Assembly (NCBI GenBank): GCA_037441475.1
Contig: JBBISB010000001.1
Coordinates: 638,988 to 670,987 of the forward strand
DNA from: Candidatus Iainarchaeum sp.
GTDB taxonomy: Archaea; Iainarchaeota; Iainarchaeia; Iainarchaeales; CSSED10-239
Direction of reading: 5' to 3'
Length of the DNA: 32,000 bases
Shown here: one piece after another, positions 1 to 32,000 of the stretch
Numbering within the stretch: the first letter of the stretch is position 1
Layout: the number at the start of each line of letters is the position of its first letter
The notes under the pieces: generated by a model
Database searches by the model: none
The model's input: only the letters and a program-made list of their open reading frames with translations
Told to the model about the DNA's origin: nothing
Made by a program: the position numbers and the translations under genes

Positions 1-153
1 TAATGTTTCTTTCTTCTTTGTTTCATGCAAGGCAAAGTCTATGGTTAAGTCATCAATTATATTTACTTTACTTTTTTTTAATTTTTTTGTATCTTCTAAA
101 AATTTCTTTCTTGCAGAAAAGTAGTCTTTAGAAAAATATTTTTCATAAATCAT
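1..153 (-). CDS. hypothetical protein, N-terminal fragment (gene continues beyond the left window edge)
   Basis: Absent from the ORF track because it is truncated. Reverse-strand ATG at 153..151, 2 nt downstream of the GH3-like stop, open to position 1. Translates MIYEKYFSKDYFSARKKFLEDTKKLKKSKVNIIDDLTIDFALHETKKKETL. The tight spacing suggests co-transcription. Family not assignable from 51 residues. Confidence 0.4.
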   Translation of the reverse strand, partial: MIYEKYFSKDYFSARKKFLEDTKKLKKSKVNIIDDLTIDFALHETKKKETL

Positions 154-155
154 AA

Positions 156-1904
156 TTATTCATAACTCTTTTCTATCTTGAAATTATCTCTAAACTTATG
201 GTCAGGATGTATATTTATTGGTTTTGGGTTTCCTGAACCAACCACTCTTTTCTGATTAAACAAATCATAGCTTCCTTTCTCTAAGATAGAAACAATAGGA
301 GGATCCATTCTTCCAAACTCCTCTCTCATTTGTTTATAGTCATTAATTATTTCTTTAAGGTTTAAGTCTAGTTTGTTTTTAAAATCAATAATTTTTTTAT
401 CATCTTCTTTTTCTAAAACATCTAATAATATTTCATATCTTGGTTTTTTAGAAAGATCTACAAGGTATGGAAGTAATGTGTAGTGTTTAAGCTTAATATC
501 AGTTTCTTTAATAGTTTTATTAATTGCCTTAACAATCTCATCTTCATATGCAAGTTCTCCTGCAATGTTAAGATAATTCTCTCTATTGTAAAACTTAATC
601 TCTGGTATCTTTTTAAAAAATCCAGTTACTTTAATGACATCTCCCATGTCATACCTATAAAGTCCTTCCTGAGTTGTTATTATAACCTTATATTTCTTAT
701 TAAGTTTTAATTTTTCAACAGTTATTGTTTCTTTTTTTTCTTTATCAATATCAATAAACTCAAAGAAGGTGGTGTTAAGTGGAAAAACTCCTGAGATTCC
801 ATCTTTAGAAAGCCCAATAGATATTCTTCCTTCAGATGCATTTATCCCAGAATCTCTAATCTCTATTTTCTTTCCAATCTTTTCCATTAAAGTATCAATA
901 TACATCTCATTTGTCTTTGACCTAAAGCAGCTAACTAAACCTATGTTAGGCCAAATATCAATTGCTTTAAAATCTTTTATAGCTGAAAGATATTCTGCTC
1001 TCTTTGGGTTTGTTTTTTTAATAGTTTTAATAAGCTTATCTCTATTTTTTTTAATATAGTCTAAAAAAAGTATTGCTTCAATTGGTGCTGTAAAAGCTAT
1101 CTGTGTAATATTTTCTTGTAAGGCATAGATTGCCATTTTTTTAATTTTTTTATCAAAGTTCATTTCATTATAGACTGTTATTGGGTTTGATATTTTTCTT
1201 TTAACATACCATGGAGATTTGTGTGGAAGATATCCAGATATACTTCCATAAGGTATCTTTCCTTTTGTCTTTCCTTCAAAGTAAGGTCCTGCAAAGTAAA
1301 GGGTTTTTCCATTTGCAATCTTAACATAATCTTTTAAGACATAAACAGCCCAGAGTGCAAATTCTTTGTTATAATTTTTAATTCTCTGTTTTGTAATAGG
1401 TACAAGTTTTATTTTACTTGTAGTTCCAGAGGTAGATGCAAAGTAAACTACTTTGTCTTTTGTAAAAATATTCTGTTCTCCATTCTTAAGTCTTTCAACA
1501 TCTTCTAAGATATCAGCAAATTTAATAATAGGCACCTTTCTTTGATACTCTTCAATACTCTTAATTTGAGAGAATGAATATTTTTTTCCATACTCTGTAT
1601 TTTTGTTTCTTTTAATAATCTTAAGTAGAACTTTCTTTTGTGATTTTAAGGGATCAATTAAAGCATCTTGAAAATCAATAATCTGTTTTATCTGGTTTAA
1701 AATATATCTATAGTTTATCAAGTCATCTTTTATTTTTTCACTTGTTTCTTTTATTTTTTTACTTGTTTTTGTAGATATTTTTTTAAGGTCCAAGCTTGTT
1801 TCTTTAAAAGTACTGCTTGTCTTTTCAGATATTCTTTTTAAATTTTCACTAGTACTCTTAAGCACACTAGTTGTTTTTTCTTTTATTTTTTCTATTGTCT
1901 TCAT
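156..1904 (-). CDS. GH3-family acyl-acid amido synthetase-like protein (adenylate-forming enzyme)
   Basis: 582-aa ORF. The motif YFASTSGTTSKIKLVPIT and the ~520-aa body are typical of the GH3 family. It carries an unusual ~60-aa Lys/Thr/Ser-rich periodic N-terminal extension. Confidence 0.6.
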   Translation of the reverse strand: MKTIEKIKEKTTSVLKSTSENLKRISEKTSSTFKETSLDLKKISTKTSKKIKETSEKIKDDLINYRYILNQIKQIIDFQDALIDPLKSQKKVLLKIIKRNKNTEYGKKYSFSQIKSIEEYQRKVPIIKFADILEDVERLKNGEQNIFTKDKVVYFASTSGTTSKIKLVPITKQRIKNYNKEFALWAVYVLKDYVKIANGKTLYFAGPYFEGKTKGKIPYGSISGYLPHKSPWYVKRKISNPITVYNEMNFDKKIKKMAIYALQENITQIAFTAPIEAILFLDYIKKNRDKLIKTIKKTNPKRAEYLSAIKDFKAIDIWPNIGLVSCFRSKTNEMYIDTLMEKIGKKIEIRDSGINASEGRISIGLSKDGISGVFPLNTTFFEFIDIDKEKKETITVEKLKLNKKYKVIITTQEGLYRYDMGDVIKVTGFFKKIPEIKFYNRENYLNIAGELAYEDEIVKAINKTIKETDIKLKHYTLLPYLVDLSKKPRYEILLDVLEKEDDKKIIDFKNKLDLNLKEIINDYKQMREEFGRMDPPIVSILEKGSYDLFNQKRVVGSGNPKPINIHPDHKFRDNFKIEKSYE

Positions 1905-1940
1905 ACTCTTTCAAAAATATTTTTTTAATAAAAAAATAAG

Positions 1941-2013
1941 TGGTCCTGCCCAGGCTCGAACTGGGGATCTCCGCAATGTCAATGCGACGTCATAACCACT
2001 AGACCACAGGACC
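1941..2013 (-). tRNA. tRNA-Val (anticodon GAC)
   Basis: The reverse complement folds as a cloverleaf. Acceptor GGTCCTG/CAGGACC; anticodon stem TCGCA/TGCGG with loop TTGACAT; T arm CCCAG-TTCGAGC-CTGGG; discriminator A. No encoded CCA and no intron. Confidence 0.9.
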
Positions 2014-2044
2014 TTTATATCTATAATATATGTAAAATAGCTTT

Positions 2045-2983
2045 TTATATCTTTTTAATTTTTAAAATCAGTTCACAGGCTTTACAAACTTCTTGACTTG
2101 TTTCTTCCTTACATATTTTGCATTTTTTTAGTTTCTGTTTGTCTTTTAATAAAGGAGATATGTTTGTAATTTCTTTAAGCTTTAAAAAACTCTTAACTAA
2201 AGAAAACTTAGCTCCTGGGTGCAAAACCTCTGTCTCGTTTAAAAAACTTCTAAAATGATTTCTCTTAGCTGTTCTAAAGAAAGGACAGTTGCAATCATGG
2301 AAAGGTATATTATTGTATAAAGCGTAAGCAGCAATTTCTTTTTCTGGTGTCAAGTAAAATGGCTTAACTCTTGGTTTTGTTTCTTCCATGTCAATAATAC
2401 CAGTTGAAGGTCCAGTTCTTAAAAATCTAACCACATCATTATCTAGAAGATTCATCAAAATAGTTTGACATTCATCATCTAGGTTATGTCCTGTTAAAAG
2501 TTTACTTACATCTTCTCTGTTTGCAAGTCTGTTTAATGTTTTTCTTCTCAAAACTCCACAGTAAGTACAAACAGTTCCTTCGCGTCTATCATACTTCTCT
2601 CCAATCTCTTGAGTTGAGATATCAAATTCTTTTTTATGAGAGGAGGATACAAGTTTTATGTTTTCTTTAAAACAAAAATCTTTTACCACTTGATATGTTT
2701 TATTTGAGTAGTTGTCTGTTCCTTCGTCTACAAAGATAGCACAAAACTTAATTCTTCTTTCTTTAAATATTTTATTTATTAAGTATAATAAAACCATTGA
2801 GTCTTTTCCGCCAGAGGTTGCAACTCCAAGATAATCTTTTTGTGAAAAAAGTTTAAACTGTCTTATGGTTTTTTTAAATCTATTTTCAAAAAAATCATTA
2901 AAGTGATCTTTACATAAATTATGCTTACCATAAGCTAAGTATATCAAAGCATCCTTTGAACATTTTTCACATTTAATATTCAT
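2045..2983 (-). CDS. PP-loop tRNA 2-thiolation enzyme, TtuA/Ncs6 family (Fe-S type)
   Basis: SGGKDS PP-loop. N-terminal CxxC...CxxH and C-terminal CxxC...CxxC zinc fingers. Internal CTYCG and CNCP cysteines match the positions of Fe-S ligands in this family. Confidence 0.8.
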   Translation of the reverse strand: MNIKCEKCSKDALIYLAYGKHNLCKDHFNDFFENRFKKTIRQFKLFSQKDYLGVATSGGKDSMVLLYLINKIFKERRIKFCAIFVDEGTDNYSNKTYQVVKDFCFKENIKLVSSSHKKEFDISTQEIGEKYDRREGTVCTYCGVLRRKTLNRLANREDVSKLLTGHNLDDECQTILMNLLDNDVVRFLRTGPSTGIIDMEETKPRVKPFYLTPEKEIAAYALYNNIPFHDCNCPFFRTAKRNHFRSFLNETEVLHPGAKFSLVKSFLKLKEITNISPLLKDKQKLKKCKICKEETSQEVCKACELILKIKKI

Positions 2984-2991
2984 TTTTTAAA

Positions 2992-3171
2992 TCACTTTAT
3001 AACTTGCAAAACTTCAATCTCAGTTTCTTTCTTAATAACAGTTGATATTGGCCTAAAAGTACCATCTATCTTAACTAAAACAATCTCTGGACTTATCTTT
3101 AAATCTATTAATATCTCTCTTAAGGTTTTATTAAAATCTTCCTTGGTTATTGTAATTTTTTTCTTAATCAT
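2992..3171 (-). CDS. small ThiS/MoaD/TtuB-like beta-grasp protein lacking C-terminal Gly-Gly
   Basis: 59-aa ORF, just below the apparent length cut-off of the track. Translates MIKKKITITKEDFNKTLREILIDLKISPEIVLVKIDGTFRPISTVIKKETEIEVLQVIK. The pattern LRExLxxLxIxPExVxVxxxG...EIEVL resembles sulfur-carrier proteins. Its stop is 8 nt upstream of the thiolase ATG. Confidence 0.5.
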   Translation of the reverse strand: MIKKKITITKEDFNKTLREILIDLKISPEIVLVKIDGTFRPISTVIKKETEIEVLQVIK

Positions 3172-3329
3172 ATTAAATCAACAGGTTTTTAGTTATTTTT
3201 AATAAAAATAAGCTCAATTTAAGCTTATTTTTCCATCTAATATATAAATCTTTTGTTTCATAATTATATATTATTATTTACTTTAAAATAATATAAGTTT
3301 AAAACAAATTAAAAAGAGTGTGATTTTTT

Positions 3330-3938
3330 ATGACAACAGCAAGCCAATATATAAAAAAAACTATAGAGAACGAGTATAAGAAAACAAGAGATGCTAATTA
3401 CGACTATAGAAAAGTATATTCAAAAAAATTAATAGATTTTAGAAAATTAGAAGGTTCTATTGTAAAGGTTGATAAACCATCTAATATTGTTAGAGCAAGA
3501 GAACTTGGTTACAAAGCAAAGCAAGGTATTATTGTTGTCTTTGTAAAGGTAAGAAAAGGTTCTGGTTTAATCTTAAGACCAAAGAATGCTAGAAGACCAA
3601 AGAGAATGGGAATTAATAAAATAACAAGGAGAATCTCAATTCAAAGAATGGCTGAGCAAAAAGCAGACAAGGCTTATGAAAATTTAGAAGTTTTAAACTC
3701 TTACTATGTTGGAGAAGACGGTCAAAAGAAATATTTTGAAGTTATAATGATTGATCCAAACCACCCATCAATAGTAAACGATATGGATCTTAATTGGATA
3801 GTTTCTGAAAAGCATAAAAAAAGAGCTCAAAGAGGTCTTACAAGTGCTGGAAGAAAGAATAGAGGTCTTGTAAAGAAAGGAAACGGTACTGAAAAGAACG
3901 GTCCTTCAAACAGAGCTAAATTAAGAAAAGCTAAATAG
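3330..3938 (+). CDS. rpl15e: 50S ribosomal protein L15e (eL15)
   Basis: 202 aa, basic. Recognisable eL15 N-terminal half (YRKVYSKKLIDFRKLEGSIVKVDKPSNIVRARELGYKAKQGIIVVFVKVRKG). Confidence 0.9.
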   Translation: MTTASQYIKKTIENEYKKTRDANYDYRKVYSKKLIDFRKLEGSIVKVDKPSNIVRARELGYKAKQGIIVVFVKVRKGSGLILRPKNARRPKRMGINKITRRISIQRMAEQKADKAYENLEVLNSYYVGEDGQKKYFEVIMIDPNHPSIVNDMDLNWIVSEKHKKRAQRGLTSAGRKNRGLVKKGNGTEKNGPSNRAKLRKAK

Positions 3939-3971
3939 TTATAAACCTTTTCTTTCTTTATCTTTTATATT

Positions 3972-4238
3972 ATGGTATATATGGATAATATCTTATATTT
4001 GAGTGCATTTACACACATCATCTGGATTGTACTCTTAATAGTAATTTCAGTTGTTATATACTCATGGACAAAAAGCAAAATATCAAACAACACAATGTCT
4101 GTTGTAATAACAATTATTATTGTATATTTATTATTTGTACAATACCCTCATTTCGTGTGGTTTGCAGTTGTTGGTGCTTTAATAATATCAATAAGTAAAC
4201 CTGACTTTAGTAAATTAATGAAGGATTTTAGAATTTAA
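3972..4238 (+). CDS. small membrane protein, unknown function
   Basis: 88 aa with about three hydrophobic helices. Same strand and tightly spaced after rpl15e. Confidence 0.4.
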   Translation: MVYMDNILYLSAFTHIIWIVLLIVISVVIYSWTKSKISNNTMSVVITIIIVYLLFVQYPHFVWFAVVGALIISISKPDFSKLMKDFRI

Positions 4239-4253
4239 GAAAGTGATTATAGT

Positions 4254-4559
4254 TTGGAAGCAATATTGACTAGGATTTTTTTACTTGTTATTATTATTCT
4301 ATGTATCAATTATAATTTTTTAATTTTTATTCCTTTTATTTTAGGTATATACTTTTTATTTGAGAAAAGTTGGTGGAATCTTTTGGTGTTAGGAGGTTAT
4401 GTTGTAATTTTCTTTCTAATGGCAAGTGATGTTCCTTTCCTTCTTTATTCAACAATTATTCTTTTATTAATAGTTATTATTACAAATTACTTTTCTGGAA
4501 GTAAAGAGAAAGAAGATACTGGAGATATTGATTTCAGTAAACTTTTTGGAAACATGTAA
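4254..4559 (+). CDS. small membrane protein, unknown function
   Basis: 101 aa, TTG start in the track, about three hydrophobic helices and an acidic C-terminal tail. Confidence 0.4.
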   Translation: MEAILTRIFLLVIIILCINYNFLIFIPFILGIYFLFEKSWWNLLVLGGYVVIFFLMASDVPFLLYSTIILLLIVIITNYFSGSKEKEDTGDIDFSKLFGNM

Positions 4560-4588
4560 GTCTTTTAAAAAAAGAGGGTTTTTAAAAA

Positions 4589-4990
4589 ATGCACAAGATA
4601 GTTAAGTCATCTGTAAGGGCTGTTAAAAAAGAAGTTAAATCTTTTTTATTAAAACCAAAACCCTCTCTTCATTCAACAAACAGAGGAAAAGATAATCCTT
4701 CTTTGTTTAATAGAGGAAAAGAATTTGTTGTTGATATCTTAAAGTTTAAAACTAAAAGACCATCAAAAGAAAGCTCTATGGAGTTTATAAAAAAAAATAA
4801 AAGTTTCTTTTCTAAAAGTAATTTAAAGGCTCTTCTAGCTTACATCTTCTCTGATTTTTCTATGGACCAGATAGAGGACATGATACGATATATCTTTGGG
4901 AATCTATCAGAAGAGCAAAGAGATAATGTTTTACTTGACATTATCGAACATATAAACGAGAAAGAGTATGGGTTTTTATTAAAGGATTAA
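4589..4990 (+). CDS. hypothetical protein
   Basis: 133-aa ORF with a basic N-terminal half. No recognisable motif. Confidence 0.4.
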   Translation: MHKIVKSSVRAVKKEVKSFLLKPKPSLHSTNRGKDNPSLFNRGKEFVVDILKFKTKRPSKESSMEFIKKNKSFFSKSNLKALLAYIFSDFSMDQIEDMIRYIFGNLSEEQRDNVLLDIIEHINEKEYGFLLKD

Positions 4991-4997
4991 TAAAAAC

Positions 4998-5579
4998 TTA
5001 TTTTAGTTTATTTAAAATATTTCTATTTTCTTCTAAAATATCTTTCATAATTTTTGTAAGTCCATTCATCTGTGCTTTAAGTTCTCTTACTTGCTCTTCA
5101 ATTTCAGAAAGTTGTTTTGAATCAATTGTAGGTGCTATTGGTTTTTCTTTTTTTAAATTTTTAATAATATCTTCCTGATTAATTTTATTAACATCACTTG
5201 TAGTTTTCTTAAGCTCTGTTTCTAAAAAATCTTCATATTTACTTTTGTTTTTTTCTATAAAATCTGTTTTAGTTGTTTTTTTAGAAATTACTTCTTTTTC
5301 AGGTTCTTCTTCATCAAGTTCTTCTTGAGAAATCTCTTCCTCTTCTTGAGAAGCATCTTCTTTTACAGAAGATAAATTTTCTTCCTTTTCTTTTTTAACA
5401 GAAGTTAAAGGTTCTTCTTTCTTTTCTGTTTTTCTTGATGCTAAAACAGCATTATAATTATTTTCAATATCTTCTTCATCAACACCTATGTCTTTAAGTG
5501 TCGAATAAATAGTTTCTTTATCTATATTAGCATCCATTAGTTCAATAATGGTGTCTTGAATTAATTTTTTTTCAACCAT
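4998..5579 (-). CDS. hypothetical acidic coiled-coil protein
   Basis: 193 aa. Small helical N-terminal domain, Glu/Lys-rich disordered centre, C-terminal coiled-coil-like segment. Divergent from the 5689 ORF. Confidence 0.45.
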   Translation of the reverse strand: MVEKKLIQDTIIELMDANIDKETIYSTLKDIGVDEEDIENNYNAVLASRKTEKKEEPLTSVKKEKEENLSSVKEDASQEEEEISQEELDEEEPEKEVISKKTTKTDFIEKNKSKYEDFLETELKKTTSDVNKINQEDIIKNLKKEKPIAPTIDSKQLSEIEEQVRELKAQMNGLTKIMKDILEENRNILNKLK

Positions 5580-5688
5580 ACTTAATCTATATTCTAAACT
5601 ATAATAGTTAATATCTTAAATGTAAGTTATTAAAAATGTTTTGTTTTAAATAATAAATATAATATATAATTTTACGAGATTTTTAAAT

Positions 5689-7125
5689 ATGATATCCTTA
5701 AACACATGGAACACTTTATATGAAGGCAAGTATGCTGATCAAGAGCTTAGTGTTCTCTATAAAGACGATATCTTTGTTTCTTTCTTAAGGTTAAGAGATA
5801 AAACAAATGTCTTAATACAGGTATATAAGGTTTTTGTTGTTAAAGGAGAGATTGAAACTTTTGCATCCACTCTTCCATACCCTGCTATTGTTTATCATAA
5901 GCATGTGGATATTGGTTCTTCAAATAACTTTAAGTATCTTTTATTACATACAGACACAGAGTATATAGATGTAAATACTCTTTCATATCATGTAGATAAA
6001 AAAATAACTGAACTAAATAAAATGATTGGTTCTGTAATCTCTGTTGTTAAGTCATATAACATTAAGTTAATTTCTTTAAAACTTGCAGAAAAAAGAGATA
6101 ATGATTATTTTTTTTCAGATCCTGAAATCTTAAAATCACTTTCAAACATGCCTCTTTCCTTAGACTTTAAATCTTCAACACCTTTAGATAAGTTAATCCT
6201 AGGTAAAAAGAAAGACGTAACAGTTACAACCTCTCTTTCAAACCTAAAGAATGTAACCGTCTATGGTCCTCTTCTTGATGAAAGGTTGTTTGTTTCAAAG
6301 TTAATATGTGAAAATTATTTACTTTCTTCAAAAACAGTTATTGTCTTTGATACTTTAAACAACTATGTTAGTTTAGGGTATCCTCAACAAAACTCCAAGG
6401 TCTTAGAGGACTTTGAACTTAATATGGATGCTTTTGGTTTTCCAGTTAAAAAAATAAATTACTTAGATATTAATATTCCTCTAAGCAAAATACCTTTTGA
6501 TGCTTTTGTAAATCTTTTTTCTTTTAAGGATGTTTCTTTAAAGATAATAAACCAGGTTTACAGTAAAGATATAATCACTGTTAAAGATCTTATTTCAAGT
6601 GTTAAAAAAATAAAAGTTGATCAAGAGATTAATGATTTTGAAAAACAAAGAGTAATTTCAAAATTAATGGTCTTAGATAAAAAATATGGTTCTTTCTTTG
6701 GAAAATCAGATATTTCTTTACTTTTTAAACAAAGATATCAAAATATTGGTTCTGTAAAGATAATTACCTTAAACCCTAAAGACCCTATTTACCCTTTCTT
6801 TATAAAAAACCTTGTTGAAGAGATTTCTTTGTCTGTTAAAGATGAGGTTTTATTGGTTTTTCCTGAGTTAAGTGCTGTTTTCAATAATCTTTATTTAGGA
6901 AGCAGTATAATGCAGACAATAAAAGATAATTCCACCTTAAACTCCTTAATAACAAGCAAGTCTGAAAATGACTTTAGGGAGGGTGTTTTTCCAGGTGTAA
7001 AGATACATGCCATAAAGGATAATGATGCTGTTATCTATTACCCTAACAGAGACCCTATAAGGCTTCTTTTAAGACCTACTTTTACATCTAGTGTTATTAA
7101 TTATAAGCTTAAGGACAAGTTTTAG
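5689..7125 (+). CDS. hypothetical protein; possible degenerate HerA/FtsK-like (DUF87-type) ATPase fold lacking a P-loop
   Basis: 478 aa. The segment LGKKKDVTVTTSLSNLKNVTVYGPLLDERLFVSKLICENYLLSSKTVIVFDTLNNY mirrors the HerA layout, but GxxGSGKS is replaced by GPLLDERL. LLVFPELSAVF sits where Walker B would be. Confidence 0.3.
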   Translation: MISLNTWNTLYEGKYADQELSVLYKDDIFVSFLRLRDKTNVLIQVYKVFVVKGEIETFASTLPYPAIVYHKHVDIGSSNNFKYLLLHTDTEYIDVNTLSYHVDKKITELNKMIGSVISVVKSYNIKLISLKLAEKRDNDYFFSDPEILKSLSNMPLSLDFKSSTPLDKLILGKKKDVTVTTSLSNLKNVTVYGPLLDERLFVSKLICENYLLSSKTVIVFDTLNNYVSLGYPQQNSKVLEDFELNMDAFGFPVKKINYLDINIPLSKIPFDAFVNLFSFKDVSLKIINQVYSKDIITVKDLISSVKKIKVDQEINDFEKQRVISKLMVLDKKYGSFFGKSDISLLFKQRYQNIGSVKIITLNPKDPIYPFFIKNLVEEISLSVKDEVLLVFPELSAVFNNLYLGSSIMQTIKDNSTLNSLITSKSENDFREGVFPGVKIHAIKDNDAVIYYPNRDPIRLLLRPTFTSSVINYKLKDKF

Positions 7126-7319
7126 TTTTTATGACGTAAGCTACATAACTGTTTAAAAACCACCCTTACCAAAACCTTTATATACCTGAAAAACTATGTT
7201 ATTTATATAGGTATGCTTATTTCTATAAAATTTATATTAAGTTTAAAGGTATAAGTAAAAAAATATATGTTAAAAAAACAACTATTTTTATAAACATTAA
7301 AAATATAGAGGTGTAAACA

Positions 7320-8225
7320 ATGGTTAAATGTCCAGAATGTGGAAACACAAAGGTCTACAGAGATTCAAAAAGTGGAGAATATATCTGTAGTAAATGTCAT
7401 ACTGTTTTATCAGATTACCAAATAGATACAGGTAAGGATTGGAGAACTTTTGATAATTCTGAAAAACAAGATAATGTTAGTACCGGTTCACCAATGAAGT
7501 ATACAAAAATAAACAAAGGTCTTGAAACAATGATTGAAAGATCAGGAAGAGACTTGAGAGGAAACAAACTTTCCACAAAATCAAGAGCTCAGATGTACAG
7601 ACTTATTAAATGGCATAAAAGATCTTCAATATCAAACTCAGTTCAAAGAAATTTATCCATAGCTTTAACAGAACTTAAAAGAATTTCATCTTACCTTAAC
7701 ATACCAAATCCTTTAGTTGAAACAGCAGCTTTACTTTACAGAAAGACTGTTGAAAAAGGACTTATAAGAGGAAGATTAATTGAGGCTGTTGTTGCTGCTG
7801 TTCTTTACTCTGTTTGTAGGACATACAATGTTCCAAGAACATTAAATGAAATGGCTGAAGCTTCAGGTCTTACAAAGAAAGAAATTGGAAGAACATATAG
7901 GTTTATTGTAAAAGAACTTGATATTGCTGTTCCTTTAACAGATCCTAGTTACTATATCTCAAGATTTGTTTCTGTTTTAACATTATCAGCTGAAGTTGAA
8001 AATAAAGCAAAAGTTATTGTTAAAAAAGCAATAGCATCAGGTTTAATCTCTGGAAGAGGTCCAACTGGTGTTGCTGCAGCTGCTGTTTACATAGCTGCTT
8101 TAATGACTGGTGAGAGAAGAACTCAAAAAGAGGTTGCAAATGTTGCTGGTGTAACTGAAGTAACCATAAGAAACAGATACAGAGAGCTTAAAGCAAAACT
8201 TAAGCTTAACATAGATGGAGAGTAA
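7320..8225 (+). CDS. tfb: transcription initiation factor IIB (TFB)
   Basis: N-terminal zinc ribbon CPECG...CSKC followed by two cyclin-like repeats. GAGGTG Shine-Dalgarno-like sequence a few nt upstream of the ATG. Confidence 0.95.
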   Translation: MVKCPECGNTKVYRDSKSGEYICSKCHTVLSDYQIDTGKDWRTFDNSEKQDNVSTGSPMKYTKINKGLETMIERSGRDLRGNKLSTKSRAQMYRLIKWHKRSSISNSVQRNLSIALTELKRISSYLNIPNPLVETAALLYRKTVEKGLIRGRLIEAVVAAVLYSVCRTYNVPRTLNEMAEASGLTKKEIGRTYRFIVKELDIAVPLTDPSYYISRFVSVLTLSAEVENKAKVIVKKAIASGLISGRGPTGVAAAAVYIAALMTGERRTQKEVANVAGVTEVTIRNRYRELKAKLKLNIDGE

Positions 8226-8301
8226 AATCTCTTTCTTTTCTTTTTCTTTTTAATTTAAATAATAAATACTATTTATAATTTATTTGTTTTATAAATATCA
8301 T

Positions 8302-8763
8302 ATGGAACCAATTAAGATATCTTATAAGTAAGTAGAAGATTGGTGCAGAAAGATCTATCTTCAAGCAAAGAAACAAAACTATTCTCCTGATATTCTTTTA
8401 GGAATATCTGTTGGTGGTCTTTTCCCTACAGTTCATCTTGCAAGACTTTTTAACACTAAAAATGTTGTTAGTATAGCTGTTAAGTCCTATGATAAAAACA
8501 AAAGAGGAAAGATAGAAGTTATTAACCTTCCCTCAAAACAACTTTTAAAAAATAAAAAAATATTAATTATTGATGAGATCCTTGATTCTGGAAAAACAAT
8601 TGAATTTATTTCTTCACTTTTAATAAACAAATTTCAGGTAAAAGAAATTAAGACAGCAACCATATATGTTAATAAAAAAAACTGTTCCTTCTATCCTGAT
8701 TTCTATGTTAAAACAAACCCCCAGTGGCTTGATTTTCCATGGGATAGATTTGAAAAGGTTTAG
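8302..8763 (+). pseudogene. purine/xanthine-guanine-type phosphoribosyltransferase interrupted by an in-frame TAA at codon 10
   Basis: Absent from the ORF track. Frame from ATG 8302 reads MEPIKISYK*VEDWCRKIYLQAKKQNYSPDILLGISVGGLFPTVHLARLF...KKILIIDEILDSGKT...FPWDRFEKV*. ILIIDEILDSGKT is a PRPP-binding motif. The stop is at 8329-8331, and no ATG/GTG/TTG follows in frame. Confidence 0.6.
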
Positions 8764-8866
8764 TTTATATATTTTTTGCCTCTTAAATATATATACTTGT
8801 AGAAATATGCAAGTGAATCTTTTTTAACTATTTAAAATTATAAAAAAAATAAAAATGTGATTACAA

Positions 8867-9784
8867 ATGAGTGAAAATACAAATATTTACGATTTAGCAA
8901 TTGTTGGAGGAGGAGCAGCAGCAATGTCATGTGCCCTTTACTCAGGAAGATATAAAATGTCTACTGTAATGTTTACAGATTCATTTGGAGGAACAACAGC
9001 CTCAGCCCACATGATTTGGAACTACCCTGGTTTTTTAGAAATCTCAGGTATGGACCTAATGTCAAAAATGACAGAACAGATAAACCACCTTAAGATACCA
9101 ATAAAGTATGAAAAGGTAATAGATATTAAAAAAGAAAATAATTACTTTATTGTAAACTCAGATCAAGAGTCTTTAAAAGCAAAAAAAATATTAATAGCCA
9201 TAGGTATGAAGAAAAGAACCCTTAACATACAAGACGAAGATAAGTTTTTAGGAAAAGGCGTGCATTACTGTGCTACTTGTGATGGTGCTTTCTACAGAGA
9301 TAAAGTGGTTGGAGTTATTGGAGGGTCTGACGCTGCAGTAACAGCAGCTCTTTTACTTTCAGAGCTTGGAAAAAAAGTTTACTTAATCTATAGAGGAACT
9401 TCCTTAAGAGCAGAACCTATGTGGCTTGATTCTCTTTACAAACAAAAAAATGTTGAGATTCTTTATAACTCTGAACTTAAAAAGTTAGTTGGTAATGAAA
9501 AATTAGAAAAAATTATTCTTAAGGACGATAAAGAAATTGTTCTTGATGGTATCTTTATAGAGATTGGTCATGTTCCAAACACAGAGCTTTTAGAAAAATT
9601 AAACCTTACCTTAGATTCACATGGAGAGATAATTGTTGATAGAGAGCAAAGAACAAATATACCTGGTGTCTTTGCTGCTGGAGATTGTACAAACCAATCT
9701 GAGCTTAAACAAATAGTAACTTCAACCTCCCAAGGAGCAGTGGCTGCCTACCATATGTTCAAGGATTTAAAGGCTGAACAATGA
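8867..9784 (+). CDS. trxB: thioredoxin-disulfide reductase
   Basis: 305 aa. FAD motif VGGGAAA, redox-active CATCDG, second dinucleotide fold GGSDAA, and FAAGD near the C-terminus. Confidence 0.9.
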   Translation: MSENTNIYDLAIVGGGAAAMSCALYSGRYKMSTVMFTDSFGGTTASAHMIWNYPGFLEISGMDLMSKMTEQINHLKIPIKYEKVIDIKKENNYFIVNSDQESLKAKKILIAIGMKKRTLNIQDEDKFLGKGVHYCATCDGAFYRDKVVGVIGGSDAAVTAALLLSELGKKVYLIYRGTSLRAEPMWLDSLYKQKNVEILYNSELKKLVGNEKLEKIILKDDKEIVLDGIFIEIGHVPNTELLEKLNLTLDSHGEIIVDREQRTNIPGVFAAGDCTNQSELKQIVTSTSQGAVAAYHMFKDLKAEQ

Positions 9785-9890
9785 CAGCTATACATAAAAA
9801 GATACCTTTATTAAACATACCATTAATCATATTATTAAGGGGTTTTTTAAAAACATTTTTTAAATAAAATAACATCTAATAAAAACAATA

Positions 9891-10586
9891 ATGAGGGGTT
9901 TTATGACCGATATAAATAGTAAAGTAAAAAAGTCTTTTGAGTCAATTAATAAGAATCTTTATAGGACAAACAAGGTTTTAGAGCTTTATAACCCATTACA
10001 TGATATAATAAACAGCTTAATAAACGATTATAAAGAAATTTATGAAATAGGAAAGAAAAACGAACATTTAGAAAAAGAAATTGAAGAAGAAATTAAAAAA
10101 AGAGAGCTCATCTCTTTGTTTAAGAAAATGCATTTAACTGTTGCTGAAATTAAAGAGGAAATGGATATTTTCTATAAAGAGATGCAAGATGCAGATAAGT
10201 TTTTTGAAAAATACAGAACATACAGAACATATGTTTTTACAGATACTTTAAAGGCAAAAGACTATATCCAAAAACTAATCTCTTCCTTTGACATTAAAGA
10301 CTTTATTTTAAAGTTTAATGTTGTTGGAACCATTGATCTTTCAGACATTTCAACAAAAGTAAAAGGTAAAAAACAAGGTATTGATATAGTTGTTCCATCT
10401 GAAAACCTTGGTTTAATCTTTGATGAAATCTTAAAGTCTAAGACAGTTAAGTTTAGATTAGTATCTGATGCTATAACCATCTATTTCGAGAAAGACATTA
10501 TTCTTTATATAGAAGGACAAAGTAAGAAAATCAAGTTATGTGATATTGAAGCACAAAACTTTAATGCTAAGGTTATTGAAGATTAA
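9891..10586 (+). CDS. hypothetical protein (true start probably ATG 9903)
   Basis: 231-aa ORF. A GAGGGG Shine-Dalgarno-like sequence sits just upstream of the second ATG (9903). Coiled-coil-like N-terminal half, beta-rich C-terminal half. Immediately upstream of scpA. Confidence 0.45.
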   Translation: MRGFMTDINSKVKKSFESINKNLYRTNKVLELYNPLHDIINSLINDYKEIYEIGKKNEHLEKEIEEEIKKRELISLFKKMHLTVAEIKEEMDIFYKEMQDADKFFEKYRTYRTYVFTDTLKAKDYIQKLISSFDIKDFILKFNVVGTIDLSDISTKVKGKKQGIDIVVPSENLGLIFDEILKSKTVKFRLVSDAITIYFEKDIILYIEGQSKKIKLCDIEAQNFNAKVIED

Positions 10587-10633
10587 AAAAAACCTTAGTC
10601 TTTTTATTCTTTTTTAAACATGATTATTTCATT

Positions 10634-11299
10634 ATGGATAGATTAATAACAATCATTGACCAACCAAACTGGAAACTACTATTATTTGATTTAGTTAAAT
10701 CAAATGATTTTGATATTTGGAACATTGATATAGTATCCTTAACAGAGCTTTATTTAAAAAAAATAATTCAGCTTAAAGAGGGTAATTTAATGGTTCCTGC
10801 AAATGCTCTTTTAGCTGCCAGTATTCTACTTAAAATAAAAACATATACCTTAAAGCTTACAAGCATAGAACCTGAAGAAGAATTAATAATACCAAAAGAA
10901 GAGGATCTTTTGCTTAATGCTTTAAATCTTGATAACCAAATAAGGAATAAAGAAGGACAAGTTTCTTTAGATGACTTAATAGAAGCCATTGATTCTATAA
11001 TGAATAGACCAACTAAAAAGAACTTAGAAAAAATGATTAAGGAAAAAGCTGAAATTGAATTTATTCTTCCAAGGACTATTGAAGACATTAACTACAGGAT
11101 AGATGTTCTTTATACCTCTATTAAAAAACAAGCTGATGATGAAGGTTGTTTAACTTTTAAAAAACTTTTTTCAAATAACATTAATAACTTTGATGTTGTA
11201 AACAATCTTTTTATACCTCTTTTATTTCTTCATCAAGAAGAAAAAATAAATGTTTGGCAAGATGACTTTTTTTCTGAAATTTTTATAAAAGTTATTTAA
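10634..11299 (+). CDS. scpA: segregation and condensation protein A (kleisin ScpA)
   Basis: N-terminal WKLLLFDLVKSNDFDIWNIDIVSLTELYLKKI...ALLAASILLKIKT matches the ScpA signature region. Confidence 0.7.
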   Translation: MDRLITIIDQPNWKLLLFDLVKSNDFDIWNIDIVSLTELYLKKIIQLKEGNLMVPANALLAASILLKIKTYTLKLTSIEPEEELIIPKEEDLLLNALNLDNQIRNKEGQVSLDDLIEAIDSIMNRPTKKNLEKMIKEKAEIEFILPRTIEDINYRIDVLYTSIKKQADDEGCLTFKKLFSNNINNFDVVNNLFIPLLFLHQEEKINVWQDDFFSEIFIKVI

Positions 11300-11357
11300 T
11301 TTTTTCTTTTTAAGTAATTTTTTCTTTTTTCTTTGTTTAATCTTTTTTTTAAAAACT

Positions 11358-11400
11358 TTAACACATATTTATAAATATTATGTATGTATATTTTATCTAT
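11358..11400 (+). promoter_or_regulatory. conserved promoter block with TATA box (TTTATAAATA, 11368-11377) for pilin-signal adhesin gene 1
   Basis: The 43-nt block ttaacacatatttataaatattatgtatgtatattttatctat recurs at 13270-13312 with 40/43 identity upstream of the paralog. The same TTTATAAATAT box is seen upstream of other genes in the window. Confidence 0.55.
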
Positions 11401-11433
11401 TTTGTAGTTATTATTTAAGAAGGACCTTGTCTT

Positions 11434-13218
11434 ATGAAAAAAATAAAAAAACTTATTTCTAAAAATAAAGATGTGAAAAAAGATATGAATCATAATAAAA
11501 AAGCTCAAGTCTCAATTGAGATGATTGTTATTTTAGGAATATTGATTTTAGGTGCTGTTATTTTAGCAACCTTTCTAGGTCTTTTTGGTGAAAAAACAAC
11601 CCAGTTAACAGATCTTAATGAAGTTGCTGAAGGTACTTTTGATGGTTTTTTAAATAATTTAGGAAATTCTTCAGATGGAAGTTTCCCACAGCAGCCAGGA
11701 GGTACAGGAATAAACTATACTTTAACATTAATTCCAAACAATGCATCTTTTGGAACAGCAAACACCTCTGGTAGTTATCAGTCAGGTTCTTTAGTAACTG
11801 TTACAGCAACTCCTAGTGCAGGTTATTCTTTTGTAAACTGGACAATCACTTCAACAGGTGTTGTTGCAAGTACAAATGCAAGTTATTCTTTTACAATGCC
11901 AACAAACAATTTAGGTTTAACAGCTAATTTTTCTTCAAAAGCTCCTACCTTATATACCTTATCATTAGTTGAAAATCCAAATGAACCTAATGCAACATTG
12001 ATTGGTGCTGGAAGTTATGCCGCAGGAACAGTAGTTTCAGTTTCCATAACCACTACAGGTTCAATATTTTTTAATAATTGGACAAACCAAGGCGGAACTG
12101 TAGTAAGCTCTGTTGCAAATTTTAATTATACAATGCCTGCAAGTAATACAACATTAACAGCAAACTTTTCTACTGCTGCAACTATGGTTTCTTATTTCAC
12201 TTCTACATGGGATACAACAAAAACAAGCCCAGGTTCTTCTAATAGTAATCAAATAAAATTACCATTAGTTCCAACAGGGACATATAACTTCGTTGTTTAT
12301 TGGGGAGATAGAACTACAAACACTATAACCACTTGGAATTCTTCAAATGCAACCCATACATACTCTTCACCTGGAGAGTACACAATATATATCTCAGGTG
12401 TAATAAATGGATTTTCATTTAATAATTCTGGAGATAAATTAAAATTATTACGAATAGGTTCTTGGGGTCAATTAAACTTAGGAAATACAGGTGGTTATTT
12501 CTATGGTGCACAAAATCTAGAAATAGATGCAGCAGATTCTCTTGATTTAAGAGGAACAACAAATTTATCTTCTATGTTTAGAGATTGTTCTTCAATTACA
12601 ACTATTCCTTCATTAAATAAATGGGATGTTACATATGTAACTGATATGAGTTCAATGTTTTCATATGCAACTTCATTTAATGCTCCTTTAAATACTTGGG
12701 ATGTTAGAAATGTAACAAATATGTCTGGGATGTTTAATGGAGCTACTTCTTTTAATCAATATATAAATGACTGGGACACTTCAAATGTTAGTGATATGCA
12801 ATACATGTTTTTAGGTGCAGAAAAATTTAACCAGCCCTTAAACCAATGGAATGTTTCAAATGTTAGAAATATGGCTGGAATGTTTGCAAGTGCACAGAAT
12901 TTTGATCAACCTTTAAACAGTTGGGATGTTTCGAAGGTAACGCTTATGGAGGGTATGTTTGGTAATGCGTATTCTTTTGATCAGCCTTTAGATAGATGGG
13001 ATATTTCAAACGTTATTTTTATGGATTATTTTTTTGGAGATATAACTTTATCCACTAAAAATTATGATGCAATATTAAATTCTTGGGCTAATCAAAAATT
13101 AAAACAAAATGTTGTTTTTGATGCAGGGTATAGTAAGTATAGTTCTTCTGGTGAAGCTGCAAGAGATGTATTAATTAAAAACTATAATTGGACTATTAAA
13201 GATGGCGGTCTTCAGTAA
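11434..13218 (+). CDS. large surface protein: class III (type IV pilin-like) signal peptide + 2 InlB-B-type repeats + DUF285/BspA-like repeat domain
   Basis: N-terminus ...MNHNKKA|QVSIEMIVILGILILGAVILATFL has the QxSxE motif plus a hydrophobic helix. The alternative start at 11485 would give a short signal. Repeats of the form Y.L.L..N...G.....G.Y..G..V.V.ATP..GY.F.NWT. The C-terminal half has about 7 repeats of the form FN.PLN.WDVSNVT.M..MF. Confidence 0.8.
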   Translation: MKKIKKLISKNKDVKKDMNHNKKAQVSIEMIVILGILILGAVILATFLGLFGEKTTQLTDLNEVAEGTFDGFLNNLGNSSDGSFPQQPGGTGINYTLTLIPNNASFGTANTSGSYQSGSLVTVTATPSAGYSFVNWTITSTGVVASTNASYSFTMPTNNLGLTANFSSKAPTLYTLSLVENPNEPNATLIGAGSYAAGTVVSVSITTTGSIFFNNWTNQGGTVVSSVANFNYTMPASNTTLTANFSTAATMVSYFTSTWDTTKTSPGSSNSNQIKLPLVPTGTYNFVVYWGDRTTNTITTWNSSNATHTYSSPGEYTIYISGVINGFSFNNSGDKLKLLRIGSWGQLNLGNTGGYFYGAQNLEIDAADSLDLRGTTNLSSMFRDCSSITTIPSLNKWDVTYVTDMSSMFSYATSFNAPLNTWDVRNVTNMSGMFNGATSFNQYINDWDTSNVSDMQYMFLGAEKFNQPLNQWNVSNVRNMAGMFASAQNFDQPLNSWDVSKVTLMEGMFGNAYSFDQPLDRWDISNVIFMDYFFGDITLSTKNYDAILNSWANQKLKQNVVFDAGYSKYSSSGEAARDVLIKNYNWTIKDGGLQ

Positions 13219-13230
13219 TCCTTTTTTTTA
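13219..13230 (+). terminator. oligo-T archaeal-type terminator after adhesin gene 1
   Basis: T8 run at 13222-13229, directly after the TAA stop at 13216-13218. Confidence 0.4.
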
Positions 13231-13269
13231 AAAATAATTAGTAATTATCTTATTTAGTAATTATCTTAT

Positions 13270-13312
13270 TTAACACATGTTTATAAATATTATGTATTAA
13301 TATTTTATCTAT
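13270..13312 (+). promoter_or_regulatory. conserved promoter block with TATA box (13280-13289) for pilin-signal adhesin gene 2
   Basis: Duplicate of the 11358-11400 block (40/43 identical). Preceded by a 16-nt tandem duplication, ttagtaattatcttat x2, at 13238-13269. Confidence 0.55.
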
Positions 13313-13351
13313 ATACATCCTTATGTTATAAAATTATAAGCGTCTTTAATT

Positions 13352-16150
13352 ATGAAGAAAATAAAAAATAAATTAGTTATTAAAAAAAAAGAGAAGAAAG
13401 ATATGAATAAAAATAAAAAAGCCCAGGTCTCAATAGAGATGATAATTATTTTATCTGTTTTAATTTTAGGGGCAGTAGTATTTGCATCTTTACTTCTAGG
13501 CTTTTTTAATAAAAGTGTTGATAGAAACACAGATGTTGATGATGTAGCAAGTAATACTGTTAATAGCTTCATTAAAGATCTTGTAAATTATAATGATAGT
13601 AATAATCAAACCACTCCAAGTCCAACACCAATATTTTATAATCTAGTATTAACTCCAAACAATCCTTCTTTTGGAACAGCAAACACCTCTGGTAGTTATC
13701 AGTCAGGGTCTTTAGTAACTGTTACAGCAACTCCTAGTGCAGGTTATTCTTTTGTAAACTGGACAATCACTTCAACAGGTGTGGTTGCAAGTACAAATGC
13801 AAGTTATTCTTTTAATATGCCTTCAAGTAATTTAAGCTTATCAGCAAACTTTGTTTTAGCCCCTCCTACAAACTGTACTTTAACCTTAAACAGAAATCCT
13901 GTTTCAGGTGGAACAGTTTCAGGCGCAGGGACTTTTCCTTGTAATTCTTCTGTGACAGCAACAGCAACTCCTGCAATTAACTATGCTTTCACTAATTGGA
14001 CAACAACAAGTGGGACTGTTACAACAAACCATTATACTTTTAATTTAAATTCTTCTCAAACATTAACAGCAAACTTTACACCTTCTGCTTATAATCTTAA
14101 TTTAACAAAATCAGGAAGTGGAACTGGAACTGTTACAAGTTCTCCTGTTGGTATATCTTGTGGTTCAAGTTGTACTACAGCATCTTATGCTTTTCCTGTT
14201 AATCAACTTGTTACTTTAACAGCAACTGTTGTTAGTGGACATACTTTTGCAGGTTGGTCAGGGGATTGTTCAGGCACAAATCAAACCTGTACTGTTACAA
14301 TGTCTCAAGCAAGAAATGTAACTGCAACTTTTAATCTTCCAAACATATATTTATTATCTGTATCTAAAGAAAATCCGCTTGGTGGCTGGGTTGTAAGTTC
14401 TGGACCTACCCTAGGTATTAGTTGTGGTTCTGATTGTTCTGAAATTTATTCTTTAGGAGTTAATGTTTCTTTAACAACAACAAATCTTCTTCCAGGTTAT
14501 ACTTTTGTTGAATGGAGAGATGCTTGTACAGGATCTGCAGCTATCTGTTCATTTACTATGGATGGTCCAAAATATGTAACTGCTGTTTTTGCTCCTATTA
14601 ATCATACTTTAAATGTAAATAAAGTAAATCCTTCTTACGGTCTTGTACAGACTGTTTCTCCATCTACAGGAATTATCTGTGGTCTTGATTGCTCTGAAAG
14701 TTATTTTTATGGAACTAATGTTACTTTAAATGCTTCTGGTTTAAGTGGGGGAACTTTTGCAAGATGGTCTGGTGCTGGTTGTTCAGGCACAGATAACTGT
14801 ATAGTTACAATGGATGCTGCAAAAACTGTAACTGCAACTTTTAATGCTCCTGTTTCAAATTATTTATTAACTGTTAATAAGAATGGTACTGGTTCAGGAA
14901 GAGTTGTAAGTTCTACAATAGGTATTGATTGTGGAAGTACATGTTCTGCAAATTATGCTCAAGGAACAGTTATTAGTTTAACAGCTAATCCTGATGCAGG
15001 AAATACTTTTACTGGATGGTTAGGAGATTGTTCTGGAACTGGTCAATGTTTTGTGACTATGGATTCTGCAAAAAATGTTACTGCTGTATTTAATGCTACT
15101 AATTCATTCATTTCTAAATGGGTTACAAATAATTCTGAAGAAAGTAATTCTAATCAAATAAAATTACCGCTTGTTTCTTCTGGAACTTATAAATTTACAG
15201 TATATTGGGGAGATGGAACTACAAATACTATAACCACTTGGAATTCTTCAAATGCAACCCATACATACTCTTCACCTGGAGAGTACACAATATATATCTC
15301 AGGTGTAATAAATGGATTTTCATTTAATAATTCTGGAGATAAACTTAAATTAACTCAAATTTCAAAGTGGGGACCATTAAGACTTGGAAATACAGGTTCT
15401 TATTTCTATGGTGCACAAAACCTAACAATAACTGCAACAGATGTTTTAGATTTAACTGGTACTACAAATTTATCTTTAATGTTTAGTAACTGTTCTTCAA
15501 TAACAACAATTCCTTCTATTAATAGTTGGAATGTTTCAAATGTTACAAATATGGGATTTATGTTTTATTATGCAAGTCAGTTTAATAGTCCTTTAAATAA
15601 TTGGAATGTTTCAAATGTAACGAATATGCAGAGTATGTTTTATGGTGCAACTAATTTCAACCAACCAATCGGAGATTGGAATGTTTCAAATGTAACGAAT
15701 ATGAGTAATATGTTTTCTTATGCAACTGCTTTCAACCAACCAATCGGTTCTTGGAATGTTTCAAAAGTAACTACAATGCAAAGAATGTTTTTTCGTGCTT
15801 CTAATTTTAATAGACCTGTAGGAGATTGGAATGTTTCAAGTGTGAATAATATGGAAGGTATGTTTTTGAATGCATCTAGCTTTAATCAACCTCTTGGTAA
15901 TTGGAATCCAATAAATGTAAATAATTTTTCAATGTTTATTTCTAATACCAGGTGTTGTATTTTATCTACTGCAAATTATGATAATTTATTAATTGGATGG
16001 TCTTCTAAAAATTTGCAAAGAAATGTTAGATTAGATGTAGGTACAAGATATAGCTCAGCAGGTGAAACTGCAAGACAATCAATTATAACTAACTATAATT
16101 GGTATATTCATGATAATGGTAAGCAGTGGTTAAAAATATTTATAAATTAA
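13352..16150 (+). CDS. very large surface protein: class III signal peptide + 6 InlB-B-type repeats (4 with conserved Cys quartets) + DUF285/BspA-like repeat domain
   Basis: N-terminus ...MNKNKKA|QVSIEMIIILSVLILGAVVFASLL; alternative start at 13403. Four modules of the form GISCGS.C...Y..G..V.LTA....G.TF.GW.G.CSG...C.VTM...K.VTA.F. C-terminal WNVSNVTNM..MF..A..FNQPIG repeats. Paralog of 11434..13218. Confidence 0.8.
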   Translation: MKKIKNKLVIKKKEKKDMNKNKKAQVSIEMIIILSVLILGAVVFASLLLGFFNKSVDRNTDVDDVASNTVNSFIKDLVNYNDSNNQTTPSPTPIFYNLVLTPNNPSFGTANTSGSYQSGSLVTVTATPSAGYSFVNWTITSTGVVASTNASYSFNMPSSNLSLSANFVLAPPTNCTLTLNRNPVSGGTVSGAGTFPCNSSVTATATPAINYAFTNWTTTSGTVTTNHYTFNLNSSQTLTANFTPSAYNLNLTKSGSGTGTVTSSPVGISCGSSCTTASYAFPVNQLVTLTATVVSGHTFAGWSGDCSGTNQTCTVTMSQARNVTATFNLPNIYLLSVSKENPLGGWVVSSGPTLGISCGSDCSEIYSLGVNVSLTTTNLLPGYTFVEWRDACTGSAAICSFTMDGPKYVTAVFAPINHTLNVNKVNPSYGLVQTVSPSTGIICGLDCSESYFYGTNVTLNASGLSGGTFARWSGAGCSGTDNCIVTMDAAKTVTATFNAPVSNYLLTVNKNGTGSGRVVSSTIGIDCGSTCSANYAQGTVISLTANPDAGNTFTGWLGDCSGTGQCFVTMDSAKNVTAVFNATNSFISKWVTNNSEESNSNQIKLPLVSSGTYKFTVYWGDGTTNTITTWNSSNATHTYSSPGEYTIYISGVINGFSFNNSGDKLKLTQISKWGPLRLGNTGSYFYGAQNLTITATDVLDLTGTTNLSLMFSNCSSITTIPSINSWNVSNVTNMGFMFYYASQFNSPLNNWNVSNVTNMQSMFYGATNFNQPIGDWNVSNVTNMSNMFSYATAFNQPIGSWNVSKVTTMQRMFFRASNFNRPVGDWNVSSVNNMEGMFLNASSFNQPLGNWNPINVNNFSMFISNTRCCILSTANYDNLLIGWSSKNLQRNVRLDVGTRYSSAGETARQSIITNYNWYIHDNGKQWLKIFIN

Positions 16151-16199
16151 ACTATCTTAATATATATAGATATTTTTTTTAAAAAAAAGATGATTATAT

Positions 16200-16673
16200 A
16201 TGATAAACAAAAAAGGACAAGTCTCTATTGAGTTAATTATTTTAGTTGGTATGCTTATTATAGGTGCTGTTGTTTTATCTGTTACTTTGATTAGTTCATA
16301 TAAAAAAAATATAGAAACAACAGATGATACTGCAAAAAAACAAAGTAACCTTATAGATAATTTTGTAGAAGATCTTGATGATGTTCAATCCGGAAACTCT
16401 GGAGGACAGATAAATCAATTTAGTGTTACTCTTACTAATCCACGTCCAATTAGTTATCCTCCTGGAAATGTATCTTTTAATATTTCATATGATTATAATG
16501 TAGGTCCAGTTACTTGTAATTGGGATTTAAGTTCTATGACATATGGAGAGCAAAATTTCCAAGGTTGTTCTACTTTACGTAATTTAGGTTTAGGAGAATA
16601 TACTGCAGATTACACAGTTACAGATGGTTCTAGCACTAGAACAGGGACTGTGTCCTTTAGAGTTAATAATTAA
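16200..16673 (+). CDS. small archaeal type IV pilin-like protein with Ig/PKD-like C-terminal domain
   Basis: MINKKG|QVSIELIILVGMLIIGAVVLSV matches QxSxExxxL exactly. 157 aa is a typical pilin size. The C-terminal beta-rich segment (YTADYTVTDGSSTRTGTVSFRV) resembles a PKD/Ig fold. Confidence 0.7.
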   Translation: MINKKGQVSIELIILVGMLIIGAVVLSVTLISSYKKNIETTDDTAKKQSNLIDNFVEDLDDVQSGNSGGQINQFSVTLTNPRPISYPPGNVSFNISYDYNVGPVTCNWDLSSMTYGEQNFQGCSTLRNLGLGEYTADYTVTDGSSTRTGTVSFRVNN

Positions 16674-16687
16674 ATTAAAGATTTTTT

Positions 16688-17152
16688 ATGGACCAAACAA
16701 GTAGTGATTACCTTAAGCAAGCAATAGAGGCAATCCTCTTTTTATCCCCAAAATCTATTTCTTTATCAAAGATATATGCCTCTTTTCCAAACATCCCAAA
16801 GAACATAATAGATATCCAGATAGATGACTTGATAAACAGTTATCAAAAAAGACAAACATCTTTAGAAATTGTAAAAGATAACAATAAACTTGAAATTGTT
16901 GTAAAACCAGAGTTTCATTCCTTTAACATCTTTGCAACAGGAACAACTCTCTCAAAATCAGAGCTTAAGACCTTAGCCTTCATCTCTTTAAATGCCCCAG
17001 TAGAGCAAGCAAAGATAAGTAAGAAAAGACCTTTTGAAGATCTAAAGATATTAAAAGACCTAGATCTAATATCTATTGAAAAGAAGGGACGAAAGAATAT
17101 CTTACAAACAACCAAAAAATTTTCTCTTCTCTTTAAAAATAAGAAAAAGTAA
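16688..17152 (+). CDS. scpB: segregation and condensation protein B (ScpB)-like
   Basis: 154 aa. The N-terminal AIEAILFLSPKSISLSKI is a typical ScpB winged-helix start. Shorter than bacterial ScpB. Confidence 0.6.
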   Translation: MDQTSSDYLKQAIEAILFLSPKSISLSKIYASFPNIPKNIIDIQIDDLINSYQKRQTSLEIVKDNNKLEIVVKPEFHSFNIFATGTTLSKSELKTLAFISLNAPVEQAKISKKRPFEDLKILKDLDLISIEKKGRKNILQTTKKFSLLFKNKKK

Positions 17153-17190
17153 CCTTTAAATAAATATAACTCTTATATTTATTATATCTT

Positions 17191-19638
17191 ATGAATAAAA
17201 CTATTTATGTGGTGAAAAATATTATGAAAAATAAATATATATTATTAATTTTACTTTTAGTTCTTTTAGTACCAAACATCTTTGCATTGGTACCAAATGC
17301 AAATATGAAGATATTTGCTGTTGCTGGAGATAAAGGAGCACAAGATGCAACCCTTAACATAAAGATTGTTCCTGGTGCCGGAAAGATATTCTCTTCAATA
17401 GATGAATCAATAGTAGGTTCATCCACCCAAGAGTCTTTTAAAAATGCAATTTCTGTTGCAAATAAAAATATTGGAAACAACATACGTTCAAAGTATGATT
17501 TTACAGTTGATATTGAATCAAGTGCATACAGTATAGATGGGCCATCAGCAGGAGGAGCAATGGCTCTTTTAATAATTTCAATGTTTAAAGATACTCCAGT
17601 AAGTAATAAAGTAAGTATGACAGGAACAATTACAGCTGATGGTTATATAGGGGATGTTGGTGGAGTTTATCAAAAAACAAAAAAAGCAGCTGAAGTAGGT
17701 ATAAAGCTTTTCTTTGTTCCACAAGGTAACAGAACACAAGTTATTAATGAAGGTGGAAATATTCAGCAAATTGACCTTATTGAGTATGCTTACAAGGAAT
17801 GGGGACTTAAGATAATAGAAGTTTCAACCATGGATGAAATCTTAGCTTACGCTTTTAGAGACATTGATTCAATAGATATAAATACTACTCAAAAAGAAAA
17901 AGTTGATGATTTTATTTATACCTCTATAAGTTATTCAAAAGCAGTTGAACCTTTTAAAGATGTTACTTATAATTACATAAAACAAACTGATGAAAAGTTA
18001 GTTAATGTTAAAAAACACTTAGCTTCTTCAAGTATAAAAGATACTGAGGTTTTACAAAATCTATTATCTACCATAAACTATTCTGAAGAACTTTTAAATG
18101 TTGCAAACAAATATTATCAATACAATTATTTTTATTCTGCAGCAAACAATTCATTTTTAGCATATGTAAATGTTATTACTGTAGATGAGATTATAACAAA
18201 CCCATCCATCTTAGCAGACTCTTCAATAATCTTTAACTTAAGGATTAAAGAGCTTGAAGAAAAGATAACCTTAACTGAAAATAGATCCTACAACTGTTCT
18301 CTTGAAAACCTAGAGTGGTGTGTTGGTGCAAGACAAAGAGTTACATGGGCAAGAGATAAACTTGAAAAAATAAGTGTGACTTCCACTTCTAATAATTTTA
18401 CAAAAATACAAGATTATGCTTATGCTGTTGCATGGACAGATATTGCAAATAGTTTTTTAGACCTCTCAATTACAAAAACAAATATTTATTTTGTAGAGTC
18501 AGGATATTTTAAAAAACAAGCACAAGATAATATAATCTCTGTTGAAAATCAATTGATATTAGTTGCACCAGAAATAGCAACTAGTGAAGACTTAAGAAGA
18601 AGACTTGATGCTGCTAAAAGAAACTATGATAGAGAATGGTATGTGACCTCTCTTTATGATTCAGCAACTGCTTTAGCTGTTATAAAAACACAAGAGGAAA
18701 ATAAAAATACAATTTCAACAACAGCATTTACTGCAAAGTATGATCTTTTAGCCTCAAAGTTAAGATCTCAAGCAGCAATGAATAATGAAAATAATGTTTG
18801 GTCAAAGACTTTCTTAGACCATGCCATCTATTATTATAATGCATATAATGAAAATAAAATGAAAGATGAAGAAAAAGCAAAATCAAATATGAATGTTTCA
18901 AACTCAATCTTAAATTTTTCAAACTACTTATATGATGTTGAGACTTTAGTTTTAGATTATTACCTTAATACAGATATTGATGCTTTAATAGTTGATATTA
19001 CAAGTTCAACAGAAGGTTCAGTTATAATTGTTAATAAAAATAATGAACCTATAAAACAAGTTTCTTCACAGAATGTATATGTTTACAGTAAAGAAAGAAA
19101 AGACTTTAATCTTTATTTAATTGTTGCAGCTTTGTTCTTAATGATTGTAGCTATTATTGTTGAGGTTGAAAGGTTTAAAAGATACCATTCAAAGGAAGGA
19201 ATAATAAAGCAAATAGGTTACTTAGATGAAAAGCTTCTTGATGGAAAGATTAGTTCTTTTACCTATAAGGAAATGAGAGAGAAGTATCTTTTAGAGCTTG
19301 AAAAAATAAAATCTAAAGAAGCATCTAAAAAGAAAGAGTTAAAGAAAACAGAAGATGTTTTAACCTCTGCAGATGAACTTGAAAAAAGAGTAATTGATAA
19401 ACAAATAGAGGAACTTGAAAGAAGAAGAAAAGAAATTTCTCTTAGAGGAAAAAGTGAATCTATTAAGAGTGTTAAAGAGATTGTTTCAAACATCAAGCCT
19501 ACAGTTAAGGAAGATGTTAAAAAACAAGAAACTTTTAAAAAACCTTCTTTAAAAAAAGAAACTTCTTCTAAAAAAGAAGAAATTAAAAAAAAAGAAACTA
19601 AAAAGAAAAAGGATCTTTCAATTAAGAAAGGTCTTTAA
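17191..19638 (+). CDS. membrane-anchored Lon-like (S16) serine protease domain protein without an AAA+ module
   Basis: Signal-peptide-like MKNKYILLILLLVLLVPNIFA (probable start 17224). S16 catalytic motifs IDGPSAGGAMALL (Ser) and GDVGGVYQKTKKAAEVG (Lys). About 450-aa helical region, one TM helix (LYLIVAALFLMIVAIIVEV), and a ~160-aa Lys/Glu-rich tail. Confidence 0.7.
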   Translation: MNKTIYVVKNIMKNKYILLILLLVLLVPNIFALVPNANMKIFAVAGDKGAQDATLNIKIVPGAGKIFSSIDESIVGSSTQESFKNAISVANKNIGNNIRSKYDFTVDIESSAYSIDGPSAGGAMALLIISMFKDTPVSNKVSMTGTITADGYIGDVGGVYQKTKKAAEVGIKLFFVPQGNRTQVINEGGNIQQIDLIEYAYKEWGLKIIEVSTMDEILAYAFRDIDSIDINTTQKEKVDDFIYTSISYSKAVEPFKDVTYNYIKQTDEKLVNVKKHLASSSIKDTEVLQNLLSTINYSEELLNVANKYYQYNYFYSAANNSFLAYVNVITVDEIITNPSILADSSIIFNLRIKELEEKITLTENRSYNCSLENLEWCVGARQRVTWARDKLEKISVTSTSNNFTKIQDYAYAVAWTDIANSFLDLSITKTNIYFVESGYFKKQAQDNIISVENQLILVAPEIATSEDLRRRLDAAKRNYDREWYVTSLYDSATALAVIKTQEENKNTISTTAFTAKYDLLASKLRSQAAMNNENNVWSKTFLDHAIYYYNAYNENKMKDEEKAKSNMNVSNSILNFSNYLYDVETLVLDYYLNTDIDALIVDITSSTEGSVIIVNKNNEPIKQVSSQNVYVYSKERKDFNLYLIVAALFLMIVAIIVEVERFKRYHSKEGIIKQIGYLDEKLLDGKISSFTYKEMREKYLLELEKIKSKEASKKKELKKTEDVLTSADELEKRVIDKQIEELERRRKEISLRGKSESIKSVKEIVSNIKPTVKEDVKKQETFKKPSLKKETSSKKEEIKKKETKKKKDLSIKKGL

Positions 19639-20681
19639 TTTTTTTTAATTTTTAAATCCATTACAATCTGTACAGTTGTTGCAGAGAAGCTTCTAATTAC
19701 CTTTTTATAGATAATCTCTATTTTACATTTATTTTTATTTTCTTTTTCTCTTATAATCTTTGTAATATCTTCAAATGGATTGTTTTTAGGTACAAAGTTA
19801 TAGATATGTATTATTCCATTATTCTTTATTGAAAAGATTGCATCATCTAAAAAGTCTTCAGCTGATTTTGGAAGTGGCATTGGTATCCTATCAAAGTAAT
19901 CTGGATACTGTTTAGAGACTTCTTTAACATCCCCTTCTATTCCATTAATGGTTTTTTCCATTTTATTAAATATTATGTTTTCTTTAAGGTATTTTGCTCC
20001 TAATGGGTTAAGCTCAATTGCAATTACCTCCTTTGGTTTTGCAAGCTTTGTTATCTGTATAGCAAAAGGTCCTACTCCTGCAAAGAAAACTCCAACCACT
20101 TCATTTTTTTTAACAAGGGAAGCTATTCTTTTTCTCTCTGTTGAAAGTCTTGAAGAATAGAACACTTTTTCTACATCTGTTTTAAGGAAACAACCGTTTT
20201 CCTGCACCATTGTTTCTTTACTGTTTTCTCCATAAACATAAGTTAAATCTTGGGTTCTAAAGGTTCCGTGATGTTCTTTTTCCTTATTAAGTATGGTTTT
20301 TATGCGTGGGTGTAAGGATATAAGTGCTTTTCCAATCTCTTTACTATATTTCTTTATTACTTCCTTATCGTCAATATTAATTATTAAGATATCTCCAACA
20401 ATATCATAAGAGGTTGGAAGTTTCTCTTTTATCTCTTTAGGTATTTTTTCTGAAAGTAGGTCTTTATACCCTAAGCCAATTTCTTTTTGTTTTTCTGGTT
20501 TTTTAATATCTATTTTTTCAAAGTTTTTTAAACTTTCAGTTATTTTTTTTACAGGTATGATTAAATGTTCTTTTTCTTTAATCACCTTATACTTTGAATT
20601 AAAGTTATTCTCTTCTTTTATCTTTGTGATTATTTCTTGTGCTTTTTTGTTTACAACTTTAATTCCTATTATTTTTTCCAT
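19635..20681 (-). CDS. trm5: tRNA (guanine37-N1)-methyltransferase Trm5 / Met-10+ family
   Basis: 348 aa. YDIVGDILIINI, SAM-binding VVGVFFAGVGPFAIQ, IAIELNP and the catalytic-region MPLP are typical of the Trm5/Taw22 family. Confidence 0.8.
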   Translation of the reverse strand: MEKIIGIKVVNKKAQEIITKIKEENNFNSKYKVIKEKEHLIIPVKKITESLKNFEKIDIKKPEKQKEIGLGYKDLLSEKIPKEIKEKLPTSYDIVGDILIINIDDKEVIKKYSKEIGKALISLHPRIKTILNKEKEHHGTFRTQDLTYVYGENSKETMVQENGCFLKTDVEKVFYSSRLSTERKRIASLVKKNEVVGVFFAGVGPFAIQITKLAKPKEVIAIELNPLGAKYLKENIIFNKMEKTINGIEGDVKEVSKQYPDYFDRIPMPLPKSAEDFLDDAIFSIKNNGIIHIYNFVPKNNPFEDITKIIREKENKNKCKIEIIYKKVIRSFSATTVQIVMDLKIKKN

Positions 20682-20697
20682 AACTGTATTTTCTCTT

Positions 20698-21072
20698 TTA
20701 TATATATTTTACTTTTCTTCTCTCTAAAAGATCTTCAGGAGAGATACTGTAGTTAAGGTCATCTATTTTATTTGTAATGTCTTTTATAATTTCTTTTTTT
20801 ATTTCAAGGATATCTTTCTTTGTACATACTTTATTAAAAGTAATTTCAATTATTTTAAAGTTAATGGTTTTGGTTAAGGTGTAAAAAACATAACAAGTAG
20901 TTTTTTTAATTTTTTTAATATCTTCGTCTTGAATTTCAAGAATAATTTTCATTTTTTCTGTGTTTTTAAGGGTTATGTAATACTTTTCTTTAGTTTTAAG
21001 TAGAAATTTCTTATATTCCTTTTCAGAAATTTCAAACCTTGTAAACCCACCAAGCTTATATTCTTTACTCAT
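20698..21072 (-). CDS. hypothetical protein
   Basis: 124-aa ORF downstream of trm5 on the same strand. No motif recognised. Confidence 0.4.
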   Translation of the reverse strand: MSKEYKLGGFTRFEISEKEYKKFLLKTKEKYYITLKNTEKMKIILEIQDEDIKKIKKTTCYVFYTLTKTINFKIIEITFNKVCTKKDILEIKKEIIKDITNKIDDLNYSISPEDLLERRKVKYI

Positions 21073-21263
21073 TTTATTCCTCTCTTTTAGTATGTATATA
21101 TAAAAGAAGAATAGATTTTTATTCTATTCTGTTCTATAATAATATATATGAGTAAAACTAGATTAATTATAAGCGTTGTATCTGCATCTTTTTTACTATC
21201 TGTAATTCCTGCAAAAAAGATGATTGATAGTAACATAAAAAAAGCTTTTCAAAAGAAGCAACA

Positions 21264-21701
21264 GTGAATCATTTTTTAAATGACTTTCCTTTTAAGCTTA
21301 CTCCTGAAAACGAAAAAAAAGCAAATGAAGTTATTTTAAGACTTTATAAGGATAAAGAAGTTTTTACAAAAGTATTTGTTTATTCAATGTTCCATGATCA
21401 ATCTAGAGAGAAGATACTTGAGATGATGAAAGGAAATTTATCGACCTCTTCACTTGATAGTGCAACAAAACTACTTAACTTACAAAAAGAAAGATTTTCT
21501 TTACTTGTAAAGGATTTAGTTAAAAACCCTCAGACTGCAAGAAACTTAGATACTTTATTTAATGTTTTTTCTACAAATCGTTCTTTTAGAGATAAATTTA
21601 CTTTAGATTTATTTCAGACTCAACTTAAAAAAATCCACTTTATCTTGTTGATAAAGGCTTTTTACTTAAGAAAAAACCAAAGATTAATCTTTCAAATATA
21701 G
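21264..21701 (+). CDS. hypothetical protein; central fragment of a probable frameshift-disrupted secreted-protein gene (composite 21148..21847)
   Basis: GTG-started track ORF. An upstream ATG ORF (21148-21267, MSKTRLIISVVSASFLLSVIPAKK...) and a downstream open frame (21629-21847, ...NPLYLVDKGFLLKKKPKINLSNIVYEHRNRVQGFNQLHQRDL...RRRQGR*) join to it by -1 shifts at A7 runs. Confidence 0.4.
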   Translation: MNHFLNDFPFKLTPENEKKANEVILRLYKDKEVFTKVFVYSMFHDQSREKILEMMKGNLSTSSLDSATKLLNLQKERFSLLVKDLVKNPQTARNLDTLFNVFSTNRSFRDKFTLDLFQTQLKKIHFILLIKAFYLRKNQRLIFQI

Positions 21702-21859
21702 TTTATGAGCATAGAAACAGGGTACAGGGTTTTAATCAATTACACCAAAGAGATCTTAACTCTAAATTAATACCTAGACTTCCAATTAAAAAACTAGATT
21801 CAATTCCACAAAAAAAGCCTGAGATTAGAAGAAGACAAGGAAGATAGAGGAAATTATAG

Positions 21860-22717
21860 ATGTCTTTTATAATTTTACAAAAGACAATAGAGCTATTTTC
21901 AAGGTTTAATCTTCTTGAAAATGGTTATAATTTTTTAAACACAATAACTTACTCTATTATAGGGGTTATGGTTTATTTTTTGGTTCTTTATCCTTATGTT
22001 CTTTTAAGGAAAATAAAGGTTAGTTTAAGGTTTGTTTATTCTGTTTTTATTTTTGTTATCTTAGGTGCTATCCTAAGAATGTTTACAATGCAGGAAACTG
22101 TCTTTGCAGGTTTAATAACAGCTTCTAAAAATCCCTTTTCCTTAGGCTTCTATCTTTATTACCCTCATCTCTTTTTATTTCTTGCTCTTCTTTTTTTAAT
22201 AGTTTTTGAACTTTCTTTGTTTCTTTCAAAGCTAATAAATAAAGATAAGGAAATGGTTTTACTTATTTTTTCTTTAATAGTCTTATTTCCTTTCCTCTTA
22301 TTACTTTTAATTAACCTCCTTAATTGGTTTTTATTTTTCCTGATTCTTTTCTTTGTAAGTGTAATTTTCTTTTTAATCTATTATTTATTTTATTTTTTAA
22401 AAATTAATCTTTTAAAAAACAAAGTTTCTTCTTTAGCTTTCTTTTCTCAAGTTCTGGATTCTTTTACAACCTTTTTTTCTGTAGTTTTCTTAAAGGATGT
22501 TTTCTCAGAAGCACATGTCTTTTCTCGTCTAGTAGTTTCCATAAGCCCTTTTCTTTTTATTTTCATAAAAATAGTTCTTTGTTTATTGTTACTTTACTTG
22601 ATTGATAGGTATGTAAAAGAGGTATCTTTAAACAACTATTTTAAGCTGTTTATAATAATTATTGGTTTTTCAACAGGGCTTAGAAATCTTTTCCTGATTT
22701 CTTTAGCTTTTATATAA
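21860..22717 (+). CDS. polytopic integral membrane protein, unknown function
   Basis: 285 aa with about 7-8 hydrophobic helices, rich in Leu/Phe. Family cannot be assigned by eye. Confidence 0.5.
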   Translation: MSFIILQKTIELFSRFNLLENGYNFLNTITYSIIGVMVYFLVLYPYVLLRKIKVSLRFVYSVFIFVILGAILRMFTMQETVFAGLITASKNPFSLGFYLYYPHLFLFLALLFLIVFELSLFLSKLINKDKEMVLLIFSLIVLFPFLLLLLINLLNWFLFFLILFFVSVIFFLIYYLFYFLKINLLKNKVSSLAFFSQVLDSFTTFFSVVFLKDVFSEAHVFSRLVVSISPFLFIFIKIVLCLLLLYLIDRYVKEVSLNNYFKLFIIIIGFSTGLRNLFLISLAFI

Positions 22718-22794
22718 AAAAATAGGTTTAAATATATTTATGTTCCTAATTATTTAGTACTAATTTTATGTTATCAAAAAAATATTAGTAATTT

Positions 22795-22867
22795 GCCTCG
22801 GTAGCTTAGTGGTTGGAGCGATCGGCTGTTAACCGATAGGTCGTAGGTTCAAATCCTACCCGAGGCG
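22795..22867 (+). tRNA. tRNA-Asn (anticodon GTT)
   Basis: Cloverleaf: acceptor GCCTCGG/CCGAGGC, D arm GCTT-AGTGGTTG-GAGC, anticodon arm ATCGG-CTGTTAA-CCGAT, T arm GTAGG-TTCAAAT-CCTAC, discriminator G. No encoded CCA. Confidence 0.9.
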
Positions 22868-22877
22868 CTTTTTATTT

Positions 22878-23318
22878 CTAATTATTAAAAGCAATTTTTT
22901 TATGCATATAGTATTTAACAAAGAAAATTACCATAACTGTTATTATCTTTGAAAAGATATACCATACCCCTAGATACTCTGTTAATATCTTTACAAAAAT
23001 AACATGCATACAAAGATCAATTACCGAGATTATTAAAAAATCAATAAACTTATGAGTAGATGTCTTTATCTTATTCTCTTTAAAAGTGTATTTTTTATTT
23101 CCAAAGAAGGCAATAAGCATCCCTACAAGATATGATAGTTTAACTGACAATAAATAGAATATACCAATAAACTCTGTTAATACATATAAAGAAACTATAT
23201 CTGCTATGGTTGCTATTACTGAAAAGAAAGAATATTTTCCAATAGTCCTTACTCTTTTAAAGATAGGGCTTATCTTTTCAAGAAAATCAAATAGTTTATC
23301 AAGATAATTACTTTTCAT
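22878..23318 (-). CDS. GtrA-family membrane protein (putative lipid-linked sugar translocation component)
   Basis: 146 aa with four TM helices. The FFSVIATIADIVSLYVLTE...FFGNKKYTF pattern is typical of GtrA-like proteins. Confidence 0.65.
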   Translation of the reverse strand: MKSNYLDKLFDFLEKISPIFKRVRTIGKYSFFSVIATIADIVSLYVLTEFIGIFYLLSVKLSYLVGMLIAFFGNKKYTFKENKIKTSTHKFIDFLIISVIDLCMHVIFVKILTEYLGVWYIFSKIITVMVIFFVKYYMHKKIAFNN

Positions 23319-23400
23319 TTATAAATCAGTCTGCTTTATATTTATTTTGAAAGTTAAATATATATATAACAACTTAAATGTTTATAAATATTGATTTTTA

Positions 23401-24141
23401 ATGTATAATAATAAAAAAGTAATAATTGTGTTTCCTGCATACAATGCACAAACAACTTTAGAAAAAACAGTTAAGGACATCCCTAAAGAGTATGTGGATG
23501 AAATGATACTGGTTGATGACTTTTCAACAGATAACACTGTTTCTCTTTCTAAACAATTAGGTCTTACCACTATAAAGCACACTAAAAACAAAGGGTATGG
23601 TGCAAATCAAAAGACTTGTTATAAAGAAGCTTTAAAAAGAGGGGCTGATGTTATTATAATGATACACCCAGACTACCAGTATGATCCTAGGATACTAAAT
23701 AAAATGATTATCCCTATTGCTGAAGGAAAGGTTGATGCTGTCTTTGCTTCAAGGTTTTTAAACAAAAAAGATCCTTTGAAAGGTGGTATGCCTTACTATA
23801 AGTATCTAGGAAACAGATTTTTAACATTTTTTGAAAACTTTATACTTCAAACTTCCTTAAGTGAGTTTCATACAGGATATCGTTCATTTTCAAAAGAGGT
23901 TTTAAAAGATCTACCTTTAAATAAAAACTCAGATAATTTTGTTTTTGATACTCAGATAATCATACAGATGGTTTTAAGAAAATATAAAATAAAAGAAGTT
24001 GCTGTTGAGACAAGGTATTTTCCAGAGGCCTCTTCAATTAATTTAAAGGCATCAATTGTTTATGGGCTTTCAATCTTAAGAGAGCTTGTAAAGTATCTTT
24101 TAACAAAATGGAGAATTAAAAGATATTCTCTTTATTCTTAA
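23401..24141 (+). CDS. family 2 glycosyltransferase, polyprenyl/dolichyl-phosphate sugar synthase-like (GtrB/DPM1-like)
   Basis: VIIVFPAYNAQTTLEKTV...ILVDDFSTDNT...GYGANQK...DADV-type GT-A/GT2 signature. 246 aa and soluble. Confidence 0.8.
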   Translation: MYNNKKVIIVFPAYNAQTTLEKTVKDIPKEYVDEMILVDDFSTDNTVSLSKQLGLTTIKHTKNKGYGANQKTCYKEALKRGADVIIMIHPDYQYDPRILNKMIIPIAEGKVDAVFASRFLNKKDPLKGGMPYYKYLGNRFLTFFENFILQTSLSEFHTGYRSFSKEVLKDLPLNKNSDNFVFDTQIIIQMVLRKYKIKEVAVETRYFPEASSINLKASIVYGLSILRELVKYLLTKWRIKRYSLYS

Positions 24142-25586
24142 TTTAGTTTATAGATATACTGTTTTGTGTTATTAAAAGAATCTGTGTAAACAAGAGTGTA
24201 TTTTTCAGAAAGTAGATCTTTAAACAAACCTAGTTTTTCAAAGCACTCTATATCTTCTTCTCTCCAACACTCTAAGTTTCTTTCTTCATAGAAAATATAT
24301 TTTAAAGGTTGGTTTTGTGTAGTTACACTATAGGCATAGAAAGGTCCTGAAAGATAGATTATTTTACTTTTTTCATTGTACACGCCATACAATGGATTAT
24401 CAACAGCTATAAGCCCTGAAAAGTCATTATCTGTTCTTTGAATATATGTGTAATACTCTTCTATCTCTTGAAACTTGGTGTGTTTATTGTTGTTTACTTG
24501 TTCATTGATTGCCATTGAAAAATTAAATACTAAAACCATAACTAATATTATTTCTATTATGGTTATTAGTCTCTTATAGTTTACTTTTTCAATAACCTCC
24601 ATAATACCAAAACCACCTAAGATAACAAAGAAAGGTAAGGCACTAAAGAAATATCTTGCCTCATAATGTACAAGGCTTGAGATGTATATGTAATAAAGTA
24701 AAGCTATTGTTAATGGAACTAATAATTTATTTTCTAAAAATAACCTTCTTGTCTTTTTAAAAAGAATACCCATTAAAAAAGCTAAGATAACAAACACTAA
24801 TAAAAAGTTTTGAGAGAATAGATATTTTAAATAATAAATAAAACCATTTGTTACAAGATCATACGAGTTTGCAGCAACCATCTGAGAGGCATGTGTAAAT
24901 GGTATTATTATCTTTTGAAAGAAAGGTAAGGTTATTTTTTTAAGTAAAAAATAATTAATTAAAATAAAAGGAATAACAAGTAAAGAAAAACCTACCCCAT
25001 AGTTAAAGATATTTTTAATATTTTTAAATCTTCTTTCCTTTATCAGTTCAATAAGTAAAAATACTCCAAGTATACCAAAGACAAGTCCTGAAGGGTACCT
25101 GAAAAGAAAAGCAAGAGATAGAATAACCCCTGATAGAAAATATCTTTTTTTAGTAAAGAAATAATAACCCATAATGGATAGAGCTGCCCCTGGAATCTCA
25201 GTTAAAAGTCTGTTTGTAAACACCACTATTGAAGATAAGGAGGCAAACAAGAGGGTGGTTATAACCCCACTTCCTTTCTTTATATCCTCTGATATTTTAT
25301 ATAGATAAAATAAACCTAAAATAAAGATTAAACCTAAGAGAATCTTTGTAAAAATAACCTCATTTACACCAATAAACCAAAATAAACCAATTAAGAGACT
25401 AAGTATGGGTGGTCTTTGGTATTCATAGGTTGAAACCTCTCCTGCTGAAAATAAAAACTTTCCATTATTTGTATAAACAGCTTCATCCCAGTATGGCATG
25501 TAGTTTATCACTGCATAGGTTATGGTTAATATAAATATTAGGATAAGTACTAAATTTATCTTTTTAAAGAGCTTTTCTTTTAACAT
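24138..25586 (-). CDS. GT-C fold membrane glycosyltransferase (GT39/GT83, ArnT/PMT-like)
   Basis: 482 aa with 10 or more TM helices. First-loop acidic motif YWDEAVY followed by RPPILSLLIG, as in the ArnT/PMT family. Confidence 0.7.
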   Translation of the reverse strand: MLKEKLFKKINLVLILIFILTITYAVINYMPYWDEAVYTNNGKFLFSAGEVSTYEYQRPPILSLLIGLFWFIGVNEVIFTKILLGLIFILGLFYLYKISEDIKKGSGVITTLLFASLSSIVVFTNRLLTEIPGAALSIMGYYFFTKKRYFLSGVILSLAFLFRYPSGLVFGILGVFLLIELIKERRFKNIKNIFNYGVGFSLLVIPFILINYFLLKKITLPFFQKIIIPFTHASQMVAANSYDLVTNGFIYYLKYLFSQNFLLVFVILAFLMGILFKKTRRLFLENKLLVPLTIALLYYIYISSLVHYEARYFFSALPFFVILGGFGIMEVIEKVNYKRLITIIEIILVMVLVFNFSMAINEQVNNNKHTKFQEIEEYYTYIQRTDNDFSGLIAVDNPLYGVYNEKSKIIYLSGPFYAYSVTTQNQPLKYIFYEERNLECWREEDIECFEKLGLFKDLLSEKYTLVYTDSFNNTKQYIYKLN

Positions 25587-25713
25587 GTTTTTTCTTTTTT
25601 TTTAAAATGTATTTTTTCTTTAAAATATATCTATATCTATATATTTTTATATATTTCTTATCATCAAATATATATAATTATCAGAAATATATGATGTTTA
25701 TTAAGAAGATGAA

Positions 25714-25896
25714 ATGTTTATGAAAGATAATAAATTAATTGGGACTATTGGTATCTTTATTTTTTTATTTTTATTATTTGTAAGTATCTTTTCTTCATTA
25801 TTTTTTTTAATATATACAATACCAGTCCTAATAATTAGTTTATATATTTTATTTAATAATAAGGAAGACAAAATAGAACAAATTAAAAAAAGGTGA
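25714..25896 (+). CDS. small two-TM membrane protein
   Basis: 60 aa with two hydrophobic helices. Overlaps or abuts the ybjQ-like gene. Confidence 0.35.
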   Translation: MFMKDNKLIGTIGIFIFLFLLFVSIFSSLFFLIYTIPVLIISLYILFNNKEDKIEQIKKR

Positions 25897-25904
25897 AATG
25901 GTTT

Positions 25905-26231
25905 ATGGTAAAAAAAATAATTGTAACAACTGGTCTTGAAATACCAAAAAGAGAAATTGTAGAAATCTTAGGCTTAGTTAAAGGAAATACAGTAAGAGCA
26001 AGAAACATAGGTAGAGATATTGGAGCTGGTCTTAGAAACTTAGTTGGTGGAGAGGTTAAGACCTACACTGAAATGACAATTCAAGCAAGGGAAGAAGCTT
26101 ACAATAGAATGGTAAATGAAGCAATTGATTTAAAGGCAGATGCAATTATTGGTGTTAGTTTTTCAACATCCATGGTTATGCAAGGAGCATCAGAAATGCT
26201 TGCTTATGGAACTGCTGTTAAATTAAAGTAG
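25905..26231 (+). CDS. YbjQ/UPF0145 family protein
   Basis: MVKKIIVTTGLEIPKREIVEILGLVKGNTVRARNIGRDIGAGLRNLVGGEVKTYTEM...ADAIIGV is a classic UPF0145 sequence. The AGGTGA SD favours ATG 25905 over the track GTG 25893. Confidence 0.8.
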   Translation: MVKKIIVTTGLEIPKREIVEILGLVKGNTVRARNIGRDIGAGLRNLVGGEVKTYTEMTIQAREEAYNRMVNEAIDLKADAIIGVSFSTSMVMQGASEMLAYGTAVKLK

Positions 26232-26291
26232 TTTTTAATATCTTGCTTGTTTACAAAAAACATTTTTAAAAAAATAAAACGTGAAATTAAT

Positions 26292-27314
26292 ATGAATATA
26301 GAAGAAAGATTTAACCTAATAAAAAGAAACACTCAAGAAATAATAAGTGAAGAAGAACTTTTAAAGCTTTTAAAAGAAAAAGAAAAACCTGTTGTTTACT
26401 TAGGAACCTCAGTTACTGGAAGACCACATATAGGGTACTTTACATGGGCTCAGAAGTTAAATGATTTTTTAAACGCAGGTTTTAAAGTAAAGGTTCTCTT
26501 AGCTGACCTGCATGGTGCTTTAGACAACACTCCTTGGGCTTTACTTGATAAAAGATATGAATACTACTCAATAGTTATTAAAGGAATGATTGAGTCCCTT
26601 GGTGGAGATTTAAATAACATTGAAATTGTAAAAGGTTCTGATTTTCAATTATCTAAAGAATATGTTTTAGACCTATACAAAATGTCTTCAGAAGTAACTG
26701 TTAGAAATGCAGAAAAGGCATCCAGTGATGTTGTAAAGCAAGGAGAAAACCCTAAGATATCTGGTCTTTTATATCCATTAATGCAGGCACTTGATGAAGT
26801 TCATTTAGAGGTTGATGTTCAATTAGGGGGAGTTGATCAAAGAAAAATATTTGTTCTTGCAAGAGAGTTTTTGCCAAAGCTTGGAGAGAAACCTAGAGTT
26901 GAAGTTATGATTCCTTTTATAAGAGGCTTAACCCCTGATGGGAAAATGTCTTCTTCAAACCAAGCTTCTAAAATAGATTTAATAGATGATTATGAAACTA
27001 TTAAAAACAAGCTTAAGAAAGCATACTGTGAAGAAGGAAATATTGAAAATGGTGTTTTAGACTTTGCAAAGTTATTAATAATGACACAAAAGCAAGATAA
27101 AAATCAAGAGTTTGTAATTGATAGGCCAGAAAAGTTTGGTGGACCTTTAAGGTTTAAGACACAAGAGGATTTACAAGAGGCCTTTGCATCAAAAGCCTTA
27201 CATCCAATGGACCTTAAGTCAGGAGTTGCTGAAGAAGTTAATAAACTTTTAGAGCCTATTAGAAGAAAGTTTGAAGGAAAAGAACAATTAATAAAAGAGG
27301 CGTACCCTGAATAA
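26292..27314 (+). CDS. tyrS: tyrosine--tRNA ligase, archaeal type
   Basis: Close resemblance throughout to archaeal TyrRS: IKRNTQEIISEEEL, LLADLHGALDN, KMSSS, RPEKFGG, LHPMDLK. The track TTG start at 26247 is probably spurious; ATG 26292 gives the expected N-terminus. Confidence 0.95.
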   Translation: MNIEERFNLIKRNTQEIISEEELLKLLKEKEKPVVYLGTSVTGRPHIGYFTWAQKLNDFLNAGFKVKVLLADLHGALDNTPWALLDKRYEYYSIVIKGMIESLGGDLNNIEIVKGSDFQLSKEYVLDLYKMSSEVTVRNAEKASSDVVKQGENPKISGLLYPLMQALDEVHLEVDVQLGGVDQRKIFVLAREFLPKLGEKPRVEVMIPFIRGLTPDGKMSSSNQASKIDLIDDYETIKNKLKKAYCEEGNIENGVLDFAKLLIMTQKQDKNQEFVIDRPEKFGGPLRFKTQEDLQEAFASKALHPMDLKSGVAEEVNKLLEPIRRKFEGKEQLIKEAYPE

Positions 27315-27347
27315 AGATTATGTTTAAAAACTTAACTGTACTTAATA

Positions 27348-27365
27348 TGTGTACAAGTGTACACA
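27348..27365. promoter_or_regulatory. perfect inverted repeat TGTGTACA-AG-TGTACACA, candidate operator of the MNT-HEPN pair
   Basis: 8-bp arms with a 2-bp spacer, 13 nt upstream of ATG 27378. The downstream gene begins with a winged-helix domain. Confidence 0.45.
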
Positions 27366-27377
27366 AATAGTGGTCGT

Positions 27378-27956
27378 ATGTTAGACAGATTATTTTCATC
27401 AAAAACAAGAATAAACATTTTATCTTTATTAATGTTTAATCAAGATTCTTCCTTTCATCTTAGAGAGATTGCAAAATTAACTAAAAGCTTTCCTTCTCAA
27501 ACTTCTAAGGAATTATCTAATCTTGAATTATTAAATTTAATTATTAAAACAAAAAAAAGTAATCTTTCTATATATAAAATAAATAAAGATAATCTATTTT
27601 TAGCAGACTTAAAAAATATTTTTCTAAAAACTGAGTTTATAGGTTCAAAAATTAAAGAAAAATTAATTAATCAAGTAGACTTTTGTCTAATTTTTGGATC
27701 TTTTGCAAAAGGTATAGAAAATTCAAAAAGTGATCTTGATATATTAATAATATCTGATGTTTTAAAAGAAAATAATTTATTAAAGATTATTCAAGAGTTA
27801 GAAAATGATTTAAAAAGAGATATAAATTATATTTTATGGAGTAATAAAGACTTTATAAAAAAATCAAAAGATAACCATTTATTAAAAACAATTAATAAGG
27901 ATAAGATTATAATGTTAATTGGAGATGAGAATAATTTCAGAAGAAAAATCAATTGA
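27378..27956 (+). CDS. wHTH-fused minimal nucleotidyltransferase (MNT), antitoxin-type partner of HEPN
   Basis: N-terminal ArsR-like wHTH (TRINILSLLMFNQDSSFHLREIAKLT). NTase motif FGSFAKGIENSKSDLDILIISD. The track GTG start at 27357 lies inside the palindrome, so ATG 27378 is preferred. Confidence 0.7.
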   Translation: MLDRLFSSKTRINILSLLMFNQDSSFHLREIAKLTKSFPSQTSKELSNLELLNLIIKTKKSNLSIYKINKDNLFLADLKNIFLKTEFIGSKIKEKLINQVDFCLIFGSFAKGIENSKSDLDILIISDVLKENNLLKIIQELENDLKRDINYILWSNKDFIKKSKDNHLLKTINKDKIIMLIGDENNFRRKIN

Positions 27957-28254
27957 TTGGGAAAGAATAGAAACAACTCAAGAGTTTGTTGAAAATTCAT
28001 TAAAGCATGCTTTTAGGGATTTAGAAACTGCAAGAAAAATGTATACTACTCAAGATTATGATTGGGCGTTGTCTATATCTTATAATGCAATGCTTCAGGC
28101 TGCAAAATCTTTAATGTTTTTTAAAGGATATCGCCCAACAGGTTATTCTAAACATTTATCAATAATTAATTTTGTTAAAGAAAATTTTAATTCAAATATT
28201 CCTGAAGAAATATTTTTTTTAATTAATAAAACTAGAAAAAAAGACATCAGGTAG
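27919..28254 (+). CDS. HEPN domain protein (apparently truncated by a -1 frameshift; composite would end at 28358)
   Basis: ALSISYNAMLQAAKSLMFFKGYRPTGYSKH is typical of the HEPN helical core. It overlaps the MNT 3' end. After the A7 run (28236-28242) the -1 frame continues RHQVVYEEINLVSREEAAFIIEKAEYFLNIVDEIIYKK*. Confidence 0.65.
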   Translation: MEMRIISEEKSIDWERIETTQEFVENSLKHAFRDLETARKMYTTQDYDWALSISYNAMLQAAKSLMFFKGYRPTGYSKHLSIINFVKENFNSNIPEEIFFLINKTRKKDIR

Positions 28255-28398
28255 TTTATGAAGAAATAAACTTAGTAAGTAGAGAGGAAGCTGCTTTTAT
28301 TATAGAAAAAGCAGAATACTTTTTAAATATTGTAGATGAGATAATATATAAGAAATAACTTACTTTTAAAAATATAATTTAAAAAAGTACGATTTAAT

Positions 28399-30093
28399 AT
28401 GCAAGAAACTTTTAAAAATATAATTTTAGAAAATGCTGTAAAGTATAAGGGAAAAGCAGAAATTAAGTTTATTTTAGGAACATTTTTAAAAGACTTTCCT
28501 GAATATAGACAAAAAACAAAAGAATTAACAGAAGAGCTTTTACCATTAATAGAAGAGATTAATAACTTGTCTTTAGAAAAACAACAAGATCTTTTAAAAG
28601 AAATTAATCCTTCTTTCTTTGAAAAAAAAGAAAAAGAAGAGAGAAACATCTTTGCCTTCCTTAATATCAAAGAAGGAGAAAAAGTAATTTCTTGTTTTCC
28701 TCCTGGTCCTGAAAAATATCCACATATAGGTCACTCTAAAGCAGTTTTACTTAATTATCTTTTAACAAAACAATATAATGGAGAATTTTATTTAAGGTTT
28801 GAAGATACAAACCCTAAGCTTGTTAAGCCTGAGTTTTATACAATTATGCAAGAGGATTTTAAATGGCTTGGTGTTGAATGGTCAAGAGTTGAGTATGCTT
28901 CTGATTATATAGATCTGATGAAGGAGATGGCAGAAAAGTTAATTTTAAAATCACAAGCATATGTTTGTTTCTGTTCTCCTGAAGATATGAGTAAGAATAG
29001 AGAAACATCAACTGCATGTGAGTGTAGGAAAGTATCTCCTCAAGAAAACTTAATCAAATGGAAGGAAATGGAAGGTTATCCTGAAGGAAAAGCTTCTTTA
29101 CGTTTAAAAATAGATTTAAAACATAAAAATTCAAGAATGAGAGATCCTTCAATCTTTAGAGTAATAGATTGTGAGCATCCAAGAATAGGTTACAAGCATA
29201 GAAATTATCCTACTTATGATTTTCAAAATGCTGTTTTAGATGGTTATTTTAAAACAACTCATAGACTAAGAACTGTTGAGTTTGAGATGGCTTCAGAGCT
29301 TCATCATTATATTAGAAAAATTTTAGGTCTTTATGATACATATACTTATGAGTTTGCAAGAATGAATCTTGAGGGAATGTTATCTTCTGGAAGAGCTATT
29401 AGAGAAAAGATTGAATTCGGAGAGCTTATAGGTTGGGATGATCCTTCTCTTCCTACTCTGCGTGCACTTAAAAGAAGAGGTTTTACAGCAGAGGCTATCA
29501 AGCAAATGGTTATTGAGTCTGGAATTACAAAGTCTTCTGGTTCTCTGCTTACATGGGATACAATTATTAAGTATAATAAAAGAGTTTTAAATGATTCTTC
29601 AAAAAGATTTTTCTGTATAAAGGAACCTATTGAAATAACAATTGAAAATGATCCTTGTAAGAAATATTATCTTCCTCTTCATCCTGCTCTAAATCTTGGA
29701 CAAAGAAACTTTTCTTCAAATGGTGTTTATTTAATAGAGAAAGAAGATTTTGATTATTTTAAGGAAGGAAATCTTGTAAGGCTTATGGATAATGTTAATT
29801 TTAGGGTAAATGATGGAAAGTTTGTTTTTGATTCTGAGGATTATTTATATTTTAAAAATGAACTTGCAGAAAATAAAAAAATAATACATTTCCTTCCAAA
29901 AGACCCTTCTCAATTAATAGATATTACAATCTTTACTCCTGAACATCAAACAATACAAGCAAAGGCTGAAAAAACTATTGAACAGTTGTCTGTTGGAGAT
30001 ATTGTTCAGTTTGAGAGATTTTGTTTTGCAAGACTTGATTCTTTAGAGGAAAAGGAAGGAAAGAAGGTTTATAACTTTTGGTTTACACACTAG
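28399..30093 (+). CDS. gltX: glutamate--tRNA ligase, archaeal/eukaryotic type
   Basis: 564 aa. Archaeal GluRS N-terminal helical domain (ILENAVKYKGKAE...), HIGH motif PHIGHSKA, the FEDTNP class I GlxRS signature, and a C-terminal anticodon-binding beta-barrel region. Confidence 0.9.
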   Translation: MQETFKNIILENAVKYKGKAEIKFILGTFLKDFPEYRQKTKELTEELLPLIEEINNLSLEKQQDLLKEINPSFFEKKEKEERNIFAFLNIKEGEKVISCFPPGPEKYPHIGHSKAVLLNYLLTKQYNGEFYLRFEDTNPKLVKPEFYTIMQEDFKWLGVEWSRVEYASDYIDLMKEMAEKLILKSQAYVCFCSPEDMSKNRETSTACECRKVSPQENLIKWKEMEGYPEGKASLRLKIDLKHKNSRMRDPSIFRVIDCEHPRIGYKHRNYPTYDFQNAVLDGYFKTTHRLRTVEFEMASELHHYIRKILGLYDTYTYEFARMNLEGMLSSGRAIREKIEFGELIGWDDPSLPTLRALKRRGFTAEAIKQMVIESGITKSSGSLLTWDTIIKYNKRVLNDSSKRFFCIKEPIEITIENDPCKKYYLPLHPALNLGQRNFSSNGVYLIEKEDFDYFKEGNLVRLMDNVNFRVNDGKFVFDSEDYLYFKNELAENKKIIHFLPKDPSQLIDITIFTPEHQTIQAKAEKTIEQLSVGDIVQFERFCFARLDSLEEKEGKKVYNFWFTH

Positions 30094-30296
30094 AGTCCCT
30101 TTAGAAAAGCGGCTTCACCCGGAAAGGAGTCACTTTAGAAAAGCGGCTTCACCCGGAAAGGAGTCTCTTTAGAAAAGCGGCTTCACCCGGAAAGGAGTCA
30201 CTTTAGAAAAGTGGCTTCACCCGGAAAAGAGCCCCTTTGGAAAAGTGGCTTCACCCGTAAAGGAGTTCCTTTAGAAGAACTGTTTTCGGTCAGTTC
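30093..30296. repeat. 34-bp direct tandem array (5 good copies plus 1 degenerate), about 50% GC
   Basis: Units gagtcNctttagaaaagcggcttcacccggaaag at 30093, 30127, 30161, 30195 and 30229, with a degenerate sixth at 30263. Units 1-3 differ only at position 6. Divergence increases toward the 3' end. The first base is the G of the gltX TAG stop. Confidence 0.9.
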
Positions 30297-30391
30297 ACAC
30301 CCAATGGTTTTTCATTTCCTCTGGAAAGAAAAACTAATGTTAATTTGTTTAAGAAAAAACTATATTTGTTGGACATTAAAATGGTAAGTGC

Positions 30392-30958
30392 ATGATTTCA
30401 GAAATTTATAAAGATATTTTTAAAATTACTGGAGAATCAAATCTTTATTTTCTAAAAAAAGAAAATATTGTTATTGATACAGGTTACCCTACAGACGAGC
30501 TTATGATAAAACAAGACTTATCAAAAGTTATTCCTTTAGAAGAAGTTAAAATAGTTATTTTTACACACATGCATTATGATCATGTAGGAAACTTTCATCT
30601 TTTTAAAAATGCTTCTTTCTATGCTTCCAAAGCTTCTGTTGCTTCTTTAAAGGAAGATAAATATAAGGCAATCTTACTTAAACCCTTAGCTGATAACTTT
30701 AATATAGAGGTTAAAGAAATTTCTTCTCTTCCTCTCCCAGATTATCTAGAGGTAATAGATACTCCTGGCCACTCTAAAGGCTCAATCTGTATATTTGATA
30801 AAAAAAGAAAAATTCTTTTTTCAGGAGATACTCTTTTCTTTAGAGATAACATAGGGAGAATGGATCTTCCTTTTTCTTCTCCAAAGGAGATGTCTTCTTC
30901 CTTAAAGAAGCTTTCTTCTTTAAAGTATGATATTCTTTGTCCAGGGCATGATTATTAG
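30392..30958 (+). CDS. MBL-fold metallo-hydrolase
   Basis: THMHYDHVGN (HxHxDH motif), TPGHSKGS, and DTLF...GR...PGHD. Confidence 0.8.
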   Translation: MISEIYKDIFKITGESNLYFLKKENIVIDTGYPTDELMIKQDLSKVIPLEEVKIVIFTHMHYDHVGNFHLFKNASFYASKASVASLKEDKYKAILLKPLADNFNIEVKEISSLPLPDYLEVIDTPGHSKGSICIFDKKRKILFSGDTLFFRDNIGRMDLPFSSPKEMSSSLKKLSSLKYDILCPGHDY

Positions 30959-31037
30959 TTTTTTCTTTCTCGGCCAATAACCCTCTCTCTCTTTGAAAAG
31001 AGTTATAAACCTTATTTAACTAAATATTATATTATTT

Positions 31038-31856
31038 ATGATAAACCTTATATCTGATAGAAATCTTTTAGATAAATTTGTAATAGAGTTTACTTACATT
31101 TTAGAAAAATATACAAAATATGTAATCGTCTCTGGTTTTATTGCAATATCAAACGGAAGGGTAAGAGGTACTGAAGATATAGATATTATAATTGATCAAA
31201 TACCTTTCTCTTTATTTTCTAAGCTTTTAAAAGAAATATATGCTTTTAATTTTGACTGTATACACTCTGATGAAGCTATAGAGATATATAATCAATATTT
31301 AATAAAAAAAGATTCTATAAGGTTTGTTTACAAGGGAACAATAGTTCCTAATATCGAACTTAAGTTTGTAAAAACAGAAGTTGATAAATACACTTTATTA
31401 AAAAGAACTAAACTTCCTTTAACTGGCTTAGAGGTTTATTTTGCAAGTATAGAATCAACCATTGCTTACAAAGAACATTTTCTTTCAAGTGATAAGGATT
31501 ATGAAGACTCTTATCATTTAAGAAGATTATATAAAGACTCTTTAAATTTAAATAAAATTGAAAAAATTAAACTTATGATAGATAAACATCTTTACAATAA
31601 ACTTAAAGATATTTCTTCTATTGTTTATTCAACAAAGAGAGATAAGACACATTTAGAGTTTATTGAAAAATGGGTTTTGTTTATGCAAGAAAATTCTTTT
31701 AAGGTTTGGAAAGAAGAACATTCTAATTTTTTAGATTCTCAAATAATTAATTCTATTAATTTCTATCAAAGGCTTTTAAAAGAAAAGGATGGTGCAAGAA
31801 AAGTAAGAGAGGTTACTGGTTGGAATAAGAAAGGTTTTTACTGGTTTGAAAAATAG
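31038..31856 (+). CDS. hypothetical protein with a probable Pol-beta-superfamily nucleotidyltransferase-fold N-terminal domain
   Basis: VIVSGFIAISNGRVRGTEDIDIIID resembles the G..A...G..R.T.D.D NTase motif. IESTIAYKEHFLSSDKDYEDSYHL resembles the following helical segment. Confidence 0.35.
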   Translation: MINLISDRNLLDKFVIEFTYILEKYTKYVIVSGFIAISNGRVRGTEDIDIIIDQIPFSLFSKLLKEIYAFNFDCIHSDEAIEIYNQYLIKKDSIRFVYKGTIVPNIELKFVKTEVDKYTLLKRTKLPLTGLEVYFASIESTIAYKEHFLSSDKDYEDSYHLRRLYKDSLNLNKIEKIKLMIDKHLYNKLKDISSIVYSTKRDKTHLEFIEKWVLFMQENSFKVWKEEHSNFLDSQIINSINFYQRLLKEKDGARKVREVTGWNKKGFYWFEK

Positions 31857-31930
31857 TTTTTTTAAAAGAGTAATTTTTTCAAAATTTTATAAAAAATCAT
31901 TATATTTATATATCTTTTGTGCTTCTTTTT

Positions 31931-32000
31931 TATTTCCTTTATAGCTATTTCCTTTATAGCTATTTCCTTTATAGCTATTTCCTTTATAGCTATTTCCTTT
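31931..32000. repeat. 15-bp direct tandem array (tatttcctttatagc), at least 4.7 copies, truncated by the window edge
   Basis: Perfect copies start at 31931, 31946, 31961 and 31976, with a partial copy at 31991-32000. Confidence 0.9.

Follow-up and report, generated by a model that had tools for sequence, protein, structure and literature searches.

Type IV pilin-like N-termini on adhesin-type proteins encoded between scpA and scpB in a Forterrea-like DPANN archaeon

The 32,000-nucleotide stretch of DNA analysed here (the window) encodes three consecutive proteins that share a pilin-like N-terminal module. With a probability of roughly 0.55, they are modular (minor) type IV pilin-like proteins that present adhesins on an Epd/Tad-like filament of a Forterrea-like DPANN archaeon. 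They are probable members of a widespread, barely described family of modular pilins. The organism, taken for a small-genome archaeon in an earlier note made from the DNA letters, is indeed a small-genome DPANN archaeon and is close to Ca. Forterrea (Iainarchaeota/Diapherotrites).

Gene 1 (11434..13218, + strand) encodes 594 aa from its first ATG and consists of the pilin-like module, two InlB-B repeats, a PKD-like domain and a DUF285/BspA leucine-rich repeat (LRR) domain. Its paralogue, gene 2 (13352..16150, + strand, 932 aa), contains the pilin-like module, six InlB-B repeats, a PKD-like domain and a DUF285 LRR. Gene 3 (16200..16673, + strand, 157 aa) has the leader MINKKG, followed by QVSIEL, and an Ig-like head. 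The three consecutive reading frames are therefore all present with the positions and lengths first described, and sequence comparison identifies them as paralogues rather than chance matches. An in-frame Met18 is present in both gene 1 (nt 11485) and gene 2 (nt 13403), from which the proteins would be 577 aa and 915 aa long, with the leaders MNHNKKA and MNKNKKA before the Q. The leader usually has 4-10 residues ahead of the motif in the family (143 of 148 representatives), so the 24-residue leader probably belongs to an over-extended reading frame; both genes probably start at Met18 and have a 7-residue leader.

All three proteins contain, behind a short basic leader, KK(A/G) and then QVSIE, followed by a hydrophobic stretch of about 20 residues, in agreement with the class III-type motif (Q+1, E+5) that the earlier note had pointed out. 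The module is situated at 11485..11667 (+ strand) in gene 1, with cleavage predicted before Q25, and at 13403..13588 (+ strand) in gene 2, where the alignments place MNKNKKA ahead of QVSIEM and the alpha1 helix. It is formed by an alpha1 helix of about 55-60 residues having a hydrophobic N-terminal half (alpha1-N), an amphipathic C-terminal half (alpha1-C) and a terminal D.F(L/I/V)..L motif. The alignments indicate that this alpha1-C motif is kept in paralogues and relatives. The helix is followed by a flexible, low-complexity linker and a variable beta-rich ectodomain. In gene 1 the module spans aa 18-78, the residues matched by the family profile (1.3e-22), and precedes a linker and the InlB-B, PKD-like and DUF285 parts, which is the layout of a modular type IV pilin. 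Genes 1-3 all have this layout in the sense of Raynaud et al. 2021, with a pilin module that is helix-only and archaeal, not IPR012902.

A six-frame scan of the whole window for Q[VILTAM]S[VILMAF]E gave four matches, three of which are the N-termini of genes 1-3. A FlaFind-type pattern combined with the hydrophobic stretch (mean Kyte-Doolittle value of about 2.8 over residues +6 to +26), selects the same three genes and no other reading frame in the window. The 27-position Pfam model Class_IIIsignal (PF04021; DUF361/UPF0333) is matched by genes 1, 2 and 3, but at 17.3, 14.8 and 19.5 bits, under the curated gathering cut-off of 23.7 bits. A close family member, a 118-aa protein at another locus (L044), passes this cut-off at 28.3 bits, and the three N-termini match the Q+1/E+5 DUF361/UPF0333 type; the description of them as class III and type IV pilin-like is upheld. 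TIGR04205 (archaeosortase/PIP-CTERM-associated class III) is matched by gene 3 only, at 15.9 bits, below the cut-off of 65 bits. Among solved structures the N-terminal profile gives only non-significant matches, including an archaeal flagellin and a Pyrobaculum pilin. Gene 3, having a 6-residue leader, Q+1, E+5 and the hydrophobic stretch, fits the description of EppA-type (DUF361) pilins. Genes 1 and 2 have leaders of suitable length when started at Met18, ending in Ala and not in Gly.

An exhaustive search of representatives with the module profile found the shared N-terminal module of about 60 residues in at least 195 protein clusters (E<=1e-3), ranging from 43 to 2123 aa and including proteins of about 70-90 aa that consist of the helix alone. 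The motif is present in 143 of the 148 representatives fetched from these clusters. Across 83 long members with unrelated heads, Q+1 and E+5 never vary and K-2 and S+3 hardly do, a constraint that fits prepilin processing and assembly better than a plain membrane anchor. Class_IIIsignal is recognised at E<=1e-3 in 14 of these 83, and small members carry the JGI name "UPF0333 family". The heads are of adhesin or carbohydrate-binding types: CHB_HEX_C_1/Fn3_assoc (17), GLUG (13), Flg_new_2 (11), Lcl_C (5), RCC1 (2) and DUF285 (1). The module is joined to DUF285 also in the published Ca. Forterrea genome and in one more distant relative. Among the best 120 DUF285/BspA homologues, the N-terminus is shared by one of the 119 other proteins. 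A search of a 5.8-billion-protein index with the 62-residue module profile returned two small proteins only, E-values being harsh at that size. The N-termini of two DUF285 proteins, P0002 and P0079, are of a "SPLIATVL" type in which Pfam recognises no pilin family; in these a second type of archaeal pilin may have been joined to DUF285 independently.

The domain assignments made earlier for the heads of genes 1 and 2 agree with Pfam, both InlB-B and DUF285 being above their cut-offs. DUF285 (PF03382) is found at 1.3e-56 (189.9 bits) in gene 1 and 1.7e-57 (192.8 bits) in gene 2, against a cut-off of 25 bits, and PARCEL repeats (NCBIfam TIGR02167) at 75.6 and 101.8 bits, against 30. Flg_new_2 (InlB-B, PF18998; cut-off 23.6 bits) gives 3.2e-26 (91.6 bits, two repeats) in gene 1 and 2e-62 (207.5 bits, six stretches) in gene 2. 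The two repeats of gene 1 (11716..12186, + strand; aa 95-172 and 174-251) are followed by the BspA-family module (12196..13215, + strand), composed of a PKD-like beta-sandwich (aa ~255-335) and a DUF285/PARCEL LRR (aa ~336-594) built of 75-nt units. This module shares 40-55% identity with BspA proteins of bacteria and archaea; a sequence search of gene 1 against solved structures gave no match at E<=0.001. The six repeats of gene 2 (13637..15106, + strand) occupy aa 96-173, 175-248, 259-331, 346-419, 431-501 and 517-585, and repeats 3-6 have four Cys each. The PKD-like domain and DUF285/PARCEL LRR that follow (15119..16126, + strand) contain six W(N/D)VSxV units. The predicted structure of gene 3 has a long alpha1 helix (aa 3-61), a low-confidence linker (62-74) and an Ig-like head (75-155) with two conserved Cys. 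The head, suggested before to be Ig/PKD-like, is predicted as a seven-stranded beta-sandwich (pLDDT ~95) with generic Ig/PKD/FN3/CBM matches. This AlphaFold model used a 14-sequence alignment; a single-sequence model has a pLDDT of 47.

The three genes are bounded by scpA (10634..11299, + strand) upstream and scpB (16688..17152, + strand) downstream, both of which are syntenic. As scpB begins 14 nt past the stop codon of gene 3, these two genes are probably co-transcribed. A block with a TATA-type box (TTTATAAATA) lies upstream of gene 1 (11357..11400, + strand), and a second copy, 93% identical, upstream of gene 2 (13269..13312, + strand); judged by their sequence, both may act as promoters. 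The cassette lies between scpA and scpB in all the Forterrea/"ainarchaeum" relatives examined and is fast-evolving, with rapid turnover of the heads. The conserved position between scpA and scpB, the duplicated promoter-like block and the head turnover were absent from the earlier note. Relatives have two helix-only family members within the same cassette; in this genome the cassette contains no helix-only candidate for a major pilin. The site is away from any filament-machinery locus, and a fourth family member (P0138) adjoins a Peptidase_M6 gene with no machinery nearby.

The window encodes neither a pilus ATPase nor a platform protein, nor any prepilin peptidase, as had been noted; the neighbouring genes were screened, and the unannotated reading frames of the window gave no convincing polytopic peptidase or ATPase. 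No Peptidase_A24 gene was found in any of the loci fetched. Diapherotrites loci have a conserved cluster of a ~760-aa ATPase of the T2SSE/FlaI-TadA type, a T2SSF-like protein, which scores just below its cut-off, and several pilin-like genes in which (K/R)G precedes Q. One Ca. ainarchaeum contig carries both the scpA/scpB cassette and a T2SSE ATPase. At L044 the 118-aa family member adjoins an ATPase that is 84% identical to the one on this contig. When a relative's T2SSE ATPase was used as query, none of the 120 matches listed (62-85% identity, most 63-69%) was assignable to the contig of the present genome. Two candidates for its ATPase, P0312 and P0371, belong to other assemblies.

The analysis establishes how the sequences are built, the family they belong to, the conserved gene order and that relatives possess machinery; cleavage of the three proteins, their incorporation into a filament and adhesion are inferred. 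Once an EppA/PibD-type prepilin peptidase had removed the leader, the helix would leave the membrane and enter an Epd/Tad-like type IV filament, which a FlaI/TadA-family ATPase and a TadC-like platform protein would assemble. The large-headed products of genes 1 and 2 would be modular pilins of low abundance or sited at the tip; the body of a filament has little room for heads of 500-850 residues, so such subunits would have to enter sparsely or at the tip. Their InlB-B/BspA-type adhesin modules, probably heavily N-glycosylated, would attach to host cells or surfaces, and gene 3 would contribute a small pilin with an Ig head to this set. The cassette would be a site where heads undergo duplication, exchange and expansion.

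That the module is helix-only, without a globular pilin domain packed on alpha1-C, counts against the filament. So do the size of the heads, the sub-threshold Class_IIIsignal scores, the cassette's position off the machinery loci and its lack of a helix-only candidate major pilin, as well as the negative searches: no ATPase, platform protein or peptidase turned up for this genome, and no Peptidase_A24 gene in the loci fetched. The main alternative, which we consider possible though doubtful, is a bindosome-like use of the proteins: a prepilin peptidase would cleave the leader and the N-terminal helix would hold the proteins in the membrane or just above it, singly or as short pseudopilus-like stalks, forming an adhesin coat with no long filament. 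The Sulfolobus sugar-binding proteins follow this pattern, being large class III proteins encoded off the machinery loci, and here neither the scpA/scpB cassette nor P0138 is near machinery; flexible linkers and very large heads also suit display at the cell surface. However, the heads are adhesin repeats rather than substrate-binding domains, no ABC transporter is adjacent, helix-only members of the family make little sense as anchors bearing nothing, and the conservation of E+5 and of the alpha1-C motif goes further than an anchor would need. An ordinary Sec-dependent signal-anchor, in which an uncleaved type II anchor or Sec signal resembles a pilin superficially, is unlikely. It would account for the sub-threshold Class_IIIsignal scores of genes 1-3, the missing peptidase in the window and the non-significant matches to solved pilins and archaellins, but not for the invariant Q+1 and E+5 or for the junction of a charged residue, G or A, and Q in 143 of 148 representatives. 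Related members, moreover, pass the Pfam cut-off and are named UPF0333 in their sources, and the same cleavage-type junction recurs in the pilin-like genes that accompany the ATPase in this lineage's clusters.

It is very improbable that the large reading frames are artefacts of assembly or annotation, in which chimeric or mis-assembled repeats were joined to a small pilin gene. The suspicion arises from the public NCBI record, which has a 100-N gap within the repeat region of gene 2 and a left flank diverging from the window at 14968-15097, and in which the gene caller split gene 2. The number of repeats in gene 2 is uncertain for this reason, and the doubt is confined to that number. Gene 1 is unbroken and identical in the same record, and independent assemblies, the complete Ca. 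Forterrea genome among them, contain orthologues in which the fusion is full-length.

The absence of a head-less major pilin from this genome's cassette also leads to a speculative, rather improbable variant, in which the adhesive filament of Forterrea-like DPANN archaea would consist largely or wholly of head-bearing subunits (a "bottle-brush" pilus), with a repertoire diversified by the hypervariable scpB-linked cassette. Host attachment would then be tied to an operon for chromosome segregation and the cell cycle, a previously undescribed route by which ultrasmall archaea could generate and regulate host-binding specificity.

To our knowledge, little is understood of the way in which DPANN archaea recognise a host or surface and keep hold of it, and the majority of their surface proteins have only a hypothetical annotation. 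Genes 1-3 may be a means of such attachment. The scpA/scpB cassette offers a marker locus for comparing strains and candidate determinants of host specificity; if the proteins are merely membrane-anchored, the gain is a modest improvement in annotation. The Ca. Forterrea genome paper makes no mention of pili or pilins, and literature searches turned up no account of archaeal proteins that join DUF285 to a class III signal. The earlier note, which was not aware of a described system with this combination of domains, nevertheless overstated its novelty. Bacterial modular pilins (PMC8179133) and archaeal class III non-pilin proteins are known, and the module carries a wide range of adhesin-type domains across its clusters, as well as DUF285 in Ca. 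Forterrea and the distant relative.

A close resemblance is to the Epd pilins (DUF361/UPF0333) of Methanococcus maripaludis, which belong to archaeal type IV filament "system 1", have a short basic leader, Q+1, E+5 and a hydrophobic helix, range from helix-only proteins of about 70-80 aa (the major pilin has 74 aa) to larger ones, and are encoded by genes scattered away from the machinery (PMC3875500). The EppA-processed members have leaders of 5-13 aa ending in Gly (PMC3875500), whereas Ala is the last leader residue of genes 1 and 2, and Gly that of gene 3; and, unlike that set, which does not exceed ~299 aa, genes 1 and 2 have heads of ~500-850 residues of InlB-B and DUF285 modules. Sulfolobus pilins lack E+5 (PMC3875500). 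System 1 has been reported from a few DPANN, and class III (SPIII) proteins with large heads have been proposed to enter type IV filaments (bioRxiv 10.64898/2026.04.22.720090). The bindosome of Sulfolobus/Saccharolobus and the "SPIII binding proteins", for which insertion into a type IV filament-like structure is also proposed, likewise have a class III signal on a large non-pilin ectodomain and are encoded off the machinery loci. Their heads are solute-binding and ABC transporters are adjacent, whereas genes 1 and 2 have adhesin-type repeats and lie at scpA/scpB; Pfam finds no SBP domain in genes 1-3, and no ABC transporter is among the genes neighbouring the cassette. The BspA/DUF285 (PARCEL) surface proteins of Mollicutes, Listeria, Bacteroidota and other groups have the same PKD-like domain and DUF285 LRR, but in bacteria export of the module relies on a Sec signal, a lipoprotein signal or a T9SS C-terminal domain, whereas in genes 1 and 2 it is attached to a pilin-like N-terminus.

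A pilin module carrying a bulky functional module is an established concept in bacteria, as set out by Raynaud et al. 2021 (PMC8179133). There, modular pilins such as PilB and PilC of Streptococcus sanguinis have an N-terminal pilin module, a linker and a bulky, often adhesive module, occur in many architectures, are proposed to be displayed at the tip and are common in ultrasmall CPR bacteria too; DUF285 and InlB-B heads are not among the examples read. The bacterial module is IPR012902, with a globular pilin fold, whereas that of genes 1-3 is the archaeal helix-only Q+1 type, as read from sequence. The locus and its family of at least 195 clusters suggest that DPANN archaea make wide use of the bacterial strategy of adding a binding module to a pilin, with an Epd/Tad-like helix-only module as carrier and, as cargo, BspA/DUF285, InlB-B, GLUG and chitobiase-C-type modules shared with bacteria.

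The window is AT-rich (~26-32% GC) and archaeal, with genes for TFB, L15e, TtuA and Trm5/Tyw2. Three consecutive plus-strand genes, at 11434-13218 (gene 1), 13352-16150 (gene 2) and 16200-16673 (gene 3), encode proteins of 594, 932 and 157 residues according to ORF calling on the window. In each protein the motif KK(A/G)-QVSIE-(M/L)I precedes a strongly hydrophobic stretch of about 21 residues. The positions are exactly those reported in the earlier note, which also described the class III-type N-termini. A six-frame scan of the window for the core motif gave four matches, three of which are these N-termini. Of the two signal predictors proposed in that note, a FlaFind-type pattern, combined with a hydropathy filter, selected genes 1-3 and no other ORF of the window. 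The Pfam Class_IIIsignal model, which has 27 positions and a cut-off of 23.7 bits, scored genes 1, 2 and 3 at 17.3, 14.8 and 19.5 bits, and none is formally recognized. Translation of genes 1 and 2 could also begin at an in-frame Met18, which would give the 7-residue leaders MNHNKKA and MNKNKKA; the leader of gene 3 is the 6-residue MINKKG. Because the leaders in the paralogues of relatives and in the wider family are mostly 4-10 residues long, the Lys-rich 17-residue N-terminal extension of genes 1 and 2 is probably untranslated A-rich DNA.

The ectodomains of genes 1 and 2 match DUF285 (1.3e-56 and 1.7e-57) and the InlB-B repeat Flg_new_2 (3.2e-26 and 2e-62) very strongly in Pfam, in agreement with the domains first proposed. 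PARCEL (TIGR02167) and TIGR02543 repeats were also matched (NCBIfam). A local profile maps two InlB-B repeats in gene 1 and six in gene 2, followed in both by a PKD-like sandwich and 25-residue DUF285 units. Repeats of 75 nt and roughly 250 nt in the DNA mirror these protein periods. The structure of gene 3, predicted from a 14-sequence alignment, begins with a helix (residues 3-61), which a linker of low confidence (62-74) joins to a confidently predicted seven-strand beta-sandwich (pLDDT about 95). Among solved structures the closest are generic Ig, PKD, FN3 and CBM domains, confirming the Ig/PKD-like head assigned earlier.

Genes 1 and 2 are paralogues with 48-56% identity, containing DNA segments at 84-90% identity. 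A TATA-containing upstream block, common to both, has been duplicated, the copies being 93% identical. The NCBI record GCA_964526055.1 (contig CAZGHU010000001.1) matches the window exactly in genes 1 and 3 and at either end of gene 2. It has a 100-N gap in the gene 2 repeats, at about 14913-15097 of the window, and over 14968-15097 the sequence left of the gap departs from that of the window. How many InlB-B repeats gene 2 has is therefore uncertain, and the gene caller of that record gives only a 363-residue C-terminal fragment. The proteins of genes 1 and 2 contain 21 and 40 N-x-S/T sequons, respectively, making them candidate glycosyltransferase substrates. Genes for GtrA-like, GT2 and Alg9/PMT-like glycosyltransferases are found some 6 kb downstream, at 22878-25586. 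The dense sequons and the nearby glycosylation genes suggest that both products are glycoproteins.

The three genes form a cassette bordered by scpA (10634-11299) and scpB (16688-17152), which are usually adjacent; only 14 nt separate the gene 3 stop codon from the scpB start. The window ScpB shares 65-86% identity with the ScpB proteins of the other archaeal MAGs that were retrieved, of which two bear the label Ca. ainarchaeum. In every relative whose ScpB was compared, scpA and scpB enclose between one and three genes that share the N-terminus of genes 1-3. The encoded proteins have 127, 705 and 258 residues in Ca. Forterrea (L012), and 127, 798 and 262 (L003), 161 and 581 (L009), 899 (L011), and 76 and 162 residues (L021) in other relatives. 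A metagenome scan based on the N-terminal module gave 27 loci, in 13 of which class III genes adjoin scpA and/or scpB; most of the remaining 14 are contigs too short to judge. The linkage, found in L003, L009, L011, L012, L021-L027, L031, L034, L039, L041-L043, L045 and L046, persists down to about 52% ScpB identity. The cassette splits scpA from scpB throughout the lineage, apart from the most distant relatives (L022/L031, L046), where the scpA-scpB pair is intact and the cassette immediately precedes it.

In the closest relatives ScpB is 86-90% identical, whereas identity among the cassette proteins is only about 30-48%, and both gene number and domain content vary. Heads are swapped on a near-identical N-terminus, DUF285 in P0022 being replaced by Fib_succ_major in P0125, and in L042 an unrelated 7.8-kb insertion with ABC-transporter and AAA_14 genes occupies the interval. 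Since synteny is kept while the proteins diverge, heads swap and unrelated insertions enter, the interval is a conserved, fast-evolving hotspot. The tie to scpB may be a functional link or may merely reflect an insertion hotspot.

In all relatives scpB is directly followed by a gene for an 815-residue protein (17191-19638 in the window). A signal-like helix at the N-terminus of this protein precedes a Lon_C (S16) protease domain and a long helical region, and a single TM segment and a Lys-rich tail make up its C-terminus; it may act as a Lon-like protease outside the cytoplasm. Also kept in the syntenic L003 are a 478-residue ORF at 5689-7125, with only a weak DUF87/HerA match (E 4e-4), and a GH3-family (acyl-acid amido synthetase-type) enzyme at 156-1904 on the minus strand, which has all three GH3 domains. 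Such an enzyme is unusual for a minimal DPANN genome. Overlapping nucleotidyltransferase (Polbeta/NTP_transf_2) and HEPN genes at 27357-28254 form a typical toxin-antitoxin-like pair.

An exhaustive search of 1.84 billion representative proteins with a profile built on the N-terminal ~62 residues gave 195 clusters at E<=1e-3, from which 148 sequences were fetched. A short basic leader followed by [GAS]|Q(V/I)(S/T)(I/L/V)(E/D) is present in 143 of the 148. Their lengths range from 43 to 2123 residues (median 324); 45 exceed 500 residues and 38 have at most 120, many of these being helix-only. Aligning 83 long members leaves only the columns Q+1 and E+5 invariant, with K-2 and S+3 nearly so. Most fused domains belong to adhesin or carbohydrate-binding types: CHB_HEX_C_1/Fn3_assoc (17), GLUG (13), Flg_new_2 (11), Lcl_C (5), RCC1 (2), Fib_succ_major (2), and also PKD and Big_7. 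A DUF285 head occurs in just one of these representatives, the 509-residue P0266 of a distant relative (ScpB 52%), which is located at scpA/scpB and adjoins a 79-residue helix-only member. The genome of the window has at least a fourth member, P0138, with 814 residues and Flg_new_2, Fn3_assoc and CHB_HEX_C_1 domains. It lies elsewhere on the same contig (L015 7762-12445), beside a 699-residue Peptidase_M6 (immune inhibitor A-like) gene.

Homologues of the C-terminal BspA module of gene 1 number in the thousands; most are bacterial, often T9SS-sorted, and some are archaeal. Of the 119 other best matches only P0022 shares the pilin-like N-terminus. Two DPANN DUF285 homologues of gene 1, P0002 and P0079, begin with 'KKSVSPLIATVLLIAF...' and 'KKAISPLIATVLIVLV...', which we take to resemble another archaeal pilin N-terminus type (DUF1628-like); a Pfam search of these N-termini did not confirm that type. 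If they are pilin-like, BspA modules have been joined to pilin-like N-termini more than once.

A survey of the window genes found no pilus ATPase, platform protein or prepilin peptidase within the 32 kb, as had been noted from the sequence, and no A24 peptidase was seen in any fetched locus. No ATPase or peptidase was assigned to the genome of the window. Several Diapherotrites loci share a conserved cluster with a ~760-residue T2SSE ATPase closest to FlaI/TadA models, a 720-776-residue protein with a T2SSF match just below the cut-off, and several small proteins whose N-termini are of the (K/R)G|Q class III type. These clusters are flanked by genes for >1,400 residues in L017, L018 and L020 and for 1,305 residues in L016; in L020 an exosortase/archaeosortase-like gene (8028-8516; 27.8 bits, cut-off 25.7) is alongside. 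The Ca. ainarchaeum contig JAQVTI010000001.1 holds both the scpA/scpB cassette (L011) and this T2SSE ATPase (L007). In L044 a family member is convergent to an ATPase 84% identical to that of L007. The order there (9986-15103) is a 118-residue protein, a 93-residue duplicate of the ATPase C-terminus, an inserted AAA_14 gene and the full T2SSE ATPase, and an S-layer gene (S_layer_C) flanks the 118-residue member on its other side. This looks like an insertion scar in a pilin/ATPase locus.

The best-supported model is that the three proteins are archaeal modular pilins. A helix-only Epd/Tad-like carrier module would be processed at KK(A/G)|Q and would then enter a putative type IV filament, where a flexible linker would carry the adhesin modules. 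Given the size of the heads, a position at the filament tip or a role as rare subunits is most plausible. The model is favored by the invariant Q+1 and E+5 and the alpha1-C motif conserved across unrelated heads, by the occurrence of helix-only members within both the family and the cassette, and by the existence of Q+1 pilin/ATPase clusters in the lineage. Bacterial modular pilins, with >1,200 proteins in 264 architectures and a proposed tip exposure, provide a precedent (PMC8179133), and archaeal class III proteins with large heads have recently been proposed to insert into type IV filaments (bioRxiv 10.64898/2026.04.22.720090). An adhesive function is suggested by the domain families.

A bindosome-like or anchoring function that involves no long filament is the main, still plausible rival to modular pilins; the location of the genes away from the machinery and the size of the heads both argue for it. 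A plain Sec signal-anchor is unlikely, and so is an assembly artefact.

The earlier note knew of no described system with this domain combination. Our literature search likewise found no paper in which class III/DUF361 modules are joined to DUF285/InlB-B adhesins, and none on the scpA/scpB cassette. The concept of a pilin module with a functional head is already known, and the architecture is present, unremarked, in public genomes including that of Ca. Forterrea, whose genome paper does not mention pili. The proteins are not a categorically new system; they offer a solid starting point for DPANN attachment biology and deserve publication as a family-level observation.

The published motif of the Methanococcus maripaludis DUF361 pilins fits the module of the window. 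These pilins have a class III signal that is 5-13 residues long and ends in Gly, conserve +1 Gln and +5 Glu, and are processed by the dedicated peptidase EppA; most compact are those of 67-76 residues (74 in the major pilin MMP1685), and the sizes extend up to 200-299 residues (PMC3875500). The +5 Glu is typical for bacterial type IV pilins and is absent in Sulfolobus and Haloferax pilins (PMC3875500). Since the motif fits, small family members carry the JGI name 'UPF0333 family', and the 118-residue relative in L044 exceeds the Class_IIIsignal cut-off (28.3 bits, Pfam; with weak Flp1_like and TadF matches), the module, whose three window representatives fall below that cut-off, is placed by its motif in the Epd/DUF361 class.

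Follow-up and report, generated by a model that had tools for sequence, protein, structure and literature searches.

A tandem repeat array behind gltX in a Forterrea-like Iainarchaeota genome and the dispersed modules to which it belongs

The BOX elements of pneumococcus are small modular interspersed repeats with the layout boxA-(boxB)n-boxC, in which one internal module occurs in variable tandem number (Martin et al. 1992; Croucher et al. 2011, PMC3049150). Strong RNA stem-loops are predicted when they are co-transcribed with neighbouring genes, they have no clear transposase of their own, and occasional copies lie in coding sequence. The REP and BIME sequences of enterobacteria and pseudomonads, which are associated with RAYT transposases, are imperfect palindromes of 20–40 nt at gene 3′ ends, often no more than 15 nt from the stop codon; they cluster in mosaics with other motifs, and roles in mRNA 3′-end protection or termination have been proposed (PMC2817692; PMC12306157). 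SPRITE and other terminator-like interspersed repeats combine a dispersed hairpin with a U-rich tract at gene ends (PMC3049150).

Each of these likenesses recurs in two modules, A and B, of Forterrea-like Iainarchaeota, which meet behind gltX in the genome designated G000, where A forms a 34-nt tandem array. A and B are short, extragenic imperfect palindromes at gene 3′ ends, organised as module mosaics. Unlike BOX elements, they reside in an archaeal host, have far fewer copies per genome and are placed with base precision on the boundaries of tRNA genes, 5S rRNA genes and stop codons. There is no sequence relationship: neither homology to boxA, boxB or boxC nor terminal inverted repeats were found in Rfam and other matches or in the A and B alignments, and the resemblance to BOX is an analogy only. 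In contrast with REP and BIME sequences, A and B number tens rather than hundreds of copies, cluster as direct tandems rather than in alternating orientations and have no RAYT gene in G000, and B possesses an additional covarying loop-to-tail pair. Module B differs from SPRITE in that a conserved 11-nt tail, CACCCAATGG, parts the stem from the T-run, and a scan of positions 29900–30500 for bacterial terminators returned no sites.

Organisation of the gltX locus

The array lies in a stretch of 32,000 nt that is called the window below. The features between gltX and its conserved downstream neighbour, a metallo-beta-lactamase-fold (MBL) hydrolase gene, are as follows.

28399–30093, plus strand: gltX, archaeal-type glutamyl-tRNA synthetase, 564 aa (ORF list; Pfam tRNA-synt_1c, E = 7e-74, and both anticodon-binding domains)
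30093–30262, plus strand: module A, five complete units of 34 nt (sequence and TRF; model R1, 56–58 bits per unit)
30263–30277, plus strand: truncated sixth A unit of 15 nt, fused to module B (sequence; compared with the single A-B junction in G006)
30276–30312, plus strand: module B (model R2, 56.1 bits, E about 1e-12)
30315–30327, no strand: TTTCC-TCT-GGAAA dyad (chance-level, unconserved, without an assigned role)
30351–30368, plus strand: purine-rich tract and TATATTT (read from the sequence; putative promoter)
30392–30958, plus strand: MBL hydrolase gene (Pfam Lactamase_B, E = 3e-26)

An earlier, sequence-only reading of this locus had described a 34-nt head-to-tail array that starts at the G of the gltX TAG stop codon. 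TRF and inspection of the sequence bear this out: TRF reports a period of 34, 5.4 copies, 91% matches and a score of 298 at 30093–30276 of the window, and the array begins with the last base of the gltX ORF. Also as described there, units 1–3 differ from each other solely at position 6 (C, A or T), divergence grows downstream (two changes in unit 4, four in unit 5), and the last copy is decayed, the sixth unit being cut off after 15 nt. The figure of 17 G+C per 34-nt unit holds for units 2 and 3, but unit 1 has 18. With a G+C content of 48.9%, against 28.4% for the contig, the array is the top-scoring non-coding tandem repeat of the 769-kb G000 genome (89.5% complete; a scaffold with gaps and a second contig) and the sole GC-rich one there. 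No ORF of at least 40 aa in the ORF list spans it, in agreement with its previous description as non-coding.

The truncated A unit is joined to module B at an internal AGAAG that is similar to the unit's own 3′ end, which suggests that the junction arose by slippage or illegitimate recombination between two A-rich tracts. The dyad that had been noted downstream is located at 30315–30327 but does not stand out as a feature. G000 has 3.2 perfect 5+3+5 dyads per kb and four occurrences of the pattern TTTCC-TCT-GGAAA itself, and neither of the sister genomes, G003 and G006, has the dyad at the corresponding place. The AT-rich stretch beyond it is likewise present, and is read here as a putative promoter of the MBL gene. 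The purine-rich tract and TATATTT at 30351–30368 are centred about 27 nt ahead of the MBL ATG and would constitute the archaeal BRE and TATA elements of a leaderless MBL mRNA; a similar AAAAACTATGTTTG lies at the corresponding place in G003.

Structure, dispersal and history of the modules

Module A consists of a GAGYC/GGCTT hairpin, whose loop holds a CTTT-AGA-AAAG mini-stem, followed by a CACCC tail. Its stem pairs are kept in 95.5% of cases, with two compensatory pairs and an invariant G-U wobble; GAGCC/GGCTT gives way to GAACC/GGTTT. In module B at gltX, a 6-bp hairpin (30277–30282 with 30291–30296) presents a loop GG (30288–30289) that is predicted to pair with CC (30301–30302) in the CACCCAATGG tail, and a T5 run follows at 30308–30312. 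Across 62 distinct B copies, 95.1% of cells pair and double changes occur in seven of the eight pairs, in a hairpin alignment that was fitted to the model and in which matches from related genomes are not independent; none of 500 shuffles reached the observed value. The loop-tail pair, which was absent from the search model, also covaries (G:C in 16 rows, C:G in 37), and a pseudoknot-like interaction is predicted.

Folding of the whole array is strand-specific. The fold prediction proposed by the sequence-only reading gives a stable structure for the sense strand (−78.3 kcal/mol, z = −3.6 versus shuffled sequences) and none of note for the antisense strand (z = +0.2). Composite C-A-B elements, which include a further module C, and single A-B copies have weak z-scores only, from −0.9 to −1.6. 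Rfam searches of the window and six related loci, at gathering and permissive thresholds, found no meaningful match.

The same reading had advised searching for the 34-mer elsewhere, and single A copies were found both in the rest of G000 and in related genomes. In G000 they lie behind tRNA-Ser(gct) and, for rps7 and a KaiC-like gene, on or near the stop codon. Within the family, A occurs in 10 of 22 genomes (0–7 matches per genome) and B in 19 of 22 (1–11 copies each); the searches gave no B match in G007, G011 and G015, and none in 109 genomes from 31 other families of the order. Exact-pattern scans of metagenome and genome collections for the 34-nt unit, a module B scan of viral contigs and BLAST searches of phage and plasmid collections all gave no match. 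Further arrays of A- or B-type modules are present in G002, G003, G012 and G020. The neighbouring genus g4 has arrays of B-like units that come after an AT-rich, promoter-like region and a conserved leader-like module C, which is absent from G000.

Placement of module B is precise. Fifteen of 65 copies abut the 3′ end of a co-oriented tRNA gene with a gap of −2 to +2, two more do so at tRNAs missed by ARAGORN, four of the 65 lie behind 5S rRNA, ten overlap a TGA or TAG stop codon, and seven come after another B. The upstream neighbour is co-oriented in 33 cases versus 9 for B and in 12 versus 2 for A. Modules occupy orthologous sites across genera behind 5S rRNA, tRNA-Ser and the KaiC-like gene. 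Against a 3′-end role, four copies of B border an antisense tRNA at its 5′ end. At least four B copies are antisense and in frame within genes, two in FtsY and the others in a PLD-like protein and a Topo-zinc-ribbon protein, and so cannot serve as 3′-end signals at those sites; only copies inside Pfam-supported genes were retained in this count, as GC-rich repeats open spurious frames and a crude classifier over-calls them.

At gltX itself, the order of modules differs among relatives. The sister species G006 has gltX-A-B with a single A, the order in G003 and G004 is gltX-B-(half B)-A, and neither module is present at this site in genus g4, where merely 17–21 nt separate gltX from the MBL gene. 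The five copies described earlier are correct for the G000 assembly but do not represent a fixed number: among assemblies of the same strain, an NCBI MAG contig (L103) has four units and a Logan contig (L105) has three, so that 'five' is specific to the G000 assembly or is one variant. Assemblies with three, four or five units share identical flanks (0 mismatches over 1.2–3.2 kb on each side), and the assembly of one sequencing run breaks inside the array; the Logan contigs derive from runs SRR11582162 and SRR11582163. Part of this difference may reflect k-mer assembly collapse rather than true polymorphism. Units 1–3 share the derived T4 and C18, whereas unit 5 still has C4 and T18, the ancestral state seen in the dispersed copies; read from these substitutions, units 1–3 are the youngest. 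As the sister species has one A and assemblies of the same strain have three, four or five, the array is regarded as an amplification of unstable copy number within a mosaic repeat that resembles BOX and BIME elements. It is probably transcribed as the gltX 3′ UTR ahead of the oligo-T tract.

Weighing the alternatives

The sequence-only reading had offered a protein-binding array, a mobile-element remnant and a structured 3′ UTR as candidates. The last two fit in part, because the unit is a member of a repeat family that is dispersed, structured, mobile in the past and located at gene 3′ ends, whereas a protein-binding array in its favoured form, a replication origin, does not. That proposal, in which the 34-mers and the dyad, beside AT-rich DNA, act as mini-ORB boxes or iterons for Orc1/Cdc6 or for a Rep protein, draws on the direct repeats adjoining AT-rich sequence and, in a gapped scaffold with a second contig, on a formal minimum of the cumulative GC skew that lies 29 kb away from the array, at 640 kb. 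On the same gapped scaffold, however, the skew curve shows a flat plateau between about 390 and 670 kb and changes sign near 390–420 kb, beside the single orc1/cdc6 gene (Cdc6_C match) at 412.8–414 kb of contig C1; the skew is no decisive guide to the origin. The array, at 669 kb, is 256 kb away from that gene, beside which no ORB-like boxes were found. Its units are all direct and head-to-tail without spacers, with neither an inverted ORB pair nor an unwinding element between them, and the dyad is at chance level. Variation in copy number and the absence of such an array from relatives, which had been named in advance as counting against the proposal, are both observed. Iterons are further opposed by the neighbours, gltX and the MBL hydrolase gene, with no adjacent rep gene and no plasmid or phage match. 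The origin is scarcely credible, and is rejected mainly because the 34-nt unit also stands behind unrelated genes and a tRNA in G000 and because the gltX-MBL spacer is reduced to its 17–21 nt in genus g4. A set of binding sites for a DNA-binding regulator of the MBL gene would suit the distance of about 100–300 bp to the MBL start and the short dyads inside each unit. It is nonetheless very improbable: the dispersed copies are found at gene 3′ ends and do not precede the members of a shared regulon, conservation concerns stems on one strand that tolerate G-U pairs, and the units number from one to five among very close genomes.

The 34-nt unit length, internal hairpin and GAAAG 3′ end presumably resemble archaeal CRISPR repeats, and the g4 arrays behind a leader-like module add to the likeness. 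A spacer-less CRISPR-like array, or one from which small RNAs are cut out unit by unit by a hairpin-specific endonuclease, is still highly unlikely: the period equals the unit length, no Cas1 or Cas6 was found, Rfam gave no match and module C is missing from G000. A CRISPR array was rejected, in line with the sequence-only reading. More weight attaches to an explanation by purely selfish or neutral DNA, according to which A and B are non-autonomous REP- or MITE-like elements without an RNA role that accumulate at gene ends merely because insertion there does no harm; the array would then be a neutral minisatellite. Mosaic and truncated copies, an A nested within the loop of a B in G021, the in-frame copies within genes, the presence of modules at some orthologous sites and their absence from others, and the variable, assembly-breaking arrays all accord with it. 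Yet the copy number of B is low, copies persist at orthologous sites across genera while their stems change compensatorily, co-orientation is strongly biased, and the invariant G-U wobble, like the strand-specific folding, indicates a transcript rather than duplex DNA. In filled and empty sites compared by eye (a few, at gltX, tRNA-Ser(gct) and the G021 B loop), no consistent target duplication was seen, only an ambiguous overlap of at most 1–2 nt. The Y1/RAYT transposase (PF01797) is absent from the 89.5% complete G000 and present in just 3 of 22 family genomes, uncorrelated with B counts. Mobilisation by RAYT or TnpB was rejected, PF01797 and PF07282 being scarce in the family and without a link to repeat counts. 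On this evidence, a purely selfish or neutral origin is considered unlikely.

A candidate role at transcript 3′ ends

The explanation judged likely is that the array is an unstable tandem amplification of module A, one member of a lineage-specific family of structured repeats with a putative 3′-end role. Module B would already have stood behind the gltX stop codon in the genus ancestor, and the branch that gave rise to G000 and G006 would have gained A between that stop codon and B. Replication slippage or unequal recombination would then have multiplied A in G000, with the newest copies adjoining gltX. Co-transcribed with gltX, the A(n)-B stack would form stable hairpins, on the sense strand only, directly ahead of an oligo-U tract. 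The folded stack may act as a 3′-end structure that aids termination or blocks 3′-to-5′ decay, and may set gltX apart from an MBL gene that now has its own promoter. The copy number of A is itself probably not under selection.

Archaeal termination needs no hairpin. Each of the three canonical B copies in G000 has a run of T5–T7 behind it. Among the 65 B copies, a T-run follows only 27, versus 17 of 65 for an A-run control, which speaks against such a role. A bacterial-type intrinsic terminator was rejected, as the T5 run at gltX begins 11 nt past the module B stem and the terminator scan found none.

A bolder, rather doubtful proposal is that A and B form an undescribed, lineage-specific class of archaeal 3′-end RNA signal, which would spread without a RAYT-type transposase; the stability of gltX mRNA, or its read-through into the MBL gene, would then be tuned through the length of the array. 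If the modules are such signals, each of them, a hairpin to which a short pseudoknot and a CACCC tail are added, would serve to mark or protect tRNA, 5S rRNA and mRNA transcripts at their 3′ ends in Forterrea-like Iainarchaeota, and would spread to new gene ends and at times into genes.

Taken alone, the array amounts to a minor and unstable minisatellite, whose annotation as an origin is unwarranted. It exposes, though, a repeat family that is specific to one DPANN family and unites features that are usually separate, namely base-precise placement on boundaries, RNA-type structure with a loop-tail pair, BOX-like modular amplification and in-frame insertions in essential genes, with no recognisable transposase. 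To our knowledge, transcript 3′-end formation in DPANN archaea is essentially unstudied. The A and B modules are concrete candidates for termination or stability signals, and in Forterrea-like MAGs they can serve in practice to mark assembly breaks and strain variation.

The gltX array and related modules

The source genome is an archaeal MAG of 769 kb in two contigs (C1 and C2) with 28% G+C. TRF places 5.4 copies of a 34-nt unit downstream of gltX with 91% matches, and the gltX ORF ends at 30093, making the G of its TAG stop the first base of the array. Position 6 is the sole difference among units 1–3; unit 4 shows two changes, unit 5 four, and the sixth ends after 15 nt, which bears out the sequence-only reading of this tandem repeat. 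With 49% G+C, against 28% for the genome, the array scores highest among the genome's non-coding tandem repeats. The dyad at 30315–30327 picked out in the same reading is present but does not hold up as a feature, as 5+3+5 dyads occur at 3.2 per kb and sister genomes do not conserve it.

A dispersed, structured module specific to the family has been amplified locally to give the array, and assemblies disagree on how many copies it contains. A fuzzy whole-genome search found the 34-nt unit (module A) at three more sites, and a related hairpin (module B) lies directly 3' of the array.

Modules A and B in the source genome
30093–30276, gltX sense: module A array
The 37 nt immediately 3' of the array: module B, a 6-bp hairpin with a CACCCAATGG tail and T-run
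3' of the ribosomal protein S7 gene: module A
KaiC-like ATPase gene, on its TAG stop: module A
Immediately 3' of tRNA-Ser(gct): module A, followed by module B
3' of tRNA-Ala(tgc) and of tRNA-Ser(cga): module B

Both modules share a common build of stem, loop with a G-rich end, stem and CACCC, and module A looks like a B variant with a long loop. The trailers of tRNA-Gly tcc and gcc (C1:27846–27918 and 222948–223020) are B-like hairpins with stems AAACTT/AAGTTT and AAGCTT/AAGCTT, more distant family members that the module B model does not score.

Covariance models of the two modules, which are short and calibrated and give rough E-values, detected module A in 10 and module B in 19 of 22 family genomes (1–11 B copies each), these related genomes being non-independent. 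At E ≤ 1e-4, 8 of the 11 family genomes sampled contained module B, and none turned up in 109 genomes representing 31 further families of the order. No match was found in Rfam, phages, plasmids, viral contigs or public contig collections.

Conserved pairing and genomic contexts

Across 62 distinct copies of module B, in an alignment fitted to the model, 95.1% of cells are paired and both sides have changed in seven of eight pairs. None of 500 shuffles matched the observed pairing, and slid controls collapse. The highest mutual information in the alignment links a loop base to a tail base (G:C or C:G), a pair outside the model, and beside it lies a near-invariant G:C pair; together, these two loop–tail pairs would give an H-type pseudoknot topology. 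By eye, the tRNA-Gly(gcc) trailer, whose loop GCC is complementary to its tail GGC, fits such a pseudoknot. Similarly, 95.5% of module A cells are paired; two pairs show compensatory change, and the closing G-U wobble is invariant.

Predicted folding of the array plus module B gives −78.3 kcal/mol (z = −3.6, 0/200 shuffles) for sense RNA and −64.0 kcal/mol (z = +0.2) for antisense RNA, which assigns the structure to the gltX-sense strand. A predicted fold confined to one strand favours RNA, or a single DNA strand, over duplex binding sites.

Contexts were counted for 65 B copies in retrieved loci, with crude gene calls around them. Fifteen abut the 3' end of a co-oriented tRNA (gap −2 to +2; at least eight different tRNA genes, with two more missed by ARAGORN), four lie immediately 3' of 5S rRNA, ten have first bases that overlap a TGA or TAG stop and seven lie immediately 3' of another B. 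Callable neighbours are co-oriented in 33 cases versus 9 for module B, and in 12 versus 2 for module A. As exceptions, four B copies at two orthologous sites abut an antisense tRNA 5' end, and at least four lie antisense and in frame within real genes: an FtsY disordered N-terminus (two copies), a PLD-like protein and a Topo-zinc-ribbon protein (one each). Intragenic B always encodes an (A/V)RE(P/L)(S/N)ET(G/S)S-like peptide.

Intragenic and nested copies in related genomes
L070 (G018:C7) 1501–1537 and 1906–1942, antisense, in frame: module B, two copies
L085 (G009:C3) 515–551, antisense, in frame: module B
L088 (G018:C1) 507–543, antisense, in frame: module B
L026 (G021:C1) 1479–1550, on the TAG stop of a long ORF: complete module A within a B loop, just before the 3' strand of the B stem

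In the neighbouring genus g4, a third module (C), not found in the source genome, often precedes A and B (L035, L038, L040 and L032 in G021; L027 and L036 in G018; L051 in G017; L090, G020:C30, 364–683). Module C is conserved, has G-runs with a GTCCAGTG end, lies 3' of AT-rich promoter-like DNA and is followed by A and/or by arrays of B-like units, one with a 52-nt period repeated 4.8 times. These stacks may be independent small-RNA genes.

Array instability and the gltX–MBL spacer

Searching for exact protein matches recovered this locus in further assemblies, with flanks identical over 1.2–3.2 kb per side (0 mismatches). Full array units number five in the window, four in an NCBI MAG contig and three in a Logan contig; in a second run, the contig breaks within the array. 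These differences may partly reflect k=31 collapse, because a 31-mer is common to the unit 1/2 and unit 3/4 junctions. Either way, array copy number is no robust, fixed property. Other arrays comprise at least 1.6 A units at a contig end (G002), two abutting B copies (G003), three B copies (G012) and 52-nt and 49-nt B-like arrays (G020).

The spacer between gltX and MBL, a downstream metallo-beta-lactamase-fold hydrolase gene, varies among genomes.

Content of the spacer after the gltX stop
Genus g4: MBL after 17–21 nt, GGAG motif
G003, G004: B, half-B hairpin, A, T6
G002: degenerate B alone
G006: one A, B
Source genome: A ×5.4, B, T5

In g4, gltX and MBL are probably one operon. In the source genome, a TATATTT box 3' of the A–B stack, centred ~27 nt upstream of the MBL ATG, is a candidate promoter for MBL itself. 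Dispersed A copies carry ancestral C4 and T18, both kept in unit 5 and T18 in unit 4. Units 1–3 are near-identical and share derived T4 and C18; the newest duplications therefore adjoin gltX.

Elsewhere in the window, a gene for a nucleotidyltransferase (Polbeta/NTP_transf_2) is paired with a HEPN gene at 27357–28254, a typical MNT-HEPN toxin–antitoxin-like module flanked by gltX and a class I Trp/Tyr-type tRNA synthetase gene; the Logan contigs carry this pair too. A coding tandem repeat (75/150 nt) at 15526–15907 in a large surface-protein gene has a similar counterpart at C1:205018–205283. A perfect 15-nt tandem repeat at 31931–32000 (C1:670918–670987) continues into a scaffold gap of 100 N at the end of C1, and C2 opens with its reverse complement (C2:6–55); the same minisatellite is thus inverted at both ends and probably caused the assembly break. 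This inversion speaks against the idea that the 34-nt and 15-nt arrays bracket a mobile two-gene module. At C1:31461–33164, a GC-rich block (31461–32700), probably the 16S rRNA gene, adjoins tRNA-Ala(tgc), a copy of module B and a T7 run; the other long GC-rich block (C2:58671–61030) is presumably the 23S gene. The rRNA genes thus seem to be unlinked, and module B apparently ends the presumed 16S–tRNA-Ala unit.

Interpretation of the hairpin stack

The origin or iteron reading initially favoured for the array is rejected: the sole orc1/cdc6 gene is 256 kb away with no ORB-like repeats found beside it, no rep gene was found adjacent to the array, and B copies in G003, a one-contig genome, are spread along the contig (38, 172, 204, 563 and 719 kb). 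The GC-skew curve is a plateau that weighs neither for nor against an origin here. A CRISPR identity, already dismissed from the sequence, is likewise rejected, since the units adjoin one another without spacers and the genome lacks Cas1 and Cas6.

That modules A and B have spread as DNA too is evident from the copies within genes or in antisense orientation and from the nested insertion. No RAYT (Y1 transposase, PF01797) was found in the source genome, and the nearest analogues are therefore pneumococcal BOX elements, which resemble the array in their variable tandem boxB (PMC3049150), and REP/BIME mosaics (PMC2817692, PMC12306157), neither being homologous. The A–B stack would be transcribed as the gltX 3' UTR and would work, if at all, as a stack of 3'-end hairpins before an oligo-U tract, where the predicted structure may aid termination or block exonucleases.
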